A stretch of DNA of 64,000 nt from an uncultured Acidobacteriota bacterium (GTDB lineage Bacteria; Acidobacteriota; Blastocatellia; RBC074). The position numbers and the translations under genes were made by a program. The stretch covers positions 1,915-65,914 of the forward strand of contig CADECP010000038.1 of assembly GCA_902825875.1 (NCBI GenBank), in the 5' to 3' direction. The notes under the pieces were generated by a model, which did not search any database, was not told where the DNA came from, and worked only from the letters and a program-made list of their open reading frames with translations. Below are positions 1-64,000 of this stretch, one piece after another (the first letter of the stretch is position 1; each line of letters opens with the position of its first letter).

Positions 1-269
<269 letters not shown>

Positions 270-365
270 ATAACAAAACTTGTTGGCAGGAAAATGGGGG
301 CAGAAAAATAATATCTGGCGATTGAGGTCTTATTTTTTCTGCCCACATCTTTCTGCCAGCATTGG

Positions 366-1427
366 TTGCTTATGATTAAGCCCACTTACGAAGGCGATTT
401 TCTGTTCGCCACCAATCAACCTTTCCAACTTGTGTCTGGGAAATCGTTGCAGCCAGTTGCATTGCATTACGCGACGTATGGAACGCTGAACGAGCGTCGA
501 GACAATGCGATTTTGGTTTGCCACGCTTTGAGCGGTTCGGCTCGCGCGACGGATTGGTGGGCGCAGTTGTTTCAATCGCCTGAAAATCCCGAAGGCGTTT
601 TCGATTTGGAACGCGACTTTGTCGTGTGCTCGAATTTGATCGGTTCGTGTTACGGCTCGACGGGGCCAGCGGCGATCAACCCGGCAACTGGCCGAGCGTT
701 CGGCGCAGATTTCCCGCTGGTGACTGTGCGCGATTGGGTGCGTACGCAAGCCTTGCTGCTGGATCATTTGGGAATTGAAACTTTGTGCACGGTGATTGGA
801 GCTTCGATTGGCGGGATGCAGGCGATTCAATGGGCGATTGAATTTCCGCACCGCGTCGCGCGATGCGTCGCCATCGGAGCGGCTCCGCTGACGGCGATGG
901 GTTTGGCGCTGAACCATTTGCAACGGCAGGCAATTTTCAATGATGCGGTAACAGGATTGGCGACTGCACGCGCCATTGCCATGCTGTCTTATAAGTCCGC
1001 CGAGTTGTTCGACGAACGTTACGCTCGCCGACCGAATCGCAACGGCGAAGACCCTATGCGTTCGTTGGCGGAACGCTACGACATTGCCGGATACCTGGAT
1101 TATCAGGGCGAAATTTTCACGCAGCGGTTCGATCCGAATTCATATCTGGTCATCACCAAAGCGATGGACAATTTTCACCCAGCCAACGGTTATGAATCCG
1201 AAACGGCGGCGCTGGCTCGCATTCAGGCAAAAATGTTGATGATTGGAATTTCGTCGGATTGGCTGTTTCCTCCCGGCGAAGTAAAAGCTCTGACCGAGCG
1301 CATGCAAGCCGCCGGAGTGAATGCTGAATACGCCGAGATTACCTCCGATCACGGACACGACGGTTTTCTGGCGGAACCGCATTCGTTGTTGCCGTTGATT
1401 CGCCAATTTTGGAGCGCTGCGGCTTGA
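366..1427 (+). CDS. metX: Homoserine O-acetyltransferase (alpha/beta hydrolase).
   Basis: The N-terminal VALHYATYGTLN...NAILVCHALSG...WW pattern is typical of MetXA. It is 353 aa and lies next to a sulfhydrylase-like gene. Confidence 0.85.
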   Translation: MLMIKPTYEGDFLFATNQPFQLVSGKSLQPVALHYATYGTLNERRDNAILVCHALSGSARATDWWAQLFQSPENPEGVFDLERDFVVCSNLIGSCYGSTGPAAINPATGRAFGADFPLVTVRDWVRTQALLLDHLGIETLCTVIGASIGGMQAIQWAIEFPHRVARCVAIGAAPLTAMGLALNHLQRQAIFNDAVTGLATARAIAMLSYKSAELFDERYARRPNRNGEDPMRSLAERYDIAGYLDYQGEIFTQRFDPNSYLVITKAMDNFHPANGYESETAALARIQAKMLMIGISSDWLFPPGEVKALTERMQAAGVNAEYAEITSDHGHDGFLAEPHSLLPLIRQFWSAAA

Positions 1428-1515
1428 CGCAGCTTTGCTTTCGCCAGTCGCAAAACTGGTTGGCGGCGATCTTTTCAGTTCAGAACGAAAAGCGGTGTCA
1501 AGCCACCGCACTCCA
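1428..1515. repeat. REP-like intergenic repeat, family B, copy 1 (GAACGAAAAGCGGTGnCAnGCCAC-GCACTCCA core).
   Basis: It shares about 35 nt of near-identity plus a GCGCAGCTTTG head with the element at 17113-17235. Both copies start immediately after a plus-strand stop codon. Confidence 0.55.
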
Positions 1516-1517
1516 CA

Positions 1518-2504
1518 TTGTTTATGCAATTGCCCGTCACGCTTCGCAGCGCCATCGAACAGGAACTTTCAGCCGTCAGCTTTAGCACGCTGACGGCCGC
1601 AGCCAACGAACTTTCTGACCGATACCGACAGCAGAAAAAATCCGATAGATTCATGACCACTGCTGAACATCGGCTGGCTTATCTGGCCGTACGCATGCCT
1701 GCGACTTTTGCTGCGGTCAGCAAAGCGTTGTCGCAACTCAACGAAGAATTTTCGCCGGAAAGCCTGTTGGATTTGGGAGCGGGAACTGGATCGGCGTCGT
1801 GGGCTGCAACAGGCAGGTTTGATTCGTTGCGGCGAATCACGTTGGTCGAGCAGGATCGCGGTTTGATCGAACTGGGTCGCCGACTGGCGGAACAATCCGA
1901 AACCTTGCGAATGGCCAATTGGCAAGCGGCGAATTTGCGAACGCTGGCGGAATTCGACGCCCACGATCTGGTGATTTGTTCGTATTCGTTCGGCGAAATT
2001 GAAGCGGGGGCGGCTGGCAAGATTCTCAACGCCGCTTGGCGAGCGACGAAACAGGTTTTGCTGATTGTCGAACCGGGAACGACGAAAGGCTTTGCGACTG
2101 TTCGATCCGCGCGGGAGCAATTGATCGAAGCCGGAGCTTTTCTCGTTGCGCCTTGTCCGCATCAGGCTGCCTGCCCGATGCCGCCAATGGGGGAGGATGA
2201 AACCGACTGGTGCCATTTTGCGGCGCGGTTTGATCGCACTTCGTTGCATCGGCGATTGAAAAGCGGATCGTTGGGGTACGAAGACGAAAAGTTTTCTTAT
2301 GTCGCAGTTGCCAAACACCCTGTCACGCCCGCAACCGCGCGAGTTCTGCGCCATCCGCTGCGTCAACCGGGAGTCATTCAGCTTCAACTCTGCACGCCGG
2401 ACGGATTGCAAACTGTCAAAATCAGCAAACGCGACAAGGAAGTCTGGAAGCGCGCGCGCAAAGTTGATTGGGGCGATGAACTGGTTCAGAACCGGGAGCG
2501 GTAG
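1518..2504 (+). CDS. SAM-dependent methyltransferase, Rsm22-like (COG5459 type).
   Basis: It has a LGAGTGS SAM-binding motif followed by a Cys-rich CPHQAACPM region typical of the Rsm22 family. Length is 328 aa. Confidence 0.5.
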   Translation: MFMQLPVTLRSAIEQELSAVSFSTLTAAANELSDRYRQQKKSDRFMTTAEHRLAYLAVRMPATFAAVSKALSQLNEEFSPESLLDLGAGTGSASWAATGRFDSLRRITLVEQDRGLIELGRRLAEQSETLRMANWQAANLRTLAEFDAHDLVICSYSFGEIEAGAAGKILNAAWRATKQVLLIVEPGTTKGFATVRSAREQLIEAGAFLVAPCPHQAACPMPPMGEDETDWCHFAARFDRTSLHRRLKSGSLGYEDEKFSYVAVAKHPVTPATARVLRHPLRQPGVIQLQLCTPDGLQTVKISKRDKEVWKRARKVDWGDELVQNRER

Positions 2505-2562
2505 CGACCGGGTTAGCCAAAATTGGCTAGCCAGTCGCTACCGCTCCTGGTTTCGTACCGTT
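2486..2562. repeat. REP-like palindromic repeat, family A, copy 1 (AACCGGGAGCGGTAGCGACCGG ... CGGTCGCTACCGCTCCNGGTT).
   Basis: This is a long inverted repeat that overlaps the stop codon of the methyltransferase gene. The same element occurs at 4086-4176 and 43231-43378. Confidence 0.6.
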
Positions 2563-2591
2563 AGAATCGCCAGCCCAGAAGGAGAATTCCA

Positions 2592-4082
2592 ATGATTGAA
2601 CTTGATGGCCAGTCGTTGTCGCTGGCCCAAACGGAAGCCGTTGCCAATGGCGAACCGGTTTCACTTTCTGCCGAATCGCGCAGGCGGATGGAGGCTTCGC
2701 GCCATTTTGTTGAACAGATCATCGCGCGCGGCGATGTTGTTTACGGCATCAACACTGGTTTTGGTGCTTTGTCGGAAGTCACTATTCCCAACGATCAACT
2801 CCGCGAATTGCAGATCAACCTGGTTCGTTCGCACTCCTGTGGCGTAGGCGATCCGCTGCCAGAAGACGTTTCGCGCGCGATGTTGCTGCATCGCGCCAAC
2901 GTGCTGGCCAAAGGCTTTTCCGGCTGTCGCCCGTTGATTGTCGAAACGCTGGTTGCGATGTTGAACAACGGAGTTCATCCGGTGATTCCGGCCAAAGGTT
3001 CGGTTGGCGCTTCGGGCGATTTGGCTCCGCTGGCGCACCAGGCGTTGGTTGTCATTGGCGAAGGCGAAGCGTTTTATCGCGGCGAACGAATGCCGGGAGG
3101 TGACGCCATGCGCCGAGCCGGTGTTGAACCGTTGCAGCTTGAAGCCAAAGAAGGTTTGGCTTTGCTCAACGGCACGCAAGCGATGACGGCGACTGGCGGT
3201 TTGGCGCTGGTTGATGCCTGGAAGCTGGCCAACGCCGCCGATGTGATTGGCGCAATGACTTTGGAAGCATTGCGCGGAACTCCGGTCGCATTCGACGAAA
3301 AGATTCATGCCGTGCGACCTCACGCTGGTCAGCGAGAAAGCGCGCGGCGGTTGCGCGAATTGATCGAACACAGCGAAATCCGCGAATCGCACCGCGACAA
3401 AATCGGCGATCCGCGTGTGCAGGATGCTTATGCGCTGCGTTGCATGCCGCAAGTTCACGGAGCCGTCCGCGACGCTTTGACTCACGCGCGGCAAATTGTC
3501 GAAGTTGAAATCAATTCGGCGACAGACAATCCACTTGTTTTCGCAGAAGCCGGAGAAGTGTTATCCGGCGGCAATTTTCACGGCGAACCGGTTTCGCTGG
3601 CTTACGATTACGCGGCTGTGGCGGTGGCGGACTTGGCTACGATTTCCGAACGCCGCGTTGAACGATTGGTGAATCCTTCGTTGTCGGGTTTGCCAGCGTT
3701 TTTGTCGCCGCAGCCGGGAACGAATTCGGGCTTGATGATCGCGCAAGTCACTGCGGCGGCGTTGATCGCCGAAAATAATGTGCTGGCGCATCCGGCTTCG
3801 GTGTTCACGCTGCCGACTTCGGCGAACAAAGAAGATCACGTTTCTATGGGAATGACGGCGGCTCTGAAGCTGGCGCAGATTGTCCGCAACGTCGAAATTG
3901 TGTTGGCTATTGAATTGCTCTGCGCGGCGCAGGGCTTGGAGTTTTTGAAGCCGTTGAAACCGGGAGCGAAACTTGCTGCCGTATATCACAGAGTCCGCGA
4001 ACGGGTTCCGGCGCTGGAACGCGACGCGCAATTGTCAGGGTATATCGAATCGCTCGTACCGCTGGTGCGCGAGCTTGGATGA
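2592..4082 (+). CDS. hutH: Histidine ammonia-lyase (aromatic amino-acid ammonia-lyase family, MIO cofactor).
   Basis: The SVGASGDLAPLAH motif carries the Ala-Ser-Gly MIO-forming triad. The protein is 496 aa and an AAGGAG ribosome-binding site precedes the ATG. Confidence 0.8.
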   Translation: MIELDGQSLSLAQTEAVANGEPVSLSAESRRRMEASRHFVEQIIARGDVVYGINTGFGALSEVTIPNDQLRELQINLVRSHSCGVGDPLPEDVSRAMLLHRANVLAKGFSGCRPLIVETLVAMLNNGVHPVIPAKGSVGASGDLAPLAHQALVVIGEGEAFYRGERMPGGDAMRRAGVEPLQLEAKEGLALLNGTQAMTATGGLALVDAWKLANAADVIGAMTLEALRGTPVAFDEKIHAVRPHAGQRESARRLRELIEHSEIRESHRDKIGDPRVQDAYALRCMPQVHGAVRDALTHARQIVEVEINSATDNPLVFAEAGEVLSGGNFHGEPVSLAYDYAAVAVADLATISERRVERLVNPSLSGLPAFLSPQPGTNSGLMIAQVTAAALIAENNVLAHPASVFTLPTSANKEDHVSMGMTAALKLAQIVRNVEIVLAIELLCAAQGLEFLKPLKPGAKLAAVYHRVRERVPALERDAQLSGYIESLVPLVRELG

Positions 4083-4085
4083 TGG

Positions 4086-4176
4086 TGCGGAACCGGGAGC
4101 AGTAGCGACCGGGTGCTTGCTGATGAGCACACCTTACAAGTCCACTCGGTCGCTACTGCTCCCAGTTCCGTACCGA
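4086..4176. repeat. REP-like palindromic repeat, family A, copy 2.
   Basis: GGAACCGGGAGCAGTAGCGACCGGG ... CGGTCGCTACTGCTCCCAGTTCCGTACCG forms a hairpin of roughly 25 bp directly after the hutH stop. Confidence 0.6.
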
Positions 4177-4189
4177 TGCTGTTAAATCA

Positions 4190-6583
4190 ATGCGATCAAT
4201 CAAACAGATTGTCTGCCTTGTAACGCTCGGCTTGTTGTTGTCGGGCCTGAGTGCTGCTTCGCAACAATCGGCTGAGCAGTTGCTGCGTCAGGCGCGCGCC
4301 GAATTCGATCAACGCAAGTTTGCCGAAGCTGCTGCTACGGCTCGGCGTGCGCATGAAGCCGACCCGAAATTGGCCGAAGCTTGGAAACTCGGTGGCTTGT
4401 CGTTGCAACTCATTCAAAGTTACGAACAGGCTGAGCACGAATTTGAAGACGCGCTGAAGCTGTTTCCCAACGACTCCGATCTGTGGTTTTACCTGGCGCG
4501 CGTACAGTTTCTGCAGTCGTCGCTGACGAAATCCGCTGCTTCGGCTCGGCGCGCGATTGAACTGGCAAGTGATTCAGTTGACGCGCTCACGCAACTGGCG
4601 ATGACGCTGGATGCGCTGAACGATTCCGAAACCTCGCTGGCTCATTACCGCCGCGCGCTGGAACTTTGTCGGCAGCAAAAACGAATCCAGCCGGTCACAT
4701 TTCTTTACGCCAGCCAATTGCTCATCAAGGTTGGCCAATTCGCCGAAGCCGTTTCCGCATTGTCTGAACTCATCGCAACCAATCCGAAATCCGGTCAGCC
4801 GTATTTTCTGCGCGGCTCGGCTTACGAAAAGCTTGGCAAGCTGGCCGAAGCCGAAAAGGATTATCGGCAATCAGCCGCGATTGATGGCAACGCAATGGCT
4901 CAGGCTGCGCTTGCTCGGTTGAAAGCAGGAGTCGCTGTGACGGCGGGAAAGAGAGATGAGGGGACGGAGGGACGGGGAGACGGGGTGAAGTTCAAAGATG
5001 CGGCGGCGCAGAGTGGGTTGAGCTTTACGTTGCGGAATTCGGCTTCGGCGCGAAAGTATCAGGTTGAAACGATGACCGGCGGCGTGGCGGTTTTGGATTT
5101 CGATGGTGATGGCTGGGAAGACATTTACTTCGTCAACGGCGCGGAATTGCCCGCGATGAAAAAGTCTTCGCCGCAGTTTTGGAATCGGCTTTTCCGCAAC
5201 AATCAAAAAGCCGGGCGGCAAGGCGGCTTTGTGGATGTGACTGAAAAAGCCGGAGTCGCGGGAGAAGGCTTTTCGATGGGCGCTGCCGTAGCCGATTACG
5301 ACAATGACGGCGATGCAGACATCTTTGTCGCCGGAGTTCATCACAACATTCTCTATCGCAACGACGGCGGACGATTCAGCGATGTCACAGCCAAAGCCGG
5401 ATTGACGAACGCAAAACTCTGGTCGGTAGCTGCGGCGTGGTTTGATTACGACAACGACGGCGACCTGGACTTGTTCGTCGCCAATTACTGCAAATGGCAC
5501 GCTGACGCCGATCCTTACTGCGGCGCTCAGAAAGAAGGCTGGCGGACTTACTGCTTCCCGGACAAATACGAAGGCTTGCCGAATCAGCTTTTCCGAAATA
5601 ATGGCGACGGCAGTTTCACTGACGTTTCCGCCGCGAGCGGCATCGGCAAACATATCGGCAAAGGAATGGGCGTGACCATCGCCGATTACGACGAAGACGG
5701 ATTGATGGATGTGTTTGTCGCCAACGACACACTGCCGAACTTTTTGTTTCGCAATTTGGGCGGCGGTAAGTTTGAGGAAATCGCTTTACAGGCAGGTGTG
5801 GCGGTCAATGAAAGCGGGCGTCCGGTGTCGAGCATGGGCGTGGACTTCAAGGATTACGACAACGACGGGCGGCCTGATTTGATTTTCTCTGCGTTGGAAG
5901 GCGAAACCTTTCCGCTGTTTCGCAATCTGGGCAAAGGATTTTTCGGCGATGTGACCTGGTCAAGCGGCGTAGGCGCGGCGACAGTCAAACGCAGCGGCTG
6001 GAGCCTGGGGCTGTTCGATTTCAACAATGACGGCTGGAAAGACCTCTTCACAGCCAATGCTCACGTCAACGACAACATCGAACTTTACAACGAACAAACT
6101 TACCGCCAATCGAACAGCTTGTTGATGAATCTGGGCAACGGAAATTTCCGAGACGTGACGGCTTCAGTCGGCACGGAGTTTCAAACTCGTCGAGCGCATC
6201 GCGGAGCGGCGTTTGGCGATTTTGACAACGACGGGCGAATGGATGTGGTGACGGCTTCGCTGAACGAAGCGGCAGAGCTTTGGCACAACGAATCTTCGGG
6301 GGAAAGTCATTGGCTGAAATTGAAGCTGATCGGCACGCGCAGCAACCGCGACGGCATAGGCGCAAAAATCAAACTAACGACTGCCGACGGCAAGACGCAA
6401 TTCAATCACGTGACGACCAGCGTCGGATACGCTTCATCCAGCAGCCGGATTGTTCACTTCGGCTTGGGGAAAGAGAGTTCGGTGAAGCTGATTGAAATCC
6501 GCTGGCCGAGCGGAATTGTTCAGGTTTTGCGTGATGTGAAATCAATCCAGCTTCTTGAAATCAAAGAACCTTCCACGAAGTAA
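4190..6583 (+). CDS. Secreted CRTAC1-family protein with N-terminal TPR repeats, FG-GAP/VCBS-like repeats and an ASPIC/UnbV-like C-terminus.
   Basis: A signal peptide is followed by TPR-like helices and repeated DxDGDGxxD calcium-binding-type loops (FDGDGWEDIYFVNG, YDNDGDADIFVAG, YDNDGDLDLFVAN). The C-terminal IRWPSG region resembles the ASPIC/UnbV domain. Confidence 0.7.
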   Translation: MRSIKQIVCLVTLGLLLSGLSAASQQSAEQLLRQARAEFDQRKFAEAAATARRAHEADPKLAEAWKLGGLSLQLIQSYEQAEHEFEDALKLFPNDSDLWFYLARVQFLQSSLTKSAASARRAIELASDSVDALTQLAMTLDALNDSETSLAHYRRALELCRQQKRIQPVTFLYASQLLIKVGQFAEAVSALSELIATNPKSGQPYFLRGSAYEKLGKLAEAEKDYRQSAAIDGNAMAQAALARLKAGVAVTAGKRDEGTEGRGDGVKFKDAAAQSGLSFTLRNSASARKYQVETMTGGVAVLDFDGDGWEDIYFVNGAELPAMKKSSPQFWNRLFRNNQKAGRQGGFVDVTEKAGVAGEGFSMGAAVADYDNDGDADIFVAGVHHNILYRNDGGRFSDVTAKAGLTNAKLWSVAAAWFDYDNDGDLDLFVANYCKWHADADPYCGAQKEGWRTYCFPDKYEGLPNQLFRNNGDGSFTDVSAASGIGKHIGKGMGVTIADYDEDGLMDVFVANDTLPNFLFRNLGGGKFEEIALQAGVAVNESGRPVSSMGVDFKDYDNDGRPDLIFSALEGETFPLFRNLGKGFFGDVTWSSGVGAATVKRSGWSLGLFDFNNDGWKDLFTANAHVNDNIELYNEQTYRQSNSLLMNLGNGNFRDVTASVGTEFQTRRAHRGAAFGDFDNDGRMDVVTASLNEAAELWHNESSGESHWLKLKLIGTRSNRDGIGAKIKLTTADGKTQFNHVTTSVGYASSSSRIVHFGLGKESSVKLIEIRWPSGIVQVLRDVKSIQLLEIKEPSTK

Positions 6584-6589
6584 CACGAA

Positions 6590-6628
6590 GGGGGCACGAA
6601 GAAATCTTGTTGAATCTTCGTGCCCCCC
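6590..6628. terminator. Bidirectional rho-independent terminator hairpin between two convergent genes.
   Basis: GGGGGCACGAAGAAATCTTGTTGAATCTTCGTGCCCCC forms a perfect 13-bp stem flanked by T/A runs. It sits between the CRTAC1 stop at 6583 and the TonB-receptor stop at 6655. Confidence 0.6.
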
Positions 6629-6654
6629 TTTTGTGTGCCTCGTGAAAAAGCCAG

Positions 6655-9600
6655 TTAGAAGATGATCTTTCCGGCCAATTGAATGTGGCGCGGATATGCC
6701 ACTTGCGTGTTGCCCGCGTTGCGCGGGAACAGGCTGCCGAAATTGCGATCATCCGGGTTGTTGGTGAAGTGTTGCACTCCGTACGAGTAGGTGTTCGTGA
6801 AGTTGAACATCTCGACGCGGAACTGGAAGCCGATCTTTTCCGTGATCTTCGTCATCTTGTTGAATGACAAATCGGCGCTCGGCGGCGAATGCAACCGAAC
6901 GGTTGAGCTGCGGAACGACGTGAAGCGCGGCGCGAAATTCGGCACACGAATCATGTCCACGTTCGCCAGCGAACAGCCTTCCAGATTGGCGCTGAAGCTT
7001 TGCAATGCCAGCGTTCCGTTATCGAGCATGCGCGCCGCACACACCGAACGAACAGCAGGATTATTCCGATCCGCGTAAGTGCGGAAAGCCCAAACCTGAT
7101 CCGCGCCTTTCCAGTCAATGTTCTTCAGATAAGCATCCGGGTTGATCCACTGAATGTTTCCGTTCAAATCCCACGGACGGCCTGATTGCCATTGCATAAT
7201 CAGGCTGGATTGCCAGCCGCTGAAGATTTTGCTCAGGAATCCGTTTTTGAAGTTCAGGAGTTTCTGACCTTCGCCGAACGGCAATTGATAAACCGCGCCC
7301 ACCGTAAACCTGTGCGGACGGTCGGCCAGATACAACCCGCGTTGTTTGATGCCTCGCTGCAAATCGTTGAATCCCCATTCTTCGATTTGCTTGGAGAAGG
7401 TATAGGTTGAGGTAATGTTCAACCCACGAGTGGCGCGTTTTTCAAACGTCACCTGCAAGGAGTTGTAATCAATGCGTCCATCGTTGCGCGTGACTTCGGT
7501 GATGCCGCCGAAATGCGGATACGGACGCGCCAGGTTGAAGCGAGACAAGCCCGTCGCCGTGAAGTGATTGGTTCCGGCAAACGGAGCCAATCCGCGGAAC
7601 GGATTCGGCAGTTGCTCATTGCAGAACACCGGATTGCCGCCTTCCAGCGGATTGCATTTTTGGCGGAACGCCAGGTCGGGTTCGTTGAATGGGCGAGTGG
7701 TTTGCAGCTTCAACGTGCGGTTGCCGACGTAGGAAATTTCCAGCTTAGATTCCCAAGGCAGTTGATACTGGAAGCCCAGCGAAAACTGGTGAACGTAAGG
7801 AACCTGGAACTGCGGATTGACGAAGTTGAATCCACGTCCGAGGAAGGTTGATGCTCCCCCAGCCGCTCCAGCCGGAACCGTGATGCCGGTTGGGAACGGA
7901 TTGCTCAGGATGTCTCCGATTGGCGTTCGCCCGCCATCGTTCGAGTTAATGACCGGTGTGGTGATCTGGAAGCCGTTGAATTGCAGGTAATCGTTGTTGG
8001 GATTGACAAAATACAATCCCCAGCCGCCACGCATCACCAACTTGTCTTTGAGCAAGTAAGCGAAACCGAGTCGCGGCTGAATGTTGTTCCAGTCAACGTC
8101 CGCCGCAGTGCGCGGAATGTCGCCGACGCCAGCGAAGTTCAATCCGCCTTTCAATTGCGGCAAATTCGGGAACTGCGTTCGATTGACCAGCGAGTTGGCT
8201 GGATTGGTGATGTTCGCGTCGAATCCGCGATTCAGACGGTCATACCGTTCGTTAGGCGCAACGTTGACATCCCAACGAAGTCCCAAATTGATCGTCAGCC
8301 GGCGGTTAAACTTCCAATCGTTCTGGAACCACGGCGCGTAATACTTGCCAAGCGTCGTCGGGAAGAGGTTGTAATCCGATTGGCCGCCGACATAACCCAG
8401 CAAGAACGAAGCGATGGAATCGCCGGTGTTCGGGTCGCCCTGATCGAAACGCGATTGCGTGAAGCCGCGCGTTCCGGTCAGCAGGAACGGGCTGCCTTCG
8501 TTGCGTGTGATGAACTGCGTCCAGCGCATGTCCACGCCCGCGCGCCAGGTTTGCGATCCGCGAATCCATGTGATGTTCGGATGCGAGGCAATGGTGTTGG
8601 TGATGTTGTTGCCGCGGAATCTGCCCAGCGCGTTGTAATCGGCAAAGGTGTAGCGCCCGAAAGACGTGATGCCGGGAACCTGACTGACCAGGCTTGGTGA
8701 GAAGCCAAGCGTCGTTTTGTCGAAACCGACGTTGCCTTCGCCAAATCCGTCTTCGATGAAGCGGTTGAAGGAGGCGCGGAAGTTGAAGATGAACGTTGGC
8801 GAAAACGTCGCCAAGTGATCAACCACAAACGCGTCGTTGATACGTTTGAACGGTTGTTGACCATCTTGCCCGGGGCCGCTGAACACGCCGTTGACGTTGC
8901 GGTCTTCCGTGCGGTCGTTCTGGGCGAAGCGGACGTACATCCGATGCCTCTCATTGAATTGCTGGTCAATTTTGAAGACATAGTTGAAGAAAGCATCTGT
9001 TGCCGGAATTGGCAGGAAAAGATTGCTGCGAGCATATCCCGCCACCGGGTCGCTGCGATTGGCTTTCGGTTGAAAACCGAGAATCTTTTTCGCAATCGGA
9101 TTGATGCGGCTTGCGGGAATTTTGTTACCCGGGAACGGATCGCGCCGCCATCCACCCGGTGCTGTCGAATCAGCACGACCGGTCAACGGATCGTAAATGA
9201 TGATCGGGCGTCCGGCTCCATCAACCAACTTGCTGAAATCGCCGTCCAGCATTTCCGGCATTGGCACGGACAAAGCAAGCGGCGAAGGAACGCCTTCGCG
9301 GTAACCTTCATAGTTGAACATAAAGAAGGTCTTGTCTTTGCCGTTGTACAGCCAGGGGATGTAAACGGGTCCTTCGACCATGAATCCGTATTGGTCGAGC
9401 CAGTGCTTTGGCCTTGGGCGATTGGTGGCATTGAGCCGAAAGTCGTTGGCATCCAGCCATTCGCGGCGCATGAATTCATAGACCGAACCGTGCAAAGCGT
9501 TGGTTCCGCTCTTCAAGTTGACGTTGATGATGCCGCCGGTAGTTTTGCCGTACTGGGCGTCATAGGTGTTCGTCATGATCTTGAAATCCTGCACCGAATC

Positions 9601-10254
9601 CACCGGCGGAACATAAGCGATGTTGTTGCCGCCCGCTTGTCCGTTGTTCGGAGCGCCGTCCAGCAGGAATTCGTTGCCGCGCGTCTGGCTGCCGTTGATC
9701 GTCCATTCGGCAATTGCGCCGTTGTCGAAAGGACGTTGCCAGATCGAAGCGCCGTAAAAATTCACGCCGGCGGTCAGCACGCCCAGCATAAACGGATTGC
9801 GCGCGTTGAGCGGCAATTCGACGACTTTCTGACGGTCAATGACGCCGCCACGATCCGCCGTGGCGGTTTCAATGACGGCAGCTTCGCCGGTGATCGTCAC
9901 GCTGTCGCTGACGTTGCCTGTTTCCAGCGCAAAGTCGAAAGTCGCCGCCTGCGAAATCACCAATTCGATGTTGTCGCGCGTGGCTTTTTTGAAGCCATTG
10001 GCCTCGACTGTGATTGAATACGCGCCGGGACGCAGAAAGGGAACTCTGTAATTGCCCTCGCTGTTGGTCGTTGCCGTCGAAACTTCGTTGGTTCCGATGT
10101 TTTTGACGGAAACTTGTGCGTTGGGGATTGCGGCTCGGTTGGCGTCAGTGACGCGACCAGTGACGGTCGCTCGAAAGTCTTGAGCCAGTGCCGAAGCAGT
10201 AAGTAGCAGAAAGCTGAAAACCAGAAGAGTTGAGAGTCGGAAAGTCCTGGTCAT
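6655..10254 (-). CDS. TonB-dependent outer-membrane receptor with an N-terminal carboxypeptidase-regulatory-like domain.
   Basis: A signal peptide is followed by ATVTGRVTD...GAYSITVEANGFKK, which is the CarbopepD_reg fold. The long beta-barrel body ends in a terminal Phe. This architecture is common among Acidobacteria TonB-dependent receptors. Confidence 0.75.
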   Translation of the reverse strand: MTRTFRLSTLLVFSFLLLTASALAQDFRATVTGRVTDANRAAIPNAQVSVKNIGTNEVSTATTNSEGNYRVPFLRPGAYSITVEANGFKKATRDNIELVISQAATFDFALETGNVSDSVTITGEAAVIETATADRGGVIDRQKVVELPLNARNPFMLGVLTAGVNFYGASIWQRPFDNGAIAEWTINGSQTRGNEFLLDGAPNNGQAGGNNIAYVPPVDSVQDFKIMTNTYDAQYGKTTGGIINVNLKSGTNALHGSVYEFMRREWLDANDFRLNATNRPRPKHWLDQYGFMVEGPVYIPWLYNGKDKTFFMFNYEGYREGVPSPLALSVPMPEMLDGDFSKLVDGAGRPIIIYDPLTGRADSTAPGGWRRDPFPGNKIPASRINPIAKKILGFQPKANRSDPVAGYARSNLFLPIPATDAFFNYVFKIDQQFNERHRMYVRFAQNDRTEDRNVNGVFSGPGQDGQQPFKRINDAFVVDHLATFSPTFIFNFRASFNRFIEDGFGEGNVGFDKTTLGFSPSLVSQVPGITSFGRYTFADYNALGRFRGNNITNTIASHPNITWIRGSQTWRAGVDMRWTQFITRNEGSPFLLTGTRGFTQSRFDQGDPNTGDSIASFLLGYVGGQSDYNLFPTTLGKYYAPWFQNDWKFNRRLTINLGLRWDVNVAPNERYDRLNRGFDANITNPANSLVNRTQFPNLPQLKGGLNFAGVGDIPRTAADVDWNNIQPRLGFAYLLKDKLVMRGGWGLYFVNPNNDYLQFNGFQITTPVINSNDGGRTPIGDILSNPFPTGITVPAGAAGGASTFLGRGFNFVNPQFQVPYVHQFSLGFQYQLPWESKLEISYVGNRTLKLQTTRPFNEPDLAFRQKCNPLEGGNPVFCNEQLPNPFRGLAPFAGTNHFTATGLSRFNLARPYPHFGGITEVTRNDGRIDYNSLQVTFEKRATRGLNITSTYTFSKQIEEWGFNDLQRGIKQRGLYLADRPHRFTVGAVYQLPFGEGQKLLNFKNGFLSKIFSGWQSSLIMQWQSGRPWDLNGNIQWINPDAYLKNIDWKGADQVWAFRTYADRNNPAVRSVCAARMLDNGTLALQSFSANLEGCSLANVDMIRVPNFAPRFTSFRSSTVRLHSPPSADLSFNKMTKITEKIGFQFRVEMFNFTNTYSYGVQHFTNNPDDRNFGSLFPRNAGNTQVAYPRHIQLAGKIIF

Positions 10255-10512
10255 TGGGTAACCTCACTTTGCTCTGGGCGAGTTGTTCGCCGATGAGTTG
10301 ATTGAAAAACCGGAGCGGAGAACTCACGGCAGCGGAATGCGCCACAGGTTAAACTGTGGTGTACAACAAACTACAAGAATCAAAATTCGGATCAGAAAGG
10401 CTCAGATTATGAGCGAGTGGTAAAACCAATTTAGGCGGGCGGATTATGTTTCGTGATGGTCATACCGTCAAGCTATTGGCGACGAGGAATCACAAAAAAA
10501 CAAAAAAGCCGA

Positions 10513-10555
10513 AACACGCCTGGCAAGTTCGATTCAGAAAACCAGCCAGGCGTGC
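10513..10555 (-). terminator. Rho-independent terminator for the small minus-strand gene.
   Basis: The CACGCCTGG/CCAGGCGTG stem is followed, on the minus strand, by a TTTCGGCTTTTTTGTTTTTTTGTG T-tract. Confidence 0.5.
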
Positions 10556-10574
10556 GGCTGTGGAGCGCGAGAGC

Positions 10575-10973
10575 TTATTGGGTGATTTTTTTTCGTTTCG
10601 GTGCAGGCGCGCGATGCTGAGCGGCAGGCAGTTCAGTTTGTTTGCCAGTCGCCGAAGTCGCCGAAGTTGCCGAAGGCGAAACTTGGGCGATGACTCCCAA
10701 ACTGGAAAGGCCAAATCCGACCAGGGTCAGAATGGTCAAAAACAATGCCACGAAAACCGCAAAGCTGAACATGCCTTGCATAAACCGAATCGGACTTGCG
10801 GTTCGATATGATTTTGTTGGCTGTATGTTCGAGGTCTGGCGGTTCAGGAATTCCTGATACCGTGTGAGATATCTGGAAAAACCGGTTTGAGTTTCGGCAG
10901 TTGATTCAGTGGCGGAACCGAATTCGGTTGCGCCGGACACATCAGACAAAATGGACAGTCGTTGTAATTTCAT
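10575..10973 (-). CDS. Hypothetical single-pass membrane protein of about 132 aa.
   Basis: A GGAAGGAGG ribosome-binding site lies 7 nt upstream of the ATG (MKLQRL...). There is one hydrophobic helix (FSFAVFVALFLTILTLVGFGL) and a Ser/Thr/Ala-rich tail, with a terminator downstream. Confidence 0.45.
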   Translation of the reverse strand: MKLQRLSILSDVSGATEFGSATESTAETQTGFSRYLTRYQEFLNRQTSNIQPTKSYRTASPIRFMQGMFSFAVFVALFLTILTLVGFGLSSLGVIAQVSPSATSATSATGKQTELPAAQHRAPAPKRKKITQ

Positions 10974-11501
10974 CTCAAGCCTCCTTCCTGGCATGACAAG
11001 TGAACAAAACGCGAATGGCCCACGAGCAAATTGGAAGACACACTGCGGGGCGAATCGGGGCGTTATCTGGGGCAAGGAAGCCGTACACGAGATTTGGGGC
11101 TAAAAGTCGCTGGCTTTATCGTCGCTTAGGGCGCGATTGGTATTTCAGTTGGTTTTCAAATCTTCTCGGATGCGTGTGTGTTGAATGTGCCAAATGGCTG
11201 AAGCAGCCTTCTCGGTGATAAGCCGATAGGTGCTTTTGTGCTTTGAGATGCTTTTCAAATTTTAGGGGGAAATGAATTAACCGCTTCGATTGACGGGCGG
11301 ATCATAAAAAGCCGCGACTCATCTGTCAACGAAGAGTCGGGAAAAGTCTTGGAGGGTGGGGAAAGTTTTTGGAAGCCGGACTTGCCCGGACTTCCCAAGA
11401 CTTATGACGGTTTGCATACACAAAACTTTGAATTACTATGCGGCCTCGCCTTGGAATTCCTTCCGCAAAAAAGATTGAACACAGTTTGGAGGTTTTCAGC
11501 A

Positions 11502-13151
11502 GTGAGAAAACAGTGGCATCGGATTTCGATTCTTTCCATGACTGTAGCTTTGTTGGTTGGGTTGGCAGTTTTGCGACCGCAAGCCGTGACCAATGATCGT
11601 CTGGCTCAGGAAAAGCTCGCGCGCGATTACATTCAGGCGATGGAATTGGTGCGCGAAAATTACATCCGCGAAGTGGATTACGAAACGCTGACCACGGCTG
11701 CGATTTCCGGGATGTTGCGCGTGCTTGACCCTCACTCGAATTTTTACGACCGAAAAGCTTTTGAAGAAATGCGGCAGGAACAGCGCAGCCAGTATTTCGG
11801 CATTGGCGCTTCGATTCAGTCGCGGCATCGCGGCGTGTACATCATGGAAACGTTCAAGGACACGCCTGCGGCTCGCGCCGGATTGCGCTACGGCGACCAG
11901 ATCGTCAAAGTGGATGGCGAAAGTTCCGAAAGCTGGGATTCCGATAAAGTCCGCGACAATTTGCGCGGCGAACTCGGCACCGAAGTCAACGTCACTGTCT
12001 TGCGCGAAGGCGTCGCCCAACCGATCACAGTTACGCTGGAACGCGCCGCCGTTGACCTGCCTTCGATTTCCAGCCACTACATTCTGAAACCCGGCACGGG
12101 ATACATCGCCCTGTCGCGCGGATTTCATTCCACCACCAGTGACGAATTGACCAACGCGATCAACAATCTGAAAGAGCAGGGAATGAATCAACTGGTTCTG
12201 GATTTACGTGGCAATCCCGGAGGATTTCTGGACCAGGCGATTCGTGTTTCCGACAAGTTTCTGCAACGCGGCCAGGTCGTCGTTTCCGTACGCAACCGCG
12301 AAGGCAAAGCAAGCGACAAGGATTGGACGGCGGAATCCGGTTCGCCGGAAAACTTCCCCGTGGTGGTGTTGATTGACGACGGTTCGGCGTCGGCTTCGGA
12401 AATTGTCGCCGGAGCGATTCAGGATCACGACCGTGGTTTGATCGTCGGCGAACCGAGTTTTGGCAAAGGTTTGGTGCAAACGATTTATCCGCTTTCGGGC
12501 GGAACCGGGTTGACGCTGACGACGGCTCGATACTTTACGCCTAGCGGGCGATTGATTCAACGCGATTATTCCAGCGGTTCGATTTACGAATACCATTTCC
12601 GCCGCACGGCCAACGGCGATGTCAAACCCGAAGACAAGACGAAAAATCAGATGCGCCGCACCGATTTGGGCCGAGTCGTTTATGGCGGCGGCGGAATCGA
12701 ACCCGATGTCAAAGTTGAACCCGTGCTCATCAAAAACGAACAAGGCGCAATTTGGACGACCGGTCTGTTTTTGTTCGTTCGCAAATTGATGGCGGGTGAA
12801 GTGGTTTCGGCTCCGAGTTTCAAACGCAACGGCATCGAATTCGATCATCAACCGCAACTCAATGAATTCGTCGTCAATGACGAAATACTGAAAGCTTACC
12901 GGGCGTTTATGGAACAGTTCATTGCTCAGAATCAGGATTACGGCCTGACGATGAAAATGGTGGATGACCATCTGGGATGGTCGCGCCGCAAAATTCGTGA
13001 AGAAGTTTTGCTGGCGGCTTACGGCGCTGACACACAACGCCGCATGATTGCCGATGAAGATGTGCAGCTTCAGAAAGCTCTGGCCGAGATGAACAATTCA
13101 GCGCAGTTGGCTGAAAAGGCTAGGCGGTTGTCGAAGTCATCGAAAAAGTAG
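11502..13151 (+). CDS. ctpA: Carboxyl-terminal processing protease (peptidase S41A) with a PDZ domain.
   Basis: The S41 motifs RGNPGG, DDGSASASEIVAG and GEPSFGKG are present, together with a PDZ segment (GIGASIQSRHRGVYIMETFKDTPAARAGLRYGDQIVKVDG). The start is probably the GTG at 11502, which has a GGAGG ribosome-binding site, or the ATG at 11538. The track ORF begins earlier at 11349. Confidence 0.8.
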   Translation: MRKQWHRISILSMTVALLVGLAVLRPQAVTNDRLAQEKLARDYIQAMELVRENYIREVDYETLTTAAISGMLRVLDPHSNFYDRKAFEEMRQEQRSQYFGIGASIQSRHRGVYIMETFKDTPAARAGLRYGDQIVKVDGESSESWDSDKVRDNLRGELGTEVNVTVLREGVAQPITVTLERAAVDLPSISSHYILKPGTGYIALSRGFHSTTSDELTNAINNLKEQGMNQLVLDLRGNPGGFLDQAIRVSDKFLQRGQVVVSVRNREGKASDKDWTAESGSPENFPVVVLIDDGSASASEIVAGAIQDHDRGLIVGEPSFGKGLVQTIYPLSGGTGLTLTTARYFTPSGRLIQRDYSSGSIYEYHFRRTANGDVKPEDKTKNQMRRTDLGRVVYGGGGIEPDVKVEPVLIKNEQGAIWTTGLFLFVRKLMAGEVVSAPSFKRNGIEFDHQPQLNEFVVNDEILKAYRAFMEQFIAQNQDYGLTMKMVDDHLGWSRRKIREEVLLAAYGADTQRRMIADEDVQLQKALAEMNNSAQLAEKARRLSKSSKK

Positions 13152-13154
13152 TGA

Positions 13155-13180
13155 GTGGGACAATTTTCCAAATTGTCCCG
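13155..13180. repeat. 26-nt palindrome TGGGACAATTTTCCAAATTGTCCCA, copy 1.
   Basis: It is a perfect palindrome 4 nt after the ctpA stop. A near-identical copy lies at 43435-43461, and half-sites occur at 13224, 13537 and 59362. Confidence 0.7.
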
Positions 13181-13223
13181 TCGGTGAGCGGCGCTTGATT
13201 GAATTCTGTAAGGTAATTTGTTG

Positions 13224-13547
13224 TTGGGACAATTTGAAAACTGATGTTACGCGATGGCAGATCAAATAAAGCGTTTGACAGTTTCTTCGTCCCGGCAGGG
13301 ACGGTTGAAATTAGCGTGGCGTTTTAACGCCGGGTAGAGGAGCCGTTTTCTGCCGAGTCCTGTCAGGACGCTTGAATCCTGTTCTGGCGGAAATTCAAGC
13401 GTCCCGACAGGACGCCGATTCATTCGCTGCTTTTCCCGGCAGTGAACTGCCGGGCTAATATCAAACCGTCCCTGCCGGGACGAAAACCGTGTCAAACCCA
13501 ATGTTCGACTCTTTAGCGCGTAACATCAGTTGAAAACTTGTCCCAAC
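13224..13547. repeat. Roughly 330-nt highly structured intergenic element bounded by 30-nt terminal inverted repeats (candidate ncRNA or MITE).
   Basis: The terminal inverted repeats are TTGGGACAATTTGAAAACTGATGTTACGCG at 13224-13253 and CGCGTAACATCAGTTGAAAACTTGTCCCAAC at 13517-13547. A second long-range helix pairs 13271-13306 with 13466-13498. Three internal hairpins lie at 13319-13332, 13367-13413 (21-bp stem) and 13434-13454. There is no credible ORF. Confidence 0.5.
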
Positions 13548-13704
13548 TGTTATCTGAACCCTGTAAAATCTTGTAAAAGCTTTCCCCGAAACCTTGCAAT
13601 CCTCAGCCAAAGGAACAAAATCCGAACTGACCGGGTTTGTTGGACGTACTGCAAGCTCGCCAACCGAATTCCAATTTTGATCGAAGAAAATCAGGAGTTG
13701 ATTT

Positions 13705-16700
13705 ATGACCAAGCCAATCTTGTCGCTGCTTCTTGCTGTGGCTTTGGCCAGCGTGTGTCTGGCGCAAGGTGAAGCAACGCTGTTTCAGAAGCCTACTGTT
13801 AATCAAACCCACATCGTTTTCGTTTATGCCGGTGATTTGTGGAGCGTTCCGCGCACAGGCGGAGACGCCAAACGATTGACCACAGGCATCGGCACAGAAA
13901 CCAATCCGTATTTTTCTCCCGACGGAACGCAGGTCGCGTTCACTGGTGAATACGACGGAAACACAGATGTGTACGTTGTGCCTGCGACGGGCGGAGTTCC
14001 GAAACGGCTGACCTTTCATCCCGGCCCGGACATTGCTGCCGGATGGACGCCGGATGGCAAACGTGTCTTGTTCAGTTCCGGGCGTAACAGTTACGCGGGG
14101 TTTGTTCGATTGTTTACCGTCGGGGTTGAAGGCGGCAATTCTTCTTCTGGAGGCTTGCCTGAAGAATTGCCGTTGCCAATGGGCGAACGCGGAGCTTATT
14201 CAGCAGACGCGACTCGCATTGCTTACGAGCCGTTGAATCAGTGGCAGCCCGAATGGAAACGGTATTACGGCGGTCAGCAAGACGTGATCTGGATTGCCAA
14301 ACTTTCCGATTCGACGATTGAAAAACTCCCGCGCAAAGGCGGCAACGACCGTTATCCGATGTGGGTTGGAGATCGAATTTTCTTCCTGTCTGACCGCGAC
14401 GAACGTTACGCGCTGTACAGTTACGACGTGAAAACCAAGAAGACAGACTTGCTGGTCAAAGACAGCGTCTTCGACATCAAAACGGCTTCGGCCTGGAGCG
14501 GAGACGCCAAATCCTCAGCGGCGATTGCTTTTGAACAATTCGGCACGATTCACCTGTACGACCTGAAAACCAACAAAGCTCAGAAAGTCAGCATTCGCGT
14601 GGCCGCCGATCAACTGGCGATGCGTCCGCGATTTGAACGAGTCGGCCAGCGTATTTTCAATACGCACATTTCGCCGACCGGCGCTCGCGCAGTGTTTGAA
14701 GCTCGCGGCGAAATCATCACAGTGCCCGCCGAAAAAGGCGATCCGCGAAATCTGACCAACACTCCCGGCGTGATGGAGCGCGATCCGGCCTGGTCGCCAG
14801 ACGGCAAATGGATTGCCTACTTCAGCGAAGAATCCGGCGAATACGCTTTGCACCTGCGCGATCAAAAAGGCGAAGGCGAAGTGAAGAAATTTGCCTTGCC
14901 GCCGACGTTTTACGCTTCGCCGACGTGGTCGCCCGACAGCAAGAAATTTGCTTTCACCGACAAGAAACTTCAGCTTTGGTATTTGGAAATAGACAAAGGG
15001 CAGCCGGTCAAAGTGGACGCCAACCCAATTGGCTTCAACGAAGATGTGATGGACCCGGTTTGGTCGCCCGATAGCCGCTGGCTGACTTACACCAAACAGC
15101 TTCCGAATTTGCTGCGCGCTGTGTTTGTGTATTCGCTGGAAACCGGCAAAGCGAATCAGGTGACGGATTCGCTGGGCGATGCGCGTTTTCCGGCGTTTGA
15201 TCGCAGCGGCAAGTATCTGTACTTCACGGCCAGCACTAACCTGGGGCCGAGCATCAGCTTTGCCGATTTGTCAGGTTTCGGAAATCAGCCGACCCGCAGC
15301 GTTTATGCGATTGTGCTTCGCAACGACATTCCTTCGCCGCTGGCTCCCGAAAGTGACGAAGAGAAAATCGCCGAAGAGAAGAAGCCTGACGCGGCGAGTG
15401 GGGGACAGGGCGACGGGGCGAAACCTGCGACTCCACCAGCGCCACCAGCCGGAGCAACTCCACCTGCCGCAGCGGCGACGCCTCCAGCCAAGAAGGACGA
15501 ACCGACGCGCATTGATCTGGAAGGCATTGACCAGCGCGTCATTGCCTTGCCGATTCCCAACCGAAACTATCAAGGCTTGATGGCTGGCAAAGCGAACGTG
15601 ATTTACATCATTGAACAACTGGCTGGCGCAACTGCGCCGGGTTACACGGTTCAAAAATACGATCTGGAAAAACGCAAACTGGACAAAGCTCTGGACGGAG
15701 TCGCGGCGTTTGAGATTTCAGCCAACGGCGAAAAGGCGCTGTATCGGCAAGGTTTCGGCAGTTGGGTGATCGGTTCGGTTGCAACGCTCGGAGCGCCAAT
15801 GCCTCCGGGAGCGCCGGGCGGCCCCAGCATGCTGAAAGTCGCCGACATGGAAGTCCGCGTTGATCCTCAAGTCGAATGGCGGCAGATGTATAACGAAGTC
15901 TGGCGCAACGAACGCGATTTCTTTTACGACAAAAACCTGCACGGTTTGAATCTGGAAGAGATGAAGAAGCGTTACGCGCCTTATGTCGAAGCCGTAGCCC
16001 ATCGCAGCGATTTGACCTATCTGTTCACAGACATGCTGAATCAACTGACGATTGGCCACATGTTTATTTTTGGCGGAGATCAGCCCAGCCCGAACTTCGT
16101 GCCCGGCGGATTGCTCGGCGCGGATTACAAAATCGAAAATGGGCGTTATCGCTTTGCCAAAGTTTTCAACGGCGAAAACTGGAATCCGAATTTGCGGGCG
16201 CCGCTGACCGCACCGGGCATTAACGTCAAAGAAGGCGAATACCTGCTGGCCGTCGGCGGTCGTGAATTGCGTTCAATCGACAGCGTGTATCAATTCCTGG
16301 AATCGAAAGCCGGTAAGCAGGTGGTCATCAAAGTCGGCGCGAACGCCGACGGTTCGAATTCGCGCGAAGTGACGGTCGTTCCCGTCGGCAGCGAACAGGG
16401 CTTGAGGTATCTGGCCTGGATCGAAGGCAATCGCCGTAAAGTGGATCAGTTGTCAGGCGGCAAACTGGCTTATCTGCACATGCCTGACACGGCCAACGGC
16501 GGTTACGACAGCTTCAACCGGTACTTTTTCGCGCAAACCAACAAGAACGGAATCTTGCTGGACGAACGCTTTAACAACGGCGGATTGCTGGCCGATTACG
16601 TCGTTCAACTGCTGAGCCGCCAGCAACTGAGCAACATTCATTACCGCGAAGGCGGCCAGGACGTGCCGGTTCCTGCCGGAGCGATTTACGGTCCGAAGGC

Positions 16701-17112
16701 AATGCTGATTAACGAACTCGCCGGTTCGGGCGGAGACGCCATGCCCTGGTATTTCAAAAAATCCAAGCTTGGTCCGCTGGTTGGCAAAAAGACCTGGGGC
16801 GGTTTGATCGCTGCTTTCGGCGCGCCGCCTTTGATGGATGGCGGCGGAAACACCGCGCCGGACGCGGCGATTTACGGCTTGGACGGCGAATGGGAAGTTG
16901 AAAACGCCGGAGTCGCGCCCGACATCGAAGTCGAATTCGATCCGGCGCTCTGGCGGCAAGGACGTGATCCGCAACTGGAACGCGCGGTCGAATACCTGCT
17001 GGAAGAACTGAAGAAGAATCCGCCGAAGCAATACAAACGCCCGGCGTTTCCAAACTATTTCAAAAACGCAGCGCCTGCGCCCGCTGGTCAGGGTGGACGC
17101 GGTAATCAATAG
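13705..17112 (+). CDS. Tricorn-protease homologue (peptidase S41B: TolB-like beta-propellers, PDZ and S41 catalytic domain), secreted, paralogue 1.
   Basis: The 1135-aa protein has a signal peptide and TolB-like propeller blades (NPYFSPDGTQVAFTGEYDGNTDVYVV). Its C-terminal S41 region carries GSGGD and KKTWGG motifs. Length and domain order match tricorn. Confidence 0.75.
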   Translation: MTKPILSLLLAVALASVCLAQGEATLFQKPTVNQTHIVFVYAGDLWSVPRTGGDAKRLTTGIGTETNPYFSPDGTQVAFTGEYDGNTDVYVVPATGGVPKRLTFHPGPDIAAGWTPDGKRVLFSSGRNSYAGFVRLFTVGVEGGNSSSGGLPEELPLPMGERGAYSADATRIAYEPLNQWQPEWKRYYGGQQDVIWIAKLSDSTIEKLPRKGGNDRYPMWVGDRIFFLSDRDERYALYSYDVKTKKTDLLVKDSVFDIKTASAWSGDAKSSAAIAFEQFGTIHLYDLKTNKAQKVSIRVAADQLAMRPRFERVGQRIFNTHISPTGARAVFEARGEIITVPAEKGDPRNLTNTPGVMERDPAWSPDGKWIAYFSEESGEYALHLRDQKGEGEVKKFALPPTFYASPTWSPDSKKFAFTDKKLQLWYLEIDKGQPVKVDANPIGFNEDVMDPVWSPDSRWLTYTKQLPNLLRAVFVYSLETGKANQVTDSLGDARFPAFDRSGKYLYFTASTNLGPSISFADLSGFGNQPTRSVYAIVLRNDIPSPLAPESDEEKIAEEKKPDAASGGQGDGAKPATPPAPPAGATPPAAAATPPAKKDEPTRIDLEGIDQRVIALPIPNRNYQGLMAGKANVIYIIEQLAGATAPGYTVQKYDLEKRKLDKALDGVAAFEISANGEKALYRQGFGSWVIGSVATLGAPMPPGAPGGPSMLKVADMEVRVDPQVEWRQMYNEVWRNERDFFYDKNLHGLNLEEMKKRYAPYVEAVAHRSDLTYLFTDMLNQLTIGHMFIFGGDQPSPNFVPGGLLGADYKIENGRYRFAKVFNGENWNPNLRAPLTAPGINVKEGEYLLAVGGRELRSIDSVYQFLESKAGKQVVIKVGANADGSNSREVTVVPVGSEQGLRYLAWIEGNRRKVDQLSGGKLAYLHMPDTANGGYDSFNRYFFAQTNKNGILLDERFNNGGLLADYVVQLLSRQQLSNIHYREGGQDVPVPAGAIYGPKAMLINELAGSGGDAMPWYFKKSKLGPLVGKKTWGGLIAAFGAPPLMDGGGNTAPDAAIYGLDGEWEVENAGVAPDIEVEFDPALWRQGRDPQLERAVEYLLEELKKNPPKQYKRPAFPNYFKNAAPAPAGQGGRGNQ

Positions 17113-17235
17113 AAGCAAGATTTGGAGTGCTGCGACTCGGCGCAGCTTTGTGTTCGCGGTAGAAGGCTTGCTGGTATAGAAAACCTTCTACCGCGAACGA
17201 AAAGCGGTGGCAGGCCACGCGCACTCCAAATCACT
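17113..17235. repeat. REP-like intergenic repeat, family B, copy 2.
   Basis: A GCGCAGCTTTG head is followed by a GTTCGCGGTAGAAGG/CCTTCTACCGCGAAC 15-bp hairpin and then the GAACGAAAAGCGGTGGCAGGCCACGCGCACTCCAAATC tail shared with 1484-1515. Confidence 0.55.
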
Positions 17236-17258
17236 TCTGCAACCTTTGGGAGGGAACA

Positions 17259-20200
17259 ATGAGAAAAGCATTTTTGAGTTTGTCGCTCTTGCTCATCGCA
17301 GCCGCGATGCTGATTTCAGATAACCGCAGTTCGGCGCAGGAGCGTCCGCTGTTGGTTCGCAAACCGACGATGAATCGCACGCACATCGTTTTTCAGTATG
17401 CTGGCGATTTGTGGAGCGTGCCGCGCGCAGGTGGCGAAGCCACTCGGTTGACCAATGGAACCGGCGGCGAAGGGAACGCTGTCTTTTCGCCCGACGGCCA
17501 GACCGTAGCTTTCACTGGTGAATACGACGGAAACACTGACGTTTTCACAGTGCCTGCTTCGGGCGGAGTTCCGAAACGAGTGACCGCTTATCCCGGCGTT
17601 GACGCTTTGTCCAACTGGACTCCCGATGGCAAATCGCTGTTGTTCCTTTCCGAACGCAGCAGCGAATCGCGCCGCTTCATGAAGCTCTTCACCGTGCCAG
17701 CCACCGGCGGGTTGCCTGCCGAAGTTCCGCTGCCCACCGGACACGAAGGCTCATTCTCGCCGGACGGATCGAAGCTGGCGTATGAACCGCTGCCGCGCGC
17801 CTTCAACGCCTGGAAGCGGTATCGAGGCGGGCACGCTTCGTACATTTGGATTGCCGCGCTCAGCGATTCCAGCACAGAAAAAATCCCGCGCGAAGATTCC
17901 AACGACTTCAATCCGATGTGGATTGGAGATAAGGTTTATTTTCTGTCTGACCGCGACGGCGCAATCACGTTGTTTGCTTACGACACCAAAACCAAGCGCG
18001 TGTCGAAGCTCATCAACAACACCGGGCTGGACATTAAATCAGCCACGGCGGCGACCACAGGTGATGCGATTGTTTACGAGCAGTTCGGTTCGCTGAACAT
18101 CTTCGACTTGAAATCCAACCGCAGCACAAAGGTCAACGTGACCATCAACGCCGATCAACTGGCTGTGCGTCCGAAGTACGAACGAGTCGGCCAGCGCATC
18201 AACGGCGCAGCCATTTCGCCAACCGGCGCTCGCGCTGTGTTTGAAGCTCGCGGTGAAATCCTGAGCGTCCCGGCTGAAAAAGGCGATGCTCGTAATCTGA
18301 CCAGCACGACCAACGTCGCTGAACGTGATCCTTCGTGGTCGCCAGACGGAAAGTGGATTGCCTATTTCAGCGATGCTTCCGGCGAATACGAACTCCACCT
18401 GCGCGATCAAAAAGCCGCTGGCGAAGTCAAAAAGATCAAACTTGAGCCAAGCTTTTATTACAACCCGCAATGGTCGCCTGATAGCAAGAAAATCGCTCTC
18501 AGCGACAAACGCGGCAATATGTGGTTGGTGGATGTCGAAACCGCTCAGCCGAAAAAATACGACACAACGATTTTTGCTGGAGCCAACGGCGTCAGTTGGT
18601 CTTCAGACAGCCGCTGGCTGACTTACGGCAAACCTCTGAAATCGTATTACAGCGCGGTTTATGTTTATTCGCTGGAAGACGGCAAGACGGTTCAGATCAC
18701 CGACGGCATGAGCAACGCCGGTTCGCCTGTCTTCGACAAAAGCGGCAAATACATTTACTTCACGGCCAGCACAGACACCGGGCCGAAACTTTCCGGCTTC
18801 GATATGTCTTCGTATGCTCATCGCCCGACGAGCAGCGTTTATGTCGCCGTGTTGAGAAAAGATTTGCCTTCGCCGCTGGCTCCTGAAAGCGACGAAGAAA
18901 AGGTGCAGAACCCCGACCGTGAGGGAGGGGCTGACGCAGCCAAGCCTGCTGACAAGCCAGAAGAGAAAAAAGCTGATGCTGCGGCTGCGGCAAAACCTGC
19001 CGAGAAGAAAGAGGCTCCGAAGGTCGCAATTGATTTCGACAACATCGGCCAGCGTATTCTGGCTTTGCCGATTCCGAACAAAAACTACGTTGGTTTGGAT
19101 GCTGGTAAGCCCGGAACTTTGTGGATTGGCGAATTTCCAGAAGGCGCACAAGGAGCCACGCTCCACAAATTCGATTTGGAAAAGCGCAAGCTGGATAAAG
19201 TGATGGACAACATCCAGACGCTGACCTTTTCGGCCAACGGCGAAAAGATGCTGTACCGAATGGGGCCGGGCTGGTTCATTGCGGCAACGGCTATGGCGGG
19301 AACGCCTGCTTTCAAACCCGGCGAAGGCAGATTGAAAACCGAAGACATGGAAGTTTTCGTTGATCCCAAAGCCGAGTGGCAGCAGATGTACCGCGAAACC
19401 TGGCGCATCGAACGCGACTTCTTTTACGCGCCGAACTATCACGGGCTTGACCTGAAAGCGACCGAGAAGAAATACGAGCCTTACGTGCAAGCGTTGGTTC
19501 ATCGCTCGGATTTGAATTACCTGTTTCAGGAAATGCTGGGCGAATTGACTGTCGGCCATCTGTACGTCAACGGCGGAGACATTCCCGATCCGAAGCGCAT
19601 CGCTGGTGGATTGCTCGGAGCCGATTACAAGATTGAAAACGGGCGCTATCGCTTTGCCAAAGTTTTCAACGGTGAAAACTGGAATCCGCAACTTCGCGCT
19701 CCGTTGACGCAACCAGGAGTCAATGTCGTCGCGGGCGAATATCTGCTGGCTGTCAAAGGCCGCGATTTGACCGCCGCCGACGACATTTACGCTTTGTTTG
19801 AAAGCACGGCAGGCAAACAGGTGACGCTCAAAGTCGGGCCAAATCCTGACGGAACTGGTTCGCGCGATGTTGTCGTCGTTCCCGTCGCCAGCGAAGGCGC
19901 GCTTCGTAACCTGGCCTGGGTCGAAGACAACCGCCGCAAAGTCGAAAAGATGAGCGATGGCCGACTGGCTTACATTTATCTGCCGGACACTGCCGGGGGC
20001 GGTTACACCTTCTTCAACCGCTACTTCTTCTCGCAACTCGACAAACAAGGCGCGGTGGTGGATGAACGCTACAACAGCGGAGGCCACGCGGCGGATTACG
20101 TCGTTGATTACCTGAAGAAACCGCTCAACAGTTTTTGGGCTGGCCGCGACGGCATAGATTTTCGTCAGCCTGTCGCCACGATGCCCGGTCCGAAAGCTAT

Positions 20201-20621
20201 GTTGGCCAATGAATACTCCGGTTCGGGTGGAGATTATCTGCCCTACCTGTTCCGCCGTTACGGCATAGGCCCGATTATCGGCAAACGCACGTGGGGCGGT
20301 CTGGTTGGAATCGGAGGTTATCCGACGTTGATGGACGGCGGCAGCGTGACGGCTCCGCACTTCGCGTTTTACACGCCTGAAGGGAAATGGGACATCGAAA
20401 ATCGAGGCGTCGCGCCCGACATCGAAATTGACCTCGACCCCAAAGCCTGGCGCGAAGGCCGCGACGTTCAGCTTGAACGCGCCGTCAATTACCTGCTGGA
20501 AGAACTGAAGAAAAATCCGCCGAAGGAATACAAACGTCCGCCGTATCCCGATTACCACAAAGCCAATCCGATTGCTCCGGCTTCGGGCGGGCAATCGGCG
20601 AAAAACGGCAGCCAGCAGTAA
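17259..20621 (+). CDS. Tricorn-protease homologue, paralogue 2.
   Basis: The 1120-aa protein is colinear with paralogue 1 at roughly 55-60% identity by eye. It has the same propeller/PDZ/S41 order and a Lys/Ala/Glu-rich linker insert. Confidence 0.75.
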   Translation: MRKAFLSLSLLLIAAAMLISDNRSSAQERPLLVRKPTMNRTHIVFQYAGDLWSVPRAGGEATRLTNGTGGEGNAVFSPDGQTVAFTGEYDGNTDVFTVPASGGVPKRVTAYPGVDALSNWTPDGKSLLFLSERSSESRRFMKLFTVPATGGLPAEVPLPTGHEGSFSPDGSKLAYEPLPRAFNAWKRYRGGHASYIWIAALSDSSTEKIPREDSNDFNPMWIGDKVYFLSDRDGAITLFAYDTKTKRVSKLINNTGLDIKSATAATTGDAIVYEQFGSLNIFDLKSNRSTKVNVTINADQLAVRPKYERVGQRINGAAISPTGARAVFEARGEILSVPAEKGDARNLTSTTNVAERDPSWSPDGKWIAYFSDASGEYELHLRDQKAAGEVKKIKLEPSFYYNPQWSPDSKKIALSDKRGNMWLVDVETAQPKKYDTTIFAGANGVSWSSDSRWLTYGKPLKSYYSAVYVYSLEDGKTVQITDGMSNAGSPVFDKSGKYIYFTASTDTGPKLSGFDMSSYAHRPTSSVYVAVLRKDLPSPLAPESDEEKVQNPDREGGADAAKPADKPEEKKADAAAAAKPAEKKEAPKVAIDFDNIGQRILALPIPNKNYVGLDAGKPGTLWIGEFPEGAQGATLHKFDLEKRKLDKVMDNIQTLTFSANGEKMLYRMGPGWFIAATAMAGTPAFKPGEGRLKTEDMEVFVDPKAEWQQMYRETWRIERDFFYAPNYHGLDLKATEKKYEPYVQALVHRSDLNYLFQEMLGELTVGHLYVNGGDIPDPKRIAGGLLGADYKIENGRYRFAKVFNGENWNPQLRAPLTQPGVNVVAGEYLLAVKGRDLTAADDIYALFESTAGKQVTLKVGPNPDGTGSRDVVVVPVASEGALRNLAWVEDNRRKVEKMSDGRLAYIYLPDTAGGGYTFFNRYFFSQLDKQGAVVDERYNSGGHAADYVVDYLKKPLNSFWAGRDGIDFRQPVATMPGPKAMLANEYSGSGGDYLPYLFRRYGIGPIIGKRTWGGLVGIGGYPTLMDGGSVTAPHFAFYTPEGKWDIENRGVAPDIEIDLDPKAWREGRDVQLERAVNYLLEELKKNPPKEYKRPPYPDYHKANPIAPASGGQSAKNGSQQ

Positions 20622-20689
20622 ACGAGTAACCGCGCGGGATAACGCAATCACGCCGATTGCGTTATCCTGCACGGCGAAAGGAGTTTGTT

Positions 20690-21115
20690 ATGAAAACTTA
20701 CGATGTGCTTGTTGAGCGACATAATGGAGGGTATCGCGCTATCGTGCCGACTCTGCCTAACTTGATTGCCGAAGGGGCGACTCCGGATGAAGCTGTCATC
20801 AACGTTAAGCAGACAATTGAGGAATTTTTCAAGTCTGTTGAGGTGAGAACAGTTACCGTTGATCTGTCATCCGGGAAATTCGCGCTTGCTGAAAAGTGGC
20901 TTCAGGAGGCCAGAAGGTCCCACCAGAATGCTGAAGGAGTACCAGGTTTGGACAAGCGAAGCCCGCGCATTTGGCTTGAGACTGCGGGAATGTTCGCGGG
21001 CGATGAAGAAGCGATGTGGCAGCACATTGAAGAAATAGAGGCTGAGCGTCGTCGGCAACGTGAGGAAGTTGAACGCGAGTACGATCTGCTTGAAGCCAAA
21101 GGAAAGGGCGAATGA
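20690..21115 (+). CDS. HicB-like/UPF0150-family antitoxin-like protein, probable partner of the downstream PIN toxin.
   Basis: The N-terminal YRAIVPTLPNLIAEGATPDEAVINVKQTIEEF matches the HicB/UPF0150 fold signature. An AAAGGAG ribosome-binding site is present. Its stop overlaps the vapC start by 4 nt. Confidence 0.45.
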   Translation: MKTYDVLVERHNGGYRAIVPTLPNLIAEGATPDEAVINVKQTIEEFFKSVEVRTVTVDLSSGKFALAEKWLQEARRSHQNAEGVPGLDKRSPRIWLETAGMFAGDEEAMWQHIEEIEAERRRQREEVEREYDLLEAKGKGE

Positions 21116-21537
21116 AGTTATACGTGTTGGATACAAGCGTCTGTGGTTTCGTACAAAATCGTTATCCGGCGACGATGCAACACGTCCAAAATGCTTTGGG
21201 ACAGGGCGATGCAGTTGTAACCACGATTGTCGCTTTTGGCGAAGATTTAGGAGGTTGGTTGCCCGCCTGTCGTAGAGCTAAAACCGGACTTGAAAGAGAG
21301 AAAGCCTATCTTCGATTGCAGACTGGATTGGAGTTTTACCTGACAAAAGACTGCCTTCCTTTTGACCGAACAGCCTCGCATATTCTCGATAACTTGGTGG
21401 CTCAAAAAATCCGTGTTGGCACAAACGACCTGGCAATTGCCGCCATCACGCTTTCGGTTAATGGCATTCTGGTGACGCGAAACACTGTGGATTTTGAACG
21501 TGTCCCAAACCTCGTCATCGAAGATTGGACAGTGTGA
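21112..21537 (+). CDS. vapC: PIN-domain ribonuclease toxin (VapC family).
   Basis: The LYVLDTSV N-terminal Asp is present, together with the conserved acidic residues (FGEDLGG, TNDLAIAAI, TRNTVDFERV). The protein is 141 aa. Confidence 0.75.
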   Translation: MKLYVLDTSVCGFVQNRYPATMQHVQNALGQGDAVVTTIVAFGEDLGGWLPACRRAKTGLEREKAYLRLQTGLEFYLTKDCLPFDRTASHILDNLVAQKIRVGTNDLAIAAITLSVNGILVTRNTVDFERVPNLVIEDWTV

Positions 21538-21555
21538 GGTTCGAGAAAAAGCTTT

Positions 21556-22020
21556 ATGAACCTTTCTGAGATTCGTTACTACTTTTCAAAAGATGATTTG
21601 CTCGCCTTGCTGAAACTCTTGGCTATTCCAGCCGGGCTGGTTTTCGTCATCTTTTTGCTGTGGGCGGGCAGTGAAGTAAAAGAGCGACTTGCTAATCCGA
21701 CGTTGCCAGGTCTTCGGCGGTTAGCTGAAAAAGAGTTGTTGCCGGGCACGGATAAGGCTGCGGTTATTTCTTTCCTTGATCGTAATCAGATTGGGCATGG
21801 CACGTATGAGCCAGTTACCGAAAATGAGAGGCAGTTATCGATGGAATTTGACGACTATAAGATCAAAGAAAATTTGAGCCGTATTCGCTACAGAATTAAT
21901 GGCGGAAGAGATGTCTCCAATTGGCGTTGGGTTTTGGGCTGCTGGATGACGATCTGGGTTTATTTCGATGAAGAAGGGAAGCTGATTGATTATCAACTGC
22001 ACGGGTTTTGTGATGGTTGA
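21556..22020 (+). CDS. Hypothetical membrane protein.
   Basis: It has a single N-terminal transmembrane helix (LLKLLAIPAGLVFVIFLLWAG) and no recognisable motifs. Confidence 0.4.
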   Translation: MNLSEIRYYFSKDDLLALLKLLAIPAGLVFVIFLLWAGSEVKERLANPTLPGLRRLAEKELLPGTDKAAVISFLDRNQIGHGTYEPVTENERQLSMEFDDYKIKENLSRIRYRINGGRDVSNWRWVLGCWMTIWVYFDEEGKLIDYQLHGFCDG

Positions 22021-22056
22021 AGCAGACTGTGCGGTTTCTGAAAAGGAAAATACACG

Positions 22057-25000
22057 ATGACAAAAATAACTTTGGTAACCACGTTTCTAGTCGCTCTTGC
22101 AGGCATTGGCCTAGCTCAGGAATCACCGCTGTTGTTGCAGCGTCCGACTTTGAGCAAGACGCACATCGCTTTTAACTTCGCCGGTGATTTGTGGATCGTC
22201 GAACGCGGTGGTGGCGAAGCGAAACAATTGACCACCGGAGTCGGCGTCGAAATCGAGCCGATCTTTTCGCCGGATGGTTCGCAAATCGCCTTCACCGGAC
22301 AGTACGACGGCAACACGGATGTGTTTGTCGTCGCGGCGACCGGCGGAGTTCCGAAGCGGCTGACGTTTCACCCCGGCGGCGATCAAGCTGTTGGCTGGAC
22401 TCCTGACGGCAAGCGCGTGTTGTTCAGTTCAGCGCGCAGCAGCTTTTCGCCTACGCCGCGGTTGTTCACGATTGGAACCGATGGAGCCGGATTGCCGGAA
22501 GAAATTCCTTTGCCGATGGCGGAGCGTGGTTCGTATTCGCCCGACGGAGCTTCTCTGGCTTATGAGCCGCTGGTTCAATGGCAGCCCGAATGGAAGCATT
22601 ACAAAGGCGGCCAGCAGGATGTGATCTGGATTGCCAGGCTTAGCGATTCGACGATTGAAAAGCTGCCGCGCGCCAATTCCAACGACAAAAGCCCGATGTG
22701 GCCCTCTTTTGGAAACGCCGACAAGGTTTACTTCCTGTCTGATCGGAACGGCGCAGTGACGCTGTTTTCGTTCGACACCAAAAACAAAAAGATTGCTCAG
22801 GTCGTCAACAACAACGGACTCGACATCAAATCGGCTTCGGCCAGTTCGGATGCGATTGTTTACGAACAGTTCGGCGCGATTTATGTGCTCGACCTGAAAA
22901 CCAACCAGTCGCAGAAAGTGAACATTCGCGTCAACGCTGATCTGGCTTCGGTGCGTCCGCGCTTTGAGCGAGTCGGCCAACGCATCAGCGGCGCGGCGAT
23001 TTCTCCGGCAGGCGCGCGAGCGGTCTTTGAAGCGCGTGGCGAAATCCTGAGCGTTCCGGCGGCCAAGGGCGATGCGCGCAATTTGACCGGGACTCCGGGC
23101 GTGATGGAACGTGATCCGGCGTGGTCTCCAGACGGAAAATGGATCGCTTATTTCAGCGACGAATCCGGCGAATACGCTTTGCACCTGCGGAATCAAACCG
23201 GCGTCGGCGAAGTCAAAAAGATCAGCCTGGGCAATCCCTCGTCGTTTTTTTATTCGCCTGTCTGGTCGCCCGACAGCAAGAAAATCGCTTTCACCGACAA
23301 ACGGTTGATCCTTTGGTACGTGGACATTGAAAAGGGAACGCCGGTCAAAGTAGACACCAACACTTATGAAAATCCCTGGCGCGTGATGGATCCAAACTGG
23401 TCGCCGGATAACAAGTGGATCACTTACACCAAGCAGTTGAAGAACCGTATGTGCGCGGTCTTCGTGCATTCGCTGGAAACCGGCAAGTCCACGCAAATCA
23501 CCGACGGATTGAGCGACGCGCGTTTTGCGAACTTCGACAAAAACGGCAAATACCTTTACTTCACTGCCAGCACTGACGCCGGGCCGACAACTGGCTGGCT
23601 GGATATGTCCAGCTTCCCGCACCAGACGACGCGAAGCGTTTATGTCGTGGTGCTGAAGAAAGGCGAAGCTTCGCCGCTGGCTCCTGAAAGCGACGAAGAA
23701 AAGATTGCCGAAGAAAAGAAAGACGAAGCGCCTAAAGCTCCTCCGCAAAAGAAAGAAGTCGTCGTCACGATTGATTTTGAAGACATCGGCCAGCGCATTC
23801 TGGCTTTGCCGATTCCTGCCAAAAACTACATCGGGGCGGGTGTGGCAAAGTCTGGCCTGTTGTTCCTGATGGAAGGCGCGGGTGGTGGTTTGTTGGGCGG
23901 CGGCCCGGCAACGCTTCACAAATTCGACCTGGAAAAACGCAAGTTCGACAAGGTGATGGACGGCATTACGGCTTTCGACATTTCTGCCAACGGCGAAAAA
24001 GCTCTTTACCGACAAGGGCCAAGCTGGGTGATTGGCAACGTCGCCAGCTTGGGAGCGCCAATGCCTCCGGGAGCGCCGGGCGGGCCGAACATGTTGAAAG
24101 TCGGCGAAATGGAAGTTTCGATTGATCCCAAAGCCGAGTGGCGGCAAATGTACGAAGAAGCCTGGCGCATTCAACGCGACTTCCTGTACGACCCAAACCT
24201 GCACGGATTGGATTACGCCGCGACCAAGAAAAAGTACGAGCCGTATTTGAACGCCGTCGGCCACCGCGCCGATTTGAATTACCTGTTCGATGAAATGCTG
24301 AACAACATCGGCGTCGGCCATCACTTTGTTCGAGGCGGAGAAATTCCGCGCCCGAATTTTGTGCCGGGCGGGTTGCTCGGAGCCGATTACAAAATCGAAA
24401 ACGGGCGCTATCGCTTCGCGCACGTTTACAGCGGAGAAAACTGGAATCCGGGATTGCGCTCTCCGCTGACGCAACCCGGCGTTGAAGTCAAAGCTGGTGA
24501 ATATCTGCTGGCCGTCAAAGGCCGTAATCTGACGGCGACCGACAACATCTACCAATTCTTTGAAGCGACGGCAGGCAAACAGGTGACGATCAAAGTTGGC
24601 CCGAATCCCGACGGTTCTGGTTCGCGCGAAGTCGTCGTGGTTCCCATCGGCAGCGAAGGCGGGCTTCGCAACCGCGAATGGATGGAAGGCAATCGCCGCA
24701 AAGTGGATCAACTGAGCGGCGGCAAACTGGCATACATTTATCTGCCAGACACTGGCGGAGGCGGTTACACCAACTTCAATCGCTACTACTTTTCGCAAGT
24801 GGACAAAGAAGGCGCGGTGCTGGATGAACGCTACAACGGCGGCGGCACGGCGGCGAATTACATCATTGATATGATGCGACGTCCGTTGATGAACAAATGG
24901 GTGACGCGCGAAGGCGAAGATTTTGCGACGCCTGCGACTTCGATCTTTGGGCCGAAGGTCATGGTTATCAACGAATTCGCCGGTTCGGGCGGAGACATGA

Positions 25001-25410
25001 TGCCGTGGCTGTTCCGCAAAGCTGGCGTCGGCAAAACCGTCGGCAAACGCACTTGGGGCGGTTTGGTAGGCATTTACGATTACCCGTCGCTGATGGATGG
25101 CGGCAGCGTGACGGCTCCGCGCGTAGCGTTTTACAACCTGCAAGGCGAATGGGACGTGGAAAATTACGGAACTCCGGCGGATGTCGAAATCGAACTCGAT
25201 CCGGCGGAATGGCGCAAAGGCCGCGATTCGCAACTGGAAAAAGCCGTCGAAGTCGCAATGGCCGAACTGAAAGCCAAGCCTTTGCCGACGCACAAACGAC
25301 CGGCTGCGTTCCCGAATTACAACAGTCCTGCTTCGCCTGTTTCGGGCAGCAAGACAAAACCGAGCAGTACGACCGGCAAACCTGCCGTGAAAACCGGCGG
25401 ACAGCGGTAA
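22057..25410 (+). CDS. Tricorn-protease homologue, paralogue 3.
   Basis: The 1117-aa protein has the same architecture as the two upstream paralogues. Confidence 0.75.
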   Translation: MTKITLVTTFLVALAGIGLAQESPLLLQRPTLSKTHIAFNFAGDLWIVERGGGEAKQLTTGVGVEIEPIFSPDGSQIAFTGQYDGNTDVFVVAATGGVPKRLTFHPGGDQAVGWTPDGKRVLFSSARSSFSPTPRLFTIGTDGAGLPEEIPLPMAERGSYSPDGASLAYEPLVQWQPEWKHYKGGQQDVIWIARLSDSTIEKLPRANSNDKSPMWPSFGNADKVYFLSDRNGAVTLFSFDTKNKKIAQVVNNNGLDIKSASASSDAIVYEQFGAIYVLDLKTNQSQKVNIRVNADLASVRPRFERVGQRISGAAISPAGARAVFEARGEILSVPAAKGDARNLTGTPGVMERDPAWSPDGKWIAYFSDESGEYALHLRNQTGVGEVKKISLGNPSSFFYSPVWSPDSKKIAFTDKRLILWYVDIEKGTPVKVDTNTYENPWRVMDPNWSPDNKWITYTKQLKNRMCAVFVHSLETGKSTQITDGLSDARFANFDKNGKYLYFTASTDAGPTTGWLDMSSFPHQTTRSVYVVVLKKGEASPLAPESDEEKIAEEKKDEAPKAPPQKKEVVVTIDFEDIGQRILALPIPAKNYIGAGVAKSGLLFLMEGAGGGLLGGGPATLHKFDLEKRKFDKVMDGITAFDISANGEKALYRQGPSWVIGNVASLGAPMPPGAPGGPNMLKVGEMEVSIDPKAEWRQMYEEAWRIQRDFLYDPNLHGLDYAATKKKYEPYLNAVGHRADLNYLFDEMLNNIGVGHHFVRGGEIPRPNFVPGGLLGADYKIENGRYRFAHVYSGENWNPGLRSPLTQPGVEVKAGEYLLAVKGRNLTATDNIYQFFEATAGKQVTIKVGPNPDGSGSREVVVVPIGSEGGLRNREWMEGNRRKVDQLSGGKLAYIYLPDTGGGGYTNFNRYYFSQVDKEGAVLDERYNGGGTAANYIIDMMRRPLMNKWVTREGEDFATPATSIFGPKVMVINEFAGSGGDMMPWLFRKAGVGKTVGKRTWGGLVGIYDYPSLMDGGSVTAPRVAFYNLQGEWDVENYGTPADVEIELDPAEWRKGRDSQLEKAVEVAMAELKAKPLPTHKRPAAFPNYNSPASPVSGSKTKPSSTTGKPAVKTGGQR

Positions 25411-25432
25411 GCTGTTTGGCCGATCTGTAACC

Positions 25433-25473
25433 AAAAGCGCGAGCGTTGAGTGATTTCAATGCTCGCGCTTTTT
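25433..25473 (+). terminator. Rho-independent terminator of the tricorn paralogue 3 gene.
   Basis: AAAAGCGCGAGCGTTGAGTGATTTCAATGCTCGCGCTTTTTATTT is a GC-rich hairpin followed by a T-tract. Confidence 0.6.
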
Positions 25474-25492
25474 ATTTGTCGGTCGCCAAATC

Positions 25493-25520
25493 TTGAAAGT
25501 TTTCGTTCACCCGATACAAT
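25493..25520 (+). promoter_or_regulatory. Sigma-70-like promoter for the DUF692 gene.
   Basis: TTGAAA, a 16-nt spacer and TACAAT lie about 8 nt upstream of the ATG at 25528. Confidence 0.4.
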
Positions 25521-25527
25521 CCGGTTT

Positions 25528-26409
25528 ATGCCAACATTTGCAGAAAAAGTAAGCCGGTTGCCGCGCCTGGGTGTCGGCCTTTCGGGTGAGTTCAACATTG
25601 CCGCCAAAGGCATGAATGTGAATTGGGTGAAGGAAGATTACCCGGACTTGATTCACTTTTATGAGTACGGCGGCGATTTGGAACGTGGCCTGGACGATGG
25701 TGTTCGCCAATGGGCGGCGAACGGGTTGCCGACGACGTATCACTTTCTGGACATCAACCTGGAAGAGAAGATTGATCTCGATGCGCGCTGGATTGCCGAA
25801 ACGAAACGGCTGGCCAAGGAGATCAATGCGGCGTGGTTGTGCGGAGACGCCGGGCGCTGGCATTTCGCCCAACGCGAACGCGGTCACGGCGTATTGATGC
25901 CTCCGATCCTGTGCCGCGAATCAGCCATCGAAACCGCCGAAAGCATAGCCGAAATCGAAGCAGCCACCGGAATGACGGTGTTGCCGGAAAATCCTCCGGC
26001 GGTGATTTACCTGGGCGATTTGCACATTCTGGATTACTTCGCGCTGGTCGCCGACAAAGCCGATTGCGGATTGTTGCTGGATTGCGCGCATCTGGCGATT
26101 TTTCAGCAAACGCGCAACTTGTCGCCGCTCACCGGCCTGGACAACTTCCCGCTGGATCGCGTCGTTGAAATTCACGTCGCGGGTGGAGCTTTCGCCGAAG
26201 TCGAAGGTTACGTTTACATCGAAGACAATCACTCGCCCGAACCTCTGCCAGCCACTTGGGAAATCGTCGAATACGTTCTGCCGCGCGCGAAAAACCTGAA
26301 AGCCATTGTCTTTGAATGCGAACACAACCAGCCGGAAGAATGTCTGCCGGTGTTCGAGCGATTGAATTCGCTGTTTCCCGCCAATCTGGAATTGAGGGCC
26401 GCCGTCTGA
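25528..26409 (+). CDS. DUF692-family protein (MNIO: multinuclear non-heme iron oxidative enzyme; MbnB/TglH/BufB-like).
   Basis: The N-terminal LGVGLSGEF and the central ...LDRVVEIHVAGG... strand match the conserved DUF692 TIM-barrel signatures. The protein is about 294 aa from the ATG at 25528. Confidence 0.75.
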   Translation: MPTFAEKVSRLPRLGVGLSGEFNIAAKGMNVNWVKEDYPDLIHFYEYGGDLERGLDDGVRQWAANGLPTTYHFLDINLEEKIDLDARWIAETKRLAKEINAAWLCGDAGRWHFAQRERGHGVLMPPILCRESAIETAESIAEIEAATGMTVLPENPPAVIYLGDLHILDYFALVADKADCGLLLDCAHLAIFQQTRNLSPLTGLDNFPLDRVVEIHVAGGAFAEVEGYVYIEDNHSPEPLPATWEIVEYVLPRAKNLKAIVFECEHNQPEECLPVFERLNSLFPANLELRAAV

Positions 26410-27275
26410 TGAGCCATCACACGTTGCAAAAACTGATTCCCCGAATGCTTTTTGACGAAGCGTTTACAGCGTCGGTGTATTCCGAACCGGAAAAGACGTT
26501 GGCTGGATTTGATCTGACGGCAGCCGAGCGCGCGCAATTGCTCAGCGTAGATCGTCGCGCGTGGCGATACGATGCTTTGCGAAAGCGGCGCATGCTGCGA
26601 ACGCTGGCCGAAGAATTCAAAAATTCGACGACGATCATTTTGGCGGAAACTCGTTCGCTGGCTTCGCTGGAAACGTATTTTTCCAGTCGTTTTTTTCATT
26701 CGGCGATTCAGGATCGCGGTTCGCTGGCGCGCGGCTTTGCAGAATTTTTGATGGATGGTTGCCAAACTGGCGCGTGGACTTCGCCGCAGATTGCCGATGT
26801 CGTTCGGTTGGAACAGGTGATGGCTGGATGTCGCCGTTCGCTGGCGCGAGAAGGTTACAGCAAAGCTCCTGAATTGCCGTCAAAGATTGACCCTTCCAAG
26901 CGCGTCAAACTCGCCGCCGGGCACGATGTCGCCAGCTTTCAGGGAAAGGTGATCGAAACGATTCAGCATGTCGAAAAATACCTGTTTGAACTCAGTCTGA
27001 TGCCGGCGATGGCGTTGTGCGATGACGCGCCGCGACTCAGCGGATTGCCGCCGGTGGATTCCCAGCGGAAGCTGTATTTTCTGTTTCACCCCAGCGCCAC
27101 CGGAATTTCGATGACCAGCTTGGACAAAGCCGAGTATCTGGTGTTGTACGACGCCAAACACCCTGTCGAAATCAACTCTCTGTTTGTGCGCCACCCTGAC
27201 AAACCTAACTCTACGCCAACCGATACCATAGTGCTGGAATGGCTGGAAGACGGCGCGTTGCGGTTGTCGGATTGA
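26409..27275 (+). CDS. Probable DUF2063-like partner protein of the MNIO enzyme (MbnC/TglI/BufC-like).
   Basis: Its ATG overlaps the DUF692 stop (TGATG), so it is translationally coupled exactly as in known MNIO-partner pairs. The N-terminal LQKLIPRMLFD resembles the DUF2063 start. The call rests mainly on gene context. Confidence 0.45.
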   Translation: MSHHTLQKLIPRMLFDEAFTASVYSEPEKTLAGFDLTAAERAQLLSVDRRAWRYDALRKRRMLRTLAEEFKNSTTIILAETRSLASLETYFSSRFFHSAIQDRGSLARGFAEFLMDGCQTGAWTSPQIADVVRLEQVMAGCRRSLAREGYSKAPELPSKIDPSKRVKLAAGHDVASFQGKVIETIQHVEKYLFELSLMPAMALCDDAPRLSGLPPVDSQRKLYFLFHPSATGISMTSLDKAEYLVLYDAKHPVEINSLFVRHPDKPNSTPTDTIVLEWLEDGALRLSD

Positions 27276-27388
27276 GCTTTCAGCTATGGCACAGGCTCAG
27301 TCGGGTTGTAGTTGTAAATTCTCGTAAAACTCTTTTCCAAACAGCAAAGCGCGCCTTACATCGGCTCGATTTTGCTTATACTCAGCCG

Positions 27389-27422
27389 CTACATTTCAGA
27401 TTCAACTACATTTCAGATTCAA
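27389..27422 (+). repeat. Two tandem copies of the 17-nt unit CTACATTTCAGATTCAA.
   Basis: The perfect direct repeat lies 40-70 nt upstream of the esterase ATG. A third, degenerate copy (CTACATTTCAGAATCGT) is at 28729-28745. Confidence 0.6.
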
Positions 27423-27461
27423 AACCGACGCGACCGATCCGATTTTCTCAATGGAGATTTT

Positions 27462-28652
27462 ATGAAACGACTTTTCCTTTTTGTTTCTCTGTGCCTGACG
27501 CTGACGTTTGTCGCTTATGGGCAAAACAATCAAACGATTCAGCGGTTGACCATCAAATCCGCGGTCATGGGCGAAGAGCGCGTGATTTTGGTGCATACGC
27601 CCGCCGGATACGCCAACGGCAAACAACGGTATCCGGTGTTGTACCTGACCGACGGCAACGCGCATCTGGCTCACACCGTTGCGACAATTGATTTCCTGGC
27701 GCGAGCCGGACGAATGCCCGAACTAATCATCGTCGCCATCAACAACACAGACCGCACACGCGATCTGACGCCGACCAACGCCTCTATGAAGCGCGACGAC
27801 GGTTCTCCAGCTCTGTTGCCGACTTCGGGCGGAGCCGACAAATTCCTGAAGTTCATCGAAACAGAATTGATCCCCAGCATTGAAAGCGACTATCGCGTCC
27901 AGCCGTATCGCATTTTCGCCGGGCATTCTTTCGGCGGATTGTTCGCGCTGCACGCAATGCTGACACGACCAGAATTGTTCAACGCCTTCATCGCCGTCAG
28001 CCCGACCATGCATTGGGACAATCACTTGCTGTCGCGCAAAGCCGAAGCCTTTTTCAAAGATCGAAAAGAACTCAACCGCACGCTGTATCTGACTTTGGCC
28101 AACGAAGGCGGCGAAGCCAAAATCGGCTTTGAACGCTTCAAGGCGATTGTGACCAAAAACACTCCGAAAGGATTTTCCTTTGGCTCTGCGTTGATGGAAG
28201 ACGAAGACCACGGCTCAGTAGTGATGCCCAGCCATTACGCCGGATTTCGCAAAGTCTTTGAAGGCTGGCAACTGACCGGAACCGTCGCCAATGTTGGGCA
28301 AGTTGAAGCCCACTACAAAAAACTGTCGGCGCGGTTTGGCTACACCGTGCTGCCGCCCGAAGTGATGATGAACCTGTTCGGTTATCAATTGGTTGGCTTG
28401 GGCAAAAACGACGAAGCCCTCGCCGTGTTCAAACTCAACGTCAAAAACTACGCCGAATCGGCGAACGTTTACGACAGCCTGGCCGAGTTTTACGAAAAGA
28501 CCGGCAAGCTGGACATGGCCAAACCGAATTATGCAAAAGCGGTGGAGCTTGGCGCTCAAACCAACGATCCGAACCTTCAGGTTTACAAAACGAACCTCGA
28601 CCGTGTCAGCGAAGCTCTGAAGAAATCCGCCGAAGCCAAAGGCAACAAGTAA
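27462..28652 (+). CDS. Secreted esterase (putative-esterase/enterochelin-esterase-like alpha/beta hydrolase) with a C-terminal TPR.
   Basis: A signal peptide is followed by YPVLYLTDGNAHL and GHSFGG (nucleophile elbow). TPR-like helices occupy the last ~100 aa. A GGAG ribosome-binding site is present. Confidence 0.65.
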   Translation: MKRLFLFVSLCLTLTFVAYGQNNQTIQRLTIKSAVMGEERVILVHTPAGYANGKQRYPVLYLTDGNAHLAHTVATIDFLARAGRMPELIIVAINNTDRTRDLTPTNASMKRDDGSPALLPTSGGADKFLKFIETELIPSIESDYRVQPYRIFAGHSFGGLFALHAMLTRPELFNAFIAVSPTMHWDNHLLSRKAEAFFKDRKELNRTLYLTLANEGGEAKIGFERFKAIVTKNTPKGFSFGSALMEDEDHGSVVMPSHYAGFRKVFEGWQLTGTVANVGQVEAHYKKLSARFGYTVLPPEVMMNLFGYQLVGLGKNDEALAVFKLNVKNYAESANVYDSLAEFYEKTGKLDMAKPNYAKAVELGAQTNDPNLQVYKTNLDRVSEALKKSAEAKGNK

Positions 28653-28670
28653 AGCTTCGACTCCAAAAAC

Positions 28671-28715
28671 AAAAAGCGCGAGCCTTGAGCATAGACTCAA
28701 AGCTCGCGCTTTTTT
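28671..28715 (+). terminator. Rho-independent terminator of the esterase gene.
   Basis: AAAAGCGCGAGCCTTGAGCATAGACTCAAAGCTCGCGCTTTTTTG is a hairpin followed by a T-tract. Confidence 0.6.
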
Positions 28716-28729
28716 GAATTGGTTTCCGG

Positions 28730-29132
28730 CTACATTTCAGAATCGTGCCTGCCGACGTAAAGTCGTCCGTCGTAATCCACGATGCCGAGTTTCAATTGCT
28801 GCATCCAGCCATGACGACCGAGCACGTTGCGAGGGAAATTGGGCATTGCGGCGAAATAGGCGACAACCTCTAACTCAAACCCCAGTGCAGAAAGCGTTAC
28901 CGGATGCCCATAGGCAACGAAAGAACCCATCGCCGTAGAAATTCGCTCAAGAGTTCCGCTTTCAATAATCAATCCCAATTCCTCTCCGTGCTCCCGCTTG
29001 AAAATGCAAAAACTGGAGCCGCAATCAAGCTTTGCTGAAATTTTGAGCGATTTTTCGGCAAGCCTTAACTCTACCGGCAATGTGATGCCAGCCTCGCCGG
29101 GGTCGTATTCGTGGATGATTTCAAAAGAAAGC
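28730..29132 (-). CDS. Hypothetical protein, possibly a degenerate retropepsin-like fold.
   Basis: The start is probably the GTG at about 29130, which has a GGAGG ribosome-binding site, rather than the overlapping ATG at 29260. LDCGSS resembles a degenerate D-T/S-G-A aspartyl-protease motif. Confidence 0.35.
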
Positions 29133-29144
29133 GTCGGCTGCACC

Positions 29145-29540
29145 TTACCATCCTCCAAACGGCAAATCGTCGGTTGGCAAAACCTGCTCAACAAAAGGAG
29201 ATAACAATCCGGCTTCTCTGGCGGCCTGATAAACCTTGCGGGCGTCAACCCCGTGAGCAATCAGACGTTCACCATCCAATGCCACCCATTGCCCGATGTA
29301 TTCGCTGCGATGAGCTTTCAGCCAATTCAATTCGAGTGAAAGATCAATCGGCTCTACGCGCTTGATCGGTTTGGATTTTGGTTCCGTTGGATCGGCGATT
29401 GTTTGTCCGTTCATCGTTGAAAGCACGCCAACCTGTCGCAAGGTTTCAGTAAGTTCGACATCGTGGCCAAACAGGCTGCGCGGAATGAACGCGCCGTCTT
29501 CGGTGATGGTGATTTGATTGTCCGCTATTGTTTCCAACAT
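29145..29540 (-). CDS. DUF5678-like small protein.
   Basis: The C-terminal half (EYIGQWVALDGERLIAHGVDARKVYQAAREAG) matches the DUF5678 pattern. Confidence 0.4.
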   Translation of the reverse strand: MLETIADNQITITEDGAFIPRSLFGHDVELTETLRQVGVLSTMNGQTIADPTEPKSKPIKRVEPIDLSLELNWLKAHRSEYIGQWVALDGERLIAHGVDARKVYQAAREAGLLSPFVEQVLPTDDLPFGGW

Positions 29541-29599
29541 AAGGTTTTACCTCCGCCGCAAAGTCTGCCTGCTTTTGGTGGCGTCGGCAATCTTCTTGC

Positions 29600-31105
29600 T
29601 TACTTGCCGCTGGTTTCTCCCAACTCTTTTAGCACAGCATCCAGATTGGCTTTGACAAGTTTCGTGTTCGGATGCTCATCGCCAAGAAACTGGCGAAGGA
29701 TGCCGAGTGAGCGTTCCAAGAGATTTTTGGCTTGTTGTAATTCGCCCAAATCTCGGAGTACGCAAGCAAGACCATTGAGACGATTGGCGATCTTCGGGTG
29801 GTTTTGACCGAAGGCTGCTTCGTCAATTTCCAGCGAACGTTCGAGAAGGTTTATGGCTTTTTTAGTCTCGCCCAAATCGTTTAACACGGAAGCGAGATTG
29901 TTAAGTCCAGTAGCAACATTAGGGTGATTGGGGCCGAAATTAACTTCATCAATTTTGAGCGATCTCTCAAGTAGAATTTTTGCCTGTTCCAATTCGCCCA
30001 AATTTTTTAGTACAGAAGCCAAATTGTTTAGTTTGGTGGCAACCAGAGGGTGGTCGTTTCCTAAAGATTGTTCGTCAATTTTGAGGGCACGTTCAGACAT
30101 GGCTTTGGCTTGTTGTAATTCGCCCAAATCTTTTAGCACTGAAGCGAGGTTGTCGAGATGAGCGGCAACATTAGGATGGTTAGCCCCGAATGTTTCAGTG
30201 GCTATATTGACAGCACGTTCTAGTAAGATTTTGGATTCTTGTAACTCCCCCATGTCTTTGAGTGCGTAAGCCAAATTATTAAGCCGAGTCGCAACGTCGG
30301 GATGGTCAGTGCCAAAAGCTTTTTCAGATATTTTTAGTGCTTGCGTTAAATAGTTACGTGACTGCTGGTACTCCGCTCTTTGCAAATATAGTCTTCCAAG
30401 CCGGTCGAGCAGGTCGGATTGTTCAACGGCTTCGGCTTGGGAAAGATTATTTGGATCGGAATTGGATTGAGCCTTGGCCAGCAATTCCTTGAGTACGTCT
30501 TCCCAACGGTCGCGTTCGTCTTTGCTCATCCAGCGTTGGTCTTCAGTGTCCCGAATTGTCTCCAGTGTTTCGCGCGAAGCTGCCGCTCGCATTCGTTGGG
30601 GAACTTCCAGGTCATAAACTCCGCTGTACCAGTCGTATAAATCCGGCGCGTTTCTGGCCATCAGGGTCAGCGCGTATTCCGGCAGCCAGAACACCATCGG
30701 TCGCCGCATCCTTTGAAAAAAGCCGCGCCGCCAATTCAATTCCTGAGTCGTAGCCCAAACTCGATCTTCGTCGCGCGAAGGCAGCAGGTTTTCCAAACCG
30801 GTGATGAAGACAACGGCGTCTTCTGAAACGCCTTCCAGTTTGGTTTCGACAAAGCCGTCCACCGACGGGCGAGTTTTCTGATCCATTTCAGCCAGCGGGC
30901 TGGTGTCCACAACAACCAGCGGGCGGGTTAAGCGCGAGCGAATGGCTTCGGTCAGTTTAGCTCTGTAAGTGGGAACGTTGCAGTGGGCGAAGTAAAGCGA
31001 AAAGCCTTTGACTCGCTTCAACGTCTCAATGAACCGCGCGAGGTCGGGCTGTTCGGCGAACAGTTGAGCGTGAGCGTCTCTCTCGGTTTCGTTCGGTTCT
31101 GCCAT
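29600..31105 (-). CDS. TPR-repeat protein (kinesin-light-chain-like TPR_10/12 repeats) with a roughly 170-aa non-TPR N-terminal domain.
   Basis: It carries seven to eight 42-aa repeats of the form A..LNNLA.VL.DLGEL..A. Its start codon lies 2 nt after the stop of the upstream ATPase gene. Confidence 0.7.
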   Translation of the reverse strand: MAEPNETERDAHAQLFAEQPDLARFIETLKRVKGFSLYFAHCNVPTYRAKLTEAIRSRLTRPLVVVDTSPLAEMDQKTRPSVDGFVETKLEGVSEDAVVFITGLENLLPSRDEDRVWATTQELNWRRGFFQRMRRPMVFWLPEYALTLMARNAPDLYDWYSGVYDLEVPQRMRAAASRETLETIRDTEDQRWMSKDERDRWEDVLKELLAKAQSNSDPNNLSQAEAVEQSDLLDRLGRLYLQRAEYQQSRNYLTQALKISEKAFGTDHPDVATRLNNLAYALKDMGELQESKILLERAVNIATETFGANHPNVAAHLDNLASVLKDLGELQQAKAMSERALKIDEQSLGNDHPLVATKLNNLASVLKNLGELEQAKILLERSLKIDEVNFGPNHPNVATGLNNLASVLNDLGETKKAINLLERSLEIDEAAFGQNHPKIANRLNGLACVLRDLGELQQAKNLLERSLGILRQFLGDEHPNTKLVKANLDAVLKELGETSGK

Positions 31106-31107
31106 AG

Positions 31108-32415
31108 TTATTTTGAAGTTTCAGGGTTAGCCAGAAATTCTCGCATGCGCGGCAGGCTGCGAACCATCGGGTGAACATCTGCCCATCTCAGACCATTTTC
31201 GTATTCGTGAACCAGGCGCAAATTCAGCAGTCGGCTTTCGCTTTGTTCGCCGGACAATCGTTGCGTGTTGGAAATTCTGGCCAACGTGGGCAAATCTTCA
31301 TCGCGCAGGATGCGGTCGAATTCTTTGGCCATTCGGCTGGTGGCATCTTCCACATCGTCGTCATTGATTTTGTCGGGGAAGTTGTCCGCAGAAAGTCGAA
31401 CCAGTCGCAATAAATCTCTGACCGAACCGCCACACATTGCAATCAATTGATTGACCGATTCGGGATTTTCAAACACGTCTTCAATGGCAACACGCGAACT
31501 GACGACTTGATGCAGTGCATTGATGCCTTCTTCGTTGTTTTGATTGACCATTGGCAAAATAACCAACTCATCGGAGTAGGCGTGCCCCAGATTGACGTTG
31601 AACGCCAAAAAGATCGGCAGCGTGTAAATGATGTGGCAATCGGGTGATTTCAATTGGTCAGCGTGACGAATGAAAAGTACCGATTGATTAGACGTGCCAT
31701 CTTCTTCTCGGTAGTGCATTTTTTCCAGCCCATCCACAATCACGACCAGATCGTGAAAATTGCCGTCGCGCACCAGATTCCGGGCATTACCGATGAAGAC
31801 GTTCAACCGTTCAATAAAATCCCCAAGTTCGTTATCCAATCGTTGGCGGATTTCTGAGCGGCGATTGCTGGAAGCCTTAAGGTGGCTGGTAACCATCGCC
31901 AAGGCTCGTGCTAGTAATGGCAATTTGGAATCAATGCCGAATTCAGTTTTGAGTGAAGCCTCGCCTTCGATTTTTTGCTCAATGATCAAAATTTTTTCGG
32001 CAAACCATTGATCGAGGCTTTCGCGCAATTTGGCGTCAATCTCAATTTTTGCGTCACTTAGCTCTTTTTCAATTGCCTTGGTGATTGCTACCAGCACATC
32101 TTGGTATCTGATGTCCGCCAGATCGAGCACATCTTCCACGTCGAAGTAGACGACGAAATACCCTTCTTTCCTGAGTTGATCCTGTAACTGGAAAAGTTCG
32201 GTGGATTTACCGCAACCGCGATGCCCGCTGACCAATTGATGATGGTAACGACCAGGTTCGGCGTGTTTGATCTTGTTCGCAATCTTTTTGGCAATGTTGC
32301 TGCGGATGCCGCGAGCTTTGGTTAGGTCAACAAAACGTTTGTCGCCGGGTTGCAAAGGAATATCGGGGTGACAGGCGGAATAAGCTTCGTCCACTGTGTG
32401 AACCGGGTAGATCAT
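31108..32415 (-). CDS. P-loop NTPase with ABC-like Walker A/Walker B spacing.
   Basis: Walker A is GHRGCGKST and Walker B is LVVIVDGLEK, about 190 aa downstream. This spacing is typical of ABC/AAA_15-type ATPases rather than STAND NTPases. The likely start is the ATG at 32415 (MIYPVHT). Confidence 0.65.
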   Translation of the reverse strand: MIYPVHTVDEAYSACHPDIPLQPGDKRFVDLTKARGIRSNIAKKIANKIKHAEPGRYHHQLVSGHRGCGKSTELFQLQDQLRKEGYFVVYFDVEDVLDLADIRYQDVLVAITKAIEKELSDAKIEIDAKLRESLDQWFAEKILIIEQKIEGEASLKTEFGIDSKLPLLARALAMVTSHLKASSNRRSEIRQRLDNELGDFIERLNVFIGNARNLVRDGNFHDLVVIVDGLEKMHYREEDGTSNQSVLFIRHADQLKSPDCHIIYTLPIFLAFNVNLGHAYSDELVILPMVNQNNEEGINALHQVVSSRVAIEDVFENPESVNQLIAMCGGSVRDLLRLVRLSADNFPDKINDDDVEDATSRMAKEFDRILRDEDLPTLARISNTQRLSGEQSESRLLNLRLVHEYENGLRWADVHPMVRSLPRMREFLANPETSK

Positions 32416-32512
32416 AATTGCCTCTGAGTTTGGGATTCGATGTGAAACCGGCGGGATTATACAACGCGGCAAAGGGCTTGTCGTTAATGGCGTTTGTGGC
32501 ACAATCGCGCCG

Positions 32513-33928
32513 ATGATTGACGCGGCTGACAAACAATTCACTCTTCAATTCGATGCCGGGACTTTGCTGCTGGACGGCGCGGATCGTTCGTTCGAGGCTC
32601 CGCCGCCGTTTGAATGGGACGATAGAGTTAAGCGTTGGCGCGCTCAGGCCATTGCCTATCGCCAAATCGTTACAGAATTAACCCGCCGAAAAATCGCTCA
32701 CGAAGACAAAGCTCGCCAATACATCGAATTCCAATTCAAAGCCGAACTGACCGCCGAACCTCGCCCGTATCAGGAAGAATCCATCGCCGCCTGGAAAAAA
32801 GCCGGGCGACGCGGAACTGTCATTTTGCCAACCGGAGCGGGCAAGACTTTTGTCGCTCAGATGGCGATTGAAATGGTCAGTCGTTCGACGCTGGTCATTG
32901 TGCCTACGATTGATTTGATGAATCAGTGGTATGACTTGCTGCTGTCTTCGTTCAACGCCGAAATTGGTTTGATCGGCGGAGGGTATTTTGAACGCGGCGC
33001 GATTGTCGTCACGACTTACGCTTCGGCTTTTCGGTTTATGGAGCGAATGGGCGGAGAATTCGGTTTCATCATCTTCGACGAATGCCACCACTTGCCGAGC
33101 GATGTTTATCGTTACGCTGCGGAAATGGCGATTGCTCCGTTTCGGCTGGGGTTGACCGCAACTCCCGAACGCGCCGACGGCGGCGAAGAATTATTGGAAC
33201 GGTTGATCGGGCCGATTGTTTATCGCAAAGAAGCTCAGCATCTGGCCGGAGAGTTTCTGGCCGATTACACGACCGAAAAGATTTCCGTCGTGCTGTCGCC
33301 CGCAGAGCGCGAGCTTTACGAAAGCGAACGAAATATCTTTCGCCAGTTCACGCGCGAAAAGGGAATTTACTTCGGCGATCCGCGCGGCTGGCAGCAGTTC
33401 ATTATGATGAGCGCGCGCAGCCAGGAAGGCCGCCGCGCAATGCAGGCTTACCGCGAATCCAAGCGCATCGCTCTGGGCAACGATGCCAAAGTTCACGTGC
33501 TGGAAAAGTTGATGCAGCGTCATCGCCGCGAACGACTGATAGTTTTCACGGCGGAAAACGAAATGGTTTATCGCATCTCCGAACAGTTTTTGGTTCCGGC
33601 CATCACGCACGAAACTCCGATCAAGGAGCGTCGAATGTGGCTGGAAGCTTTCAACAAAGGCGACGTGCTGACTTTGGTGACTTCAAAAGTCTTGAACGAA
33701 GGCGTCAACATTCCAGAAGCTTCGGTGGCTGTGGTGCTTTCTGGTTCCGGGTCTTCGCGCGAACACATTCAACGGCTGGGACGAATTTTGCGAAAACAGC
33801 CGGACAAACAAGCAGTGCTTTACGAAGTCATCACGGCTCAGACCGCCGAAGAAAACATCAGCCAACGCCGCACAGACGCCAGACAGTTTCAACGCGATCA
33901 AGCTCTGGGCGACGATTGGATGCAATGA
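32513..33928 (+). CDS. XPB/ERCC3-like superfamily-2 DNA helicase.
   Basis: Helicase motif I (ILPTGAGKTFVA), motif II (DECHH) and motif III (GLTATPER) are present, together with RED-like and C-terminal helicase motifs. The protein is 471 aa. Confidence 0.75.
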   Translation: MIDAADKQFTLQFDAGTLLLDGADRSFEAPPPFEWDDRVKRWRAQAIAYRQIVTELTRRKIAHEDKARQYIEFQFKAELTAEPRPYQEESIAAWKKAGRRGTVILPTGAGKTFVAQMAIEMVSRSTLVIVPTIDLMNQWYDLLLSSFNAEIGLIGGGYFERGAIVVTTYASAFRFMERMGGEFGFIIFDECHHLPSDVYRYAAEMAIAPFRLGLTATPERADGGEELLERLIGPIVYRKEAQHLAGEFLADYTTEKISVVLSPAERELYESERNIFRQFTREKGIYFGDPRGWQQFIMMSARSQEGRRAMQAYRESKRIALGNDAKVHVLEKLMQRHRRERLIVFTAENEMVYRISEQFLVPAITHETPIKERRMWLEAFNKGDVLTLVTSKVLNEGVNIPEASVAVVLSGSGSSREHIQRLGRILRKQPDKQAVLYEVITAQTAEENISQRRTDARQFQRDQALGDDWMQ

Positions 33929-33951
33929 TTGAGATGGCAAAAAACTTTGTC

Positions 33952-34013
33952 CACGAAGGGCACGAAGGGCACGAAGGGCACGAAGGGCACGAAGGGCACG
34001 AAGCTTCACGAAG
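33952..34013. repeat. (CACGAAGGG)5 tandem 9-mer repeat with two degenerate copies.
   Basis: Five perfect 9-nt units span 33952-33996. They are followed by CACGAAGC, TTCACGAAG and a CACGAAG/CTTCGTG hairpin at 34006-34050. Confidence 0.8.
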
Positions 34014-34083
34014 AAAATTCGTCAAAACTTTGTGTTCCTTCGTGTTCTTCGTGGATGTGGTTTTACTTTGCAGTTGAAGAAAA

Positions 34084-35286
34084 ATGCTCACAGCAGATTT
34101 AGCCATTAGTTTTCAACGCGGCGATAAAGTAACTCCGCGCCGAATGGAGCCGGACGCCGGGAGTCTTCAAATTGCCGAAGACCTGATCTGCATTTTTGCC
34201 GAACAGCTTCAGCATCGCCGGTCGGAACTTGATGCCGAGTTGAACGAATACGTCGGCACAGGAACCGATTACAGGATCATTCGCGGATTGATAAAGCTGT
34301 TGCTGGACGGTTGCGAATTTGAAACCGGTGGAGCCATCGAACCGGCGGAACTTCGCCAACGACTTTTCCTCAAAGCCAAACATCATCATCCCGTCACGCC
34401 TGCCATTCGCCAACAGTTGATAGCCGAGCTTGCGGCGGAGTTGGCGGTTGAATCCGAAACCATTTCCGACGGATTGTTTGCAGACCTCAGCGACAACCAG
34501 CGATTGATTTCGTTTGAAGCTCCGACGCCAACGGGTTTGATCACGCAATACAATCTGGCTCAGGCGCAGGCTTTGCTGTATCGCTGCGTTGAATTGAAGT
34601 TGACCGTCACTCCGCAAGACGCCGCTGGGTATCGGCGATTGTTCGCGGCCATCAAACGTTACAACCTGATTCACACCGTGAAAGGAAGCGCGGAGACTGG
34701 ATATTTGGTGACTCTGAGCGGGCCGTTGTCGCTGTTTCATCGTTCGCAAAAGTACGGCATTCGGATGGCGGTGTTTCTTCCCGCCTTGCTGGAATGTAGC
34801 GGTTGGCGATTGCGCGCCGAAATCGAAGGCAAGCGAGGTAATGCGTTTTACGAACTCAACAGCGAGCAGCAAAACCTGTTGCCGCGTCAGCAATTCAACT
34901 GGATGGAAAGCGCCGACCAATCAGAAGTGCTGAACAAATTTCTGACGGCTTGGGCGCGATTGCAAAACGAATGGCAGGCGACGGTTTCAACCGAAGTGAT
35001 TGATTTGGGCGGAACGGCTTTTGTGCCAGATGCTGTGTTGGAAAATGCCGACGGGCAAAAAGTGTTTGTCGAATTTTTCGGCTTCTGGACGCCGCGATAT
35101 TTGCAGGATCGGCTGGCGGAATTTGAACGCAGCGGCTTCACAAATTTCGTGCTGCTGGTTTCCGAAGAGTTATGCGGCAGCCGCGAAGCTCCGACGAATT
35201 TGCCGCCGAACGTCGTCAGTTACAAAACTTCGCCGGATGCGCGATTGGTGCTGACGGCGATTGGTTGCGACGAAAAACGGCTGTGA
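34084..35286 (+). CDS. Bax1-like (DUF790) nuclease partner of XPB.
   Basis: The call rests mainly on context: a ~400-aa protein sits immediately downstream of an XPB homologue, as in archaeal and bacterial XPB-Bax1 pairs. No catalytic motif could be verified by eye. Confidence 0.45.
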   Translation: MLTADLAISFQRGDKVTPRRMEPDAGSLQIAEDLICIFAEQLQHRRSELDAELNEYVGTGTDYRIIRGLIKLLLDGCEFETGGAIEPAELRQRLFLKAKHHHPVTPAIRQQLIAELAAELAVESETISDGLFADLSDNQRLISFEAPTPTGLITQYNLAQAQALLYRCVELKLTVTPQDAAGYRRLFAAIKRYNLIHTVKGSAETGYLVTLSGPLSLFHRSQKYGIRMAVFLPALLECSGWRLRAEIEGKRGNAFYELNSEQQNLLPRQQFNWMESADQSEVLNKFLTAWARLQNEWQATVSTEVIDLGGTAFVPDAVLENADGQKVFVEFFGFWTPRYLQDRLAEFERSGFTNFVLLVSEELCGSREAPTNLPPNVVSYKTSPDARLVLTAIGCDEKRL

Positions 35287-35329
35287 TACTCTTTTGATCG
35301 TTTTCAAAGCATTGCCAACCGATAACAGC

Positions 35330-35740
35330 ATGCATCAGGTCATAGAGTTCTATCAGCAGAATTTGCAGCTTGCGCGCGAAACCGGAAACCGGCGCGACGA
35401 AATGAGTGCGCTCGCCAGTTTAGGACGCGCCCACGAAGCTCTGGAAGAGCGCGACAAGGCGATTGAGTTTTACGAACTGGCGCTGAAAATCGCTGGCGAT
35501 CTGGGCGATGGCCGCGCCGAGCGACAAACGCTCAAGCATTTGAACGACGCCAGAAATCCAAAACCTGCCAAATCAGCAAAAACAGTTTCAAAAACTTCTG
35601 CTTCACGAAAAGCGGCCAAAAAACGCTCAACGACCGCCGCCAAAAAAAGTCGGAAAGCTTCCCCCAAACAATACGAGCGAAAGGTTGGGCGGCTGATGGC
35701 GGAACAACAAACTTCTTCGCCATCGAACAAAGAAGAATGA
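35330..35740 (+). CDS. Small TPR-like protein with a Lys/Ala/Ser-rich, histone-H1-like C-terminal tail.
   Basis: It has TPR-like helices (ALASLGRAHEALEERDKAIEFYELALKIAG) followed by KPAKSAKTVSKTSASRKAAKKRSTTAAKKSRKAS. Confidence 0.45.
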   Translation: MHQVIEFYQQNLQLARETGNRRDEMSALASLGRAHEALEERDKAIEFYELALKIAGDLGDGRAERQTLKHLNDARNPKPAKSAKTVSKTSASRKAAKKRSTTAAKKSRKASPKQYERKVGRLMAEQQTSSPSNKEE

Positions 35741-36010
35741 CCGGCAAGGCTGAGTAATTTTAAGTTTGAAGTGCAGGAAACGTTTACCGGCAGAAAAATG
35801 CGGACAAAAAAACTTCGAAATCTTTTTGCCCCCAATCTTTCGCCAAAAAAAGTCGGAAAGCTTCTCCCAAACAATACGCCCGAAACGTTGCGCGGCTGAT
35901 AGCGGAGCAACAAACTTCTTCGCCGTCGAACAAAGTGCACGAAACGTTTACCGGCAGAAAAATGCGGACAAAAAAACTCCGAAATCTTTTTGCCCCAATC
36001 TTTCTGCCAA
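35644..36010. repeat. Tandem duplication of about 160 bp that includes the last ~95 nt of the upstream gene.
   Basis: Unit A (35644-35738) recurs at 35846-35937 and unit B (35778-35845) recurs at 35938-36010, each at roughly 90% identity. Confidence 0.7.
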
Positions 36011-36179
36011 CTTTCATCCCAATTGAAAATTACTGTGCGCCGCTGCTTGGAGGCGGGTTTTTGTTGGAGGTTCAAGTGTTTGACTCGACTTTTGTCGCCG
36101 CTATAATCGTCCGCGTTCAAGCGCAATTCTTAATTTGCACGTTTTATTGCTCGTTCATTTCGATAAGGACTCCGTAGTC

Positions 36180-37358
36180 ATGCAACAACCCGTCATCATC
36201 AGCGCCGCTCGCACCGCCATCGGTAAATTCCAAGGCTCACTAAAACCATTCACCGCTCCGCAAATCGGTTCCATCGCCGTGCGCGCAGCCATCGAACGCG
36301 CCGGACTTGAAGCCAGTCAGATTGACGAAGTTATTCTAGGTTGCGTGCTGCAAGCCGGCTTGGGGCAAAATCCTGCGCGGCAAGCTGCGCTGAAAGCCGG
36401 CGTGCCGGACAAAGTCGCTGCGATGACCATCAACAAAGTCTGCGGTTCGGGATTGAAATCGGTGATGTTGGCCGCGCAATCCATCGCGCTCGGCGACAAC
36501 GACATCATCGTTGCGGGCGGAATGGAATCCATGTCCAACGCGCCTTACCTGCTGCCGAAAGGCCGCGACGGATACCGCATGGGCAACGGAGAAATAGTGG
36601 ACGCAATGGTTCACGACGGTTTGTGGTGCGCGTTTGACGGTTGGCACATGGGAGAAACCGGCGAAGTCGTTTCGGAAAAATACGGCGTCACGCGCGCTCA
36701 GCAGGATGAATATGCTGTCAGTTCGCAATTGAAAGCCGTAGCCGCCATCGAAGCCGGACGCTTCAAAGCTGAAATCTGCCCGGTCGAAATTCCTAAGCGC
36801 AAAGGCGATCCGGCGATCTTTGACACCGATGAAGGGCCGCGGGCTGAATCGTCGCTTGATTCGTTGGCCAAATTGAAACCGGCATTTCGCAAAGACGGAA
36901 CGGTGACGGCTGGCAATGCTTCGACAATCAACGACGGAGCCGCCGCGTTGGTGGTGACTTCCGAAACGTTGGCCGCGAAACTTGGGCGCGCGCCGCTGGC
37001 TCGCATCGTGGCGCAGGCGACTTCGGGCATCGAACCGAAATTGGTGATGATGGCTCCGGTCGAAGCCGTCAAAATGGTGGCCAAAAAAGCCGGTTGGAAT
37101 CTGGCCGATGTTGATCTGTTTGAACTGAACGAAGCGTTTTCTTCTCAATCGGTCGCATTGATTCAGCAACTGGAACTTGATGCCAACAAAGTGAATGTGA
37201 ACGGCGGAGCGGTTGCGCTCGGTCATCCGATTGGAGCTTCCGGCGCTCGCGTACTGACGACGTTGTTGCACGAAATGATCCGGCGAGAAGCCAAGCGCGG
37301 CATCGCCAGTTTGTGTTTGGGCGGCGGCAATGCTGTTGCTTTGGCTGTGGAAAGATGA
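36180..37358 (+). CDS. Acetyl-CoA C-acetyltransferase (thiolase II).
   Basis: It begins [17 protein letters not shown] and carries the active-site Cys in NKVCGSG. The C-terminal GGG and CxG motifs ([10 protein letters not shown]) are present. Confidence 0.85.
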
Positions 37359-37431
37359 GTAGTCAGGAGTCGGTAATCGGGAGTCAATAGATGCACCCGA
37401 TTACCGACTACCGGTTACCGATTACCAAGAA

Positions 37432-38661
37432 ATGATTTTCTGTCAACGCTGCAAAAAAGCTAACCCGAACGATGTGGATTTTTGCCAGGAATGTGGCACG
37501 TATCTGCTGGTGATTTCGCGTCCGTACAACGCGGGCGGATTCGAAGTTGGCGATTCGCTGGAAGAGCATTTGCTGGAACGTGTCAGCGCGTTGGAATCGG
37601 CGCTCAATCGGGCCAACGAACGTTTCGAACAGTTGTTGGATTTGGCGCAGCAACAGGCGACCGGCAGTTTTTACGATCACATGATGCTGGAAGCTCTGAC
37701 GGAATTATTGACCGAAATGCGCGCGGTCAACCCGGAAGAACTGGAACAGCGTTGGCGCAACCGTGTCGTTCGTCATTACGAAGAAACCGCCGAACGCGAA
37801 CGGCTGGACGAACGGTGCGAGCAGATTATTTCCGCTTATCGCGGAACCGAGCGCGAAGAGTTCATTGATCTGGTGGAAGAAGGCACGTTGTTGATTACCG
37901 AAGGTCGTACGCGGCGCGGGTTGCGGTTGCTGGAAAGTGCGCTGGCGATGGATGAAAACAACGCTGAGTTGAGTTTCACCGTCGGCGAATACTACTTCCA
38001 TTTGGGCAAATCGCTGGATTCGGCGATCAATTTGCGTCGTGCGTTGGACATTCACGCCGATCATTTCGGCGCGCGGTTGTTGCTGGGTTTGCTCAGCGGC
38101 GATGAAGGCGAATCGGAATCGGCCAAGATTCATTTGCAGCGTGCGTTGACGATGGACGACAACTCGTTTGCCGCGCATTACGGCATGGGACGTTTGCTGG
38201 CGCGCGAAGGAAAATTGGATCAGGCGTTGGTGCATTTGAAACGCGCGTTGTCGCTCAACCCCACGCCGGAGATGTATTACCTGGTTGGCCGCACGTATTG
38301 GGAGCAGGGAAGCGCAGACAAGGCGCTCAAGCATTTGCAAAAAGCCGTCCGGCTCGATCCGCGATTCGATGTTGCGCAATACAGTCTGGGATTCATTTAC
38401 TGGCAATCGAATCGCACAAACGAAGCACGCGAACATTTCCGCGCCGCTTACGAAATCAATCCGCAGGAAACCGATTACCGCGCCGCCGTCGAAGCCCACG
38501 CCGGAGATGAACTGCCGCGCTTGCCTGGCTTCGGCTGGTCGAGTTTGTTTTCGCGCCGCAAAACAAAAATGGCGGAAGCTCGCTTTGTCGAATTGCTCTG
38601 GCGCGACCTCAACATCATTTCAGTCTCTCCTGCCGCATTGCGTAAAACCCCTCGCAAGTGA
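37432..38661 (+). CDS. Zinc-ribbon plus TPR-repeat protein.
   Basis: An N-terminal [19 protein letters not shown] zinc ribbon is followed by multiple TPR-like repeats. Confidence 0.55.
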
Positions 38662-38682
38662 TTGCCTGCCTCATCGCCGCCA

Positions 38683-39948
38683 ATGCAAGAAGAGATCGGC
38701 TACATTCTCAAAGGCTACCCGCGCACGTCGGAAACATTCATCCTCAATGAAATTTTCTGGCTGGAACAATCCGGCCTGAAGCTGTCCATCTTCTCGCTGA
38801 AAAAGCCTGAGAACGAAAAACCGCATCACGTCATCAGCCAAATTCGAGCGAACATCATCTACCTGCCCGAAGCCCCGCCCGGCGAAGAAACAGGCTTGTT
38901 GGCTTCGTTGAAACGAAACCTGCCGTTGTTTGCCAGCAGCAACTGGAAGCTGTTTCGGCTGCGTCCGCTGGCTTATTTGCGCGCGCTGGCCGAAGCCGTG
39001 TCGCTGGCGTTGAAATATCGTCGCAGCAATTTCATCAAACAGTTTTTGCAAGCCGGATTCATCGCTTTGGCGGTGATGGAATCCGGGCGAATCCGCCATC
39101 TGCACGCGCATTTCTGCCACGCAGCAACAGAGGTGGCGATGCTGGCCAGCCGTTTGTGCGGAGTGCCGTTCAGTTTCACCGCGCACGCCAAAGACATTTA
39201 TCGGCAAGACATGAATCCTGGCGATTTGTTGCCGTTGAAATTGCGCCGCGCGCGGTTTGCCGTCACCTGTACGCGAGCGAATCAGAGTTATCTGGATCGG
39301 TTGCGACCGGCAGAAACCCCACTGCATGCGATTTATCACGGCCTTGACCTTGCGAGGTTTGTTCCGCCGGAGCATCCGTTGAAACCTGCTGTGCCGCTGA
39401 TTCTTTCAGTCGGTCGGCTGGTTGAAAAGAAGGGCTTCCACTTTCTGATCGAAGCTTGTCGCTTACTGAAAAACAAAGGCCACGAATTTCAATGCCAGAT
39501 CATCGGCGGAACGGGAACCGAACAAGAGAAGCTGAAAGCTTTGATTGCTTCGCTGAAACTGGAACAGACTGTGACGCTGTTGCCGGCGATGACGCAGGAA
39601 GGATTGTTGGCCGTGTACCAGCGAGCGACGATGTTTGCGTTGCCTTGTCAGGTGTTGGCCGATGGCGACCGCGACGGCATTCCGAACGTTCTGGTCGAAG
39701 CAATGGCGATGAAATTGCCTGTGGTTTCGACTTCGGTTTCCGGCATTCCCGAATTGATCGAAAACGATGTCAACGGGCTGCTGATTCCGCCGCAAAATTC
39801 CGCCAGTTTGGCCGTTGCGCTGGAAACGTTGTTGAACGATGCCGAATTGCGAACACGATTGGGCGAAGCCGCTCGCCAAACGGTGTGCCGCCATTTTGAC
39901 ATTCAGCGAAACGTGTTGGCGCTGAAAAAACTCTTTGACGAATGTTAG
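38683..39948 (+). CDS. GT4-family glycosyltransferase (WcaL/AmsK-like).
   Basis: The N-terminal YILKGYPRTSETFI is characteristic of WcaL-like GT4 enzymes, and a C-terminal GT1-fold E-x7-E region is present. Confidence 0.7.
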   Translation: MQEEIGYILKGYPRTSETFILNEIFWLEQSGLKLSIFSLKKPENEKPHHVISQIRANIIYLPEAPPGEETGLLASLKRNLPLFASSNWKLFRLRPLAYLRALAEAVSLALKYRRSNFIKQFLQAGFIALAVMESGRIRHLHAHFCHAATEVAMLASRLCGVPFSFTAHAKDIYRQDMNPGDLLPLKLRRARFAVTCTRANQSYLDRLRPAETPLHAIYHGLDLARFVPPEHPLKPAVPLILSVGRLVEKKGFHFLIEACRLLKNKGHEFQCQIIGGTGTEQEKLKALIASLKLEQTVTLLPAMTQEGLLAVYQRATMFALPCQVLADGDRDGIPNVLVEAMAMKLPVVSTSVSGIPELIENDVNGLLIPPQNSASLAVALETLLNDAELRTRLGEAARQTVCRHFDIQRNVLALKKLFDEC

Positions 39949-39960
39949 CCGTTTAGTCGT

Positions 39961-41178
39961 ATGACCCCGAAACGAAAATTGTTGTTTTACTGCCAATATC
40001 TGCTGGGAATGGGGCATCTGGTTCGCAGCATGGAAATCGTGCGTGGGCTGAGCGATTTCGACGTGCGCTTTCTGAACGGCGGACAAATTGTGCCGGGTTT
40101 TGAACTGCCAGCCGAAGTTGATCTGGTCAATTTGCCGCCGATCAAATCTGACGAAACCTTCAGCGAACTGTTCGCCTTCGACGATCAAAGAAGCCTGGAA
40201 GAGATCAAACAGATTCGCGCTGAGCGCGTTTTGGCGGAGTATGAAAATTTTCGCCCGGACGTTTTGGTCATTGAACTGTTTCCGTTTGGGCGATTGAAAT
40301 TTGCCTTTGAATTGGTTCCGCTGCTGGAACGAGCGCGCGCTGACGGCGGCGTCAAAGTTGTGTGCAGCTTGCGAGACATTCTGGTCGGCCAGCGTGATCC
40401 GCAAAGTTTTGAAGAGCGCGTTTGTCAACGCGTCAATCAATACTTCGATCTGGTGCTGGTTCATGCCGATCCGCAGTTACAATCGCTGGATGAAACCTTT
40501 GGCGGCGTGGCGAAGTTGAATTGCCCGGTTCGATACACCGGGTACGTTACGCAACCGGCGAAATCCGACGGCGAAGCTTCGCGCAACCCGATGATGTTGG
40601 GCGACGAAACCAAAATTATGGTCAGCGTTGGCGGCGGGCGCGTCGGCAGTGAATTGATCGAATGCGCGATTGAAGCCAGCGACCTGATTGCGAAGACTCA
40701 TCCGCATCGAATGCTGATTTTTGCCGGGCCGTATCCTTCGGCGGAGGACTTTCAGCGTTTGCAGCAAAAAGCCGCCGCACGACCGAACATACGGCTGGCC
40801 AGATACACGACGGATTTTCCGGCTTATGTGGAACGCGCCGATCTTTCAATCAGTATGGCCGGTTACAACACCTGCATGAACATCGTCACGGCTGGCCAGC
40901 GGGCAATCCTTTATCCATTCACGCGCGGCGGCAACGAAGAACAAGCCCGCCGCGCCGAGAAACTGCGCGAATTGGGATTGGTTGAAGTCATTTACGAAGA
41001 GCAGCTTGCTCCAACGGCTCTGGCTGAAATGGCTTTGCGCGTGTTGGCCAGTCCCAAACCGACAGCGACCGCGATTGATTTGAACGGCGTGGAAAAAACG
41101 GCTCAGGCGTTGGCGGAGATGGTTTCCTATTCTTGTTTTTTCGACAAGATTTTCGCTTGTGATTTGAACAAGAGATAA
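39961..41178 (+). CDS. Glycosyltransferase of the COG4671 type (GT28-like, UDP-sugar dependent).
   Basis: It has a CQYLLGMGHLVRS glycine-rich N-terminus and a Rossmann-like C-terminal half. It is frequently paired with WcaL-like genes. Confidence 0.55.
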   Translation: MTPKRKLLFYCQYLLGMGHLVRSMEIVRGLSDFDVRFLNGGQIVPGFELPAEVDLVNLPPIKSDETFSELFAFDDQRSLEEIKQIRAERVLAEYENFRPDVLVIELFPFGRLKFAFELVPLLERARADGGVKVVCSLRDILVGQRDPQSFEERVCQRVNQYFDLVLVHADPQLQSLDETFGGVAKLNCPVRYTGYVTQPAKSDGEASRNPMMLGDETKIMVSVGGGRVGSELIECAIEASDLIAKTHPHRMLIFAGPYPSAEDFQRLQQKAAARPNIRLARYTTDFPAYVERADLSISMAGYNTCMNIVTAGQRAILYPFTRGGNEEQARRAEKLRELGLVEVIYEEQLAPTALAEMALRVLASPKPTATAIDLNGVEKTAQALAEMVSYSCFFDKIFACDLNKR

Positions 41179-41258
41179 CGGAACAAACGGAATTAACGGA
41201 AACTCTGATTTTTCTTTTCCGTCCTTTCAGTTATTTCCGTCTGTTCCGTTATCTCCTT
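41170..41258 (+). terminator. Long hairpin terminator after the glycosyltransferase gene.
   Basis: The stem AGATAACGGAACAAACGGAA/TTCCGTCTGTTCCGTTATCTC is about 21 bp and is followed by T-rich sequence. Confidence 0.5.
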
Positions 41259-41371
41259 TTTGATTTCTTTGGTTGCGGCTCTGCTGCGCCGTGTTCCCCG
41301 TGGTTTGCTTTCCGTAAACTCAATTGCAATTCGATCTAAGGGATAAGCATTTTCTTGATCTCTAACTGGTA

Positions 41372-43177
41372 ATGAAAACAGAGCAGAACATCACCTTTCG
41401 CGGCATCGTCCGCGAACATCTGAGCGGCGCGAAATGGAGTTTGCTGGCTGCCGGAGTTTCTTTGCTTGGATTTACGGTGACGGAATTGATTGCACCCTGG
41501 CCGCTGAAAATCATCTTCGATCACATCTTGCTGGGCAGCCCTGTGACGGGTTTGATGGTGCGGCTGAACTGCCTGAACTGGATGCTGGCTCAGGGCAAAA
41601 CGACGGCGGTTGTGGCGTTGTCGTTGATGATCGTGTTGGTCGCAGCCGTTCGCGGAGCGTTTTTGTATGTTCATGCCTTCGTCACTTCGCGCGTCGGCCA
41701 CGAATTGGTTTACCGGCTGCGCGGAGAATTGTTCGCGCATTTGCAGCAATTGTCTTTGTCGTTTCACGCGCGAACGCGAACCGGCGAATTGCTGACCAAA
41801 GTCGTCAGCGACACTTCGGCGCTGAAAGACGTGTTTGCCGAATCGGCGCTCAATTTCGCTTCGCATCTGCTGACCGTTTCGGCGATGTTTGTCGTGATGT
41901 TTTACTTGAACTGGCGGCTGGCGTTGGTGGCGCTGATGTCGTTTCCGGTGGTGTGTTACGCGCTGGTCACGCTGTATCGCCGCATCAAGTTTTCGACTCG
42001 CCGCCAGCGAGCGCGCGAAGGCGCAGTGGCTTCGCGCATTCATGATGCGTTGACGGCGTTGCCCCTGGTTCGCGCCTTTGCCCGCGAACGCCACGAACAG
42101 GAACGGTTCGATTTTGAAAGCTCCCACTTGCTGGAAGAAGGCGTGCGCGCGGCTCGGTTGGAAGCGGCGGCTTCGCGCGCCATTGAAATCATCAGCGCCG
42201 CGGGGCTTTGTTCGGTCGTTCTGGTTGGCGCCAAACAGGTCATTGCCGGACGCATGCTGCCGGGCGAGTTGCTGATTTTCACGGCTTACCTGAACAGCAT
42301 GTACAAACCTCTGCGCGTGTTGGCGCGAATTTCAACGCAGTATTCCAAAGCGATGGCCAGCGCCGAACGCATCACTGAAATTTTCAGCATCGAGCCTGAA
42401 ACCAAAGACGATCATCAAGGGATGCGCGTTGACGGTTTGCGCGGCGAAATCGCCTTCGACCGAGTTTCGTTCGATTACGGCGACGGCAAAGGCGTGCTGC
42501 GAAACGTTTCGTTCACCGTGAAAGCCGGGCAGCGCGTGGCTTTGGTCGGAGCTTCGGGCGCGGGCAAATCCACAATTGCCAGTTTGTTGCTGAGGTTTTA
42601 CGAACCGCAATCGGGCGAAATTTTGATTGATGGCCGGAAACTGCGCGAATACGAACGCGAATCTTTGCGAAACCAGATTGGAGTCGTCTTGCAGGATTCG
42701 ATTTTGTTTGGCGCTTCGGTGCGCGAAAACATCGCCTACGGCAAAGTGCATGCCACCGACGAAGAAATCGAAACTGCCTCGCGCGAAGCTCACGCGCACG
42801 ATTTCATCGCTGAATTGCCCGAAGGTTACGAAACCATTCTAGGCGAACGCGGTTCGACTTTGTCGGGCGGCCAACGGCAACGATTGTGTCTGGCGCGGGC
42901 GTTGCTGAAACGGCCTTCGATTTTATTGCTGGACGAACCGACTTCGGCTGTGGATGCCGAATCGTCGGCATTGATTCAACAAACGATTCAGCGTTCGCTG
43001 GCGGGCAAAACCATTTTGCTGATTTCGCACCAATTTGCCGGGATCGAAAGCTTCGACCAGATTCTGGTGCTGAAAAACGGCGAACTCGTCGAATGCGGCA
43101 CTCATTCGCAACTGGTCGCCCGGCAGGGCGTCTATTTCGATTTGCTCAGTTACGGCGCGACCTCGCACGCGGCGTAA
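41372..43177 (+). CDS. ABC exporter with fused permease and ATPase (MsbA/lipid A-type).
   Basis: Six transmembrane helices are followed by Walker A (GASGAGKST), the signature LSGGQRQR and Walker B (ILLLDEPTSAVD). Confidence 0.8.
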   Translation: MKTEQNITFRGIVREHLSGAKWSLLAAGVSLLGFTVTELIAPWPLKIIFDHILLGSPVTGLMVRLNCLNWMLAQGKTTAVVALSLMIVLVAAVRGAFLYVHAFVTSRVGHELVYRLRGELFAHLQQLSLSFHARTRTGELLTKVVSDTSALKDVFAESALNFASHLLTVSAMFVVMFYLNWRLALVALMSFPVVCYALVTLYRRIKFSTRRQRAREGAVASRIHDALTALPLVRAFARERHEQERFDFESSHLLEEGVRAARLEAAASRAIEIISAAGLCSVVLVGAKQVIAGRMLPGELLIFTAYLNSMYKPLRVLARISTQYSKAMASAERITEIFSIEPETKDDHQGMRVDGLRGEIAFDRVSFDYGDGKGVLRNVSFTVKAGQRVALVGASGAGKSTIASLLLRFYEPQSGEILIDGRKLREYERESLRNQIGVVLQDSILFGASVRENIAYGKVHATDEEIETASREAHAHDFIAELPEGYETILGERGSTLSGGQRQRLCLARALLKRPSILLLDEPTSAVDAESSALIQQTIQRSLAGKTILLISHQFAGIESFDQILVLKNGELVECGTHSQLVARQGVYFDLLSYGATSHAA

Positions 43178-43230
43178 GATTGTTGCCGGAGCGGTTCCGA
43201 GCGATGGCAAATGACAAATCAAAAATGAAA

Positions 43231-43378
43231 ACTGGAAGTAACTGCTCAGCCGGTACGGAACGGGAAGCGGTAGCGCCCCGGTTTTTCGTGATGAGTGAGC
43301 TTTGCAAGCCTCCCGTCGCTACCGCTCTGGGTTCCGTACCGAGTTTTTGATACCAGGCTGAGCAGTTACAACTGGAAA
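43231..43378. repeat. REP-like palindromic repeat, family A, copy 3, with an extra outer stem.
   Basis: CGGTACGGAACGGGAAGCGGTAGCG ... CGCTACCGCTCTGGGTTCCGTACCG is flanked by ACTGCTCAGCC/GGCTGAGCAGT. Confidence 0.6.
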
Positions 43379-43434
43379 ATGAAATTGCCGACAAATTCTT
43401 ACCCGGCTGCTTAAATCGGTTTTTACTTCAGCGT

Positions 43435-43461
43435 GTGAGACAATTTGGAAAATTGTCCCAC
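43435..43461. repeat. 26-nt palindrome GTGAGACAATTTGGAAAATTGTCCCAC, copy 2 of the 13155 element.
   Basis: It is the reverse complement of GTGGGACAATTTTCCAAATTGTCTCAC and is near-identical to 13155-13180. Confidence 0.7.
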
Positions 43462-44101
43462 GTTCGTCAGGTTTCAGAACCTCTGCCTACCTACGAAAGT
43501 GACACACTAGAACTCGGCTCTGATTATTAAACTCATCGCGGGTCACGGATGCGGCCAAAAACAGCGACAGCAATCTCAAAAAATTGCATTGGCTGTGTCC
43601 GATACGGTTCAAAAAGCAAAGTTTCATAAAGCGATATGTGCTTGCGAGATGCCCCTCTGGAAGGTGAGCCTGGTGCCAGCGGGGTGGTTGGGTCGGGTCA
43701 TCTCTCTAGCGGAATGCCGTGCGTGTCAAAGCCCTCGCAGAAATCAGCTTTGCGCGCGATCACTGGGACGGCTTCCGAAAAATCCAAAATCGCAATTTGT
43801 TCAATCCTCCAATCGGCAATCGGCTGAAAGCAGCCGCGTGCGTTTCCGTTTAAGCAGGGTTTGCTGTGTGGGCGGCGAACCCTGCGTTTTTCACGGTTGG
43901 CGCTGACTGCACGGCGGACAAGATGTTGCCGAGAAATTCCTGATGACAAGCCAGCTAAAGGCTTGCTCGGGACAAGTGTTGCCTTTCGCCGGGTAAAGCA
44001 TTGCATCAACGGCTGACTGGCAATGGTTTTTCAAAAATGAAAATGACTTGATGGCTGTTTTTCGACAGACGCCATTGACACGAAATAACAGGAGTTTCGG
44101 T

Positions 44102-47100
44102 ATGCATTCCCCTAACACTACACACACGACGGATTCTTTTACCAAACGGCTGAAAGAAAGAGCCAAATTTATCAAACGCAGAATTTCGACTTCGAGCAAG
44201 CGTCGCCGATTGGCGGTTTCAGCAATTGCGATGGCGATGGTGCTGACTGCCTCAATGATGCTGGCAGGGTATTACAGCCGACCGGCCAATGCCGCTCCAC
44301 TGACAGCCAGCACTTTTTTCACCGAATCCTATGCCGGGATGACGCAAGGCATGAAGTATTTGATGGGCAAGCTGTTTGGTACTGCGATTCCCAGCCCGGC
44401 TTATGCCTGCACGCTGACTCAGCAAATCACGGTCAGCGGTTGTTATTTCACGACTGGATCGAAAGCGACGGTCAGCGTCGAAGTCAGTTGGGTCGGTAAC
44501 ACCAGCGCGGACACGATCACAGTTTCGCTTGATGGTGGCGCGCAAACGCGAACCATCAATCCTGAAGATTTGTTTGATCCGGGATCGGGTTCTGCTGTGG
44601 CCGGGCCGATTAAATCGCCGCAAGTCGTGGCCTTTGAAATTGACGCCGATGGAGCTTCGCACAGCATTACCAGTACGGCTTCCGGAGCGAACAGTTGTAC
44701 GACGGGAGCGAGCAATTTCATTGCTCCGGCGGGATGCGCGCCGAACCTGTGCGGTTCTGGCGAATTGGGCGGAACGGTGTTTTTCGATTATGACGCCGAC
44801 GGTATCAAAGACTCCGGCGAAACGAACGGTGCTTCGGGCGTGACAGTCACCGCTTTTGACGTGAACGGAACGACGTACACCGCCACCAGCGATTCATCTG
44901 GTCGTTATGAATTTAGCGCAGCCAACGGCAACTCGATTCCCGGTGGCGCTTATCCGGTTCGACTGGAATTCACCAACCTGCCCGCCATAAGTTTGAACAC
45001 CACAACTCCGCACGGAACGAACAACGCCAGCAGTGTGCAATTCGCCAGCGCGGCGGCCTGTACTTACGACGTTGGCGTAATGGATCAGACAGGTTTCTGT
45101 CAGAGCACCCCGTATGTGATTTTGCCTTGTTATGCGAACGGCGACCCTGCGCCGAACGTTGATGCAAACGATGCCGGCGACCTTGATGCGTTGATTGCGT
45201 TTCCTTACACCGCGTCAGGCGGGCCAACCCCCGGAATAATGATTCATCTTGCCACAGCCCGTCAGGTAGGTTCGCTCTGGGGCACAGCGTATAACAAATT
45301 CACGAAACGGATGTTTAGCTCAGCCATGCTTCGTCGCCACGTGGGACTAGGGCCATTAGGACTAGGCGGAATCTACGTCACCAATATGACGATTCCGACA
45401 TCGGCCACGACTGGCAACTTTATTGACGTGACGGCTTTGGGGATTGATCTTGGGCAGGCGTCAGTACCGAACGTGGCCACACGCGGTTTGTCCAGGATCA
45501 AAACTGATCCGAGTTATGACACTACTGTATTCGGCTTGGTCGGAAAGGTCGGTATCGGAGATTTGGACATTTCAGAAGACGGCAACACGCTATGGTTCGT
45601 TAATCTCTTCGACAAGAGGCTTTATTCGGTAGACATCACGGCATACAACGGCGATGGTACGACACTGCCAACGGCGGCCAATGTCAGTTCGACGGCTATT
45701 CCAAGCCCTGGCTGCGCTAACGGAGAGCACCGTCCTTGGGGAACCAAATTTTACAAAGGACAGGTTTATGTAGGATCAGTCTGCGATGGCAGCACTGGCA
45801 CAACTTCCGATATGCGGGCGCGGATTTCGGTTTTCAATCCTTCCGGGTCTACCTGGAGCACTGCATTTGAATTTCCTCTGACATATCCGAAAGGCTATCC
45901 CTTTAACAACGTACCGGCGCTTACAGGCTGGTATAGATGGACGGATAGTTTTGCCGAATTTTCGACGGGCCAGGGAACTTTCAGCGGTCTTCCGTTGGTG
46001 GTAAGACCCCAGCCGATTTTGTCGGACATTGAGTTTGATATTGATGGGTCAATGGTGATTGGACTTGGCGATAGAGGCGGCATGCAAATGGGCTATGTCA
46101 ATTACGGCCCGAACCCGCCGAGCACAAGCCTTTATGTCACATCAGTCGGTGGCGACGTATTGAGAGCCTTCAATTCAAACGGAACTTTTGTTTTGGAAAA
46201 CAACGCCAAAGCAGGGGCAAACACTGGTTTCGGCCCCAACAACTTCCAGGGGCCTGGGTTTGGCGAATTTTACGATGACAACTGGACTATCGGTGCTCTT
46301 AAGCCTCATACCGAGCAATCCATCGGTGCATTGGCAATCAAGCCTGGTTCAGGGGAAGTCGTAAGTGTGGTGGTTGATCCGGTGAACAACACCCCCAATT
46401 CGGGCGGTGTCAGATGGCTTGATAATTCAGATGGGACGACGTCCCGATCTTACGCTGTCTATTCCAACAGCAACAATTCAGCGGACGGCTTGTTCGGCAA
46501 AGCCGCTGGTTTGGGTGACGTGGAACTGAACTGCGACCCGGTTAGTTATCTGGAAATCGGTAATCGCATCTGGATGGACGGCGACGCCGACGGAATTCAG
46601 GACCCAGGCGAAATGCCGATTTCGGGAGTGACACTGCGGCTTTACACTCCAAACGGCAGAGACGGAGTTGCCGGTAACGGCGACGACTTGCAACCGATTG
46701 CCACAGCGGTTACGGACAGCACCGGAGCTTATTACTTCACTTCGGTTGATGCCAACAACGACGGCATACCTGACAACGATACGGTTACGACGAACAACAC
46801 AGGCCTGGTCGGCGGCGGAACTGCCAATCCGACCTATCCGGCAATTCAACCGAACACACGTTACGTGATTCGCGCCGATCTGGCGTCCGATTATTCTGGC
46901 GGAGCTTTGGCGGGTAAAAATGTGACCCAAGCCAACATCGGCGCTGGCGTGTTGGGCAGCCCTGCCGATTTGCGCGACTCCGACGCTACGTCGGCAAACG
47001 TGCTTGGCATCGCTGGCGGCAACTTCCCTGAAATTGAAGTCAAACATTTGGTCAGCAATGTTGAAACAAATGGCACAGGTGCTTTCGGTGAAGACGATCA

Positions 47101-50100
47101 CACGATGGACATGGGCTTTGTGGCGCTGAGTTGTACAGTCGCCGGAGCCACTACCGTCTGCAATGGTTCGACGAATACTTACAGCGTGATGACCAATCCA
47201 GACCCGTTGACCAACCCGACTTATAGCTGGTCAGTGGTGAATGGTGGCGGCGCGAACGCTTCGATCAGTGGCGCGAACAATGGCGCGACGGTGATGGTCA
47301 ATTCCGGCACGAATGCCGGAACTTACACGGTGATGGTGACAATCAACAGTACGGAAGGTTCGACTTCGTGCAGCCTGACCGTAACCATTAACAACGTTAC
47401 GGCAGGAGTTGTCGCTACGGATCAAACTGTCTGTTCTGGCGGAGACCCTGCGGCCTTTACCGTGCCGACGGCGGCGACCGGTTCGGGAACTCTGACTTAC
47501 CAATGGCAGAGCAGCACGACGGATTGCACCACCGGGTTCACAAACATTACCGGAGCGATGAGTGCAACTTATGATCCGCCGTCAGGTTTGACTCAGACAA
47601 CCTATTACCGGCGAATCGTAACTTCCACGTTGAATAGTGTTGCTTGCACCGCGACCAGCAATTGCGTGACGGTGTCGGTCAACAACGTCACGCCCGGCGT
47701 AGTCGCTGGCGATCAAGCGGTTTGCGCACCGGGCGACCCTGTGGCCTTCACCGTGCCGACGGCAGCCACCGGTTCTGGAACTCTGACCTACCAATGGCAG
47801 AGCAGCACTGTGGATTGCACGACCGGATTTACCAACATTCCCGGAGCGATGAGTGCAACTTATGATCCGCCGTCAGGTTTAACTCAGACGACGTACTACC
47901 GCCGCATTGCTACTTCGACGTTGAACAGCGTTGCCTGTTCATCGCCGCCAAGCAATTGCATCACGGTGACGTTCAATCCTGGCCCGACAGCCAATGCCGG
48001 AATGGATCAGGAATTGTGTCTGGCGGTTTCAGGCACAACGGCTTTCAACCTGAATGGCACTGGAACCAACGGAAACCCATCGTGGGCGGTTTTCGCTACG
48101 ACCGGAACGGCTGCGGCATCCATCGTCAATGGTTCAACGCTGACTCCGACAATCAATGTCACGGGCGTTGGCACGGTGACGATGCGATTGACGATGACCA
48201 GCAACCAGACTCCGAGTTGCGGCACTGCGACCGATGATGTTGTGCTGACCGTTACGGCCATGAATCTTGGCAACCAGGTCTGGAAAGATTTGGACAACGA
48301 TGGCATACGCGATACTTCGCCAGCGGAACCGGTCATTGACGGCGTGTTGATGAATCTGTACCGCGAATCCAACGGAACGCCCGGCCTGCAAATTCCCGGC
48401 GACACTTTGGTTACTTCGCAAACCACTGCCGGAGGCGGGCTGTACAACTTCACCGGCCTGCCTTGCGCGGATTACTACGTCCAAGCGGCTGCGTCCAACT
48501 TTGCTGCAAGCGGAGCGCTTTTCGGCTGCGCCAGCAGCACGGGCAACGTGACTGGTAACAGCGATCTAAACGACCAGGATCACGGCGTTGACGATACCAA
48601 CCCGGCAACCAATGGAATTGCCAGTTCGGTAATCACTTTGTCGCTGCACGGTGAGCCGCCGGCAGGAACTGACGGCGACGGCAACGACGGCAATCTGACG
48701 GCAGATTTCGGGTTTGCGCCGTTGATGAATCTCGGCAATCTGGTTTGGAAAGACCTGGATGCCGACGGAATTCGTGACACGGTCAGCCCGAATGAACCCG
48801 GAGTTGACGGCGTCAAAGTCGTCCTGTGGCGCGATACCGGCGACGGCTCGTTCAATTCCGCAACCGACGCGATGGTTGCGATGCAAAACACCAGCGGCGG
48901 CGGAGCTTATAACTTCACCGGTCTGGCTCCGGGCAATTACTTCGTGCAAATTGATTCGACGAACTTCGGAGCGGGTGTTTTGAGCACTTGCCTGAGTTCG
49001 CCAAATCACGACACAGGTGATTCAACCGACAACAACGACAACGGCGTTGATAACCCGACGCCGACTACGGGTGGAGTCGTCAGCGTGTTGATTCCGTTGA
49101 TTGGCAGCAGCGAACCGACGGATGACGGCGACGGCAACAACGGAAACCTGACTGTGGACTTCGGTTTCTATGCACCGATGAATCTCGGCAATCTGGTTTG
49201 GAAAGACCTGGATGCCGACGGCGTGCGCGACACGGTCAGCCCGAATGAACCTGGCGTTGACGGCGTCAAAGTCGTTCTGTGGCGCGACAACGGCGACGGT
49301 TCGTTCAATTCAGCAACCGACACGATGGTGGCGATGCAGAACACCAGCGGCGGCGGAGCTTATAACTTCACAGACCTGTTGCCGGGCAATTACTTTGTTC
49401 AGGTTGATTCGACGAACTTCGGCGCTGGTGTGCTCAGCACTTGTTTGAGCAGTCCTGGCAACGATTCCGGCGACGCGACTGACAACAACGACAACGGCGT
49501 TGACAACCCGACGCCGACTACGGGCGGAGTGGTCAGCGTCTTGATTCCGTTGATCAGCCAAAGCGAGCCGACGGATGACGGCGACGGCAACAACGGCAAC
49601 CTGACGGTGGATTTCGGGTTCTACGCGCCATTGAATCTCGGCAATTTGGTTTGGAAAGACCTGGATGCCGATGGAATTCGTGACACGGCCAGTCCGAATG
49701 AACCCGGAGTTGACGGCGTCAAAGTCGTGCTCTGGCGCGACAATGGCGACGGCTCGTTCAATCCGGCGTCCGACACGATGGTTGCAATGCAAAACACCAG
49801 CGGCGGCGGAGCTTACAACTTCACAGGGTTGTTGCCGGGCAATTACTTCGTGCAGATTGACCAGTCGAACTTCGGCGCTGGCGTGTTGAGCGTTTGCCTG
49901 AGTTCGCCGGGTAATGATTCCGGCGATGCGACTGACAACAACGACAACGGTGTTGATAACCCGACGCCGACAACCGGCGGCGTGGTCAGCGTGCTGATTC
50001 CGTTGATCGGTCAAAGCGAACCGACCAACGACGGCGATGGCAACAACGGAAACCTGACAGTGGACTTCGGGTTCTACCCGCCGATGAATCTCGGCAATCT

Positions 50101-53100
50101 GGTCTGGAAAGACCTCGATGGCGACGGAATCCGCGACACGGTCAGCCCGAATGAGCCGGGAGTTGACGGCGTCAAAGTCGTGCTCTGGCTCGACAACGGC
50201 GACGGCTCGTTCAATTCTGCCACCGACACGATGTTGACGATGCAAAACACCAGCGGCGGCGGAGCTTACAACTTCACGAATCTGCTGCCGGGCAATTACT
50301 TCGTGCAGGTTGACGAATCGAACTTCGGCGCTGGTGTCTTGAGCACTTGCTTGAGTTCGCCCAATCACGACACGGGTGATTCAACCGACAACAACGACAA
50401 CGGTGTTGATAACCCAACGCCGACAACCGGAGGCGTGGTCAGCGTACTGATTCCGTTGGTTGGAACTACAGAACCGACGAATGACGGCGACGGTGACAAC
50501 GGCAACCTGACTGTAGACTTCGGGTTCTACCCGCCGATGAATCTCGGCAACCTGGTCTGGAAAGACCTGGATGCCGATGGTGTCCGCGACACGGCCAGCC
50601 CGAATGAACCCGGCGTTGACGGCGTCAAAGTCGTGCTTTGGCGCGACACCGGCGACGGCTCGTTCAATTCCGCGAACGACACGATGGTGACGATGCAAAA
50701 CACCAGCGGCGGCGGAGCTTATAACTTCACGAATCTGTTGCCGGGTACGTACTTCGTGCAGATTGACCAGTCGAACTTCGGCGCTGGTGTGCTCAGCACT
50801 TGTTTGAGCAGTCCCGGAGCCGATACCGGCGACACCGATAACAATGACAACGGCGTGGACAACCCGACGCCAACAACCGGCGGAGTCGTCAGCACTCCGG
50901 TTGTTTTGATCGGCCAGAGCGAGCCAACCGATGACGGCGACGGCAACAACGGCAACCTGACTGTGGACTTCGGTTTCTACCCGCCGATGAATCTGGGCAA
51001 TCTGGTTTGGAAAGACCTGGATGCCGACGGAATCCGCGACACGGTCAGCCCGAATGAACCCGGAGTTGACGGCGTCAAAGTCGTGCTCTGGCGCGACACC
51101 GGCGACGGCTCGTTTAGCTCGACAACCGACACGATGGTGGCAATGCAGAACACCAGCGGCGGCGGAGCTTACAACTTCCAAGACCTGCTGCCGGGCAATT
51201 ACTTCGTGCAGGTTGACCAGTCGAACTTCGGCGCGGGCGTGTTGAGCGTCTGTCTGAGTTCGCCGGGCAACGACAACGCAGACACCACCGACAACAACGA
51301 CAACGGTGTTGATAACCCGACGCCGACTGTCGGCGGAGTTGTCAGCGTCTTGATTCCGTTGATCGGTCAAAGCGAGCCGACGGATGACGGTGACGGCAAC
51401 AACGGCAACCTGACGGCTGACTTTGGGTTTTACCCGCCGATGAACCTTGGCAATCTGGTTTGGAAAGACCTGGATGCCGACGGAATCCGCGATACGGTCA
51501 GCCCGAATGAACCCGGAGTTGACGGCGTCAAGGTCGTGCTCTGGCGCGACACCGGCGACGGCGTGTTCAACTCTGCAACCGACACGATGGTGGCGATGCA
51601 GAACACCAGCGGCGGCGGAAGCTACAACTTCCAAGACCTGTTGCCGGGCAATTACTTCGTGCAGATTGATTCGACGAACTTCGGCGCGGGAGTGCTCAGC
51701 ACTTGCTTGAGTTCGCCGGGCAACGACAACGCAGACACCACCGACAACAACGACAACGGCGTTGATAACCCGACGCCGACAGTCGGCGGAGTTGTGAGCG
51801 TGCTGATTCCGTTGGTTGGTCAAAGCGAGCCGACGGATGACACCGATGGCAACAACGGCAACCTGACGGCTGATTTTGGGTTCTACCCGCCGATGAATCT
51901 CGGCAATCTGGTTTGGAAAGACCTGGATGCCGACGGCGTCCGCGATACGGTCAGCCCGAATGAGCCCGGAGTTGACGGCGTCAAAGTCGTGCTTTGGCGC
52001 GACAACGGCGACGGTTCGTTTAACTCAGCCACCGACACTATGGTGGCAATGCAAAACACCAGCGGCGGCGGAAGCTACAACTTCCAAGACCTGTTGCCGG
52101 GCAATTACTTCGTGCAGATTGACGAATCGAACTTCGGAGCGGGTGTGTTGAGTACGTGCCTGAGTTCGCCAAATCACGACACAGGTGATGCGACTGACAA
52201 CAACGACAACGGAGTTGATAATCCGACGCCGACTGTTGGCGGAGTCGTCAGCGTGCTGATTTCCTTGATTGGTCAAAGCGAACCGACCAACGACGGCGAC
52301 GGCAACAACGGCAACCTGACTGTGGACTTCGGGTTCTATCCGCCGATGAATCTCGGCAACCTGGTCTGGAAAGACCTGGATGCCGACGGCGTCCGCGACA
52401 CGGTCAGCCCGAACGAACCCGGCGTTGACGGCGTCAAAGTCGTGCTCTGGCGCGACAACGGCGACGGTTCGTTTAACTCAGCCACCGACACTATGGTGGC
52501 AATGCAAAACACCAGCGGCGGCGGAAGCTACAACTTCCAAGACCTGTTGCCGGGCAATTACTTCGTGCAGATTGACGAATCGAACTTCGGAGCGGGTGTG
52601 TTGAGTACGTGCCTGAGTTCGCCAAATCACGACACAGGTGATGCGACTGACAACAACGACAACGGAGTTGATAATCCGACGCCGACTGTTGGCGGAGTCG
52701 TCAGCGTGCTGATTTCCTTGATTGGTCAAAGCGAACCGACCAACGACGGCGACGGCAACAACGGAAACCTGACTGTAGACTTTGGTTTCTATCCGCCGAT
52801 GAATCTGGGCAACCTGATCTGGAAAGACCTCAATGGCAACGGTCTGCGTGACGGCAATCCTCTGGAAGCTGGCATTGACGGCGTCAAAGTCGTGCTCTGG
52901 CTCGACAACGGCGACAATACCTTCTCGGCATCCGACACGATGGTGGCAATGCAAAACACCAGCGGCGGCGGAACTTACAGCTTCGCCAATCTGCTGCCGG
53001 GCACGTACTTTGTGGAAGTTCCGCAGAGCAACTTCGGGCCGGGTCAAGTTCTAGGTGATTGTTTGAGCAGTCCTGGTGCTGACACTGGTGACACTGACAA

Positions 53101-54538
53101 CGACGACAACGGTGTGGATAACACCACTCCGACCATTGGCGGAATTGTCAGTACGCCGATTGTCTTGATCGGTCAGAGCGAACCGACCAATGACGGCGAC
53201 GGCAACAACGGCAACCTGACGATTGACTTCGGCTTTGCGCCAGCGCCTGACTGGGCGTTTGGTAACAATCCGAACGGCATTCCGGGCAAAGCCTACGAAG
53301 GCGATCCTTGCAATGGCGCGACGGGCACTTACGTGCTGACGATGACCAATCTGGGGCCGACGGCTGCGAATCCGGGAGCCGTGATGACCGATGTTATTCC
53401 GACGGGAATCACGCCGATTGCGGCCAGCGGAGTGGGTTGGAGTTGTACGATCAGCGGGCAAACAGTGACCTGCACCAGCACGACTCCGTTGGCGTTGAAT
53501 GCGATGACACAGATTCGCATCACGGTCGGCATCGGCTACAACATCAGCGGCCCGGTGACGAACACGGCGAGCATTGCTTATCCGGGTGATCCGGGAACCA
53601 ACAACAACACGGCCAGCACAACGATCAACGTGGTGAATGGCATTGGCGCTCCGGGGCTTCCGTTTGAAAACAACGGCAGTTCGGTGCTGGTTTACCCGAT
53701 CTACACGTCGAACTCCTCAAACCCGAACGAGCAGAATACGCGCATCAACCTGACGAACATTCACAACCAGAAATCAATCTGTGTGCATTTGTTCTTCGTG
53801 GATGGTTCGAGTTGCTCCATCGCGGACAGCATTGTATGTCTGACACCAAATCAGACGACCAGCTTCCTGGCTTCAGACCTTGATCCGGGAACGACGGGCT
53901 ATCTGGTTGCAGTGGCGATTGATTGCACGGGCTGTCCGACAAACTTCAACTTCCTGGTCGGCGACGAATACGTCAAATTCAGCAGCGGTCACAGAGGCAA
54001 CATCGTTGCCGAAGGTGTCGCGGCTCTGCCTGCCCTGTCGGCGTGCAACAGCGCATCAACGACGGCGGCGCTGAACTTTGACGGAGTGAGTTACGGACGC
54101 TTCGGTCGAACGCTGGCTGCGGATAACTTCGGCAGTCGCGCGGATGGCAACGACACAATGATTGTGGTGAATCGCATCGGCGGCAATCTGGCAACCGGAG
54201 CGGCATCGCTGGGAACATTGTTCGGAGTGCTGTACGACGACGCAGAACAGGCTCTGAGCTTCAGCGTAACAGGCACCTGCCAGTTGCGTAGCAGCTTGAC
54301 GAACAACTTCCCGCGCACGACGCCGCGCTTTGAAACCTTCATTCCGGCGGGACGCACGGGCTGGCTGAAACTGTTCTCGCAGAGCGACATCGCTCTGGTG
54401 GGAGCCATGATTAACTACAACGCAAATGCCGCCAGTTCGGCAGGAGCTTTCAACGGGGCGCACAACCTGCACAAACTGACCTTGAGCAGTGCGGGTTCGT
54501 TCATCGTCCCAATCTTTCCTCCTCAGGGTTGCCAGTAG
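44102..54538 (+). CDS. Giant secreted repeat protein (about 3478 aa). Domains in order: signal peptide, N-terminal region, two Ig-like repeats, eleven SdrD-B/Cna-B-like repeats, a DUF11 domain and an unknown C-terminal domain.
   Basis: An AGGAG ribosome-binding site precedes MHSPNTT. The long signal peptide has the form n-region, [25 protein letters not shown]|AP. Two [13 protein letters not shown]...TYYRRI repeats are followed by eleven 151-aa units ([15 protein letters not shown]...[12 protein letters not shown]), a DUF11-like segment and a roughly 280-aa C-terminus. The track ORF starts at 44048. Confidence 0.8.
48261..53250 (+). repeat. Eleven tandem copies of a 453-bp coding repeat (450 bp in one copy).
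   Basis: Unit starts are at 48261, 48725, 49178, 49631, 50084, 50537, 50987, 51440, 51892, 52346 and 52799. The internal copies are about 90% identical at the DNA level. Confidence 0.85.
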
Positions 54539-54779
54539 GGGATGCTTGGCGACCTTGAGTAGGAACAGTTGGCAGCGGTGCATAACCGCTGCCACTAAAA
54601 TTATCAACCAATCAACCACATCGTGAAGGTTGTCGCTTTGACGATGTCAGTTTTTTCGCCGAGCTGCTTGTAGGGGATGCCAGCAGTTTAGCGGAAACGC
54701 GGAAGCCGCAGATCAGGGACGCTTAGGTGCCACCTGACCTGCGGCTTTCGTTCATTCTCGACTCTGAAAATCTGTTTGG

Positions 54780-55355
54780 CTAACGCTTCAATTCGTATCG
54801 GAAAATTGGACGCGAACCTCGCCGGTCAGCTTCTTTGAACCCGGCTTTGATGAATGAAGCCGCCAAGCCTGTCCACATAAACACATCCGGCTGATCTTTC
54901 TTCGGTTCGTTCGGATAACCTTCGATGATTTTTCCGCCTTGCCTGCGAACGAACTCAATCGCGGCTTTCAGCAATTTCACCGACAAACCTTTTCGCCGAT
55001 GTTCTTTGGCGATGAAAAAGCACGAAATTGACCAGACCGATTTGTCATCAATCGGTTTCAGCACACGCGAGCTTTCCAGTCGGATGAAAGTTTCACGCGG
55101 AGCGACCGAACACCAGCCAACGGCCTGGCCGCCAACGTACGCCAACACTCCGGGCTGATCGCCACGCGCTACAATCGCTTTCATGGCTTTTTTGTTCGGA
55201 GCGCCTTTTTGTTCGTCAAACTGTTTGCCGGTCAATCGCCAAGCCATGCACCAGCAACCGCCGCAAGCTCCGCGTTCGCCGAACAAGGTTTCAAAATCCT
55301 GCCAACGTTCCGGCGTCAATGGGTGAAATTCCATCTTGGCAGTTTTGGCAGGCAT
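54780..55355 (-). CDS. GNAT-family N-acetyltransferase.
   Basis: It has a GNAT fold, including the CGGCWCMAWR motif seen in a conserved GNAT subfamily. The protein is 191 aa. Confidence 0.7.
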   Translation of the reverse strand: MPAKTAKMEFHPLTPERWQDFETLFGERGACGGCWCMAWRLTGKQFDEQKGAPNKKAMKAIVARGDQPGVLAYVGGQAVGWCSVAPRETFIRLESSRVLKPIDDKSVWSISCFFIAKEHRRKGLSVKLLKAAIEFVRRQGGKIIEGYPNEPKKDQPDVFMWTGLAASFIKAGFKEADRRGSRPIFRYELKR

Positions 55356-56126
55356 TTACTTGGTCACGCCTCGCTGAGACTTTTCGATAAATTCGATCAG
55401 GTAATCAATTTCGGGCGAACCGGCCAACTCGGATTTGATTTGCTCCAGAGCTTGCGTGGTGTTCAGGTTGGAATTCAGCAGCAACGTGAAAGATTGTTGA
55501 ATGCGGCGAATGGCTTCGTTGGAAAAGCCTTTGCGGCGCAATCCGATGGTGTTCGCGCCGTAACATTTGGCTTCGGTTCCGTCTGTGCGCGCGTATGGCA
55601 AAGCATCTTTGACGATTTTCGACATGCCGCCGATGAAGGCGTGCGAACCGATGTGGCAAAACTGGTGAACGCCGACGAAGGCTCCGAGTATGGCATCGTC
55701 TTCGACGGTGACGTGCCCGGCCAACGAAGCCAGATTGGCAAACACATTGCGCGAACCGACGATGCAATCGTGCGCGACGTGTGTTTGCGCCATAAACAAA
55801 TTGTCATCGCCAACCGAAGTCAATCCGCCGCCGCCAACCGTGCCGCGGTTCATCGTCACGTATTCGCGTATGACGTTTCGCTGGCCAATGACCAGGCGCG
55901 TGTCTTCGCCTTTGTATTTCAAATCCTGCGGCGATTGTCCAAGCGAAGCAAAAGGAAGAACTTTTGTCGCTTTGCCAATTTCGCAAGGGCCTTCGATGAC
56001 AACGTGGCTGACCAGTTCAGCATCGTCGTGAATCGTGACGTGGTCGCCAATGATCGAATACGGACCGACGCTGACGTTTGCGCCAAGCTCGGCTTTTGGG
56101 CTGATGATTGCGGTCGGATGAATCAT
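55356..56126 (-). CDS. lpxA: Acyl-ACP--UDP-N-acetylglucosamine O-acyltransferase.
   Basis: It begins MIHPTAIISPKAELGANVSVGPYSIIG and has left-handed beta-helix hexapeptide repeats. It sits in the fabZ-lpxA context. Confidence 0.85.
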   Translation of the reverse strand: MIHPTAIISPKAELGANVSVGPYSIIGDHVTIHDDAELVSHVVIEGPCEIGKATKVLPFASLGQSPQDLKYKGEDTRLVIGQRNVIREYVTMNRGTVGGGGLTSVGDDNLFMAQTHVAHDCIVGSRNVFANLASLAGHVTVEDDAILGAFVGVHQFCHIGSHAFIGGMSKIVKDALPYARTDGTEAKCYGANTIGLRRKGFSNEAIRRIQQSFTLLLNSNLNTTQALEQIKSELAGSPEIDYLIEFIEKSQRGVTK

Positions 56127-56131
56127 AGTTG

Positions 56132-56204
56132 GAACGATGAATGATGAATGATGAATGATGAAGCCCTGTGTTAAGGAATTCATCGTTCATCGTTCATCAT
56201 TCAG
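56132..56204. repeat. Hairpin built from TGAATGA heptad repeats in the fabZ-lpxA spacer.
   Basis: The left arm is GAACGATGAATGATGAATGATGAATGATGAA and the right arm is TTCATCGTTCATCGTTCATCATTC, with a 16-nt loop. Confidence 0.6.
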
Positions 56205-56214
56205 AATTCAGCAT

Positions 56215-56652
56215 TCATTTTTTGTGTTTGTCGGCCAGTGCGGAAGAGAGCAGAGCTTCGGCGGCGAGTTGATCGCCGACGTAGGCTTTGGCGGTCAGCT
56301 TGGCATATCCCATTTTGTATTTCAGCACGGAGACTTCCAGGCGAAGTTGATCGCCTGGGACGACAGGGCGTCGAAATTTGGCTTCTTCAATGCCGGTGAA
56401 AAACATCAGCTTGTTTTCGCGGTCAGGAACTTCGCGGAACAACAATACGGCTCCGGCCTGAGCCATTGCTTCAATGATAAACACGCCTGGGAAAACAGGC
56501 GCGTCGGGAAAATGGCCTTGAAAGACCTGCTCGTTCATCGTCACGTTTTTGATCGCCACAATTCTTTTTAGCGGCTCCAATTCGACGATGCGGTCAATCA
56601 ACAGCATTGGGTAACGGTGCGGAATGATTTTTTGAATTTCGTTGATGTCCAT
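56215..56652 (-). CDS. fabZ: 3-hydroxyacyl-ACP dehydratase.
   Basis: It begins MDINEIQKIIPHRYPMLLIDRI and carries HFPDAPVFPGV (catalytic His) and a hot-dog fold. Confidence 0.85.
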   Translation of the reverse strand: MDINEIQKIIPHRYPMLLIDRIVELEPLKRIVAIKNVTMNEQVFQGHFPDAPVFPGVFIIEAMAQAGAVLLFREVPDRENKLMFFTGIEEAKFRRPVVPGDQLRLEVSVLKYKMGYAKLTAKAYVGDQLAAEALLSSALADKHKK

Positions 56653-56680
56653 AAATTGTTGAATGAAGTGGCAGCGGGTA

Positions 56681-57562
56681 TCAATTCTTGTTCGCCAGTT
56701 CGGTCAGTCGTTTGCGAAACGCCTCGATTTCCGTAATTCGATCCAGATCGAAGTACAGTTGCTTTAAGGAGGACAAGTCGTGAATTTGTTCAATCTCAGT
56801 TTTGAAATTCAGGCTGGGAAAATGCTTGGCTACTTGATCGCAGATCATTTCGACAATGATGTCCCGTCCTTCTTCTTTGCCTTCGTCGAGTATGAATTGG
56901 TAGTACGGTGTTTCCCTCAAAACTTCGTGCATAAACATGGTAGTTCTCCTTAACAATTCAAGTACGTCTTGGCGATTGTAGCGTAGCGAGCCGAGCATCA
57001 AAAAATGTAATGCCAACTCCTGTCTACGTATCTCGTCAGTCAGTTGTCCCAAAGCCAGGGCACTTTGTTCAAGCTCAGTCTCTCCGCCTTTCATCAACGG
57101 AATGAAAGGGAGCAAGGATTCCTCCTTCCAAGAAAGCGCATCGGCAGCCGATATTTCCCATAATTTGAGAATGCTGAACCGAGCCGTCAGCGTCAGCCCA
57201 CCAGCGGCCAAAGTCATTGTCGTTGGAATGTTTGGCGGGCAACCGTCGGGCGAAAAGATCAGTACAAAGCTGTGAACTGGTAAGTGATAGTTGATCCACA
57301 ACAGCGCATCATATTCAACCACACGTTCCGGCACATTAGTTCTGTAGAACGTCTGAGCTTCAACGTGAGCGATGAATTTTTCGTTGCCGGTGTCTACTTC
57401 GTAAGGTTGATCGGCCAACAAAGCCGGAGCAGACATTTCGCGCGGCAAAGGTTTGATTTTGGCATTGAGCGGAAGCGCGCCAACCAAACGAAGCAGGGTT
57501 TCAGCGGCTTCTTCAGCCAAATCTTTGAACGCTGTGTCGTATGGTTTGTGATCCTGACTCAC
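56681..57562 (-). CDS. Rpn-family (YhgA-like) PD-(D/E)XK recombination-promoting nuclease/putative transposase homologue.
   Basis: PYDTAFKDLAEEAAETLLRLVGALP aligns with the RpnA N-terminus (PHDALFKLFLREPETARDFLLAWLP), and IAHVEAQT aligns with LLVEHQS. The protein is 293 aa. Its start overlaps the lpxD stop by 4 nt. Confidence 0.55.
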   Translation of the reverse strand: MSQDHKPYDTAFKDLAEEAAETLLRLVGALPLNAKIKPLPREMSAPALLADQPYEVDTGNEKFIAHVEAQTFYRTNVPERVVEYDALLWINYHLPVHSFVLIFSPDGCPPNIPTTMTLAAGGLTLTARFSILKLWEISAADALSWKEESLLPFIPLMKGGETELEQSALALGQLTDEIRRQELALHFLMLGSLRYNRQDVLELLRRTTMFMHEVLRETPYYQFILDEGKEEGRDIIVEMICDQVAKHFPSLNFKTEIEQIHDLSSLKQLYFDLDRITEIEAFRKRLTELANKN

Positions 57563-58602
57563 TGCTCCTCACCTGTGCCTTTTGTTGCTGAGTCCTTTTC
57601 CAGTTTTTTGAGTCGGTCGAAGAGTTCGGGCAATCGCGTGTACAGCACGTGCGATTTGCGCCATTGTTGATAATCCATTGCGGCCATCATGCCGCCCATC
57701 AGTTTGCCAGCTTCGACGGATTTCGTCACGCCGGTGCGTGCCGTGATAATCGCTCCATCGCCGATGGTGATGTGTTGATTGGTTCCGATTTGCCCGGCCA
57801 GAATACAACGCCTGCCGATTTTGGTTCCGCCGGAAAATCCCGCCAGAGCCGCAACAACAGTGTCTTCGCCAATTTCAACGTTGTGGCCGATTTGAATCAG
57901 GTTGTCGAACTTGGCTCCGCGATGAATGCGCGTTTCGCCGAAGCCCGCGCGGTCAACGCAACAGTTTGCGCCGATTTCGACATCGTCTTCGATGATGACG
58001 CGACCAACTTGCAGCAGTTTGAATTGGCGACCTTGTTCATCGGGCGTGAAGCTGAATCCATCCGAACCGATGACCGTTCCGCTGTGAATGCGACAACGCG
58101 CGCCGATGTTCGTGTCGTCATAAACCGAAACGTTCGGGAAGAGAATCGAATCGTCGCCGACGCGACAATTGTCGCCGACGACTACGCCGGGGTGCAGCGT
58201 AACCCGGTCGCCGATTACGGAGTTGCGGCCAACAGTGGCTCGCGGATAAATGGAGCAGTCAACGCCGATGTGCGAAGCTTCGCCGAGAACAAAGTCTGAA
58301 CTGACGCCGCGCGATTCGTAAGCTTTGGCGTGAAACGCATTGATTGTTCGCGCAAATGCCAGTTTGGCGTCACGAGCAATCAGCAGATCTTTTTCCGCGA
58401 GTTGAGGGTTGTCGGCCAGCTTGGCGGGAACGATGAACGCTGTGGCTGGCGAAGCTAACGCTTCGGGCAAACGCGCCGCGTCAGCGACAAAGGTGATTTC
58501 ACCGGATTGAACTGCATCAAGCGAATTGACGCCGGAAAGTTCGGCGTCGGCGTTTCCGCGAAGTTCTGTCTGAATGAATTGAGCGAGTTCGGCAAGGGTC
58601 AT
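57559..58602 (-). CDS. lpxD: UDP-3-O-acylglucosamine N-acyltransferase.
   Basis: It begins MTLAELAQFIQTELRGNAD and has hexapeptide beta-helix repeats. It sits in the skp-lpxD-fabZ-lpxA context. Confidence 0.85.
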   Translation of the reverse strand: MTLAELAQFIQTELRGNADAELSGVNSLDAVQSGEITFVADAARLPEALASPATAFIVPAKLADNPQLAEKDLLIARDAKLAFARTINAFHAKAYESRGVSSDFVLGEASHIGVDCSIYPRATVGRNSVIGDRVTLHPGVVVGDNCRVGDDSILFPNVSVYDDTNIGARCRIHSGTVIGSDGFSFTPDEQGRQFKLLQVGRVIIEDDVEIGANCCVDRAGFGETRIHRGAKFDNLIQIGHNVEIGEDTVVAALAGFSGGTKIGRRCILAGQIGTNQHITIGDGAIITARTGVTKSVEAGKLMGGMMAAMDYQQWRKSHVLYTRLPELFDRLKKLEKDSATKGTGEEQ

Positions 58603-58702
58603 GCGAAAATCAAAAGTCAAAACTCAAAAACCAAAAGGCAAAAGTGAGATTGACCATCGCACTTTTGCCTTTTGATTTTCCGTAGGCTTTTGCCTTGAAG
58701 GG

Positions 58703-59338
58703 TTAGGGTTTCTTGGCAGCCGGAGCAGCAGTGCCAGATCCGGGATTTGCTTTGTTGTATTGAGCCATGAAATCTTCGGTGATGTCGGTGGCTGTGGCGG
58801 CATAAAGCACCACGCCGGTTTGTTGAACCGCGCCGCCTTCTAAAACCATAATGATGCCGCGTTGCTGGCAATAACCTTCCAGGAATTTGCCGATCTTTTC
58901 ATAAACCGGTTGGGTGACTTCGGCCTGACGTTTGTTGCCGATGGCCTGGTAGTCTTCGGTTTTGCGTTTCAGCATGCGTTCTTTTTCCGTGCCTTCTTCA
59001 ACCCATTGATTGCGAACCTGTGCGCTGACCGTATTGCCCTGATTCTGAATCTTGCTTTTCAGGTTGTTCAGTTCGGTTTCCAGAGCTTCCAATTCTTTCA
59101 GCTTCGGCCCGAATTCGGCGTTCAGGGCTTCCAGTTTTTCTTTCAGTTCATTGATGCCGGGGCCGAAACGCGCGGTGTTGACGTAGGCGAGTTTTCCTTC
59201 AGCGCCAGTTCCGCCTGTGGCAGCGCCGGCAGCCGGAGCCGCTCCGCCGGAAGTCGGTTTGGGGGGAGCAGGCGTTTGCGCGAATGCTGCGACAGCCAGC
59301 GCGGCGATGATTGCGAATGCGAGACACAATTTTTTCAT
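58703..59338 (-). CDS. skp: OmpH/Skp periplasmic chaperone, copy 1.
   Basis: A signal peptide (MKKLCLAFAIIAALAVAAFA) is followed by a coiled-coil-rich body. It lies downstream of bamA. Confidence 0.7.
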   Translation of the reverse strand: MKKLCLAFAIIAALAVAAFAQTPAPPKPTSGGAAPAAGAATGGTGAEGKLAYVNTARFGPGINELKEKLEALNAEFGPKLKELEALETELNNLKSKIQNQGNTVSAQVRNQWVEEGTEKERMLKRKTEDYQAIGNKRQAEVTQPVYEKIGKFLEGYCQQRGIIMVLEGGAVQQTGVVLYAATATDITEDFMAQYNKANPGSGTAAPAAKKP

Positions 59339-59361
59339 GTTCTTCAAACTCCTCAGATAAA

Positions 59362-59381
59362 TTGGGACAATTTTCAAATTG
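59362..59381. repeat. Half-site copy (TTGGGACAATTTTCAAATTG) of the TGGGACAATTTT palindrome family.
   Basis: It lies between the two skp genes and matches the left half of the 13155 and 43435 elements. Confidence 0.5.
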
Positions 59382-59391
59382 ACCGATAGCT

Positions 59392-59988
59392 TTACTTGGC
59401 GCTGGCCGCTCCTGCCGGAGCCGGGTTCGCCTTGTTATATTCCTTCATAAAATCTTCGGTGATGTTCGCTTTGGCGTCGGCGTAAATGACAACGCCTGTT
59501 TCCTGCAATTGGCGACCATCGAACACGAAAGTGATGCCGTGTTTTTGGGCATACTGTTCCAGGTACTTGCTCAGCTTTTCCTTGGTCGGGCCGGTTTCTT
59601 CTTCTTCGCGTTTTCCGGCGATGGACTGTGAATCTTCAACCAACCGCTGGTAAGTCTTTTTGCCTTCTTCGAGTTCCTGCTGAAGTTTGGCGGCTTGCTG
59701 CTGAGTCAGGGTTTTATTTTCAGCCAGAACCTTTTCTTTCGCAGCCAGCGAAGTTTGCATGGATTCCAGTTCGCGGTAACGCGGGGCAAATTCGGTTTGC
59801 AGTTTTTCGTATTTGATCTTGAGTTCGGCAATTCCGTCGCGGAAGGCCATCACGTCAAGAATCGCAACTTTGAGTTTGGGCGGTTGCGAGGTTGCAGGCG
59901 CGCCGCCAGCTTGAGCTTGCGCGTTCTGCGTCGTCACCATCAGCAATGGAAGCGCCAAAGCGAGGGTCAGTAAAAGCTTGGTTTTCAT
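59392..59988 (-). CDS. skp: OmpH/Skp periplasmic chaperone, copy 2.
   Basis: A signal peptide (MKTKLLLTLALALPLLMV) is followed by coiled-coil regions. It is a paralogue of copy 1. Confidence 0.7.
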   Translation of the reverse strand: MKTKLLLTLALALPLLMVTTQNAQAQAGGAPATSQPPKLKVAILDVMAFRDGIAELKIKYEKLQTEFAPRYRELESMQTSLAAKEKVLAENKTLTQQQAAKLQQELEEGKKTYQRLVEDSQSIAGKREEEETGPTKEKLSKYLEQYAQKHGITFVFDGRQLQETGVVIYADAKANITEDFMKEYNKANPAPAGAASAK

Positions 59989-60090
59989 TCTCAAAAAATC
60001 TCCAGTCTGTGCGGTGGTGGTCGGTGATTGGCGGTTAGCGTTGGCGGCAGCGATTACGCCAACCACCAATCACTAATCACCAGCCACTTC

Positions 60091-63084
60091 TTAAAATGTT
60101 CGTCCGACGCTGAAACGCATCACTGTGCGGCGTTCGATGAAAAGCACTGTCGGATCGGTAATATCGGTTTTCGCTTGCGGGTTGTAAGCGAAGATCAAAC
60201 GGAATGGCACGTTGATCACCGGCATCTGAATGCGGAATTCCAGCCCCATCGAAGAGCGCAGGTCAGCCAGAAACTTCACGTTCTGTTCGGACGAGCGAAC
60301 GATGCTGTAATCGCGCGATTCGCCTTCCAGGAAAATCGTGCGGTAGCCAATTGCATTGCCAAAAATATCGCGCGGTGCGCTGGCCAACTCTTCGGCGGAA
60401 GCGACACGACCTGCCGGGTTGAGCGTCACGCCGGAGGGGGTAATGGTTTGCCGAATGAAGTTTGTCGTCGAAAGTTGATCCTGGTATTTGCGTGCGTTGA
60501 ATGCCGTTCCCACGTCAGCAAACGCGGCGATGGACAGAACACTGAAAACCGGAACGCGATATTCCAGGTTGTAAATGAACTGTGTATCACCACCAATCGG
60601 CGTGAAAAAGCGTCGCGCATTGACCACGTTGCACCCGATGGAGGGATTAGCCGTTTCTGTGCAGGTTCCGGTTGGAGTCACTGTTCCTGGCGACTCAAAC
60701 GTGAAATTGCGAAGCACGCTTGAGGCAACGGTTCCGCTGGGCGCATCAATCAACTGGGTGAAATCCGCCGGGTCTTGAATTTTCGCCGAAACGTTTCTGG
60801 TCGAAAGGAACGAATCTGCCGGAACCACAGGGGAAATCGAGCGGAAGTTATAACCGCGAATATCGTATTCGCCGCCCAGGAAGAACCGTTCAAACAACGG
60901 GATGCCGCCGACAAACGAAAGCGTTTGAGTCGTGAAAGGCGTGCCGAAAGTGCGGATGTGATCGGCGCGAAGACGCATTGCCACGACATGCGGTTTGTCG
61001 GTTCGTTTTCTGAAAACTGGCATGAATCGCTGATATTCCAGCGAAGGCGAAAAGGTATTCACATCTCCGCCGAGAACGCCGCCCGATAATCCAAAGCCCA
61101 AAAACAGGCTTTGGCCGTTGGTCGGGTCAAGCTGCGCATTCTTGGTGTTGTAAAACAACGAAGGCGTAACGCGGCTGGTCAGAATCTTCGGTTGCGTGAA
61201 GGTGACGGGGATGTCGTTTGTCGGGTCGCCGTCGGTGTTGACCTTCGGGTCTTCGATACTGCTGGTTGACAGCGAATACGACAATCCAAGTCGGGACGCA
61301 CGGGCAAATTCCCTAAACTTGTTCGGGAAAAAAATGGCCATCGGCGAAGAAACGCTGACGCTTCCGCCCGCCGACCGTTGCGTAAACAAGGTGTCGGCGT
61401 CAATCGAAGACAGGCCGAAAAAGCTGGCCTGGAGAAGCTGCTGATTCGCCTGGGCGAAGTTGAAGCCCTGTCCGACGTATTGATACTTCGAGGCGAACAA
61501 CTGGAATCCCAACTGAATCGGTTTGCCGAACAGGTATGGTTCGGTGAATCCGAATTGTGCGGACAACTGTCGGTTGCCGCCGGATAGGGAAACGCTAAGG
61601 GATTCGCCGTAACCGAGCAGGTTGTTGGTCGAATAAGTAAGCCCGAAAAAGCTTCCGGCAAAGCCTGATACGCCGCCGTTCAACTGAATTTCCTGGCGAC
61701 CGCGCTCTTTGACTTGCAGGTCAATGTCCACAGTCTGGTCGCGGTCGTTGGTGCGCGTGATGGCGTCTTTTTCTTTGACCTCTTCAAACAGTCCCAACTG
61801 GTTCAATCGCAGGATCGAAAAATCCCACAGCCGTTTGTTGTACGGATCGCCTTCGTTCAGGGCGACTTCGCGTCGCAAAACAACGTCGCGCGTGTTGGTG
61901 TTGCCGATGAATTCCAGGCGGCGCATCGTGAACTGACGGCCTTCGTCCACTTCCAATGTGACTTCGATCTCGCCTTCTTCCTGAGTCTTGTCAATGAACT
62001 TGGGAATGAAATCCACGCTGGCCTGAATGTAACCCTGAGTTCCGTAAACGTCCTTGATGCCTTTGAAAACGTTTTCCTGAATTTTCTTGGCATCAATCCA
62101 GTCGCCTTCTCGCAAACCGGAAACAGCCTTGACGATGCCGGGTTGAAAGATCGTCACGCCTTTTTCTTCGACTTTGGTGATTTTGTAACGGCGACCGACT
62201 TCCAGCGGAATGGAAATCCGTTTGCCGGGACCTGTCTTTCGCAATCCGGGAATCGGCAGGGGAAAACCGCTCGAAACCGTTCCGGCGTCTTCGACCAATG
62301 GCTCGCCAATCTTGGCTTGCAAGTAGCCTTTCGATCCCAGAAAGAATCGAACCCGTTCCAGATCGTCCTGCAATTTTTCTTTGAAATAGATGTCTTTCGA
62401 CGTGAAGGTGGCGATCAACCCCGATTCTTTGACCAGCTTCATCGCACCGCGCAATTTGCGCTGAGAAAATCCGTCACGGTCGCCGGTGAATTCAATTTCC
62501 TTGACTCGAACGCGAGGGCCTTCTTCGACGCTGAAGATCAGCGCCACGGTCGTGGCGGAAATGTCTTCCACTTCGATGGAGACTTTGGCGTCCGGATGAC
62601 CTTTTTCGGCCAGCAACTCTTTCAACACCACACGCGCGCCATTGGCTTTGGATGGGTCGAATTGAGATTCCTTGCTGACCTGAACGCGACGCTCTTTGAA
62701 TCGTGTGAGCACTTCGCTTTCGGTCGCAGATTTCAGATTGCGATATTGCAGGTCGCGGATGATCGGGTATTCCTTGACCTGAAAGATGATGATTTTGCCG
62801 CCGCGAGGACCATCTTCAATGTAAAGCCGGGTTCCCAGCGGGTCGAACAAACCCATTTGCAGAATCGCTTGCAGATCGCGTTGAGACAGATTGATGTCGA
62901 AACGATCCTGCGGCTTGCTCTGCACATAATAAAGGATGGACTCGCGCGGAATGCGGCGATTGCCGCGGATTTCCACGTCCTCAACAAACACGTCCTGGTT
63001 TTGTGAATATGCCGGACGAACTGAAATGAGGGTAACGAAAACAAGAAAAAGTGCGCTTGCCAAAAAGGTAATGCGCTTGGTCAT
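60091..63084 (-). CDS. bamA: Outer-membrane protein assembly factor BamA (five POTRA domains plus a beta-barrel).
   Basis: The 997-aa protein has a signal peptide, POTRA repeats and a C-terminal barrel ending in aromatic residues (...FSVGRTF). It lies upstream of skp/lpxD. Confidence 0.85.
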   Translation of the reverse strand: MTKRITFLASALFLVFVTLISVRPAYSQNQDVFVEDVEIRGNRRIPRESILYYVQSKPQDRFDINLSQRDLQAILQMGLFDPLGTRLYIEDGPRGGKIIIFQVKEYPIIRDLQYRNLKSATESEVLTRFKERRVQVSKESQFDPSKANGARVVLKELLAEKGHPDAKVSIEVEDISATTVALIFSVEEGPRVRVKEIEFTGDRDGFSQRKLRGAMKLVKESGLIATFTSKDIYFKEKLQDDLERVRFFLGSKGYLQAKIGEPLVEDAGTVSSGFPLPIPGLRKTGPGKRISIPLEVGRRYKITKVEEKGVTIFQPGIVKAVSGLREGDWIDAKKIQENVFKGIKDVYGTQGYIQASVDFIPKFIDKTQEEGEIEVTLEVDEGRQFTMRRLEFIGNTNTRDVVLRREVALNEGDPYNKRLWDFSILRLNQLGLFEEVKEKDAITRTNDRDQTVDIDLQVKERGRQEIQLNGGVSGFAGSFFGLTYSTNNLLGYGESLSVSLSGGNRQLSAQFGFTEPYLFGKPIQLGFQLFASKYQYVGQGFNFAQANQQLLQASFFGLSSIDADTLFTQRSAGGSVSVSSPMAIFFPNKFREFARASRLGLSYSLSTSSIEDPKVNTDGDPTNDIPVTFTQPKILTSRVTPSLFYNTKNAQLDPTNGQSLFLGFGLSGGVLGGDVNTFSPSLEYQRFMPVFRKRTDKPHVVAMRLRADHIRTFGTPFTTQTLSFVGGIPLFERFFLGGEYDIRGYNFRSISPVVPADSFLSTRNVSAKIQDPADFTQLIDAPSGTVASSVLRNFTFESPGTVTPTGTCTETANPSIGCNVVNARRFFTPIGGDTQFIYNLEYRVPVFSVLSIAAFADVGTAFNARKYQDQLSTTNFIRQTITPSGVTLNPAGRVASAEELASAPRDIFGNAIGYRTIFLEGESRDYSIVRSSEQNVKFLADLRSSMGLEFRIQMPVINVPFRLIFAYNPQAKTDITDPTVLFIERRTVMRFSVGRTF

Positions 63085-63445
63085 GAAGCTTCTCCACCTA
63101 TGTTAAATCGTTCAGGAGTTGGCTCTGTCCGAAGAGTTCATAATTCCTTGCCGCGCGCGCAAATTCGCGCAGCTTTCAGACAGTGCCTGGCAAATCCCTG
63201 AAGCAGGGACAGCCGGAAAGCACGCACTATGAACGACCTACATTGCCAAGATTGCAGTGCTAATTTTTTTAAGGTTACGAAATATACGCAAAGAAGTCCG
63301 GTATTGAATAGCCAACGACCGGACTTGTCAACCGTCCAAATTTTTTAGGTCTTCAAACAGAGAAAAGCAACGAACCGGCACAAAAAGGCAACCGGAATTC
63401 CACTGTTTAGCCTTTACAGAACATTAGTGCCAGTCGTGGTTTGTT

Positions 63446-64000
63446 TCAGCGCAAGATGATTTCTTCCGACTTGAGCGACTCTTCGTCCAGGTCTTCTGCT
63501 TTCACCTTGTTTTCGATTCTCAGATTTGACAATCCATCTTCGGGCAGAGGTCGAATGGCCAAACCGTTGTTATCTTTGAAAATTTCGATCAGGGAAGCTC
63601 CGGCCAGACGGCCTTCGATCAGGGCTTCGGAAAGTGGGTCTTCGACGAATTTCTGCAAGGCTCGGCGCAACGGCCGCGCGCCGTAGCTGCGGTCGGAGCA
63701 GGTTTGTTCGACCACCCAACGTTTGGCGTCTTCGGTCAGTTGAATTTGCAGTTGGCGATGCTGAAGCGTCTGGTTCATCTGGCGAACCAGCAGGCCGACG
63801 ATGCTCAGCAAATCTTCGTCGCTGAGCGGTTCAAAGACGATGATTTCGTCCAGCCGGTTGATGAATTCCGGGTTGAAGGTTTCGCGCACAGAAGCCAGCA
63901 CGCGATCTTCGGTTTTGGACTGAGCATCAATGCGCGAAGTGTGAAAACCTAAGTGGCCGCCTTTGTTGACGAAGCGCGCGCCTATGTTCGAGGTCATAAT
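63446..64000 (-). CDS. Clp/Hsp100 ATPase (ClpA/ClpC type) C-terminal D2 small domain. The 5' end lies right of the window.
   Basis: SYGARPLRRALQKFVEDPLSEALIEG is the sensor-2 GARPLRR region, preceded by the FINRLDEIIVFEPLS motif. Confidence 0.6.
   Translation of the reverse strand: MMTSNIGARFVNKGGHLGFHTSRIDAQSKTEDRVLASVRETFNPEFINRLDEIIVFEPLSDEDLLSIVGLLVRQMNQTLQHRQLQIQLTEDAKRWVVEQTCSDRSYGARPLRRALQKFVEDPLSEALIEGRLAGASLIEIFKDNNGLAIRPLPEDGLSNLRIENKVKAEDLDEESLKSEEIILR

Follow-up and report, generated by a model that had tools for sequence, protein, structure and literature searches.

A 289-bp non-coding element, probably a MITE, inserted in a palindromic repeat upstream of a tricorn protease array

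The window considered here (the whole 64-kb stretch of DNA that was analysed) harbors a ctp gene that is followed, after a gap, by the first gene of a tricorn protease array. The original prediction described this gap as highly structured, and all features named there are present, far beyond what is expected by chance, with small corrections of coordinates. The gap and related sites in the window comprise the following features:

13155-13180, no strand: palindrome copy 1, GGGACAATTT-TCC-AAATTGTCCC, with perfect 10-nt arms, which begins 4 nt past the stop codon of ctp (13149-13151)
13224-13240, no strand: left half of palindrome copy 2 (TTGGGACAATTTGAAAA), whose last 7 nt (13234-13240, TTGAAAA) are the left target-site duplication
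13241-13529, no strand: probable mobile element (MITE); the sequence flanking other copies diverges exactly outside CTGATGTTACGCG...CGCGTAACATCAG
13241-13253, plus strand: left terminal inverted repeat (TIR) CTGATGTTACGCG, the perfect complement of 13517-13529, kept in nearly all copies
13288-13334, minus strand: left Acido-Lenti-1-like module, a CGTCCC-N4-GGGACG hairpin, a linker and a TTAG-tagged hairpin
13357-13413, no strand: central 21-bp hairpin marking the symmetry centre, built from two oppositely oriented GCGTCC-N5-GGACGC units
13435-13482, plus strand: right Acido-Lenti-1-like module, CCCGGCAG-UGAA-CUGCCGGG, CUAAUAUCAAAC, CGUCCC-UGCC-GGGACG
13517-13529, minus strand: right TIR CGCGTAACATCAG, pairing with 13241-13253
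13530-13546, no strand: right target-site duplication (13530-13536, TTGAAAA), then the right half of palindrome copy 2 (CTTGTCCCAA)
13562-13704, plus strand: segment preceding the first tricorn gene, the sole part of the gap conserved in aligned orthologous loci (also in L107)
43436-43460, no strand: another palindrome copy, GAGACAATTT-GGA-AAATTGTCCC, a half-site match
59363-59385, no strand: degenerate palindrome copy TGGGACAATTTTCAAATTGACCG, 25 nt upstream of a minus-strand start codon

The gap contains a long inverted repeat with arms at 13223-13306 and 13464-13547 (84 nt, 76% complementary), within which the proposed long-range helix (13271-13306 with 13466-13498) is located. The small hairpins near 13319-13332 and 13434-13454 are likewise real. 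The central stem-loop has the 21-nt arms ascribed to it (13357-13377 and 13393-13413, 95% complementary; -38.6 kcal/mol, z = -6.7), but starts at 13357 rather than 13367. Folding of positions 13150-13560 yields -206 kcal/mol on the plus strand (z = -16) and -198 kcal/mol on the minus strand (z = -15). Since both strands are equally stable, a palindrome at the level of DNA is favoured over a strand-specific RNA.

The sequence following ctp, reported as a perfect palindrome of 26 nt, consists of two perfect arms of 10 nt each (13157-13166 and 13170-13179) that are interrupted by a 3-nt centre. Its RNA hairpin (-14.9 kcal/mol) has no U-tract (tail GUCGGUGAG), and a scan of the plus strand found no rho-independent terminator at 13155-13180. 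Compared to the orthologs, this copy corresponds to an insertion of about 33 nt between GTGAG at 13151-13155 and 13184-13188. The palindrome itself (23 nt, GGGACAATTT-N3-AAATTGTCCC) is a pattern not expected by chance and constitutes a dispersed repeat family with at least 128 sites in 563 kb of soil metagenome contigs. Its half-site TGGGACAATTT, allowing for at most one mismatch, has 7 matches in the window versus 1.6 expected (positions 13156, 13170(-), 13225, 13535(-), 43436, 43450(-) and 59363). No recurrent neighbour gene was found for the palindrome, and no Rfam family covers it.

The supposed 30-nt terminal inverted repeats of the gap do form pairing arms, but these arms are composite. 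On each side, from the inside outwards, 13 nt of true element terminus (13241-13253; 13517-13529) are followed by one copy of the 7-bp direct repeat TTGAAAA (13234-13240; 13530-13536) and by one half of a host palindrome (13224-13233; 13537-13546). The element entered the AT-rich centre of the 23-nt palindrome, duplicating 7 bp of the target (TTGAAAA); the apparent 30-nt termini, as well as the half-site shared with other loci, are a consequence of this landing site. The half-site indeed recurs elsewhere, but it is part of the insertion target, which represents a palindromic repeat family of its own, rather than of the element. The reconstructed empty site (both flanks and one copy of the duplication) reads GGGACAATTTGAAAACTTGTCCC and differs by 1 nt from genuine members of the family in L116, L190 and L204. 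A metagenome scan that was also designed for this empty site did not return it among the 120 stretches listed, and the compared loci yielded no clean empty allele of the palindrome either. Among all sequences examined, palindrome copy 2 alone is split, and it is also the only case of insertion into the palindrome among about 20 element copies. Probably, the palindrome is just one AT-rich, symmetric target among many.

The window contains a single copy of the element; others are found at numerous unrelated loci. More than 97 genome stretches contain a 19-mer common to both arms, and in the Acidobacteriota MAG bins.235 and relatives homology stops exactly at ...CGCGTAACATCAG. Related acidobacterial MAGs carry about 20 full-length copies in unrelated intergenic positions, with 77-95% identity to the copy in the window; bins.235 has at least 18 copies of the element. 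A perfect 7-bp target-site duplication is present in 10 of the 15 evaluable copies, two more match in 6 of 7 positions, and in the other three the duplication is not recognisable. The perfect duplications differ in sequence (TGAGTGT, TTAGCAA, TTAAGTA, CTACTGA, ATCCTTA, TCAAAAA, TTATTCA, TTAGTAA, TGATAAA, TTGAAAA), and the duplications of the copies fit loosely to TTANTAA. The flanking genes are unrelated and both orientations are seen, with no recurrent neighbour beside the copies; a recurrent association with tricorn was rejected, as the large ORF adjoining the copy in L043 encodes an outer-membrane barrel protein. Contigs end within the element in the source strain (L098) and in a 97% relative (L106), and six contig ends of bins.235 likewise lie in it. 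In the 563 kb of metagenome contigs bearing the palindrome, the element does not occur again, but one diverged related end does (L223); it has the same terminus and spacing and a different, yet self-complementary, hairpin.

The ORFs that overlap the element are all chance ones, and the copies share no conserved ORF. Within the family alignment the covariation term is +0.52, and only 6 of 91 pairs show any compensatory change. Across copies, conservation is higher in the inner hairpin modules than in the sub-terminal regions, which is unusual for a decaying MITE; part of this excess is due to ascertainment, because the copies were retrieved with a 19-mer from the module. In size, lack of coding capacity, TIRs, fixed-length duplication, dispersed copies and presence/absence polymorphism, the element has the properties of a MITE. 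We consider it very probable that the structured region is a 289-bp non-coding, non-autonomous MITE (13241-13529) inserted in the centre of a pre-existing palindromic repeat. A MITE-like insertion was one of the options originally put forward, with the remark that many copies elsewhere would make the region simply a MITE. The search for other copies yielded just these: near-identical sequences at unrelated loci with 7-bp target-site duplications, absent from six orthologous gaps.

With respect to these ctp-tricorn gaps, the window and the 97% relative L106 have the element, and the six gaps of other lineages (L099, L100, L103, L104, L105, L107) lack it. Relatives with 96%, 88% and 86% Ctp identity have an ORF of 95-117 aa in place of the element, and those with 82%, 80% and 76% Ctp identity have a gap with neither ORF nor element. 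The conserved segment, 13562-13704, comprises the last ~145 nt before the tricorn ATG and is located outside the element. It contains a direct repeat (TGTAAAATCT/TGTAAAAGCT), TTGCAA at 13594-13599, and the RBS AGGAG, and probably represents the actual promoter and 5' UTR of the first tricorn gene. An exact-protein lookup of the tricorn protein returned no record. We infer that the element is a lineage-specific insertion between ctp and the conserved tricorn promoter, where its effect may be no more than incidental, as a hairpin that obstructs read-through transcripts or a site at which they are processed.

The element consists of two halves of ~140 nt that are near-perfect inverted copies of each other, and both have the same order: terminus, CGTCCC-N4-GGGACG hairpin, linker, (G/T)TAG-tagged hairpin, and GCGTCC-N5-GGACGC hairpin. 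A comparison of the whole window with Rfam gives no match at gathering thresholds, and the miRNA and snoRNA matches seen at permissive thresholds were discarded as generic hairpin matches. Sub-threshold matches to Acido-Lenti-1 (RF01687) are found on both arms, which align to the full model. The two inverted modules, 100 nt apart, are 13288-13334 on the minus strand (two local hairpins, 21.8 bits) and 13435-13482 on the plus strand (-26.8 kcal/mol, 30.2 bits, E = 4e-5 locally), both below the RF01687 gathering score of 37 bits. Modules of sibling copies exceed this score (40.4 and 40.2 bits in L043, 38.7 bits in L095); the 40.4-bit module of L043 corresponds to the left module of the window copy. 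The foot of the hairpin is TTAG/CTAA in the window copy and GTAG/CTAC in L043, L095 and the Verrucomicrobiota elements.

In Acidobacteriota and Planctomycetota, Acido-Lenti-1 modules flank genes for IS200-like/RayT (Y1) transposases, in the same manner as REPs are found around RAYT genes. Inverted modules surround Y1_Tnp genes in L067 (3e-21) and L074 (8e-28) and a frameshifted homolog in L033. RayT loci that were retrieved by protein homology alone also bear the motif, which in L228/L229 scores 42.3 bits on one side of the gene and 51.6 bits on the other; in L067, L074, L228/L229 and L232 a single-copy RayT gene is flanked by the modules. RF01687 matches above the gathering score also occur in MAGs labelled Planctomycetota, and a related hairpin module, unscored against RF01687, in Verrucomicrobiota MAGs. 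The associated Y1 proteins have the signature NH[IV]H / WQ / YIAxQxEHH, corresponding to Quentin's subclass 1.2. An assignment to Quentin class 3 was rejected, as the proteins have WQ and YIAxQxEHH rather than W[TA] and YV..EQ. Likewise rejected was the CGTC-tagged REP family (Di Nocera 2013, PMC3733652), in which CGTC is unpaired next to stems starting with A/T, whereas here it lies within the stem.

As to mobilisation, the TIRs and the 7-bp duplication point to a DDE-type enzyme, no autonomous partner having been found, and on balance it seems likely that such a transposase moved the element in trans; it would bind the CTGATG... ends and cut with a 7-bp stagger. No autonomous insertion sequence with the same termini was detected among 234 loci or in viral contigs, where a scan for TIR-N20-TTTGAC gave 0 matches. 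All TIR matches in the loci examined belong to MITE copies, and clustering of ORFs of at least 150 aa from 97 loci revealed no recurrent transposase adjoining the copies. An IS1595-family element beside the RayT gene in L233 was considered as parent and rejected, its ends being unrelated. The inner modules might be cargo or else belong to an older layer of the element, because such sequences flank RayT-like Y1 transposase genes. To our knowledge, IS200/IS605-type Y1 (HUH) enzymes make no target-site duplication; with Y1-associated modules and a 7-bp duplication, the element therefore bears signatures of two different mobility systems. We tentatively suggest, as a possibility rather than a probability, that Acido-Lenti-1 is not an RNA gene but the REP/REPIN partner of an unrecognised RayT-like Y1 clade (YIAxQxEHH) in Acidobacteriota, Planctomycetota and perhaps Verrucomicrobiota and Lentisphaerota. 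In the Blastocatellia-like lineage to which the window belongs, the REPIN doublet would have come to be enclosed in a TIR-bounded shell that integrates with 7-bp duplications, making it a chimeric non-autonomous element with two transposition chemistries.

The same modules can be read differently, namely as a REPIN-type doublet in which two inverted REPs are copied by a single-copy RayT/TIRYT HUH Y1 transposase on folded ssDNA, the CTGATG... arms being the outer part of the long TIR of a "TIRtron". The inverted modules around the Y1_Tnp genes of L067, L074 and L033, the motif at the RayT loci L228/L229 found by protein homology alone, and the GTAG foot of hairpin 1 in L043 and L095 (TTAG in the window copy) all argue for this reading. 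So does the order of a minus-strand followed by a plus-strand module, which is the same in the MITE as around the RayT genes of L228 and L067, and L223 suggests that shell and module evolved together. Yet a fixed 7-bp duplication of variable sequence together with perfect TIRs is foreign to the established products of IS200/IS605-type Y1 enzymes, the CTGATGTTACGCG arms occur at none of the RayT loci examined, and no Y1/RayT gene is present in the 64-kb window. We regard this reading as unlikely.

Readings in which the region serves a function at the locus are less probable still. For a functional structured ncRNA acting at or near the locus, be it the Acido-Lenti-1 sRNA or a larger nested-hairpin RNA, speak the very stable folding, the sub-threshold matches on both arms, and the motif's description as an sRNA with covariation (Weinberg 2010, PMC2864571). 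The modules, however, score below the gathering threshold and lie on opposite strands, both of which fold equally well; the region has no match to a consensus promoter or terminator; the sequence adjoins unrelated genes in both orientations; and the absence of the element from orthologous loci and the near lack of covariation in the long-range helices speak against the locus-specific ncRNA originally suggested. We hold it to be very improbable. Hardly tenable is a composite operator of palindromes and hairpins for a regulator of the tricorn array, even though the first tricorn gene lies downstream of the element and the half-site recurs at other intergenic sites of the window. Palindrome and element are both missing upstream of tricorn in the six orthologous loci of other lineages, where the different 145-nt segment downstream of the element (13562-13704) is conserved instead; the palindrome family is dispersed beside unrelated genes; and copy 1, only 4 nt past a stop codon, is not promoter-proximal. 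The operator originally proposed for the protease array is not supported.

A MITE insertion is an ordinary kind of feature, and the value of the re-annotation is modest. For genome annotation it removes a false lead: the element holds no riboswitch, sRNA or operator for the tricorn array, whose real conserved control region would be 13562-13704. The repeats also explain contig breaks in metagenome-assembled genomes of the lineage. Acido-Lenti-1, an "orphan" Rfam motif since 2010, gains a testable identity as a repeat module that flanks genes for RayT-like transposases and that a MITE carries in its interior. Confirmation would extend REP/REPIN-RAYT biology, so far investigated chiefly in Proteobacteria, to soil Acidobacteria and the PVC group, and would provide Y1 proteins of the subclass 1.2 type with a candidate DNA substrate.

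Known bacterial MITEs include the Correia elements of Neisseria, ERIC/IRU of enterobacteria, and RUP of pneumococcus. As with these, the element is small (289 bp) and non-coding, has TIRs and a fixed-length duplication, occurs in many dispersed intergenic copies, folds as a whole into a long hairpin, and breaks assemblies. It differs in that its interior consists of REP-like Acido-Lenti-1 modules that are better conserved than the sub-terminal regions, and in that its parent insertion sequence was not found in the loci and viral contigs searched. IS1397 and ISKpn1 are insertion sequences that target REP/BIME palindromes; they share with the element a position in the central part of an extragenic palindrome, which here is seen once among about 20 copies. 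The sequence family of the element was not found under any name in the literature searched. REPIN-RAYT/REPtron systems and the TIRtron/TIRYT variants of Acidobacteria have been described (Di Nocera 2013, PMC3733652; Bertels & Rainey 2011, PMC3116915; Quentin 2018, PMC6006769). Similarities are the two inverted hairpin modules with a spacer, the (G/T)TAG tetranucleotide at one hairpin foot, and, in other genomes, the same modules in inverted orientation around single-copy IS200-like/RayT genes. In contrast, the window element has extra arms of ~45 nt ending in perfect TIRs, its copies carry 7-bp duplications where REPINs insert duplication-free, and the associated Y1 proteins carry the signature of subclass 1.2, which is listed as having no REPs (Quentin 2018, PMC6006769). 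With RF01687 the modules share the two-hairpin architecture and the conserved GCUA(A/C) linker, although the window copy is sub-threshold. Whereas RF01687 is a candidate sRNA of unknown function in Rfam and in Weinberg 2010 (PMC2864571), it behaves here as a DNA repeat module of a mobile element.

The C-terminal processing protease gene (ctp, S41/PDZ) ends at position 13151 of the window and the first tricorn gene begins at 13705; the true ctp product has 549 aa and is identical to P0001. The gap between the two genes is strongly structured, as the original prediction had it: it contains extended inverted repeats and folds with -206 kcal/mol (z = -16) on the plus and -198 kcal/mol (z = -15) on the minus strand. 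With both strands folding alike, a DNA palindrome is more plausible than a strand-specific RNA. Across the whole window, every Rfam family stays below its gathering score, and positions 13050-13800 contain no match to a consensus promoter and no terminator match on the plus strand. The features of the gap are the following.

13157-13179: perfect palindrome (10+3+10)
13223-13306 with 13464-13547: imperfect inverted repeat of 84 nt, 76% complementary
13234-13240 and 13530-13536: target-site duplication (TSD) of the window copy, TTGAAAA
13241-13529: the element (289 bp), bounded by the paired termini CTGATGTTACGCG and CGCGTAACATCAG
13288-13334, minus strand: Acido-Lenti-1 match, 21.8 bits, full-length alignment
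13357-13377 with 13393-13413: inner inverted repeat of 21 nt, 95% complementary
13435-13482, plus strand: Acido-Lenti-1 match, 30.2 bits, full-length alignment

The element is a multi-copy, non-coding insertion that is bounded by terminal inverted repeats (TIRs), flanked by 7-bp duplications and filled by two inverted REP-like modules; the suggested MITE-like insertion is thereby borne out. Copies were searched in one genome per species with a 19-mer (CCGTCCCTGCCGGGACGAA) that both arms contain in identical form. The 19-mer matches more than 97 stretches, a lower bound, and the apparent conservation of the modules is inflated because the probe itself derives from a module. Around the 19-mer, the arms of the window element are matched in the Acidobacteriota MAG bins.235 (GCA_033763255.1) and a few related MAGs. 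Similarity among copies ends exactly after ...GCGCGTAACATCAG, beyond which all loci diverge, and paired termini in the fetched loci delimit elements of 287-295 bp. BLASTN recovers about 20 full-length copies (77-95% identity; also a lower bound) as well as truncated copies at contig ends, all of them intergenic and adjoined by unrelated genes. Contigs of the source strain (L098), of a 97% relative (L106) and six contigs of bins.235 end inside the element. Most copies have a 7-bp direct repeat directly outside the element, whose sequence varies by locus. Of 15 evaluable copies, 10 show a perfect repeat and 2 more one that agrees at 6 of 7 positions; the duplicated 7-mers loosely fit a symmetric, AT-rich TTANTAA. 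Such duplications are the classic mark of an insertion, whether cut-and-paste or copy-paste, in which the target is cut in a staggered way. Copies up to 94.8% identical to that of the window are also found in MAGs labelled 'uncultured Heliomicrobium sp.' (Bacillota; loci L021, L039, L057, L071, L076, L080, L091, L093 and L094). These labels are at odds with an element of acidobacterial affinities and look doubtful; they may reflect a labelling problem.

Removal of the element and one TSD copy from the window leaves GGGACAATTTGAAAACTTGTCCC, a copy of a short palindrome that also occurs at other positions.

13157-13179 and 43437-43459: short palindrome, intact
59363-59385: short palindrome, degenerate

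The predicted 30-nt terminal inverted repeats are real as inverted repeats, but their length includes halves of the host palindrome beyond the element ends, since the element sits inside a palindrome copy. A scan of metagenome contigs for GGGACAATTT-N3-AANTTGTCCC gives at least 128 sites in at least 120 stretches (L108-L227, soil). Among the matches listed, the commonest form is the perfect 23-nt palindrome GGGACAATTTG(C/G)CAAATTGTCCC, mostly flanked by GT...AC, and three sites (L116, L190, L204) read GGGACAATTTGAAAAATTGTCCC, which differs by one base from the empty site as reconstructed. At many sites the arms are longer and group into a few families, such as CTAGATCGGTTTGCAATTGCGTGTGT-core-ACGATCACAGGCCAATCGCGGCGG or, with CAGTAYCGCGCGC arms, long perfect palindromes, and tandem clusters occur with periods of 38, 47 or 48 nt (three copies at 48 nt in L143, three at 38 nt in L198). 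Given these many sites, the lack of a recurrent gene neighbour among the matches listed and the lack of an Rfam family covering it, the short palindrome is a separate REP-like dispersed repeat, and the element interrupts one copy at its centre; no other copy in the sequences examined is split. In a single observation, the copy directly after the ctp stop constitutes an insertion of about 33 nt relative to the orthologs, bracketed by GTGAG.

With Ctp protein identity as the guide, the gap between ctp and tricorn was retrieved in seven further lineages.

L106 (Ctp 97%): both palindromes as in the window and the start of the element
L099 (bins.235; Ctp 96%): 95-aa ORF (4211-4498) replacing the element
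L107 (Ctp 88%): 117-aa version of the small ORF (3003-3356)
L100/L101 (Ctp 86%): 95-aa ORF (L100, 4211-4498)
L103 (Ctp 82%): 187-nt gap, no ORF and no element
L104 (Ctp 80%): 238-nt gap, no ORF and no element
L105 (Ctp 76%): 426-nt gap, no ORF and no element

The small ORF (product MTNWQLIITLATLVFAIFGANWLN...) occupies the equivalent of window positions 13206-13560 (approximately), the site of palindrome and MITE. Read from its translation, the product appears to have a transmembrane segment and, after it, a coiled coil; the L107 version contains an internal 30-nt tandem duplication. The last approximately 145 nt before the tricorn start (13562-13704) are kept in all lineages except L106, whose contig ends earlier. 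This segment comprises a direct repeat with 10-bp period, TGTAAAA..TGTAAAA (TGTAAAATCT / TGTAAAAGCT), followed by TTGCAA (13594-13599), an imperfect hairpin and the ribosome binding site AGGAG; one similar repeat is found at 27313-27329. Probably this segment is the actual promoter, operator or 5' UTR of tricorn, and it may include a response-regulator-type site. Since, of the orthologous gaps, only that of the closest relative (L106) has the element, and this segment is kept, the insertion into a variable spacer is recent and lineage-specific, with the conserved control region downstream of it. The alternative proposals of an operator of the protease array and of a locus-specific ncRNA were dropped for this reason, and the element probably has no effect, or an incidental one, on the tricorn genes.

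The element is a fold-back of a half of about 140 nt. At permissive thresholds, its only non-trivial Rfam matches are to Acido-Lenti-1 (RF01687): the proposed Rfam scan returned full-length alignments in both arms, at 30.2 and 21.8 bits, below the gathering score of 37. Modules of sibling copies exceed this score (40.4 and 40.2 bits in L043, 38.7 bits in L095), as do modules in MAGs labelled Planctomycetota. Acido-Lenti-1 was originally described from Acidobacteria and Lentisphaerae, sometimes near group II introns (PMC2864571), and is listed as a probable sRNA with covariation (PMC2864571 and supplement). Each window module folds locally into two hairpins with GCUAAU.UCAA as the linker. Seen from the opposite strand, hairpin 1 is a stem-loop carrying a (G/T)TAG tag, which reads TTAG in the window and GTAG in L043, L095 and the elements from Verrucomicrobiota. 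The RNAalifold consensus of the MITE family is the long fold-back, which has essentially no covariation (covariation term +0.52, compensatory change in 6 of 91 pairs); these figures concern the fold-back, the copies being too alike to assess the local hairpins.

Several other repeats were noted. The Verrucomicrobiota MAG ELA074 harbors a multi-copy element of about 310 nt (L015, L016, L019, L027, L068, L069 and others) with the same hairpin modules, including the identical 19-mer, and with ends (ATACCAATGACACCGTTGG... / ...CCAAATAAACCGTAnnGATGGTAT) unlike those of the window element; it is often arranged head-to-tail in tandem at 313-nt spacing, and many contigs end in it. The Planctomycetota MAG TC-S bin.587 (L040-L062, L073, L097) contains a unit of about 125 nt, with an Acido-Lenti-1-like module inside, between two direct copies of a CGTCCCTGCCGGGACG hairpin; in L073 this hairpin alone occurs three times with a 30-nt period. 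In L223, the intergenic stretch 3054-3990 is densely filled with palindromic repeats of several kinds, nested in one another, and ends in a terminus (…GCTTGCGTAACATCAG) related to the TIR of the window element; the internal hairpin at the corresponding place is another one, GCGCCGGAGGCGC. The window itself has a second small repeat family, TCGCTACYGCTC..RGTTCCGTACCGA, which contains a CTAC/GTAG tetranucleotide (4 copies, 0 expected).

2535-2561: one copy
4082-4108, minus strand, and 4150-4176, plus strand: two copies forming a long intergenic hairpin
43316-43342: one copy

A miRNA-model match at 4082-4176 is spurious, produced by this two-copy hairpin.

In 3 of 97 loci retrieved with the 19-mer, an ORF of about 145 aa lies between inverted modules. 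The ORFs of L067 (Acidobacteriaceae) and L074 (Planctomycetota) match Pfam Y1_Tnp/IS200-like (3e-21 and 8e-28, respectively), and L033 has a frameshifted homolog. Several sources give homologs of the L067 protein the name 'REP element-mobilizing transposase RayT'. As an independent test, two RayT loci were fetched by protein identity alone. One of them (L228/L229) is arranged as follows.

1017-1064, minus strand: Acido-Lenti-1, 42.3 bits
1201-1638: RayT gene
1683-1728, plus strand: Acido-Lenti-1, 51.6 bits

Its RayT gene is flanked by a 36-nt inverted repeat (94% complementary), that of the other locus (L232/L233) by sub-threshold Acido-Lenti-1 matches and a 33-nt perfect inverted repeat. Both types of RayT gene have a fixed chromosomal position, as neighbouring genes are shared between the places read for each protein. 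In L233, an IS1595-family transposase gene (Zn_ribbon_IS1595 and DDE_Tnp_IS1595, from 1658) lies inside a CGTCCCTGCCGGG hairpin just downstream of RayT; of three contigs that are otherwise nearly identical (L232, L233, L234), only L233 has the insertion, and its ends are unrelated to those of the window element.

Because the TIRs are perfect and the duplication has a fixed length, we lean towards a DDE-type transposase, which would move the element in trans. Part of the IS4 family, with 7-8 bp duplications and CTGA... ends, offers a lead. Mobilization by a RayT/TIRYT (Y1) enzyme, as for REPINs, is the less likely rival. In its favour, the inner modules are of the type found flanking RayT-like genes, and the diverged relative in L223 keeps terminus and spacing around a different self-complementary hairpin; against it, the RayT loci examined lack the CTGATG arms and we know of no Y1 enzyme that creates target duplications. 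The remaining weight goes to neither of the two.

As a sequence family the element is new, its kind (MITE) being well known; the literature search found no published name for it. The finding is ordinary and of modest re-annotation interest, its added value being a putative link that ties an orphan Rfam motif to RayT-like genes and to a TSD-forming MITE, drawn from the sequences of five RayT loci and the sibling copies above the Rfam threshold. Since its modules flank RayT-like genes and hairpin 1 is (G/T)TAG-tagged, we regard Acido-Lenti-1, by genomic association only, as a REP-like sequence of a RayT-like clade. A fixed chromosomal position, as observed for these RayT genes, has also been described for RAYTs. 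The motifs NH[IV]H, WQEGYGAF and YIAxQxEHH of the RayT-like proteins match the signature of subclass 1.2, which is listed as being without REPs, and REPtron-like hairpins in Planctomycetes and Acidobacteria are described for class 3 (Quentin et al. 2018, PMC6006769). GTAG-tagged REPs have been reported from the PVC group, and TIR-flanked tyrosine transposases from Acidobacteria (Di Nocera et al. 2013, PMC3733652).

Follow-up and report, generated by a model that had tools for sequence, protein, structure and literature searches.

Every characterised multinuclear non-haem iron oxidase (MNIO, DUF692) was, to our knowledge, discovered via a neighbouring precursor gene. A preliminary description of the 64-kb stretch of Blastocatellia DNA analysed here (the window) reported an MNIO gene and a presumed DUF2063 partner gene that share a promoter of their own and have no precursor gene beside them, and suggested a substrate encoded in trans. 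Such a pair gives concrete access to a question posed in the field, namely whether proteins, or peptides encoded in trans, are among the substrates of MNIOs. We asked what the two genes encode, whether the lack of a precursor is a local accident, and which substrate the pair might act on. The observation itself was confirmed, and its interpretation held for the MNIO, the partner, the promoter and the missing precursor but failed for DUF2063 membership and for a Cys-containing mini-ORF that had been flagged. Our reading is of a stand-alone MNIO-partner group of a known, TglHI-like enzyme and partner kind, whose target probably has its gene at some other genomic site.

Table 1. Features of the MNIO-partner locus (window coordinates)
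Feature	Position	Strand	Description
Intrinsic terminator of the upstream tricorn protease gene	25433..25472	+	18-pair stem, 4-nt loop, T-rich tail
Sigma-70-type promoter, TTGAAA-16-TACAAT	25493..25520	+	10/12 consensus positions; -10 ends 7 nt before ATG
MNIO (DUF692) multinuclear non-haem iron oxidase gene	25528..26409	+	293 aa; PF05114, AF2 fold, ligands
TglI/NGO1945-like partner ('PME-type 2') gene	26409..27275	+	288 aa; directly after MNIO gene
13-codon ORF MAQAQSGCSCKFS	27285..27326	+	contains CxC; rejected as precursor
Conserved non-coding DNA motif TGTAAATTCTCGTAAAACTCTTTTCCAAAC	27313..27342	+	esterase upstream region, not MNIO operon

The two gene products

The first gene product is, judging from its sequence and modelled fold, a genuine MNIO with a xylose-isomerase-like TIM barrel. 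The DUF692 signatures pointed out earlier lie at residues 14-19 (LGVGLS) and 214-220 (EIHVAGG), and the suggested Pfam search matched PF05114 (MbnB_TglH_ChrH; E 6.7e-20, 71.9 bits against a cut-off of 25, residues 63-270 aligned). An AF2 model (pLDDT 89.8, pTM 0.90) has as its top 9 Foldseek PDB matches nothing but MNIOs (TglH, 3BWW, MbnB; E 1e-14 to 1e-8, TM 0.64-0.77), the best being TglH with E 1.2e-14, while endonuclease IV and sugar isomerases rank below all nine. The preliminary description had held that the pair would be unremarkable if the iron ligands were lacking. In TglH, iron is bound by H71, H107, E151, D184, N187, H216, D229, H231 and E258 (PMC10880893). In a direct HMMER alignment E154, D185, H188, H216, D233, H235 and E263 pair with TglH ligands, and H72 and, less certainly, H112 were assigned via alignments with 3BWW and MbnB. 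All nine positions hold His, Asp or Glu and are invariant across 16-22 family members. The one substitution concerns the Fe3 ligand Asn187 of TglH, which is an invariant His (H188) here, His being also a metal ligand. No NCBIfam equivalog cut-off was reached among the four compared; BufB scored best (63 against 310), followed by ApyH (56 against 400), HvfB (47 against 360) and ChrH (16 against 600). With His in place of Asn at the third-iron position and scores this far under the cut-offs, the chemistry is not transferable from any characterised MNIO.

The second gene overlaps the first by one base, as had been reported (TGATG, TGA occupying 26407-26409 and the following ATG 26409-26411), and its product begins MSHHTLQKLIPRMLFDE. 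It matches no Pfam family at E <= 0.1, DUF2063 (PF09836) included, and a DUF2063 match is likewise absent from 10/10 distant relatives. The preliminary description, which called this protein a DUF2063 partner, would have regarded the pair as ordinary without such a match; the match is indeed missing, yet the fold is that of a bona fide partner, so that the partner role stands and the family membership does not. In the predicted structure a helical domain at the N-terminus (about residues 1-148) is followed by a C-terminal RRE-type (PqqD-like) domain (about residues 165-288), and the fold is related to those of NGO1945 (3DEE) and TglI (8HI7). On this model, which is of moderate confidence (pLDDT 73.8, with 3 of the other 4 models scoring < 60), the partner is assigned to the TglI-like partners, termed 'PME-type 2' by Antoine et al. 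2025 (PMC12452194). The lowest-confidence segment comprises residues 199-206 (pLDDT < 50).

Residues 5-51 of the partner scored 35.7 (cut-off 40) against NHLP-clan models (NF038399, Os1348 family; PF14407, Frankia_peptide), and 5/10 relatives scored 19-27 (cut-off 48). We rejected the idea that the partner is itself an NHLP-clan leader or precursor, which typically has ~60-90 aa, since the scores are below cut-off and the likeness concerns one subdomain of a 288-aa protein. A link through the Os1348 cluster was also set aside, because no MNIO is found among its neighbours (an acetyltransferase, a HEXXH peptidase and a SagB-type dehydrogenase), and the resemblance is at the level of fold only. 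A six-frame translation of 624 kb, far too small a sample for this purpose, held no NHLP-like small ORFs resembling the partner N-terminus.

Purifying selection acts on both genes (dN/dS 0.08-0.18 overall and 0.08-0.16 for the MNIO gene), and on this ground we rejected the idea that the pair is the remnant of a decaying cluster. MNIO identity is 64-92% within Blastocatellia and 55-57% for the three most distant MNIOs aligned.

Expression of the pair

The terminator upstream of the MNIO gene, whose sequence is kept in two relatives (L006 and L008), sets the tricorn protease gene apart from the MNIO operon. The promoter claimed in the preliminary description is present, and although a lone TTGAAA-16-TACAAT match is not significant by itself (2 found against 1.4 expected), TACAAT recurs exactly 7 nt 5' of the ATG in 17/40 distinct orthologous upstream regions. 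As this distance is fixed while the upstream genes differ, the promoter is phylogenetically supported. A Shine-Dalgarno-like sequence occurs in only 2/40 of the same regions, and a -10 element ending 7 nt before the ATG without a ribosome-binding site leads us to predict that the MNIO-partner mRNA is leaderless. The conserved promoter would then be a clear-cut case of leaderless expression among Blastocatellia. An Rfam scan of the flanks for structured RNAs or riboswitches returned only a chance miRNA match on the terminator hairpin.

The search for a precursor

The neighbours of the pair in the window are those described earlier, a 1117-aa tricorn protease upstream (PD40, Tricorn_C1, PDZ_Tricorn, Peptidase_S41) and an esterase downstream (PF00756). 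The claim that no precursor is adjacent also withstood a search for short frames, with no free ORF of at least 20 aa in either intergenic gap; the upstream gap is already occupied by the terminator and promoter. No plausible precursor-like ORF was found elsewhere in the 64-kb window, from which DoxX and a sigma/anti-sigma set are also absent, and PADLOC matched no anti-phage defence system. The DUF2282/BufA-type precursor with a Sec signal that the preliminary description had in view is not the substrate type to be expected with a PME-type 2 partner, as such partners correlate with precursors that have no signal peptide (PMC12452194).

The 13-codon Cys ORF downstream does exist but is not a conserved coding feature. 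L007 and L008 are the only relatives that retain the reading frame. In L006, the closest relative, both the ORF and the DNA motif overlapping it are missing, and in L016 and L033 the motif is kept without the ORF. The motif occurs in every examined locus where the esterase directly follows (the window, L007, L008, L016 and L033), regardless of the mini-ORF. We rejected the ORF as a precursor because the reading frame is not conserved; the sequence that persists is an esterase-linked DNA motif.

A genome scan yielded 47 Blastocatellia loci, ~40 of which hold both genes, and contig look-ups added 4 more loci from this class. The MNIO gene lies immediately upstream of the partner gene in every locus that holds both (~44 Blastocatellia species together with Planctomycetota, Myxococcales and marine lineages), and seven lineages further away, whose partners are 26-42% identical, show the same order, examples being MAG59127.1 (Planctomycetota) and NUN15158.1 (Myxococcales). 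Synteny with the tricorn protease (10/47 relatives) or the esterase (7/47), a check proposed earlier, is confined to a minority. Clustering of the 105 immediate neighbours of the pairs gave 60 unrelated groups and no small ORF common to them; among frames of at least 18 aa, none in the 2.5 kb to either side is shared beyond close relatives; and when the 6054 ORFs within +/-6 kb in 53 sequences (52 loci and the window region) were clustered, no conserved third gene emerged, since nothing other than the pair itself and shadow frames of it occurred in > 16 of the 53. Gaps flanking the pair at distant loci are too short or hold only implausible ORFs, and some flanks have no room for a precursor, with a 12-nt gap in L058 and overlapping or diverging neighbours elsewhere. 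No candidate substrate appeared in the ~0.6 Mb of DNA around the pairs. Whereas the precursor gene of an MNIO-type RiPP cluster is adjacent to the enzyme genes and in most cases directly upstream, the orphan state seen here is common to ~50 loci in at least three phyla of soil and marine bacteria. The missing adjacent precursor is a family trait and not a local loss. A widespread and strongly conserved MNIO-partner family that never sits beside a precursor falls outside the usual cluster logic.

Comparison with known systems

The nearest known counterpart is TglHI, the Pseudomonas syringae peptidyl-(S)-2-mercaptoglycine synthase (PDB 8HI7/8HCI), which has the same gene order. TglI and the present partner both consist of a helical N-terminal domain, a linker and an RRE C-terminal domain (PMC10880893), and neither carries a Pfam DUF2063 signature. 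Sequence identity between the two pairs is only 12-18%, and unlike TglHI, which is part of a biosynthetic cluster, the present pair is vertically conserved, stands alone and has neither a TglA scaffold peptide nor any other pearlin-pathway gene beside it. Like PME-type 2 partners, the present one directly follows the MNIO, has no DUF2063 HMM signature, is related to NGO1945 and TglI, and has a length (~260-290 residues) sufficient for both domains (PMC12452194). The published PME-type 2 groups (adjamnio-1, -2, -I, TIGR04222) are mostly in clusters with candidate precursors, in contrast to our pair (PMC12452194). We found no description of the stand-alone group from Acidobacteriota, Planctomycetota and Myxococcota, and these taxon names are absent from the main text of PMC12452194. 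BufBC, HvfBC and MbnBC share with it the MNIO superfamily and the two-gene core of enzyme and partner, but their partners are DUF2063 or MbnC proteins and their precursors are adjacent, whereas no BufA/DUF2282, HvfA or MbnA gene accompanies the present pair.

A proposed system and its alternatives

On balance we favour, at slightly better than even, an autonomous, leaderless and translationally coupled operon whose products form a cytoplasmic TglHI-like holoenzyme acting on a Sec-less peptide or protein encoded in trans. The two genes would be coupled through the TGATG overlap and give a heterodimer built like TglHI, in which the helical N-terminal domain of the partner docks on a TIM-barrel MNIO whose di- or tri-iron site would carry out an O2-dependent oxidation. 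The C-terminal RRE domain would recruit a segment of a presumably peptidic substrate, which may be a small precursor, or several of them scattered over the genome, or else a stretch of a full-length cellular protein. The trans-encoded substrate of the preliminary description is thereby kept as the best reading. In PMC12452194, bona fide proteins are suggested as substrates of some MNIOs. A possible though doubtful extension is that the pair is a lineage-wide housekeeping maturase and not a natural-product system, applying an MNIO-type oxidation to a cellular protein, to an RRE-recognised segment or to the Cys loop of the partner. If so, MNIO chemistry in Acidobacteriota, Planctomycetota and Myxococcota would reach beyond RiPPs and include the post-translational modification of proteins. 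A stand-alone YcaO-TfuA pair modifies McrA by thioamidation of methyl-coenzyme M reductase; there, too, a RiPP-type enzyme and its partner form an isolated two-gene unit, conserved across a lineage, with a protein target encoded elsewhere. The likeness is an analogy of logic only, the enzyme families and chemistry being unrelated to those of the MNIO pair. As a two-gene system the pair is easy to express, and with a homologue annotated in a Chloracidobacterium sp. MAG (P0228) and cultured representatives of that genus in existence, pull-down or knockout proteomics may be feasible.

A substrate gene never linked to the pair would also be accounted for if the partner were itself the substrate, with the MNIO modifying the invariant Cys204 in a flexible LMPAMALCDDAP loop just before the RRE domain; the product may be a protein-borne thiooxazole, a thioamide-like or another metal-binding group. 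The motif LMPAMALC-DAP is invariant in 23/23 Blastocatellia partners and recognisable at 35-42% identity (L053 LMPAVALCDDAP, L058 LVPAIALCNDKP, L055 LLPALSVCADAP), the loop coincides with the least confident model segment noted above, as fits a mobile segment, and Cys is the target of most characterised MNIOs (PMC12452194). We nevertheless consider this unlikely, as the Cys occurs in only 31% of 125 family representatives, is missing in L063 even though that pair also stands alone, and would make a stoichiometric enzyme-substrate pair without precedent among MNIOs; a conserved loop beside the RRE could equally contact the MNIO or a substrate. Oxidation of a small molecule, with the partner as a structural or activating subunit bearing a vestigial RRE, would suit the housekeeping neighbours seen at stand-alone pairs (L32/YceD, RpiB, NrdR, SAM synthetase, CoA-transferase, pseudouridine synthase), the very high MNIO conservation, which resembles primary metabolism more than a RiPP cluster, and the action of other xylose-isomerase-like TIM-barrel proteins on sugars and DNA. 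It is rather improbable given that every characterised MNIO acts on a peptide, that the RRE-type domain is kept under purifying selection and that the pair has no metabolic gene as a consistent neighbour. We give hardly any credence to an ordinary RiPP cluster with an overlooked short precursor such as the 13-codon ORF. Methanobactin-type precursors are very short and often unannotated (PMC12452194), and the mini-ORF has a CxC and persists in L007 and L008, but it is missing from L006, L016 and L033 (with only the esterase-upstream motif persisting in the latter two), the 2.5-kb flanks hold no conserved ORF of at least 18 aa, the window's upstream gap is filled, and several loci have no flank room.

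The remaining alternative ties the pair to secreted beta-propeller serine peptidases, which it would modify before export or whose oligopeptide products it would catabolise. Only one neighbour cluster spans more than one phylum. Its members, S9 peptidases with a PD40 propeller, are encoded on the strand of the pair and follow it directly in L038 and L044 (Blastocatellia), L055-57 (Planctomycetota) and L065 (Myxococcales), and the window's clade has instead a tricorn S41 propeller peptidase directly upstream (10/47 loci). Four lineages were observed against ~0.35 adjacencies expected by chance, a rough estimate whose background rate is uncertain because propeller peptidases are abundant in these phyla, with three tricorn paralogues in the window alone. 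Such a tie also seems improbable, since most loci have no adjacent peptidase, each of these peptidases has a Sec signal peptide and a ribosome-binding site of its own while the MNIO and partner are cytoplasmic, and PME-type 2 partners correlate with substrates without a signal peptide (PMC12452194). The recurrence of a secreted propeller peptidase as a neighbour hints at a functional link that the trans-substrate model leaves unexplained.

Identity of the MNIO and its putative iron ligands

Upon re-examination of the sequence, the coordinates and motifs of the preliminary description were all confirmed, and the features are collected in the table below. The first gene of the pair encodes a multinuclear non-haem iron oxidase (MNIO), as had been proposed, and this identity is supported by a PF05114 score of 71.9 bits (Pfam cut-off 25) as well as by agreement of the fold and of the ligand positions. 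When an AlphaFold2 model built from 22 family members (pLDDT 89.8, pTM 0.90) was compared with the PDB using Foldseek, the best nine matches were all MNIOs, among them TglH (E 1.2e-14), 3BWW, a DUF692 protein of Haemophilus somnus, and three MbnB orthologues, with endonuclease IV and sugar isomerases ranking below these nine.

Features of the MNIO-partner locus and of other genes discussed (window coordinates)
Feature	Position	Strand	Description
Tricorn protease paralogue 1	13705-17112		~1120 aa; signal peptide
Tricorn protease paralogue 2	17259-20621		~1120 aa; signal peptide
PIN-domain gene	21112-21537
Tricorn protease gene (paralogue 3)	22057-25410		Upstream of pair; 1117 aa; signal peptide; PD40, Tricorn_C1, PDZ_Tricorn, Peptidase_S41
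Terminator of tricorn protease gene	25433-25472		18-bp stem
Promoter TTGAAA-16-TACAAT	25493-25520	+
MNIO gene	25528-26409	+	293 aa; N-terminus MPTFAEKVSRLPRLGVGLSGEF
H188 codon	26089-26091	+	Aligned with TglH Asn187
MNIO stop codon TGA	26407-26409	+	Final base is first base of partner ATG
Partner gene	26409-27275	+	288 aa; N-terminus MSHHTLQKLIPRMLFDE
13-codon mini-ORF	27285-27326		MAQAQSGCSCKFS
30-nt motif	27313-27342		TGTAAATTCTCGTAAAACTCTTTTCCAAAC; upstream of esterase gene
Promoter-like CTTACA-16-TATACT	27355-27382		3' of 30-nt motif
17-nt tandem duplication	27389-27422		CTACATTTCAGATTCAA; two perfect copies
PF00756 esterase gene	27462-28652		Downstream of pair; secreted; TPR tail
TPR protein and NTPase genes	29600-32541	-	501 aa and 477 aa
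Giant protein gene	44048-54538		3496 aa

In TglH, Fe1 and Fe2 are liganded by His71, His107, Glu151, Asp184, His216 and Glu258, and Fe3 by Asp184, Asn187, Asp229 and His231 (PMC10880893). We mapped these positions with HMMER alignments of the window MNIO to TglH, 3BWW and MbnB. Residues E154, D185, H216, D233, H235 and E263 align directly with TglH Glu151, Asp184, His216, Asp229, His231 and Glu258, while H72 and, less certainly, H112 correspond to His71 and His107 through the 3BWW and MbnB alignments rather than through TglH itself. The position of the third-iron ligand Asn187, also aligned directly, is occupied by H188, a His that is invariant in the family within the motif LLLDCAHLAIFQ. All nine putative ligand residues are invariant family-wide, even in members at only 55-57% identity, and so are the further family-specific motifs WLCGDAGRWHF and FECEHN. 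Judged from sequence, H188 and these motifs may be marks of an altered metal stoichiometry or chemistry. The MNIO did not reach the NCBIfam equivalog cut-offs for BufB (63 against 310), ApyH (56 against 400), HvfB (47 against 360) or ChrH (16 against 600), and by these profile comparisons it lies outside every characterised subfamily. With this distance and the altered third-iron ligand, no characterised MNIO is a sound guide to the target residue or the reaction.

The partner is TglI-like but carries no DUF2063 signature

The second gene had been described as a DUF2063 partner. The role of partner is upheld by a TglI-like fold but the DUF2063 assignment is not, as Pfam returned no match for the window protein, and DUF2063 was likewise unmatched in 10 distant relatives. 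Its sole sequence signal is a sub-threshold similarity to NHLP-clan models within residues 5-51, where NF038399 reaches 35.7 (cut-off 40), and five of the 10 distant relatives score 19-27 with PF14407 (cut-off 48). An AlphaFold2 model of moderate confidence (pLDDT 73.8) comprises a helical N-terminal domain (~1-148) and an alpha/beta C-terminal domain (~165-288), and Foldseek matched it to TglI (E 2e-5, probability 1.00). Antoine et al. 2025 define 'PME-type 2' partners as those encoded after the MNIO gene, lacking the DUF2063 signature and structurally related to NGO1945/TglI (PMC12452194), and the window partner is of this type. According to the same survey, such partners accompany precursors without a Sec signal peptide. 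The secreted DUF2282/BufA-like precursor that the preliminary description expected was thus the wrong type to look for.

Absence of an adjacent precursor is a trait of the family

Homologues of the partner comprise 289 word-indexed sequences and 431 clusters at the 50% identity level (E < 1e-3). Scanning a single genome from each GTDB species yielded 47 loci, essentially all from Blastocatellia MAGs, to which contig look-ups added four Blastocatellia loci. The MNIO gene lies directly 5' of the partner gene in all loci with sufficient contig reach. Within the +/-4-10 kb inspected around each pair, the reported lack of an adjacent precursor gene extends to the family, as its 105 immediate neighbours sort into 60 clusters by sequence, with no shared small ORF. 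Among these neighbours are genes for a CoA-transferase, a peptidyl-prolyl isomerase, a STAS protein, an ABC1 kinase, an HTH protein, a glycosyltransferase, a BNR protein and a peroxiredoxin. Of the 47 loci with both genes of the pair, 10 have the tricorn protease on the upstream side and 7 have the esterase on the downstream side. No ORF of at least 18 aa within 2.5 kb of the pair was common to more than close relatives.

Neighbours are equally unconserved in distant lineages, where partner identity is only 26-42%. The pair is found beside sigma factor, anti-sigma and DUF4097 genes in an ECF-sigma context (loci L053 and L054), beside a NUDIX protein and an S9 peptidase in Planctomycetota (MAG59127.1), beside CoA-binding and GNAT genes in a TARA marine lineage (upstream gap 12 nt), beside YceD, L32, RpiB and NrdR at locus L063, and beside an S9 peptidase, with an APH-type kinase farther upstream, in Myxococcales (NUN15158.1). 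Two more lineages have no precursor-like gene, and the two larger upstream gaps among the distant lineages hold only high-GC ORFs implausible as precursors. The orphan state is therefore real and is a trait of the whole family. Purifying selection acts on both members of the pair, at a dN/dS of 0.08-0.16 in the MNIO gene and 0.14-0.18 in the partner gene, which rules out a decayed remnant and indicates a working system.

The family is large, apparently vertically retained and always a bare two-gene operon. An MNIO and a TglI-like PME-type 2 partner are familiar components in themselves, and the field already recognises MNIOs for which no precursor can be identified. We found no description of a bare two-gene family in Acidobacteriota, Planctomycetota or Myxococcota in the 2025-2026 MNIO literature; the main text of the 2025 landscape paper (PMC12452194) mentions none of these phyla, though its supplementary tables may list the group.

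Nine of the MAGs (L007, L012, L014, L015, L020, L024, L026, L037 and L048) are recorded as 'uncultured Heliomicrobium sp.' or 'Heliobacteriaceae bacterium'. In the pair and tricorn genes these MAGs share 60-85% identity with Acidobacteriota/Blastocatellia MAGs, and the titles look like a taxonomy-label error.

A conserved promoter and a putative leaderless mRNA

The promoter assigned to the pair is not significant when taken singly, being one consensus match where 1.4 are expected by chance in the region, but the assignment is rescued by comparison. TACAAT followed by CC stands exactly 7 nt 5' of the ATG in 17 of 40 distinct upstream regions, behind quite different upstream genes, with TTGAAA or a near variant 16-18 nt before the conserved TACAAT. 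A Shine-Dalgarno-like sequence occurs in only 2 of the 40. From the constant spacing and the lack of a ribosome-binding site we infer a leaderless mRNA whose 5' end would be the A of the start codon or one base earlier. The two genes overlap by 1 nt or 4 nt in most loci, and the partner would be translated by coupling to the MNIO gene through this overlap.

Candidate substrates

The TglHI holoenzyme is the source of the nearest solved relative of both proteins, which suggests that MNIO and partner would form a TglHI-like cytoplasmic heterodimer. In TglHI the MNIO contributes the iron site and the substrate peptide is recruited by the peptide-binding domain (RRE) of the partner (PMC10880893). 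The absence of a linked gene in ~50 genomic contexts implies that the substrate is encoded in trans, is the partner itself, or is not a peptide. We lean towards a trans-encoded substrate, which could be small precursors encoded at scattered sites or a stretch of a cellular protein. A precedent is YcaO-TfuA, a stand-alone RiPP-type maturase pair that acts on a distant protein gene, McrA. This preference also rests on conservation of the RRE domain, on the association of PME-type 2 partners with signal-less precursors, and on the suspicion, voiced by Antoine et al., that MNIOs whose precursors escape detection have protein substrates (PMC12452194). The pair offers a good experimental way into the question of protein or trans-encoded MNIO substrates.

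Self-modification, with the MNIO acting in cis on a Cys loop presented by the partner, would account for the missing substrate gene. The motif L-M-P-A-M-A-L-C-x-D-A-P does not vary among 23 Blastocatellia partners and can be recognised down to ~35% identity, and in the partner model it lies within the least confident, presumably mobile, loop just before the RRE. Only 31% of 125 family representatives have the Cys, however, and at least one pair without it is nonetheless stand-alone, making this reading unlikely. A functional link to secreted propeller peptidases is an improbable lead, drawn from the sole neighbour cluster that crosses phyla, a PD40-propeller S9 peptidase encoded immediately 3' of the pair, in the same orientation, in two Blastocatellia (L038:6976-9051, L044:6949-9027), Planctomycetota (L055:7011-9068) and a Myxococcales MAG (L065:5898-7847). 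The tricorn propeller peptidase takes the upstream side in the window's clade, and by an estimate with a rough background rate the adjacency exceeds chance. Yet propeller peptidases are abundant in these phyla, no such neighbour is present at most loci, and all S9 copies have a signal peptide and their own ribosome-binding site. We regard a small-molecule substrate as equally improbable, and an overlooked adjacent micro-precursor as very improbable indeed.

The esterase upstream region and other genes of the window

The 13-codon Cys ORF flagged after the partner gene did not hold up as a coding feature. Its ORF form recurs at loci L007 (MAQARPDCSCKFS) and L008 (MAQAQPVCSCKFS), but the downstream region of the closest relative, L006, is unrelated, and L016 and L033 keep only the DNA string TGTAAATTCTCGTAAAACTCTTTTCCAAAC, without an in-frame ATG upstream. 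We therefore rejected it as a precursor peptide. The string is conserved in five loci and accompanies the esterase gene, which makes it a probable part of that gene's regulatory region. A promoter-like sequence follows it, and beyond that lies a tandem duplication specific to the window.

Upstream of the pair, the three tricorn paralogues stand in tandem, the second and third parted by a three-gene insert of a 152-aa ORF without a Pfam match, a PIN-domain gene that is probably a member of a toxin-antitoxin pair, and a 154-aa ORF. On the minus strand downstream, the gene for a TPR_12/TPR_10 protein adjoins that for an AAA_16/nSTAND-type NTPase, an arrangement that resembles a STAND signalling or defence-like module. 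The giant protein carries at least 13 SdrD_B-like repeats and CarboxypepD_reg-type domains and is probably a surface adhesin.

Follow-up and report, generated by a model that had tools for sequence, protein, structure and literature searches.

Introduction

One of the described systems closest to the locus reported here is the two-gene nSTAND2 system (Kaur, Iyer, Burroughs, Aravind 2021, eLife, PMC8195603). The first gene of that system encodes a STAND protein with a wHTH domain, and the second encodes an inactive nSTAND2 domain followed by a wHTH domain, TPRs and HEPN or GT4. This combination of an active STAND protein with an inactive STAND-TPR-effector protein has been predicted to counter invaders, and the taxa that carry nSTAND2 are mainly Pseudomonas, E. 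coli and other proteobacteria (PMC8195603).

The gene pair described in this work lies in a window of 64,000 nucleotides, the whole stretch of DNA analysed, from an uncultured Acidobacteriota bacterium. Going by its sequence, the pair looks like a two-protein version of an NLR-type immune sensor that is so far undescribed. The explanation preferred here is a self-contained sensing system of NLR/STAND-like type, made up of two proteins and most likely serving in conflict with invading genetic elements, and the chances of this being right are put at about even. A first-pass annotation had proposed a novel defence or signalling module. That the pair may be such a module is still a reasonable hypothesis, and the claim of novelty is reduced, though not removed, because two-gene systems of active and inactive STAND proteins, with nSTAND2 as the precedent, have been published (PMC8195603).

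Gene organization

The locus consists of two open reading frames on the minus strand, confirmed by an ORF check. The ATPase gene (gene 1; 31108..32415, minus strand; 435 aa) runs from an ATG at 32415 to a TAA at 31110-31108 and was defined by its ORF, homologues, alignment, AlphaFold model, Foldseek matches and a profile match. The gene for the partner protein (gene 2; 29600..31105, minus strand; 501 aa) encodes a predicted dead AAA+ N-domain that a helical linker joins to a TPR array. A spacer of 2 nt (31106..31107, minus strand) separates the stop codon of the ATPase gene from the start of the partner gene, the junction reading TAA-ct-ATG, and both this gap and the product sizes of about 435 and 501 aa are as first annotated. 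The spacer is consistent with translational coupling of the two genes, which at other loci overlap or lie at most about 60 nt apart. Neither reading frame is due to chance, since the ATPase has more than 330 homologues (E-values as low as 1e-271) and the partner N-domain is matched in 3123 representative proteins.

A longer, GTG-started ATPase ORF (from 32541) is unlikely because homologues begin MxYPV and because two signals precede the ATG at 32415: a promoter-like site found by consensus scan (ACGACA-17-TATAAT; 32456..32484, minus strand; a consensus match only) and an AGAGG Shine-Dalgarno sequence 5 nt before the start codon. The first terminator-like site downstream on the minus strand is a strong hairpin, also found by scanning, with a 20-bp stem and then a T run (28671..28714, minus strand). 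It stands beyond two small accessory genes (29145-29540 and 28730-29143), which suggests that these may be co-transcribed with the pair. They are not conserved with it and are absent in L086. Of the "DUF5678 pair" first annotated here, one member is a DUF5678 protein (29145-29540), while the other is weakly retropepsin-like (28730-29143/29260). On the other flank the XPB-Bax1 neighbour was correctly recognized, with XPB and Bax1 (DUF790) identified.

At 77 of 77 testable loci, the gene immediately after the ATPase gene is one whose product begins with the N-domain, and this bears out the tight coupling originally proposed. A further explanation would be one STAND gene split by a frameshift, a possibility raised at first, or an assembly artefact. 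The 2-nt gap is the one point in favour of this explanation, which has next to no chance of being correct. It is refuted by the 77 loci, where the two genes are kept separate in many phyla and with varied overlaps and gaps. Furthermore, the partner does not carry on from a STAND protein but opens with a complete AAA+-like domain of its own, and gene callers on independent assemblies give 435-aa and 501-aa products.

The ATPase

In the ATPase, an N-terminal conserved segment is joined by a P-loop nucleotide-binding domain (NBD) that holds a helical insert, and by a lid and a winged helix. Residue invariance was judged in 25 sequences, and the invariant blocks of the alignment (A1) are GHRGxGK[ST]TE, VIVDGLEKM, SGGxxRD and ExxNGxRWAxxHP. 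The Walker A motif GHRGCGKST (residues 64-72; 32200..32226, minus strand) has invariant G64, H65, G67, G69, K70 and T72, and the Walker B motif VVIVDGLEK (residues 224-232; 31720..31746, minus strand) has invariant V224, I226, D228, E231 and K232. Both were identified by motif and alignment and agree with the motifs first quoted, but the distance between them is about 160 aa and not about 190 aa. Between them lies a helical insert seen in the secondary structure of the model (about residues 100-220; 31756..32118, minus strand). The insert is soluble and has no transmembrane segment (maximum 19-residue hydropathy 1.2), and within it the pLDDT of the model is low at residues 145-165. A winged-helix domain, recognized from model secondary structure and invariant columns (about residues 385-435; 31111..31263, minus strand), carries the invariant H415-P416 after a beta-hairpin. 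An invariant GGxxRD (G329, G330, R333) stands where STAND proteins have GxP and is more like an AAA+ sensor-2 arginine than like GxP.

The AlphaFold model of the ATPase (pLDDT 84.9) has the STAND layout, in which a helical lid and a winged helix come after the P-loop NBD. Its Foldseek relatives are PAB2304 (2qen), SSO1545 (2fna), ORC1/4/5, Cdc6, CED-4 and mS29, which match it over the whole length, and RdrA, and the matches to ORC/Cdc6, PAB2304 and CED-4 take in both the lid and the winged helix. The archaeal ATPase_2 proteins PAB2304 and SSO1545 are said to belong to the 'MNS' STAND clade described by Leipe and co-workers in 2004. The best PDB sequence-profile match is RdrA, a KAP-type NTPase (8fnu_A, E 0.0036), and it spans Walker A through Walker B, insert included; the KAP_NTPase alignment likewise runs across the insert. 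Pfam gives only sub-threshold matches to AAA_16, nSTAND5, ATPase_2 and KAP. The curated STAND profiles fall below their cut-offs (AAA_16, 29.6 bits vs 32.6; nSTAND_NTPase5, 22 vs 34; nSTAND3, 13 vs 27.2), as KAP_NTPase does below its gathering score (17.1 bits vs 20, E 0.0035), and some ATPase homologues are named 'KAP family NTPase' in the NCBI annotation. Predicted fold and weak profile matches place the ATPase as kin of ORC/Cdc6, PAB2304/SSO1545, CED-4 and the KAP-like RdrA, and it is predicted to be a STAND/KAP/ORC-type AAA+ switch ATPase.

The first-pass annotation had described an ABC/AAA_15-like ATPase, which would make the locus a defence pair of the Septu/PARIS/Gabija kind with an unusual TPR partner. 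The long Walker A to Walker B spacing is what speaks for this, and it is better explained by an inserted helical module as in KAP proteins and RdrA. The LSGGQ signature was not found in the ATPase sequence, no ABC-class family (AAA_15, AAA_21, SMC, OLD) is present among its Pfam matches up to E=1 or in PADLOC, and no Septu, PARIS or Gabija model was matched in PADLOC. No ABC protein is among the top 50 Foldseek matches of the model, whose topology is of the AAA+/STAND kind and includes a lid and a winged helix. An ABC-type pair is refuted by this fold and motif evidence and must be considered very improbable. Because the ATPase is not ABC-like, the contrast that had been drawn with Septu, PARIS and Gabija is beside the point, and the fitting comparison is with STAND/NLR proteins and nSTAND2 (PMC8195603).

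The partner protein

The N-domain of the partner (residues 1-170; 30596..31105, minus strand) was defined by an alignment of 62 partner sequences (A3), AlphaFold and Foldseek. N124, R127 and D155 are invariant in all 62 sequences, and the two motifs first quoted from this protein were located at residue 35 (FSLYFAHCNV) and residue 98 (VVFITGLENLL). The AlphaFold model of the domain (pLDDT 82) has an alpha/beta core with five strands and 213 PDB matches at E<=0.001, of which the top 50 are all AAA+ modules (TM ~0.45-0.5); the structures matched include the AAA+ domains of NSF/Sec18, p97, Rix7, TnsC and ORC3. A Walker A P-loop (GxxxxGK[ST]) was not found in the domain, neither a glycine-rich loop nor its lysine is conserved in the 62 sequences, and the P-loop position after strand 1 reads F-A-H-C-N-V-P-T-Y-R. 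No Pfam family covers the N-domain. Judged from the model, the N-terminal 170 aa are a degenerate AAA+ domain that lacks a P-loop, in agreement with the degenerate NTPase-like fold initially suspected. The invariant Arg127 lies in helix 3, which is not the canonical arginine-finger position, and this counts against the preferred reading of an NLR/STAND-like sensing system.

A helical linker, delimited by alignment and model (residues 171-228; 30422..30595, minus strand), connects the N-domain to the TPR array, which was identified with Pfam (residues 229-501; 29603..30421, minus strand). The array has six to seven KLC-type units of 42 residues, that is, six full units and a C-terminal cap, and not the eight repeats first counted. 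Its Pfam matches are TPR_12 (210.6 bits, 2.6e-63), TPR_10 (188.6 bits, 6 stretches) and TPR_NPHP3 (137.5 bits), and TPR families match all 62 aligned partners. The N-domain is always N-terminal, and the modules after it vary, most often being TPRs. Variants include TPRs with WD40 (1830 aa, L081), TPRs with TPR-S and a CHAT protease (L063), TPRs with a Uma2 nuclease (L079), an AAA_16/NACHT-like NTPase (a second STAND) with TPRs (P0157) and a GTPase-like domain (P0190), and an ATPase homologue precedes each of these. Most partners, the 501-aa protein included, have no recognizable effector domain, which also counts against the preferred reading.

The best structural matches of the N-domain are the AAA+ domains of NSF/Sec18, p97 and Rix7, and by NSF-SNAP logic the pair might assemble or disassemble a client complex, as a remodelling machine in which the AAA+ protein has a TPR protein as its co-chaperone or adaptor. 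TPR proteins are common as co-chaperones, and the SNAP profile is also matched by 42 of the 62 partners; such matches are, however, expected of any TPR array. The ATPase model resembles initiator/STAND switches with a winged helix and not classic-clade unfoldases, and the TPRs and the ATPase evolve in a fast, mosaic manner (see below) that is unusual for a fixed-client chaperone. A remodelling machine is considered distinctly unlikely.

Distribution and sequence evolution

The pair is present in at least 527 species of Bacteria and Archaea. Paired loci were found in Cyanobacteria, Chloroflexota, Acidobacteriota, Gammaproteobacteria, Desulfobacterota, Planctomycetota, Methanothrix, Halobacteria and others, and the carriers are mostly filamentous or multicellular taxa. 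The divergence of the ATPase is correlated with that of the N-domain (Spearman 0.60), flanking genes are heterogeneous between loci, and a third conserved gene was not found across 80 loci. As far as sequences can tell, the pair is a conserved, self-contained and functionally uncharacterised cassette. Copies are carried by cyanobacterial megaplasmids, several per strain.

The evidence for a defence context is mixed. One copy lies between NACHT, integrase, HicAB and RelE genes, but only a handful of 124 immediate neighbours match defence models, which yields no demonstrable defence-island enrichment and counts against an immune function. The same is true of the PADLOC and NCBIfam defence models, which give only insignificant P-loop matches to the pair. 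In keeping with the original suggestion that the pair falls outside the named systems, PADLOC, NCBIfam and Pfam assign neither protein to one.

In five syntenic relatives, identity is 86-94% for XPB, 58-91% for the ATPase, 67-93% for the N-domain and 45-69% for the TPRs, a mosaic pattern across the ATPase, N-domain and TPRs. One partner is shortened to 333 aa. In the syntenic relative L083 the TPR array is 57% identical and the N-domain 93%. The dN of the TPR array is 0.34 compared with 0.037 for the N-domain, and the dS of the ATPase is 1.7-2.2 compared with 0.7 for the adjacent XPB. No part of the locus evolves faster than the TPR array. Averaged over regions, dN/dS stays below 1 throughout, which counts against an immune reading. 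Alleles of the ATPase and of the sensor are swapped in mosaic fashion while the chromosomal site stays fixed, a clear case of cassette-like diversification.

Transcription regulators occur among proteins that combine STAND and TPR modules, and the pair could be a housekeeping or developmental signalling switch in which the ATPase and its winged helix form a MalT/AfsR-type nucleotide-gated regulator, with the TPR partner detecting a peptide or protein of endogenous origin. In the lineage of the window, the pair occupies a fixed chromosomal site beside XPB-Bax1, which fits such a switch and counts against immunity, and in the Nostoc clade PAS/GAF/cyclase signalling proteins are among the neighbours. 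The TPR regions of TPR_MalT and AfsR are matched by the partner, the ATPase ends in a winged helix, and most partners lack effectors. On the other hand, no target gene or neighbour is conserved across the 80 loci, the phyletic spread is patchy, with copies on plasmids and more than one copy (several) per strain, the alleles are mosaic and replaced by recombination beside conserved flanks, and CHAT, Uma2 or a second STAND NTPase forms part of some partners. A signalling switch is an unlikely explanation, if one to be taken seriously.

Proposed mechanism and significance

If the locus is an NLR/STAND-like sensing system, the ATPase would be the nucleotide switch, a minimal NOD-type module with a P-loop domain that has a KAP/RdrA-like insert, a lid carrying the sensor-2-like GGxxRD and a winged helix carrying the invariant His-Pro. 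The partner would be both adaptor and sensor. Its dead AAA+ N-domain would dock onto the ATPase, and this contact may bring active and inactive AAA+ subunits together in one hetero-oligomer, an arrangement like that of ORC, of clamp loaders and of the nSTAND2 pair. The TPR array would bind a ligand and in doing so free the ATPase to assemble in an ATP-dependent manner. For some relatives, the output probably resides at the C-terminus of the partner, in the CHAT protease, the Uma2 nuclease or the second STAND NTPase. How does an 'effector-less' STAND system yield an output? The candidates for the TPR-only form are that it sequesters the target it binds, that it recruits an unlinked effector, and that the winged helix binds DNA.

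A broader proposal is that bacteria and archaea possess, in this pair, a widespread and so far undescribed innate-immune receptor of binary build, in which a minimal NOD-type ATPase and a dead-AAA+ adaptor with exchangeable TPR or WD40 sensors form ORC-like mixed rings, mostly with no classical enzymatic effector. Such a receptor might act, for example, by sequestering an invader protein or through DNA binding mediated by the winged helix. This proposal is tentative and somewhat doubtful. If the immune reading is true, a large family (at least 527 species, about 3100 representative N-domain proteins) would be added to the prokaryotic NLR/STAND immune repertoire. It would also be a natural case of an NLR whose switch and sensor are separate proteins with a dead AAA+ domain between them, so that ligand sensing and nucleotide-driven assembly could be separated experimentally. 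If the pair is regulatory instead, it would still be a new and broadly distributed two-component nucleotide switch.

Comparison with known systems

Like nSTAND2, the pair is a mobile two-gene operon. In both, gene 1 encodes a STAND-type NTPase that is active and carries a winged helix, gene 2 opens with an NTPase-derived domain whose nucleotide-binding motifs are eroded and continues with TPRs and, in some members, an effector, and hetero-oligomers are predicted. However, the inactive module is an NBD core of about 170 aa here and about 320 aa (NBD, lid and winged helix) in nSTAND2, HEPN/GT4 effectors are not seen and CHAT, Uma2, WD40 and STAND modules occur instead, and the host taxa differ. 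Comparison of A3 and A1 with 17 nSTAND2 sequences (supplementary file 11) using hhalign detected no similarity (probability 0.3%, E ~0.2). The best reading is that the pair is analogous, and not detectably homologous, to the nSTAND2 system.

RADAR is a defence system that also has two genes, and its RdrA is a Foldseek match to the ATPase model (8hr8_A). The ATPase is about 435 aa long, whereas RdrA is about 900 aa, the partner is not an adenosine deaminase, the N-domain-TPR gene is the only conserved neighbour, and a RADAR model is absent from the PADLOC matches. The D-G-L-E-K of the Walker B context resembles the D-D-L-D-R of KAP proteins, a motif reportedly described by Aravind and co-workers in 2004, but unlike in the KAP family the insert has no transmembrane helices. 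The top structural matches, ORC/Cdc6, PAB2304 and SSO1545, share the AAA+ core, lid and winged helix, and ORC likewise mixes active and inactive AAA+ subunits. Identity to these proteins is only 10-14%, the locus has no origin or replication context, and the TPR partner is specific to this ATPase family when it is set against ORC/Cdc6 and ATPase_2 proteins. An 'Npun2340/2341 family' is named in PMC8195603 and may be equivalent to this ATPase family.

In Avs, bacterial NACHT proteins, Apaf-1/CED-4 and MalT, C-terminal sensor repeats of the TPR or WD40 type are joined to an NTPase switch and a winged helix, and the pair follows the same domain logic. Fast-evolving repeats and enrichment in organisationally complex prokaryotes are further features shared with single-chain STAND/NLR receptors. 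In contrast to these, the switch and the sensor are found on two polypeptides, which would be joined through an extra dead AAA+ domain. The ATPase differs from Avs and bacterial NLRs in having no N-terminal effector, and an Avs model is absent from the PADLOC matches. In the iSTAND/iSTAND2 MoxR-vWA ternary systems (Kaur et al. 2020, 2021) a catalytically dead STAND/AAA+ module is likewise the element that stays constant in a conflict system of multicellular prokaryotes; MoxR and vWA genes are not found beside the pair, and here the dead domain has a dedicated active ATPase.

The gene pair and its junction

Both genes lie on the minus strand and were found as the first-pass annotation had described them, adjacent and separated by 2 nt. 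The ATPase (31108-32415) has 435 aa and its partner (31105 to 29600) has 501 aa. The junction reads TAA-ct-ATG, so that the partner start codon is 2 nt past the ATPase stop. The longest form of the ATPase reading frame runs from a GTG at 32541 to 31108 on the minus strand. Judging from the sequence, the start is most likely the ATG at 32415, because all homologues begin there with MxYPV and because this codon has AGAGG 5 nt upstream and a promoter-like site (ACGACA-17-TATAAT, a consensus match at 32484-32456 on the minus strand). The motifs quoted earlier are present in both proteins: the ATPase has GHRGCGKST (residues 64-72) and VVIVDGLEK (residues 224-232), and the partner has FSLYFAHCNV (at residue 35) and VVFITGLENLL (at residue 98). 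Two counts need correction. The spacing between Walker A and Walker B, put at 190 aa, measures about 160 aa, and the eight TPRs assigned to the partner are, according to Pfam, six 42-residue units plus a cap.

The ATPase

All Pfam matches of the ATPase are sub-threshold (AAA_16, nSTAND_NTPase5, ATPase_2, KAP_NTPase and ORC-CDC6-like) and no ABC-class family is among them. PADLOC and NCBIfam returned P-loop matches only, none of them significant. The sequence contains neither an ABC signature nor a transmembrane segment. An alignment of 25 sequences from Acidobacteriota, Chloroflexota, KSB1, Thiothrix, Gallionella, Methylococcales and one Methanosarcinaceae archaeon has invariant motifs that include GHRGxGK[ST]TE, VIVDGLEKM, SGGxxRD and ExxNGxRWAxxHP. 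The AlphaFold model (pLDDT 84.9) has a P-loop alpha/beta core broken by a helical insert at residues ~100-220, modelled partly at low confidence; beyond the core come a helical lid and, at the C-terminus, a winged helix. The helical insert accounts for the wide distance between Walker A and Walker B. Foldseek matches in the PDB are PAB2304 (2qen), SSO1545 (2fna), ORC1/4/5 and Cdc6, together with CED-4, mS29/DAP3, RdrA of RADAR and TnsC. The best match of the ATPase family profile against PDB sequences is also RdrA (E-value 0.0036), deposited under the name 'KAP NTPase domain-containing protein', and it covers Walker A to Walker B, insert included.

The ATPase is a minimal STAND/KAP/ORC-type AAA+ switch module and not an ABC ATPase. 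The ABC-like class first assigned to the protein is thus not retained, and an ABC-type defence pair is practically excluded by motifs, by the Pfam and PADLOC profiles and by fold.

The partner protein and its variable C-termini

Residues 229-501 of the partner are kinesin-light-chain-type (KLC-type) TPRs (Pfam TPR_12 at 2.6e-63), and no Pfam family matched residues 1-170, here called the N-domain. In a 62-sequence alignment the N-domain has the pattern strand, helix, strand, helix and a strand closing in G-L-E, followed by L-N-x-x-R and then by P-h-h-F-W-L-P-x-Y-A-L and A-P-D-F-W-x-W-x-S-G. N124, R127 and D155 are invariant, and a glycine-rich loop is absent across the alignment. The AlphaFold model (pLDDT 82) has a five-stranded alpha/beta core. 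Its structural matches in the PDB are all AAA+ modules (213 at E<=0.001, TM ~0.45-0.5) and include NSF/Sec18, p97, Rix7, proteasomal Rpt, TnsC and ORC3. Because the matches are to AAA+ modules and the glycine-rich loop is missing, the earlier label of a degenerate NTPase-like N-terminus is correct, and the N-domain is a dead AAA+ domain. The pair could also be read as an AAA+ remodeller with a TPR adaptor, which we regard as improbable.

TPRs are present in all 62 aligned partners, and what accompanies the N-domain varies. The partner on plasmid pREB2 of Acaryochloris marina has 1830 aa, in which the N-domain (E 5e-27) is joined to TPR-like repeats and 14 or more WD40 repeats; it is directly 3' of an ATPase with 26% identity, and the pair is flanked by genes for NACHT, integrase, HicAB and RelE proteins. 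A Parabeggiatoa partner has TPR-S and a CHAT protease at its C-terminal end, and a Nostoc partner has a Uma2 nuclease domain there. One metagenomic partner carries an intact AAA_16/NACHT-like NTPase and TPRs after the N-domain, and a second one has the N-domain with a GTPase-like P-loop domain; both have overlapping ATPase homologues upstream (hmmsearch E 1e-84 to 1e-89). At a Nostoc plasmid locus (L082) the downstream gene encodes a standalone N-domain of 153 aa. Distant ATPase homologues occur in Nostoc sp. UHCC 0302 on three plasmids (NZ_CP151100-CP151102), in five places in all. The range of architectures behind the N-domain shows that this domain is the constant element accompanying the ATPase and that the remainder of the partner is exchangeable.

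Conservation and distribution

When one genome was scanned for each species, a relative of the ATPase was found in at least 527 species, and the best 80 of these loci were studied closely. They belong to Cyanobacteria, Chloroflexota, Acidobacteriota, Desulfobacterota, Myxococcota, Planctomycetota, Methanothrix, Halobacteria and others; the Gammaproteobacteria among them are Thiotrichales, Beggiatoa-like organisms and Methylococcaceae. The gene directly 3' of the ATPase encodes the N-domain in 64 loci (by BLAST, then by N-domain HMM) and in 13 further loci where the partner is cut by the contig end. The remaining three have 140 nt or less past the ATPase and were hence left out of the testable set. 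The co-occurrence check proposed at the outset therefore gave an ATPase directly preceding an N-domain gene in 77/77 testable loci, with the two genes overlapping or at most about 60 nt apart. A single gene split by a frameshift is practically excluded by the presence of two genes in all 77 loci and by the partner's own AAA+ core. The identities of the ATPase and the N-domain to the window proteins co-vary across loci (Spearman 0.60).

Two loci have unusual gene structures. In an Acidobacteria gp4 MAG (L037, 7995-9386) the ATPase is broken into two reading frames, of 152 and 294 aa, each of which the family HMM recognises; the cause is either pseudogene formation by a frameshift or an error in sequencing. 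An uncultured bacterium (L017) has two N-domain-TPR genes within 4 kb (5358-6491 and 9331-11040), and the extra one (377 aa) precedes a gene of 447 aa that the family HMM does not recognise as an ATPase homologue.

When the ORFs of the 80 loci were clustered all against all, the two genes alone proved conserved, with no conserved third gene or effector. Among the 124 immediate neighbours 196 Pfam families are represented, each in at most 6 loci, and Pfam and PADLOC found nothing recurrent among these flanking proteins except lineage-specific synteny. The few neighbours that match defence models are BrxC, PbeA, PD-DExK, SoFic, PDC-S03, PDC-S68 and PDC-S70. In an exhaustive profile search, 3123 representative proteins proved to contain the N-domain, 1238 of them at E<=1e-10, and it is N-terminal in every protein among the matches listed. 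This search was required since a word-indexed protein search returned only 5, then 18 proteins. A phage origin of the pair was rejected: there was no tblastn match among 50,697 phage records and no PHROG match, and BFVD structural matches were to generic AAA+/KAP folds only.

Evolution at the locus and surrounding genes

Five relatives (L003, L009, L083, L086 and L088) share the gene order Bax1-XPB, ATPase-partner, esterase with the window. Their XPB proteins are similar to that of the window, however the cassette proteins are unequally so. Identities to the window proteins for XPB, ATPase, N-domain and TPRs are 94%, 58%, 83% and 69% in L009; 92%, 80%, 93% and 57% in L083; 91%, 91%, 70% and 56% in L086, where the partner has only 333 aa; and 86%, 58%, 67% and 45% in L003. 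In L088 they are 94%, 87% and 71% for the first three. Synonymous divergence is 1.7-2.2 in the ATPase versus 0.7 in the adjacent XPB. Both genes have therefore been replaced or recombined independently of their flanks and of each other. In L009 (8001-9320, compared with 31108-32415 in the window) an ATPase dS of 2.15 versus an XPB dS of 0.68 indicates that the ATPase allele alone was replaced by recombination. With a dN of 0.34 versus 0.037 in the N-domain, the TPR array is the least constrained part, and its repeat number changes. Positive selection was not detected, because region-averaged dN/dS stays below 1.

The XPB helicase (with an XPB_DRD domain) and the Bax1/DUF790 nuclease noted on this flank were both identified, at 32513-35286 and divergent from the ATPase. 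They were rejected as functional partners, as the adjacency is limited to close relatives of the window and is absent from other loci. The L003 and L009 MAGs are labelled Heliomicrobium sp. and have the same gene order as the window; in other syntenic relatives the block adjoins lpxD-fabZ-lpxA, OmpH and BamA genes, and the best protein matches carry the label Acidobacteria. The Heliomicrobium label looks doubtful.

On the other flank, the supposed DUF5678 pair (28730-29540, minus strand) consists of one DUF5678 protein and a weakly retropepsin-like protein of 137 aa, located between the gene pair and a strong terminator (28714-28671). These genes are 3' of the partner in some of the five relatives and missing in others: L009 and L083 have them at only 52-64% identity and L086 lacks them. 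Together the two genes make up a small and variable insert, which may be toxin-antitoxin-like.

Further features were observed nearby. No Rfam family matched in the interval from 27 to 37 kb in the window. The 155-nt XPB-Bax1 spacer contains a perfect tandem repeat, CACGAAGGG x 5.8 (33952-34003), that translates to HEGHEG... or LRALRA... in spurious ORFs. Two direct repeat families at 35638-36010 (95 nt at 92% identity and 78 nt at 90%) form a local duplication of about 200 bp that overlaps the 3' end of a 159-aa TPR ORF (35261-35740) and the spacer before a thiolase-like gene. A homologue of MbnB/TglH/ChrH-type (DUF692) RiPP-modification enzymes followed by a 319-aa protein without a Pfam match (25450-27275) may be a RiPP precursor-modification pair. 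A 409-aa protein (37432-38661) that begins with a double zinc ribbon (DZR) domain and has TPRs of the classical 34-residue kind is unrelated to the partner, and the N-domain has no match elsewhere in the window.

Proposed function

The module had been proposed as a novel one for defence or signalling. It is real, conserved and uncharacterised, and a defensive role is plausible; it is, however, STAND/KAP-like and not ABC-like, and a published system has an analogous design. A two-protein NLR/STAND-like conflict system is the best-supported reading, for which our confidence is evenly balanced. The ATPase would act as a nucleotide switch, the partner would dock through its dead AAA+ domain to give a mixed active/inactive assembly, and the repeats would sense a ligand. 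Outputs are visible only in a minority of relatives, as CHAT, Uma2 or a second STAND module. A conflict role is suggested by the patchy distribution rich in horizontal transfer, by plasmid copies and several copies per strain, by occasional toxin-antitoxin, integrase and NACHT neighbours, and by the modular C-termini and mosaic alleles. A MalT/AfsR-like regulatory switch is a further reading of such a module, and it is less probable than a conflict system but more so than a remodeller.

Comparison with known systems

Literature searches found no published description of the pair, and the supplements of two Aravind-lab papers do not contain the accessions of the Acaryochloris pair. [quoted passage not shown] 2004, a name that hints at two neighbouring genes in Nostoc. 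This clade includes the archaeal ATPases that top the fold search with the ATPase. Should the two families be identical, the ATPase family has had a name since 2004, without a function assigned.

In logic, the closest described system is the nSTAND2 two-gene operon, whose first gene encodes an active STAND+wHTH protein and whose second gene encodes an inactive nSTAND2+wHTH+TPR+HEPN/GT4 protein (PMC8195603). No similarity was detectable by hhalign between the family alignments of either protein and the published nSTAND2 alignment; the pair is therefore an analogue of nSTAND2 only and not a member. RdrA/KAP is the closest solved relative of the ATPase. Unlike KAP and RADAR, the pair has no transmembrane insert, no above-threshold Pfam KAP score and no RdrB partner. 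Classical Avs/NLR proteins have the same domain grammar as the pair, but they are single chains with N-terminal effectors, whereas here the grammar is divided between two genes.

Follow-up and report, generated by a model that had tools for sequence, protein, structure and literature searches.

The gene described here encodes a real 3478-aa product, a surface protein with a fibrillar-adhesin build that is exported by a soil-type bacterium of the Acidobacteriota (Blastocatellia), and its C-terminal 285 aa, called BCT in this study, belong to a large family that, as judged by sequence comparison, is uncharacterised in Pfam, NCBIfam and the PDB and has so far been found only in uncultured Acidobacteriota/Blastocatellia. 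Giant repeat adhesins are common and a repeat stalk is ordinary; the terminal BCT is the part worth keeping. The gene lies in a window of 64,000 nucleotides (the whole stretch of DNA that was analysed), and its features are collected in Table 1.

As read from the sequence, the frame runs uninterrupted on the + strand from the ATG at 44102 to the stop codon at 54536-54538 (3478 aa), and the single ORF of about this size reported in the first-pass annotation holds, with an intact frame and a Shine-Dalgarno sequence upstream of the ATG. The gene is probably its own transcription unit, because a terminator-like hairpin ends the upstream genes, and the organism is considered diderm since the flanks of the giant gene contain lpxA, lpxD, bamA, skp and msbA-like genes. 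The long signal peptide noticed before is seen as a 64-aa Sec-type N-terminus with a K/R-rich n-region of circa 36 aa and a hydrophobic stretch at aa 37-55 (Kyte-Doolittle 2.1), which is by hydropathy the sole strongly hydrophobic segment in the 3478-aa protein; SRPANA then precedes AP, and the predicted cleavage site after A-N-A was placed by the A-x-A rule.

Table 1. Features of the giant gene and its upstream region (window positions; all on the + strand).
Feature	Position	Strand	Details
Terminator-like hairpin, 14 pairs + T-run	43854..43885	+	Scan and sequence; closes upstream msbA-like/glycosyltransferase genes
Shine-Dalgarno AGGAG	44090..44094	+	7 nt 5' of ATG 44102; direct sequence reading
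Complete CDS, 3478 aa + stop	44102..54538	+	Acidic, Gly/Thr/Asn/Asp-rich; D+E 352 vs K+R 119
Extended Sec-type signal peptide, aa 1-64	44102..44293	+	Hydropathy, sequence
Small Cys-containing N-terminal region, aa 65-221	44294..44764	+	Without significant family match
SdrD_B-like domain preceding head	44765..45067	+	DYDADGIKD loop at aa 229
Head, beta-propeller without Pfam model, aa 325-815	45074..46546	+	Homologue search, AF2, Foldseek
SdrD_B domain following head	46547..47128	+	E 5e-12; DGDADGIQD at aa 826
PKD/Ig-like region, aa 1010-1386	47129..48259	+	PKD_4 E 0.004 (weak); ZirU_fam 2e-5, below cutoff
Two 97-aa TYQWQSS repeats	47444-47976	+	Period 291 bp, 1.8 copies, 84% matches (Tandem Repeats Finder)
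Stalk, eleven tandem SdrD_B units U1-U11, 48% of protein	48260..53242	+	Unit start GN-x-VWKD-L-D-x-D-G-x-R-D
U9 + U10	51893..52798	+	97.6% nt, 100% aa identical; 317-bp exact repeat in common
DUF11 (PF01345) beta-sandwich, aa 3069-3175	53306..53626	+	46.5 bits vs gathering cutoff 24.6, E = 5e-12
BCT domain, C-terminal 285 aa	53681..54535	+	All-beta, six conserved Cys, ends ...PIFPPQGCQ

The eleven SdrD-B/Cna-B-type units counted in the first-pass annotation were confirmed, with starts at aa 1387, 1542, 1693 and so on to 2900, and the domain layout, of a stalk-type (fibrillar) kind, fits the secreted, adhesin-like protein that had been proposed. Pfam SdrD_B (PF17210) is matched with 521.1 bits against a gathering cutoff of 29.7 (E = 2e-159, 13 stretches), while D-x-[DN]-x-[DN]-G-x-x-D loops are present 14 times, the motif opening all 13 SdrD_B domains. 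A single unit searched against the PDB by phmmer gave no match and a unit profile was needed; this profile found SdrD B domains (E 9e-16) in an alignment that takes in the first Ca2+ loop. Of the Cna-B fold with Ca-binding loops that had been suggested, the DxDxDG loops are seen, and the unit profile places them in register with the Ca2+-loop region of SdrD. From their sequence, these acidic loops would bind Ca2+; it is already known that B domains have three Ca2+ bound and show extreme mechanostability (PMC6232131).

Tandem Repeats Finder describes the array with a period of 453, 10.1 copies and 85% matches. The unit lengths from U1 to U11 are 465 bp, four times 453, 450, four times 453 and 444 bp, so that the strict 453-bp periodicity claimed earlier holds for most units and fails for the others. 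The claimed DNA identity of about 90% did not stand either: the nine core units (U2-U10) have a mean of 85.1% (range 81.6-90.9%, besides U9/U10), the end units U1 and U11 share approx. 59% and 75% with the core, and only U9/U10 reach 97.6%.

The first-pass annotation had concluded that the array was recently homogenised or expanded and that its copy number is highly prone to vary, and neither conclusion is supported. The core units show a mean dS of 0.61 and a dN/dS of 0.12, and all unit pairs except U9/U10 differ at approximately every seventh base. In the independent assembly L001 (JANRKX010000048.1), the orthologue is 95% identical, has eleven units of the same lengths and is collinear through the array, its units being 91-96% identical to their positional counterparts and only 80-88% to other units. 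A relative at circa 84% amino acid identity, P0291, likewise has eleven units, so that the repeat number agrees in the two relatives and here. The sequence comparisons indicate that the array is old, of fixed length and under purifying selection, and its constant number of eleven units suggests selection on reach; the near identity of the repeats at the protein level is the outcome of purifying selection acting on this old array, which corrects the common inference of recent expansion. At the sole exception, it looks as if U9 was recently overwritten by U10, as the only recent conversion, or possibly as if the assembly collapsed locally; in L001, U9 and U10 are distinct from each other. The number of units of the U9/U10 type could be locally mis-assembled, because their 317-bp exact repeat exceeds typical short-read k-mers, and the exact protein is absent from the gene-position collection. 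That the whole size and repeat count are an artefact (a short-read array collapsed or expanded), or that the gene is a pseudogene, is nevertheless very improbable, considering the independently assembled L001 with the same collinear units and lengths, the eleven units of P0291, the divergence of the remaining unit pairs and the 10.4-kb frame that has stayed open with its units under purifying selection.

The N-terminal part of about 1000 aa, previously described as a single region, breaks down into the signal peptide, a small Cys-containing stretch, an SdrD_B domain, the beta-propeller of 490 aa and another SdrD_B domain. Pfam recognised the SdrD_B domains in this part and left the head and aa 65-221 unmatched; the two Ig-like TYQWQSS repeats named earlier were recovered as such. 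The head model is confident (AF2 pLDDT 91.9, pTM 0.93), its structural neighbours by Foldseek are beta-propellers (prob 1.0, TMq 0.3-0.4), and a search of PDB sequences gave a weak match with a YVTN propeller (1l0q). Its 99 homologues (28-54% identity) come from Bacteroidota, Chloroflexota, Cyanobacteria and Planctomycetota and are nearly always located within proteins that also bear SdrD_B; in three from Bacteroidota (P0151, P0164 and P0171), the head homologue and SdrD_B are followed by a T9SS CTD (PF18962) at the end. According to the model, the head is an unmodelled beta-propeller family, the second besides BCT. Propellers can also be enzymes, which counts against an adhesin reading.

The DUF11-like domain of the first-pass annotation proved to be PF01345; it stands immediately in front of BCT, and many other members of the BCT family show the same pairing. 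The terminal domain of about 280 aa had been called unknown, and this is right insofar as the 285 aa have no match in Pfam or NCBIfam, but it is not an orphan, as it belongs to a large lineage-restricted family. The BCT sequence and profile gave zero PDB matches at E <= 10, and Foldseek found no full-length match and no informative neighbour, the weak ones including the glycan-binding sandwiches SGBP-B and CBM51. The predicted fold is confident and soluble, with two beta-sandwich or jelly-roll-like halves; internal duplication was considered and rejected, since hhalign of the two halves gave a 2% probability despite a suggestive common motif. The six Cys co-vary as three pairs, from which three disulfides can be deduced, and an oxidising, extracytoplasmic location is therefore indicated. 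Conserved motifs are NTR-x-x-x-TN, CLTPNQT, GDEYVKF, FPRT-PRF and GHNLH, and H104, H261, H264, D49, D68, D187, E189 and several Arg are invariant. The giant protein has all six Cys, and its match to the family profile ends at aa 3475 of 3478.

The profile search for BCT returned at least 1301 clusters at 50% identity. Among the matches listed, 120 members share 57-81% identity with the BCT of the giant protein while their other parts are unrelated. All 568 BCT loci are from Acidobacteriota/Blastocatellia-type MAGs, with many copies per genome; the lineage restriction was judged on members bearing a source name, all of which are Acidobacteriota/Blastocatellia MAGs. Of the 382 full-length BCT domains, 363 stop no more than 5 aa before the protein C-terminus, and a signal-peptide-like N-terminus was found in 113 of 149 representatives. 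The passengers vary widely and include HYR, He_PIG, FG-GAP, P_proprotein, Calx-beta, NHL, LamG, PKD and TIG. BCT also occurs as abundant stand-alone secreted proteins (331 aa), some of them in tandem triplets, and a few proteins have N-terminal or internal copies, some having two or three; the internal copies persist without four of the Cys. Because stand-alone, N-terminal and internal copies exist, BCT is a folded functional module and not merely a signal. When all ORFs of 80 BCT loci were clustered, no conserved partner or secretion gene was found beside the BCT genes, the clusters that recurred being either shadow ORFs on the antisense strand or housekeeping and surface genes of unrelated kinds (ABC-F, Ser/Thr kinase, TonB-like barrels, TPR), and likewise none was found in the neighbourhoods of the stand-alone copies. 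A BCT domain model would annotate hundreds of "hypothetical" proteins.

That no LPXTG, T9SS or autotransporter C-terminus can be recognised, as stated in the first-pass annotation, was borne out by motif, Pfam and NCBIfam searches. The giant protein contains no LPXTG-like motif or second hydrophobic segment, no RTX nonapeptide or (SD)n dipeptide run, and no membrane-spanning, lipidation or covalent-attachment motif in its sequence. A T9SS CTD (PF18962/TIGR04183) was not found at its C-terminus, where Pfam has no match; the sole TIGR04183 match is partial (32-62 of 72), lies at aa 2195-2225 inside unit 6 and scores exactly at the cutoff. An outer-membrane beta-barrel (type V/inverse autotransporter) had no match in Pfam or NCBIfam, and BCT is modelled as soluble sandwiches. 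MSCRAMM_SdrD (NF012181) reached 19.8 bits vs a cutoff of 2500, and there is no N2N3 ligand-binding A domain, the PDB profile matches being confined to SdrD B domains. A T1SS RTX adhesin of the LapA/SiiE type was rejected, as a Sec-type N-terminus is present and GGxGxDxUx nonapeptides number zero; so was the upstream ABC transporter as a T1SS component, whose best match is MsbA (449 bits) and not HlyB and which sits behind the terminator. No HlyD-type membrane-fusion partner was seen among the ORFs scanned around the giant gene.

To hypothesize, we find it fairly probable that the giant protein is a Sec-exported, Ca2+-stiffened fibrillar stalk-and-head adhesin of a diderm, Blastocatellia-type acidobacterium, with a base of DUF11 and BCT that mediates surface retention. 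The signal peptide would carry it across the inner membrane; the distal N-terminal binding head would be the beta-propeller between two SdrD_B domains, followed by PKD/Ig-like spacers, a rod in which the eleven SdrD_B units bind Ca2+ and whose unit number would be held constant by selection on reach, and a proximal base formed by the DUF11 sandwich and BCT. BCT may retain the protein at the cell surface, whether through attachment to an envelope component or through co-assembly with stand-alone BCT proteins, and would stand in for the LPXTG of SdrD and for the T9SS CTD of some Bacteroidota proteins that share the head. While the analysis shows the ORF, the domains and their folds, the family distribution and the history of the repeats, we infer Ca2+ binding, adhesion and the orientation and, most of all, that BCT anchors the protein and that it passes the outer membrane. 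BCT is a concrete anchor candidate because it is a large lineage-restricted family of terminal domains. A broader proposal, which we make tentatively and with less than even confidence, is that BCT is an undescribed cell-surface anchoring or co-assembly domain tethering hundreds of different exoproteins per clade, the giant adhesin included, with an envelope polymer or a lattice of stand-alone BCT proteins as the tether. If true, BCT would do the work of LPXTG, SLH or the T9SS CTD, and it could be the mark of a sorting pathway over the outer membrane of acidobacteria that has so far gone unrecognised. With 285 aa, BCT is far larger than classical sorting signals, which speaks against an anchor, as do the stand-alone proteins, the N-terminal and internal copies, the uninformative structural neighbours and the lack of attachment motifs and of a conserved partner gene.

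The giant protein could instead be released and not anchored, serving as a scaffold of the extracellular matrix or a biofilm. BCT would then cross-link, in a lectin-like manner or by self-association, and the stand-alone BCT proteins would be soluble matrix components. The tandem arrays of these secreted proteins, the proteins with two or three copies (N-terminal ones included), the weak resemblance to SGBP-B and CBM51 and the lack of a membrane or covalent anchor motif would all agree with release; however, the strong bias of BCT to the very end of its proteins (363 of 382 domains), together with a head-distal and base-proximal layout as in anchored adhesins, points the other way, and matrix binding is itself compatible with surface retention, as the bound polymer may be attached to the cell. 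We regard release as rather unlikely. It seems more doubtful still that BCT has an enzymatic or effector function, exerted through its conserved His, Asp and Glu, the stalk merely presenting it, so that the protein would be a surface-displayed enzyme and not an adhesin. The very high residue conservation with the invariant positions listed above, and the ability of BCT to work alone as a secreted 30-kDa protein, would suit this idea, but Pfam, NCBIfam and PDB sequence searches gave no similar catalytic family, no enzyme fold matched beyond generic sandwiches, BCT is found joined to binding or stalk modules and not to regulatory ones, and internal copies persist though four Cys are missing.

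Compared with known systems, the adhesin proposed here resembles staphylococcal Sdr/MSCRAMM (SdrD; PDB 4JDZ, 10PS) and Cna-type adhesins in its stalk of tandem SdrD_B (Cna-B-like) units, whose Ca2+ loop reads GN-x-VW-x-D-x-[DN]-x-[DN]-G-x-x-D, and in the order of N-terminal head, stalk and C-terminal base. Unlike Sdr/MSCRAMM proteins, it has a diderm host, no LPXTG, SD-dipeptide region or N2N3 DEv-IgG ligand domain, units of 151 aa instead of circa 110 aa, a beta-propeller as the head, and DUF11 with BCT as the base. The Bacteroidota SdrD_B proteins with a T9SS CTD (such as P0151 of Nibrella and P0164 of Dyadobacter) are similar in being surface proteins dependent on an N-terminal signal, with a homologous head (33-54% identity) flanked by SdrD_B, but they have about 800 aa and few stalk units and end in Por_Secre_tail (PF18962), in contrast to the 11-unit stalk and the DUF11 and BCT end described here.

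The giant protein also resembles the fibrillar adhesins of Monzon and Bateman (PMC8286594, PMC9210967), which have a tandem-repeat stalk and a terminal non-repeat head. Under the operational definition in PMC8286594, which asks for tandem stalk domains, an adhesive domain and attachment to the surface, the stalk is present, the head would be the beta-propeller and the candidate for attachment BCT. About half of known or predicted fibrillar-adhesin-like proteins have no recognised anchor (PMC8286594), and the giant protein is like that half in having no detectable known anchor, while its head is none of the adhesive domains in their catalogue. "Acidobacteria" and "DUF11" occur zero times in the main text of PMC8286594, which does not mention the BCT domain either, and in a literature search we found no paper on Blastocatellia with SdrD, an acidobacterial C-terminal sorting domain, or surface-protein display in the lineage. 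As a functional analogy only, BCT may be likened to SLH-type envelope-binding modules: it is folded, conserved and common to many unrelated exoproteins of one lineage, mostly at one terminus and occasionally at the other, without a linked dedicated gene. It has no sequence or fold relationship with them, being modelled as a 285-aa disulfide-bonded double beta-sandwich. Finally, P0291 and the giant protein share approx. 84% identity in stalk and base and only 38.6% in the head, a difference in sequence that points to modular evolution in which the head diverged far more than the stalk and base.

The giant gene is an uninterrupted open reading frame with an AGGAG 7 nt ahead of its ATG, the best start of the ORF. 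The gene is preceded by glycosyltransferase genes and one for an MsbA-like ABC exporter; lpxA, lpxD, two skp-like genes and bamA, which follow it, run on the other strand. Such a neighbourhood typifies the envelope cluster of a diderm. The closest public DNA, JANRKX010000048.1 ('MAG: Acidobacteriota bacterium bins.235'), is about 95% identical to and collinear with the window, so it is an orthologous locus (L001) from an independent assembly and distinct from the window. Homologues with a named source come from Blastocatellia or Acidobacteria MAGs.

Every element listed for this protein in the first-pass annotation (ORF, repeats and domains) could be located. The segment at aa 37-55 is the only strongly hydrophobic one, and scanning the sequence revealed no LPXTG, RTX nonapeptide, SD-dipeptide run or second hydrophobic segment. 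Pfam assigned SdrD_B at 521 bits over 13 stretches, namely the eleven tandem units and one copy on either side of the head. The proposed SdrD-B type of the units is borne out by this score and by the unit profile, which aligned with domains B1/B2 of PDB-deposited SdrD (E 9e-16); a 15-residue loop segment of the unit is there aligned to the first Ca2+ loop of SdrD, GNYVWEDTNKNGVQD. Known properties of B domains are the coordination of three Ca2+ ions and an exceptional mechanostability (PMC6232131). The Pfam check that had been suggested for the N- and C-terminal parts left both the head and the final 285 aa (here named BCT) with no match in Pfam or NCBIfam. For the head, 99 homologues were found, and its AlphaFold2 model (alignment of 32 sequences) is confident (pLDDT 91.9, pTM 0.93) and resembles many beta-propellers (Foldseek probability 1.0, TMq 0.3-0.4).

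Table. Features of the giant gene and protein, and further genes of the window
Feature	Position	Strand	Description
Hairpin	43854-43885		strong, terminator-like; giant gene's ATG 216 nt further on
Giant gene	ATG 44102, stop 54536-54538	+	3478 aa
Signal peptide	hydrophobic aa 37-55		long Sec-type; K/R-rich ~36 aa, hydrophobic segment, then SRPANA/AP
Head	aa 325-815		beta-propeller (AlphaFold2, Foldseek)
Spacers	aa 1010-1386		PKD/Ig-like, family scores weak; hold both TYQWQSS repeats
291-bp repeat	47444-47976		1.8 copies, 84% (Tandem Repeats Finder)
453-bp array	48670-53232		10.1 copies, 85% matches (Tandem Repeats Finder)
Units U1-U11	start aa 1387, 1542, 1693, 1844, 1995, 2146, 2296, 2447, 2598, 2749, 2900		from motif positions; lengths 155, 151 (four units), 150, 151 (four units), 148 aa
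DUF11	aa 3069-3175		46.5 bits (cutoff 24.6)
BCT	53681-54535		285 aa
Surface/envelope gene	4190-6583		TPR + FG-GAP + UnbV_ASPIC, 797 aa
Outer-membrane barrel	6655-10254	-	CarboxypepD_reg + OMP_b-brl_4, 1199 aa
S41/PDZ protease	11349-13151		additional to the Tricorn-like paralogues
Three tandem Tricorn-like protease paralogues	13705-25410		1135, 1120, 1117 aa; each PD40 propeller, Tricorn_C1, PDZ_Tricorn, Peptidase_S41

The units had been described as about 90% identical with a strictly conserved 453-bp periodicity. The repeats do exist, but the DNA identity of the nine core units (U2-U10) averages 85.1% (range 81.6-90.9%), only U9 and U10 reach 97.6%, and U1 and U11 share about 59% and 75% with the core; strict periodicity is also too strong a term for units of 155, 151, 150 and 148 aa. 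Recent homogenisation or expansion, which had been concluded from this likeness, is opposed by three observations. Amino acid identity among core units (84-93%) is above their DNA identity, and mean dN (0.072) is small relative to mean dS (0.614; ratio 0.12), which marks the units as old duplicates that purifying selection has kept similar. The L001 orthologue has eleven units in the same length pattern, and for the units of the window, identity is 91-96% to the positional counterpart there and only 80-88% to the remaining units. Finally, the proposed comparison of repeat number among relatives gave eleven SdrD_B units in the window, L001 and P0291, a 3421-aa relative whose stalk and base are about 84% identical to those of the giant protein. 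For the array taken as a whole, this makes an assembly artefact very unlikely, and that the array or ORF is artefactual or a pseudogene is hardly credible, as the independent orthologue and the selection across units both contradict it.

The end units of P0291 pair with U1 (90.8%) and U11 (81.8%), while one-to-one pairing of the core units is lost, which indicates slow concerted evolution at constant count. The exception to positional orthology is U9, which is closer to unit 10 of L001 (95.6%) than to unit 9 (90.7%), although these two share just 90.1%; either the sequence of U10 replaced that of U9 in the window lineage not long ago, as this pattern suggests, or the assembler was misled by the exact repeat of 317 bp common to both. 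The TYQWQSS Ig-like repeats vary in count, with four in P0291 and two in the giant protein.

With the final 285 aa as query, a word-indexed search yielded 1390 proteins. The top 120 share 57-81% identity with it along the full domain; names among these 120 are all Blastocatellia or Acidobacteria, most entries being nameless. Stand-alone proteins, in which a textbook signal peptide precedes the domain, account for many matches (about 331 aa each; some of their genes lie in tandem triplets), and further matches carry HYR or DUF11 ahead of the domain. In an exhaustive profile search, representatives of 1301 clusters (50% identity) matched, 731 of them at E <= 1e-30; the host proteins are 344 to 5807 aa long. 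Of 382 near-full-length domains in a sample of 475 proteins, 363 stop no more than 5 residues short of the C-terminus; the remaining 19 are for the most part additional copies in proteins with several. Passengers in 50 representatives are very diverse (HYR, He_PIG, P_proprotein, DUF7933, DUF11, Big_3_5, FG-GAP, Calx-beta, NHL, LamG, dockerin, PKD, TIG, CARDB). Met and a hydrophobic segment begin 113 of 149 representatives, and most of the others look like truncated gene calls. Scanning one genome per species confirmed at least 568 loci. All of the best 80 belong to Acidobacteriota/Blastocatellia-type MAGs, which have several loci each. No recurrent partner gene was seen around 80 BCT loci or beside stand-alone copies.

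The genome of the window's close relative holds at least four further BCT genes. Two more genes that end in BCT, one of 950 aa and a divergent one of 480 aa (29% identity), lie about 16 kb downstream of the giant-gene orthologue on JANRKX010000048.1 (locus L016), outside the range that the window covers, so BCT genes are loosely clustered in this genome. Locus L082 (7506-11008), like L083, has three genes in succession, of 334-337 aa and with no Pfam match; the third encodes the stand-alone BCT protein P0059, and the other two are of similar size. The triplet adjoins an Mpo1-like gene and an ABC-F ATPase in conserved position, and single-copy L081 has the same neighbours. Many BCT-rich GTDB representative MAGs (L008, L009, L011, L014, L025, L067, L079 and others) are titled 'uncultured Heliomicrobium sp.', 'Heliobacteriaceae' or, once, 'Gammaproteobacteria bacterium'; every other named carrier is Acidobacteriota/Blastocatellia, and these records are probably mislabelled or mis-binned.

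The AlphaFold2 model of BCT is confident and all-beta, with about 22 strands (pLDDT 91, pTM 0.89). Its profile matched nothing among PDB sequences at E <= 10, and Foldseek against PDB and BFVD found only generic double-sandwich/jelly-roll proteins (TMq 0.2-0.3) and 1nc7, a 117-aa sandwich corresponding to one half of BCT. All six conserved cysteines are present in 300 domains; C85 and C122 are jointly lost in 40, internal copies lose C45, C53, C200 and C284 together, and the tightest couplings are C53-C284 and C45-C200, which indicates three disulfides, one pinning the C-terminal Cys. Such disulfides would fit an extracytoplasmic protein and, with that residue pinned, argue against a free C-terminal attachment residue. 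The two halves (aa 1-140 and 141-285) carry faint motifs at equivalent positions (G-TGY/W ... G-x-(I)NFN ... GH), which hints at an ancient internal duplication, with an hhalign probability of just 2%.

Established here are the gene, its domains and their order, two confident folds (as models), the family distribution and the repeat history. To hypothesize further, once exported by Sec, the eleven SdrD_B domains, loaded with Ca2+, would form a stiff, force-resistant rod keeping the propeller head at a distance from the cell, a proposal based on Sdr/Cna and fibrillar adhesins (PMC8286594, PMC6232131). The DUF11+BCT cassette, judging from position and distribution, may be the cell-proximal base which mediates retention. 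This base is better conserved than all upstream parts: identity to P0291 is 83.5% in the base and 38.6% in the head. Because BCT also occurs stand-alone and occasionally N-terminally, we take it to be a folded module for binding or assembly, comparable with SLH domains, and not a short sorting signal; in one attractive version, stand-alone BCT proteins would form, or bind, a surface layer at which the fusion proteins dock. A released matrix scaffold with BCT as cross-linking lectin would agree with most of the data, the main difference being the location of the bound polymer; we consider it rather unlikely. That BCT is catalytic is more doubtful still, as its sole support is invariant His, Asp and Glu residues, and the fold gives it none. 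In P0291, the head was swapped, or diverged rapidly, on a conserved stalk-anchor chassis, and P0294 reuses its DUF11+BCT subtype after an unrelated N-terminal part.

The giant protein is best filed as a putative variant fibrillar adhesin with an SdrD_B stalk. Membership in the MSCRAMM Sdr family was rejected (LPXTG, SD region and N2N3 domain are lacking), and so was a role as T9SS, T5SS or T1SS cargo, with no such signatures in the protein or its neighbourhood. Where it has DUF11+BCT, SdrD has LPXTG and Bacteroidota proteins with the same head and SdrD_B modules have a T9SS C-terminal domain. The adhesin itself is ordinary; of its two modules lacking Pfam and NCBIfam models, neither of which we found described in the literature, BCT matters more, and its family is a concrete, testable lead on surface-protein display in these little-studied bacteria.

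Between a fabZ-sized ORF and lpxD, the window has a stretch of about 944 bp (56653-57597) with a 293-aa ORF (56681-57562, minus strand; no match in Pfam or NCBIfam). L001 has about 97 bp in its place, so the stretch is a strain-specific insertion within the lpx cluster. The N-terminus of the ORF (..YDTAFKDL..) presumably resembles Rpn/PD-(D/E)XK 'putative transposase' proteins.
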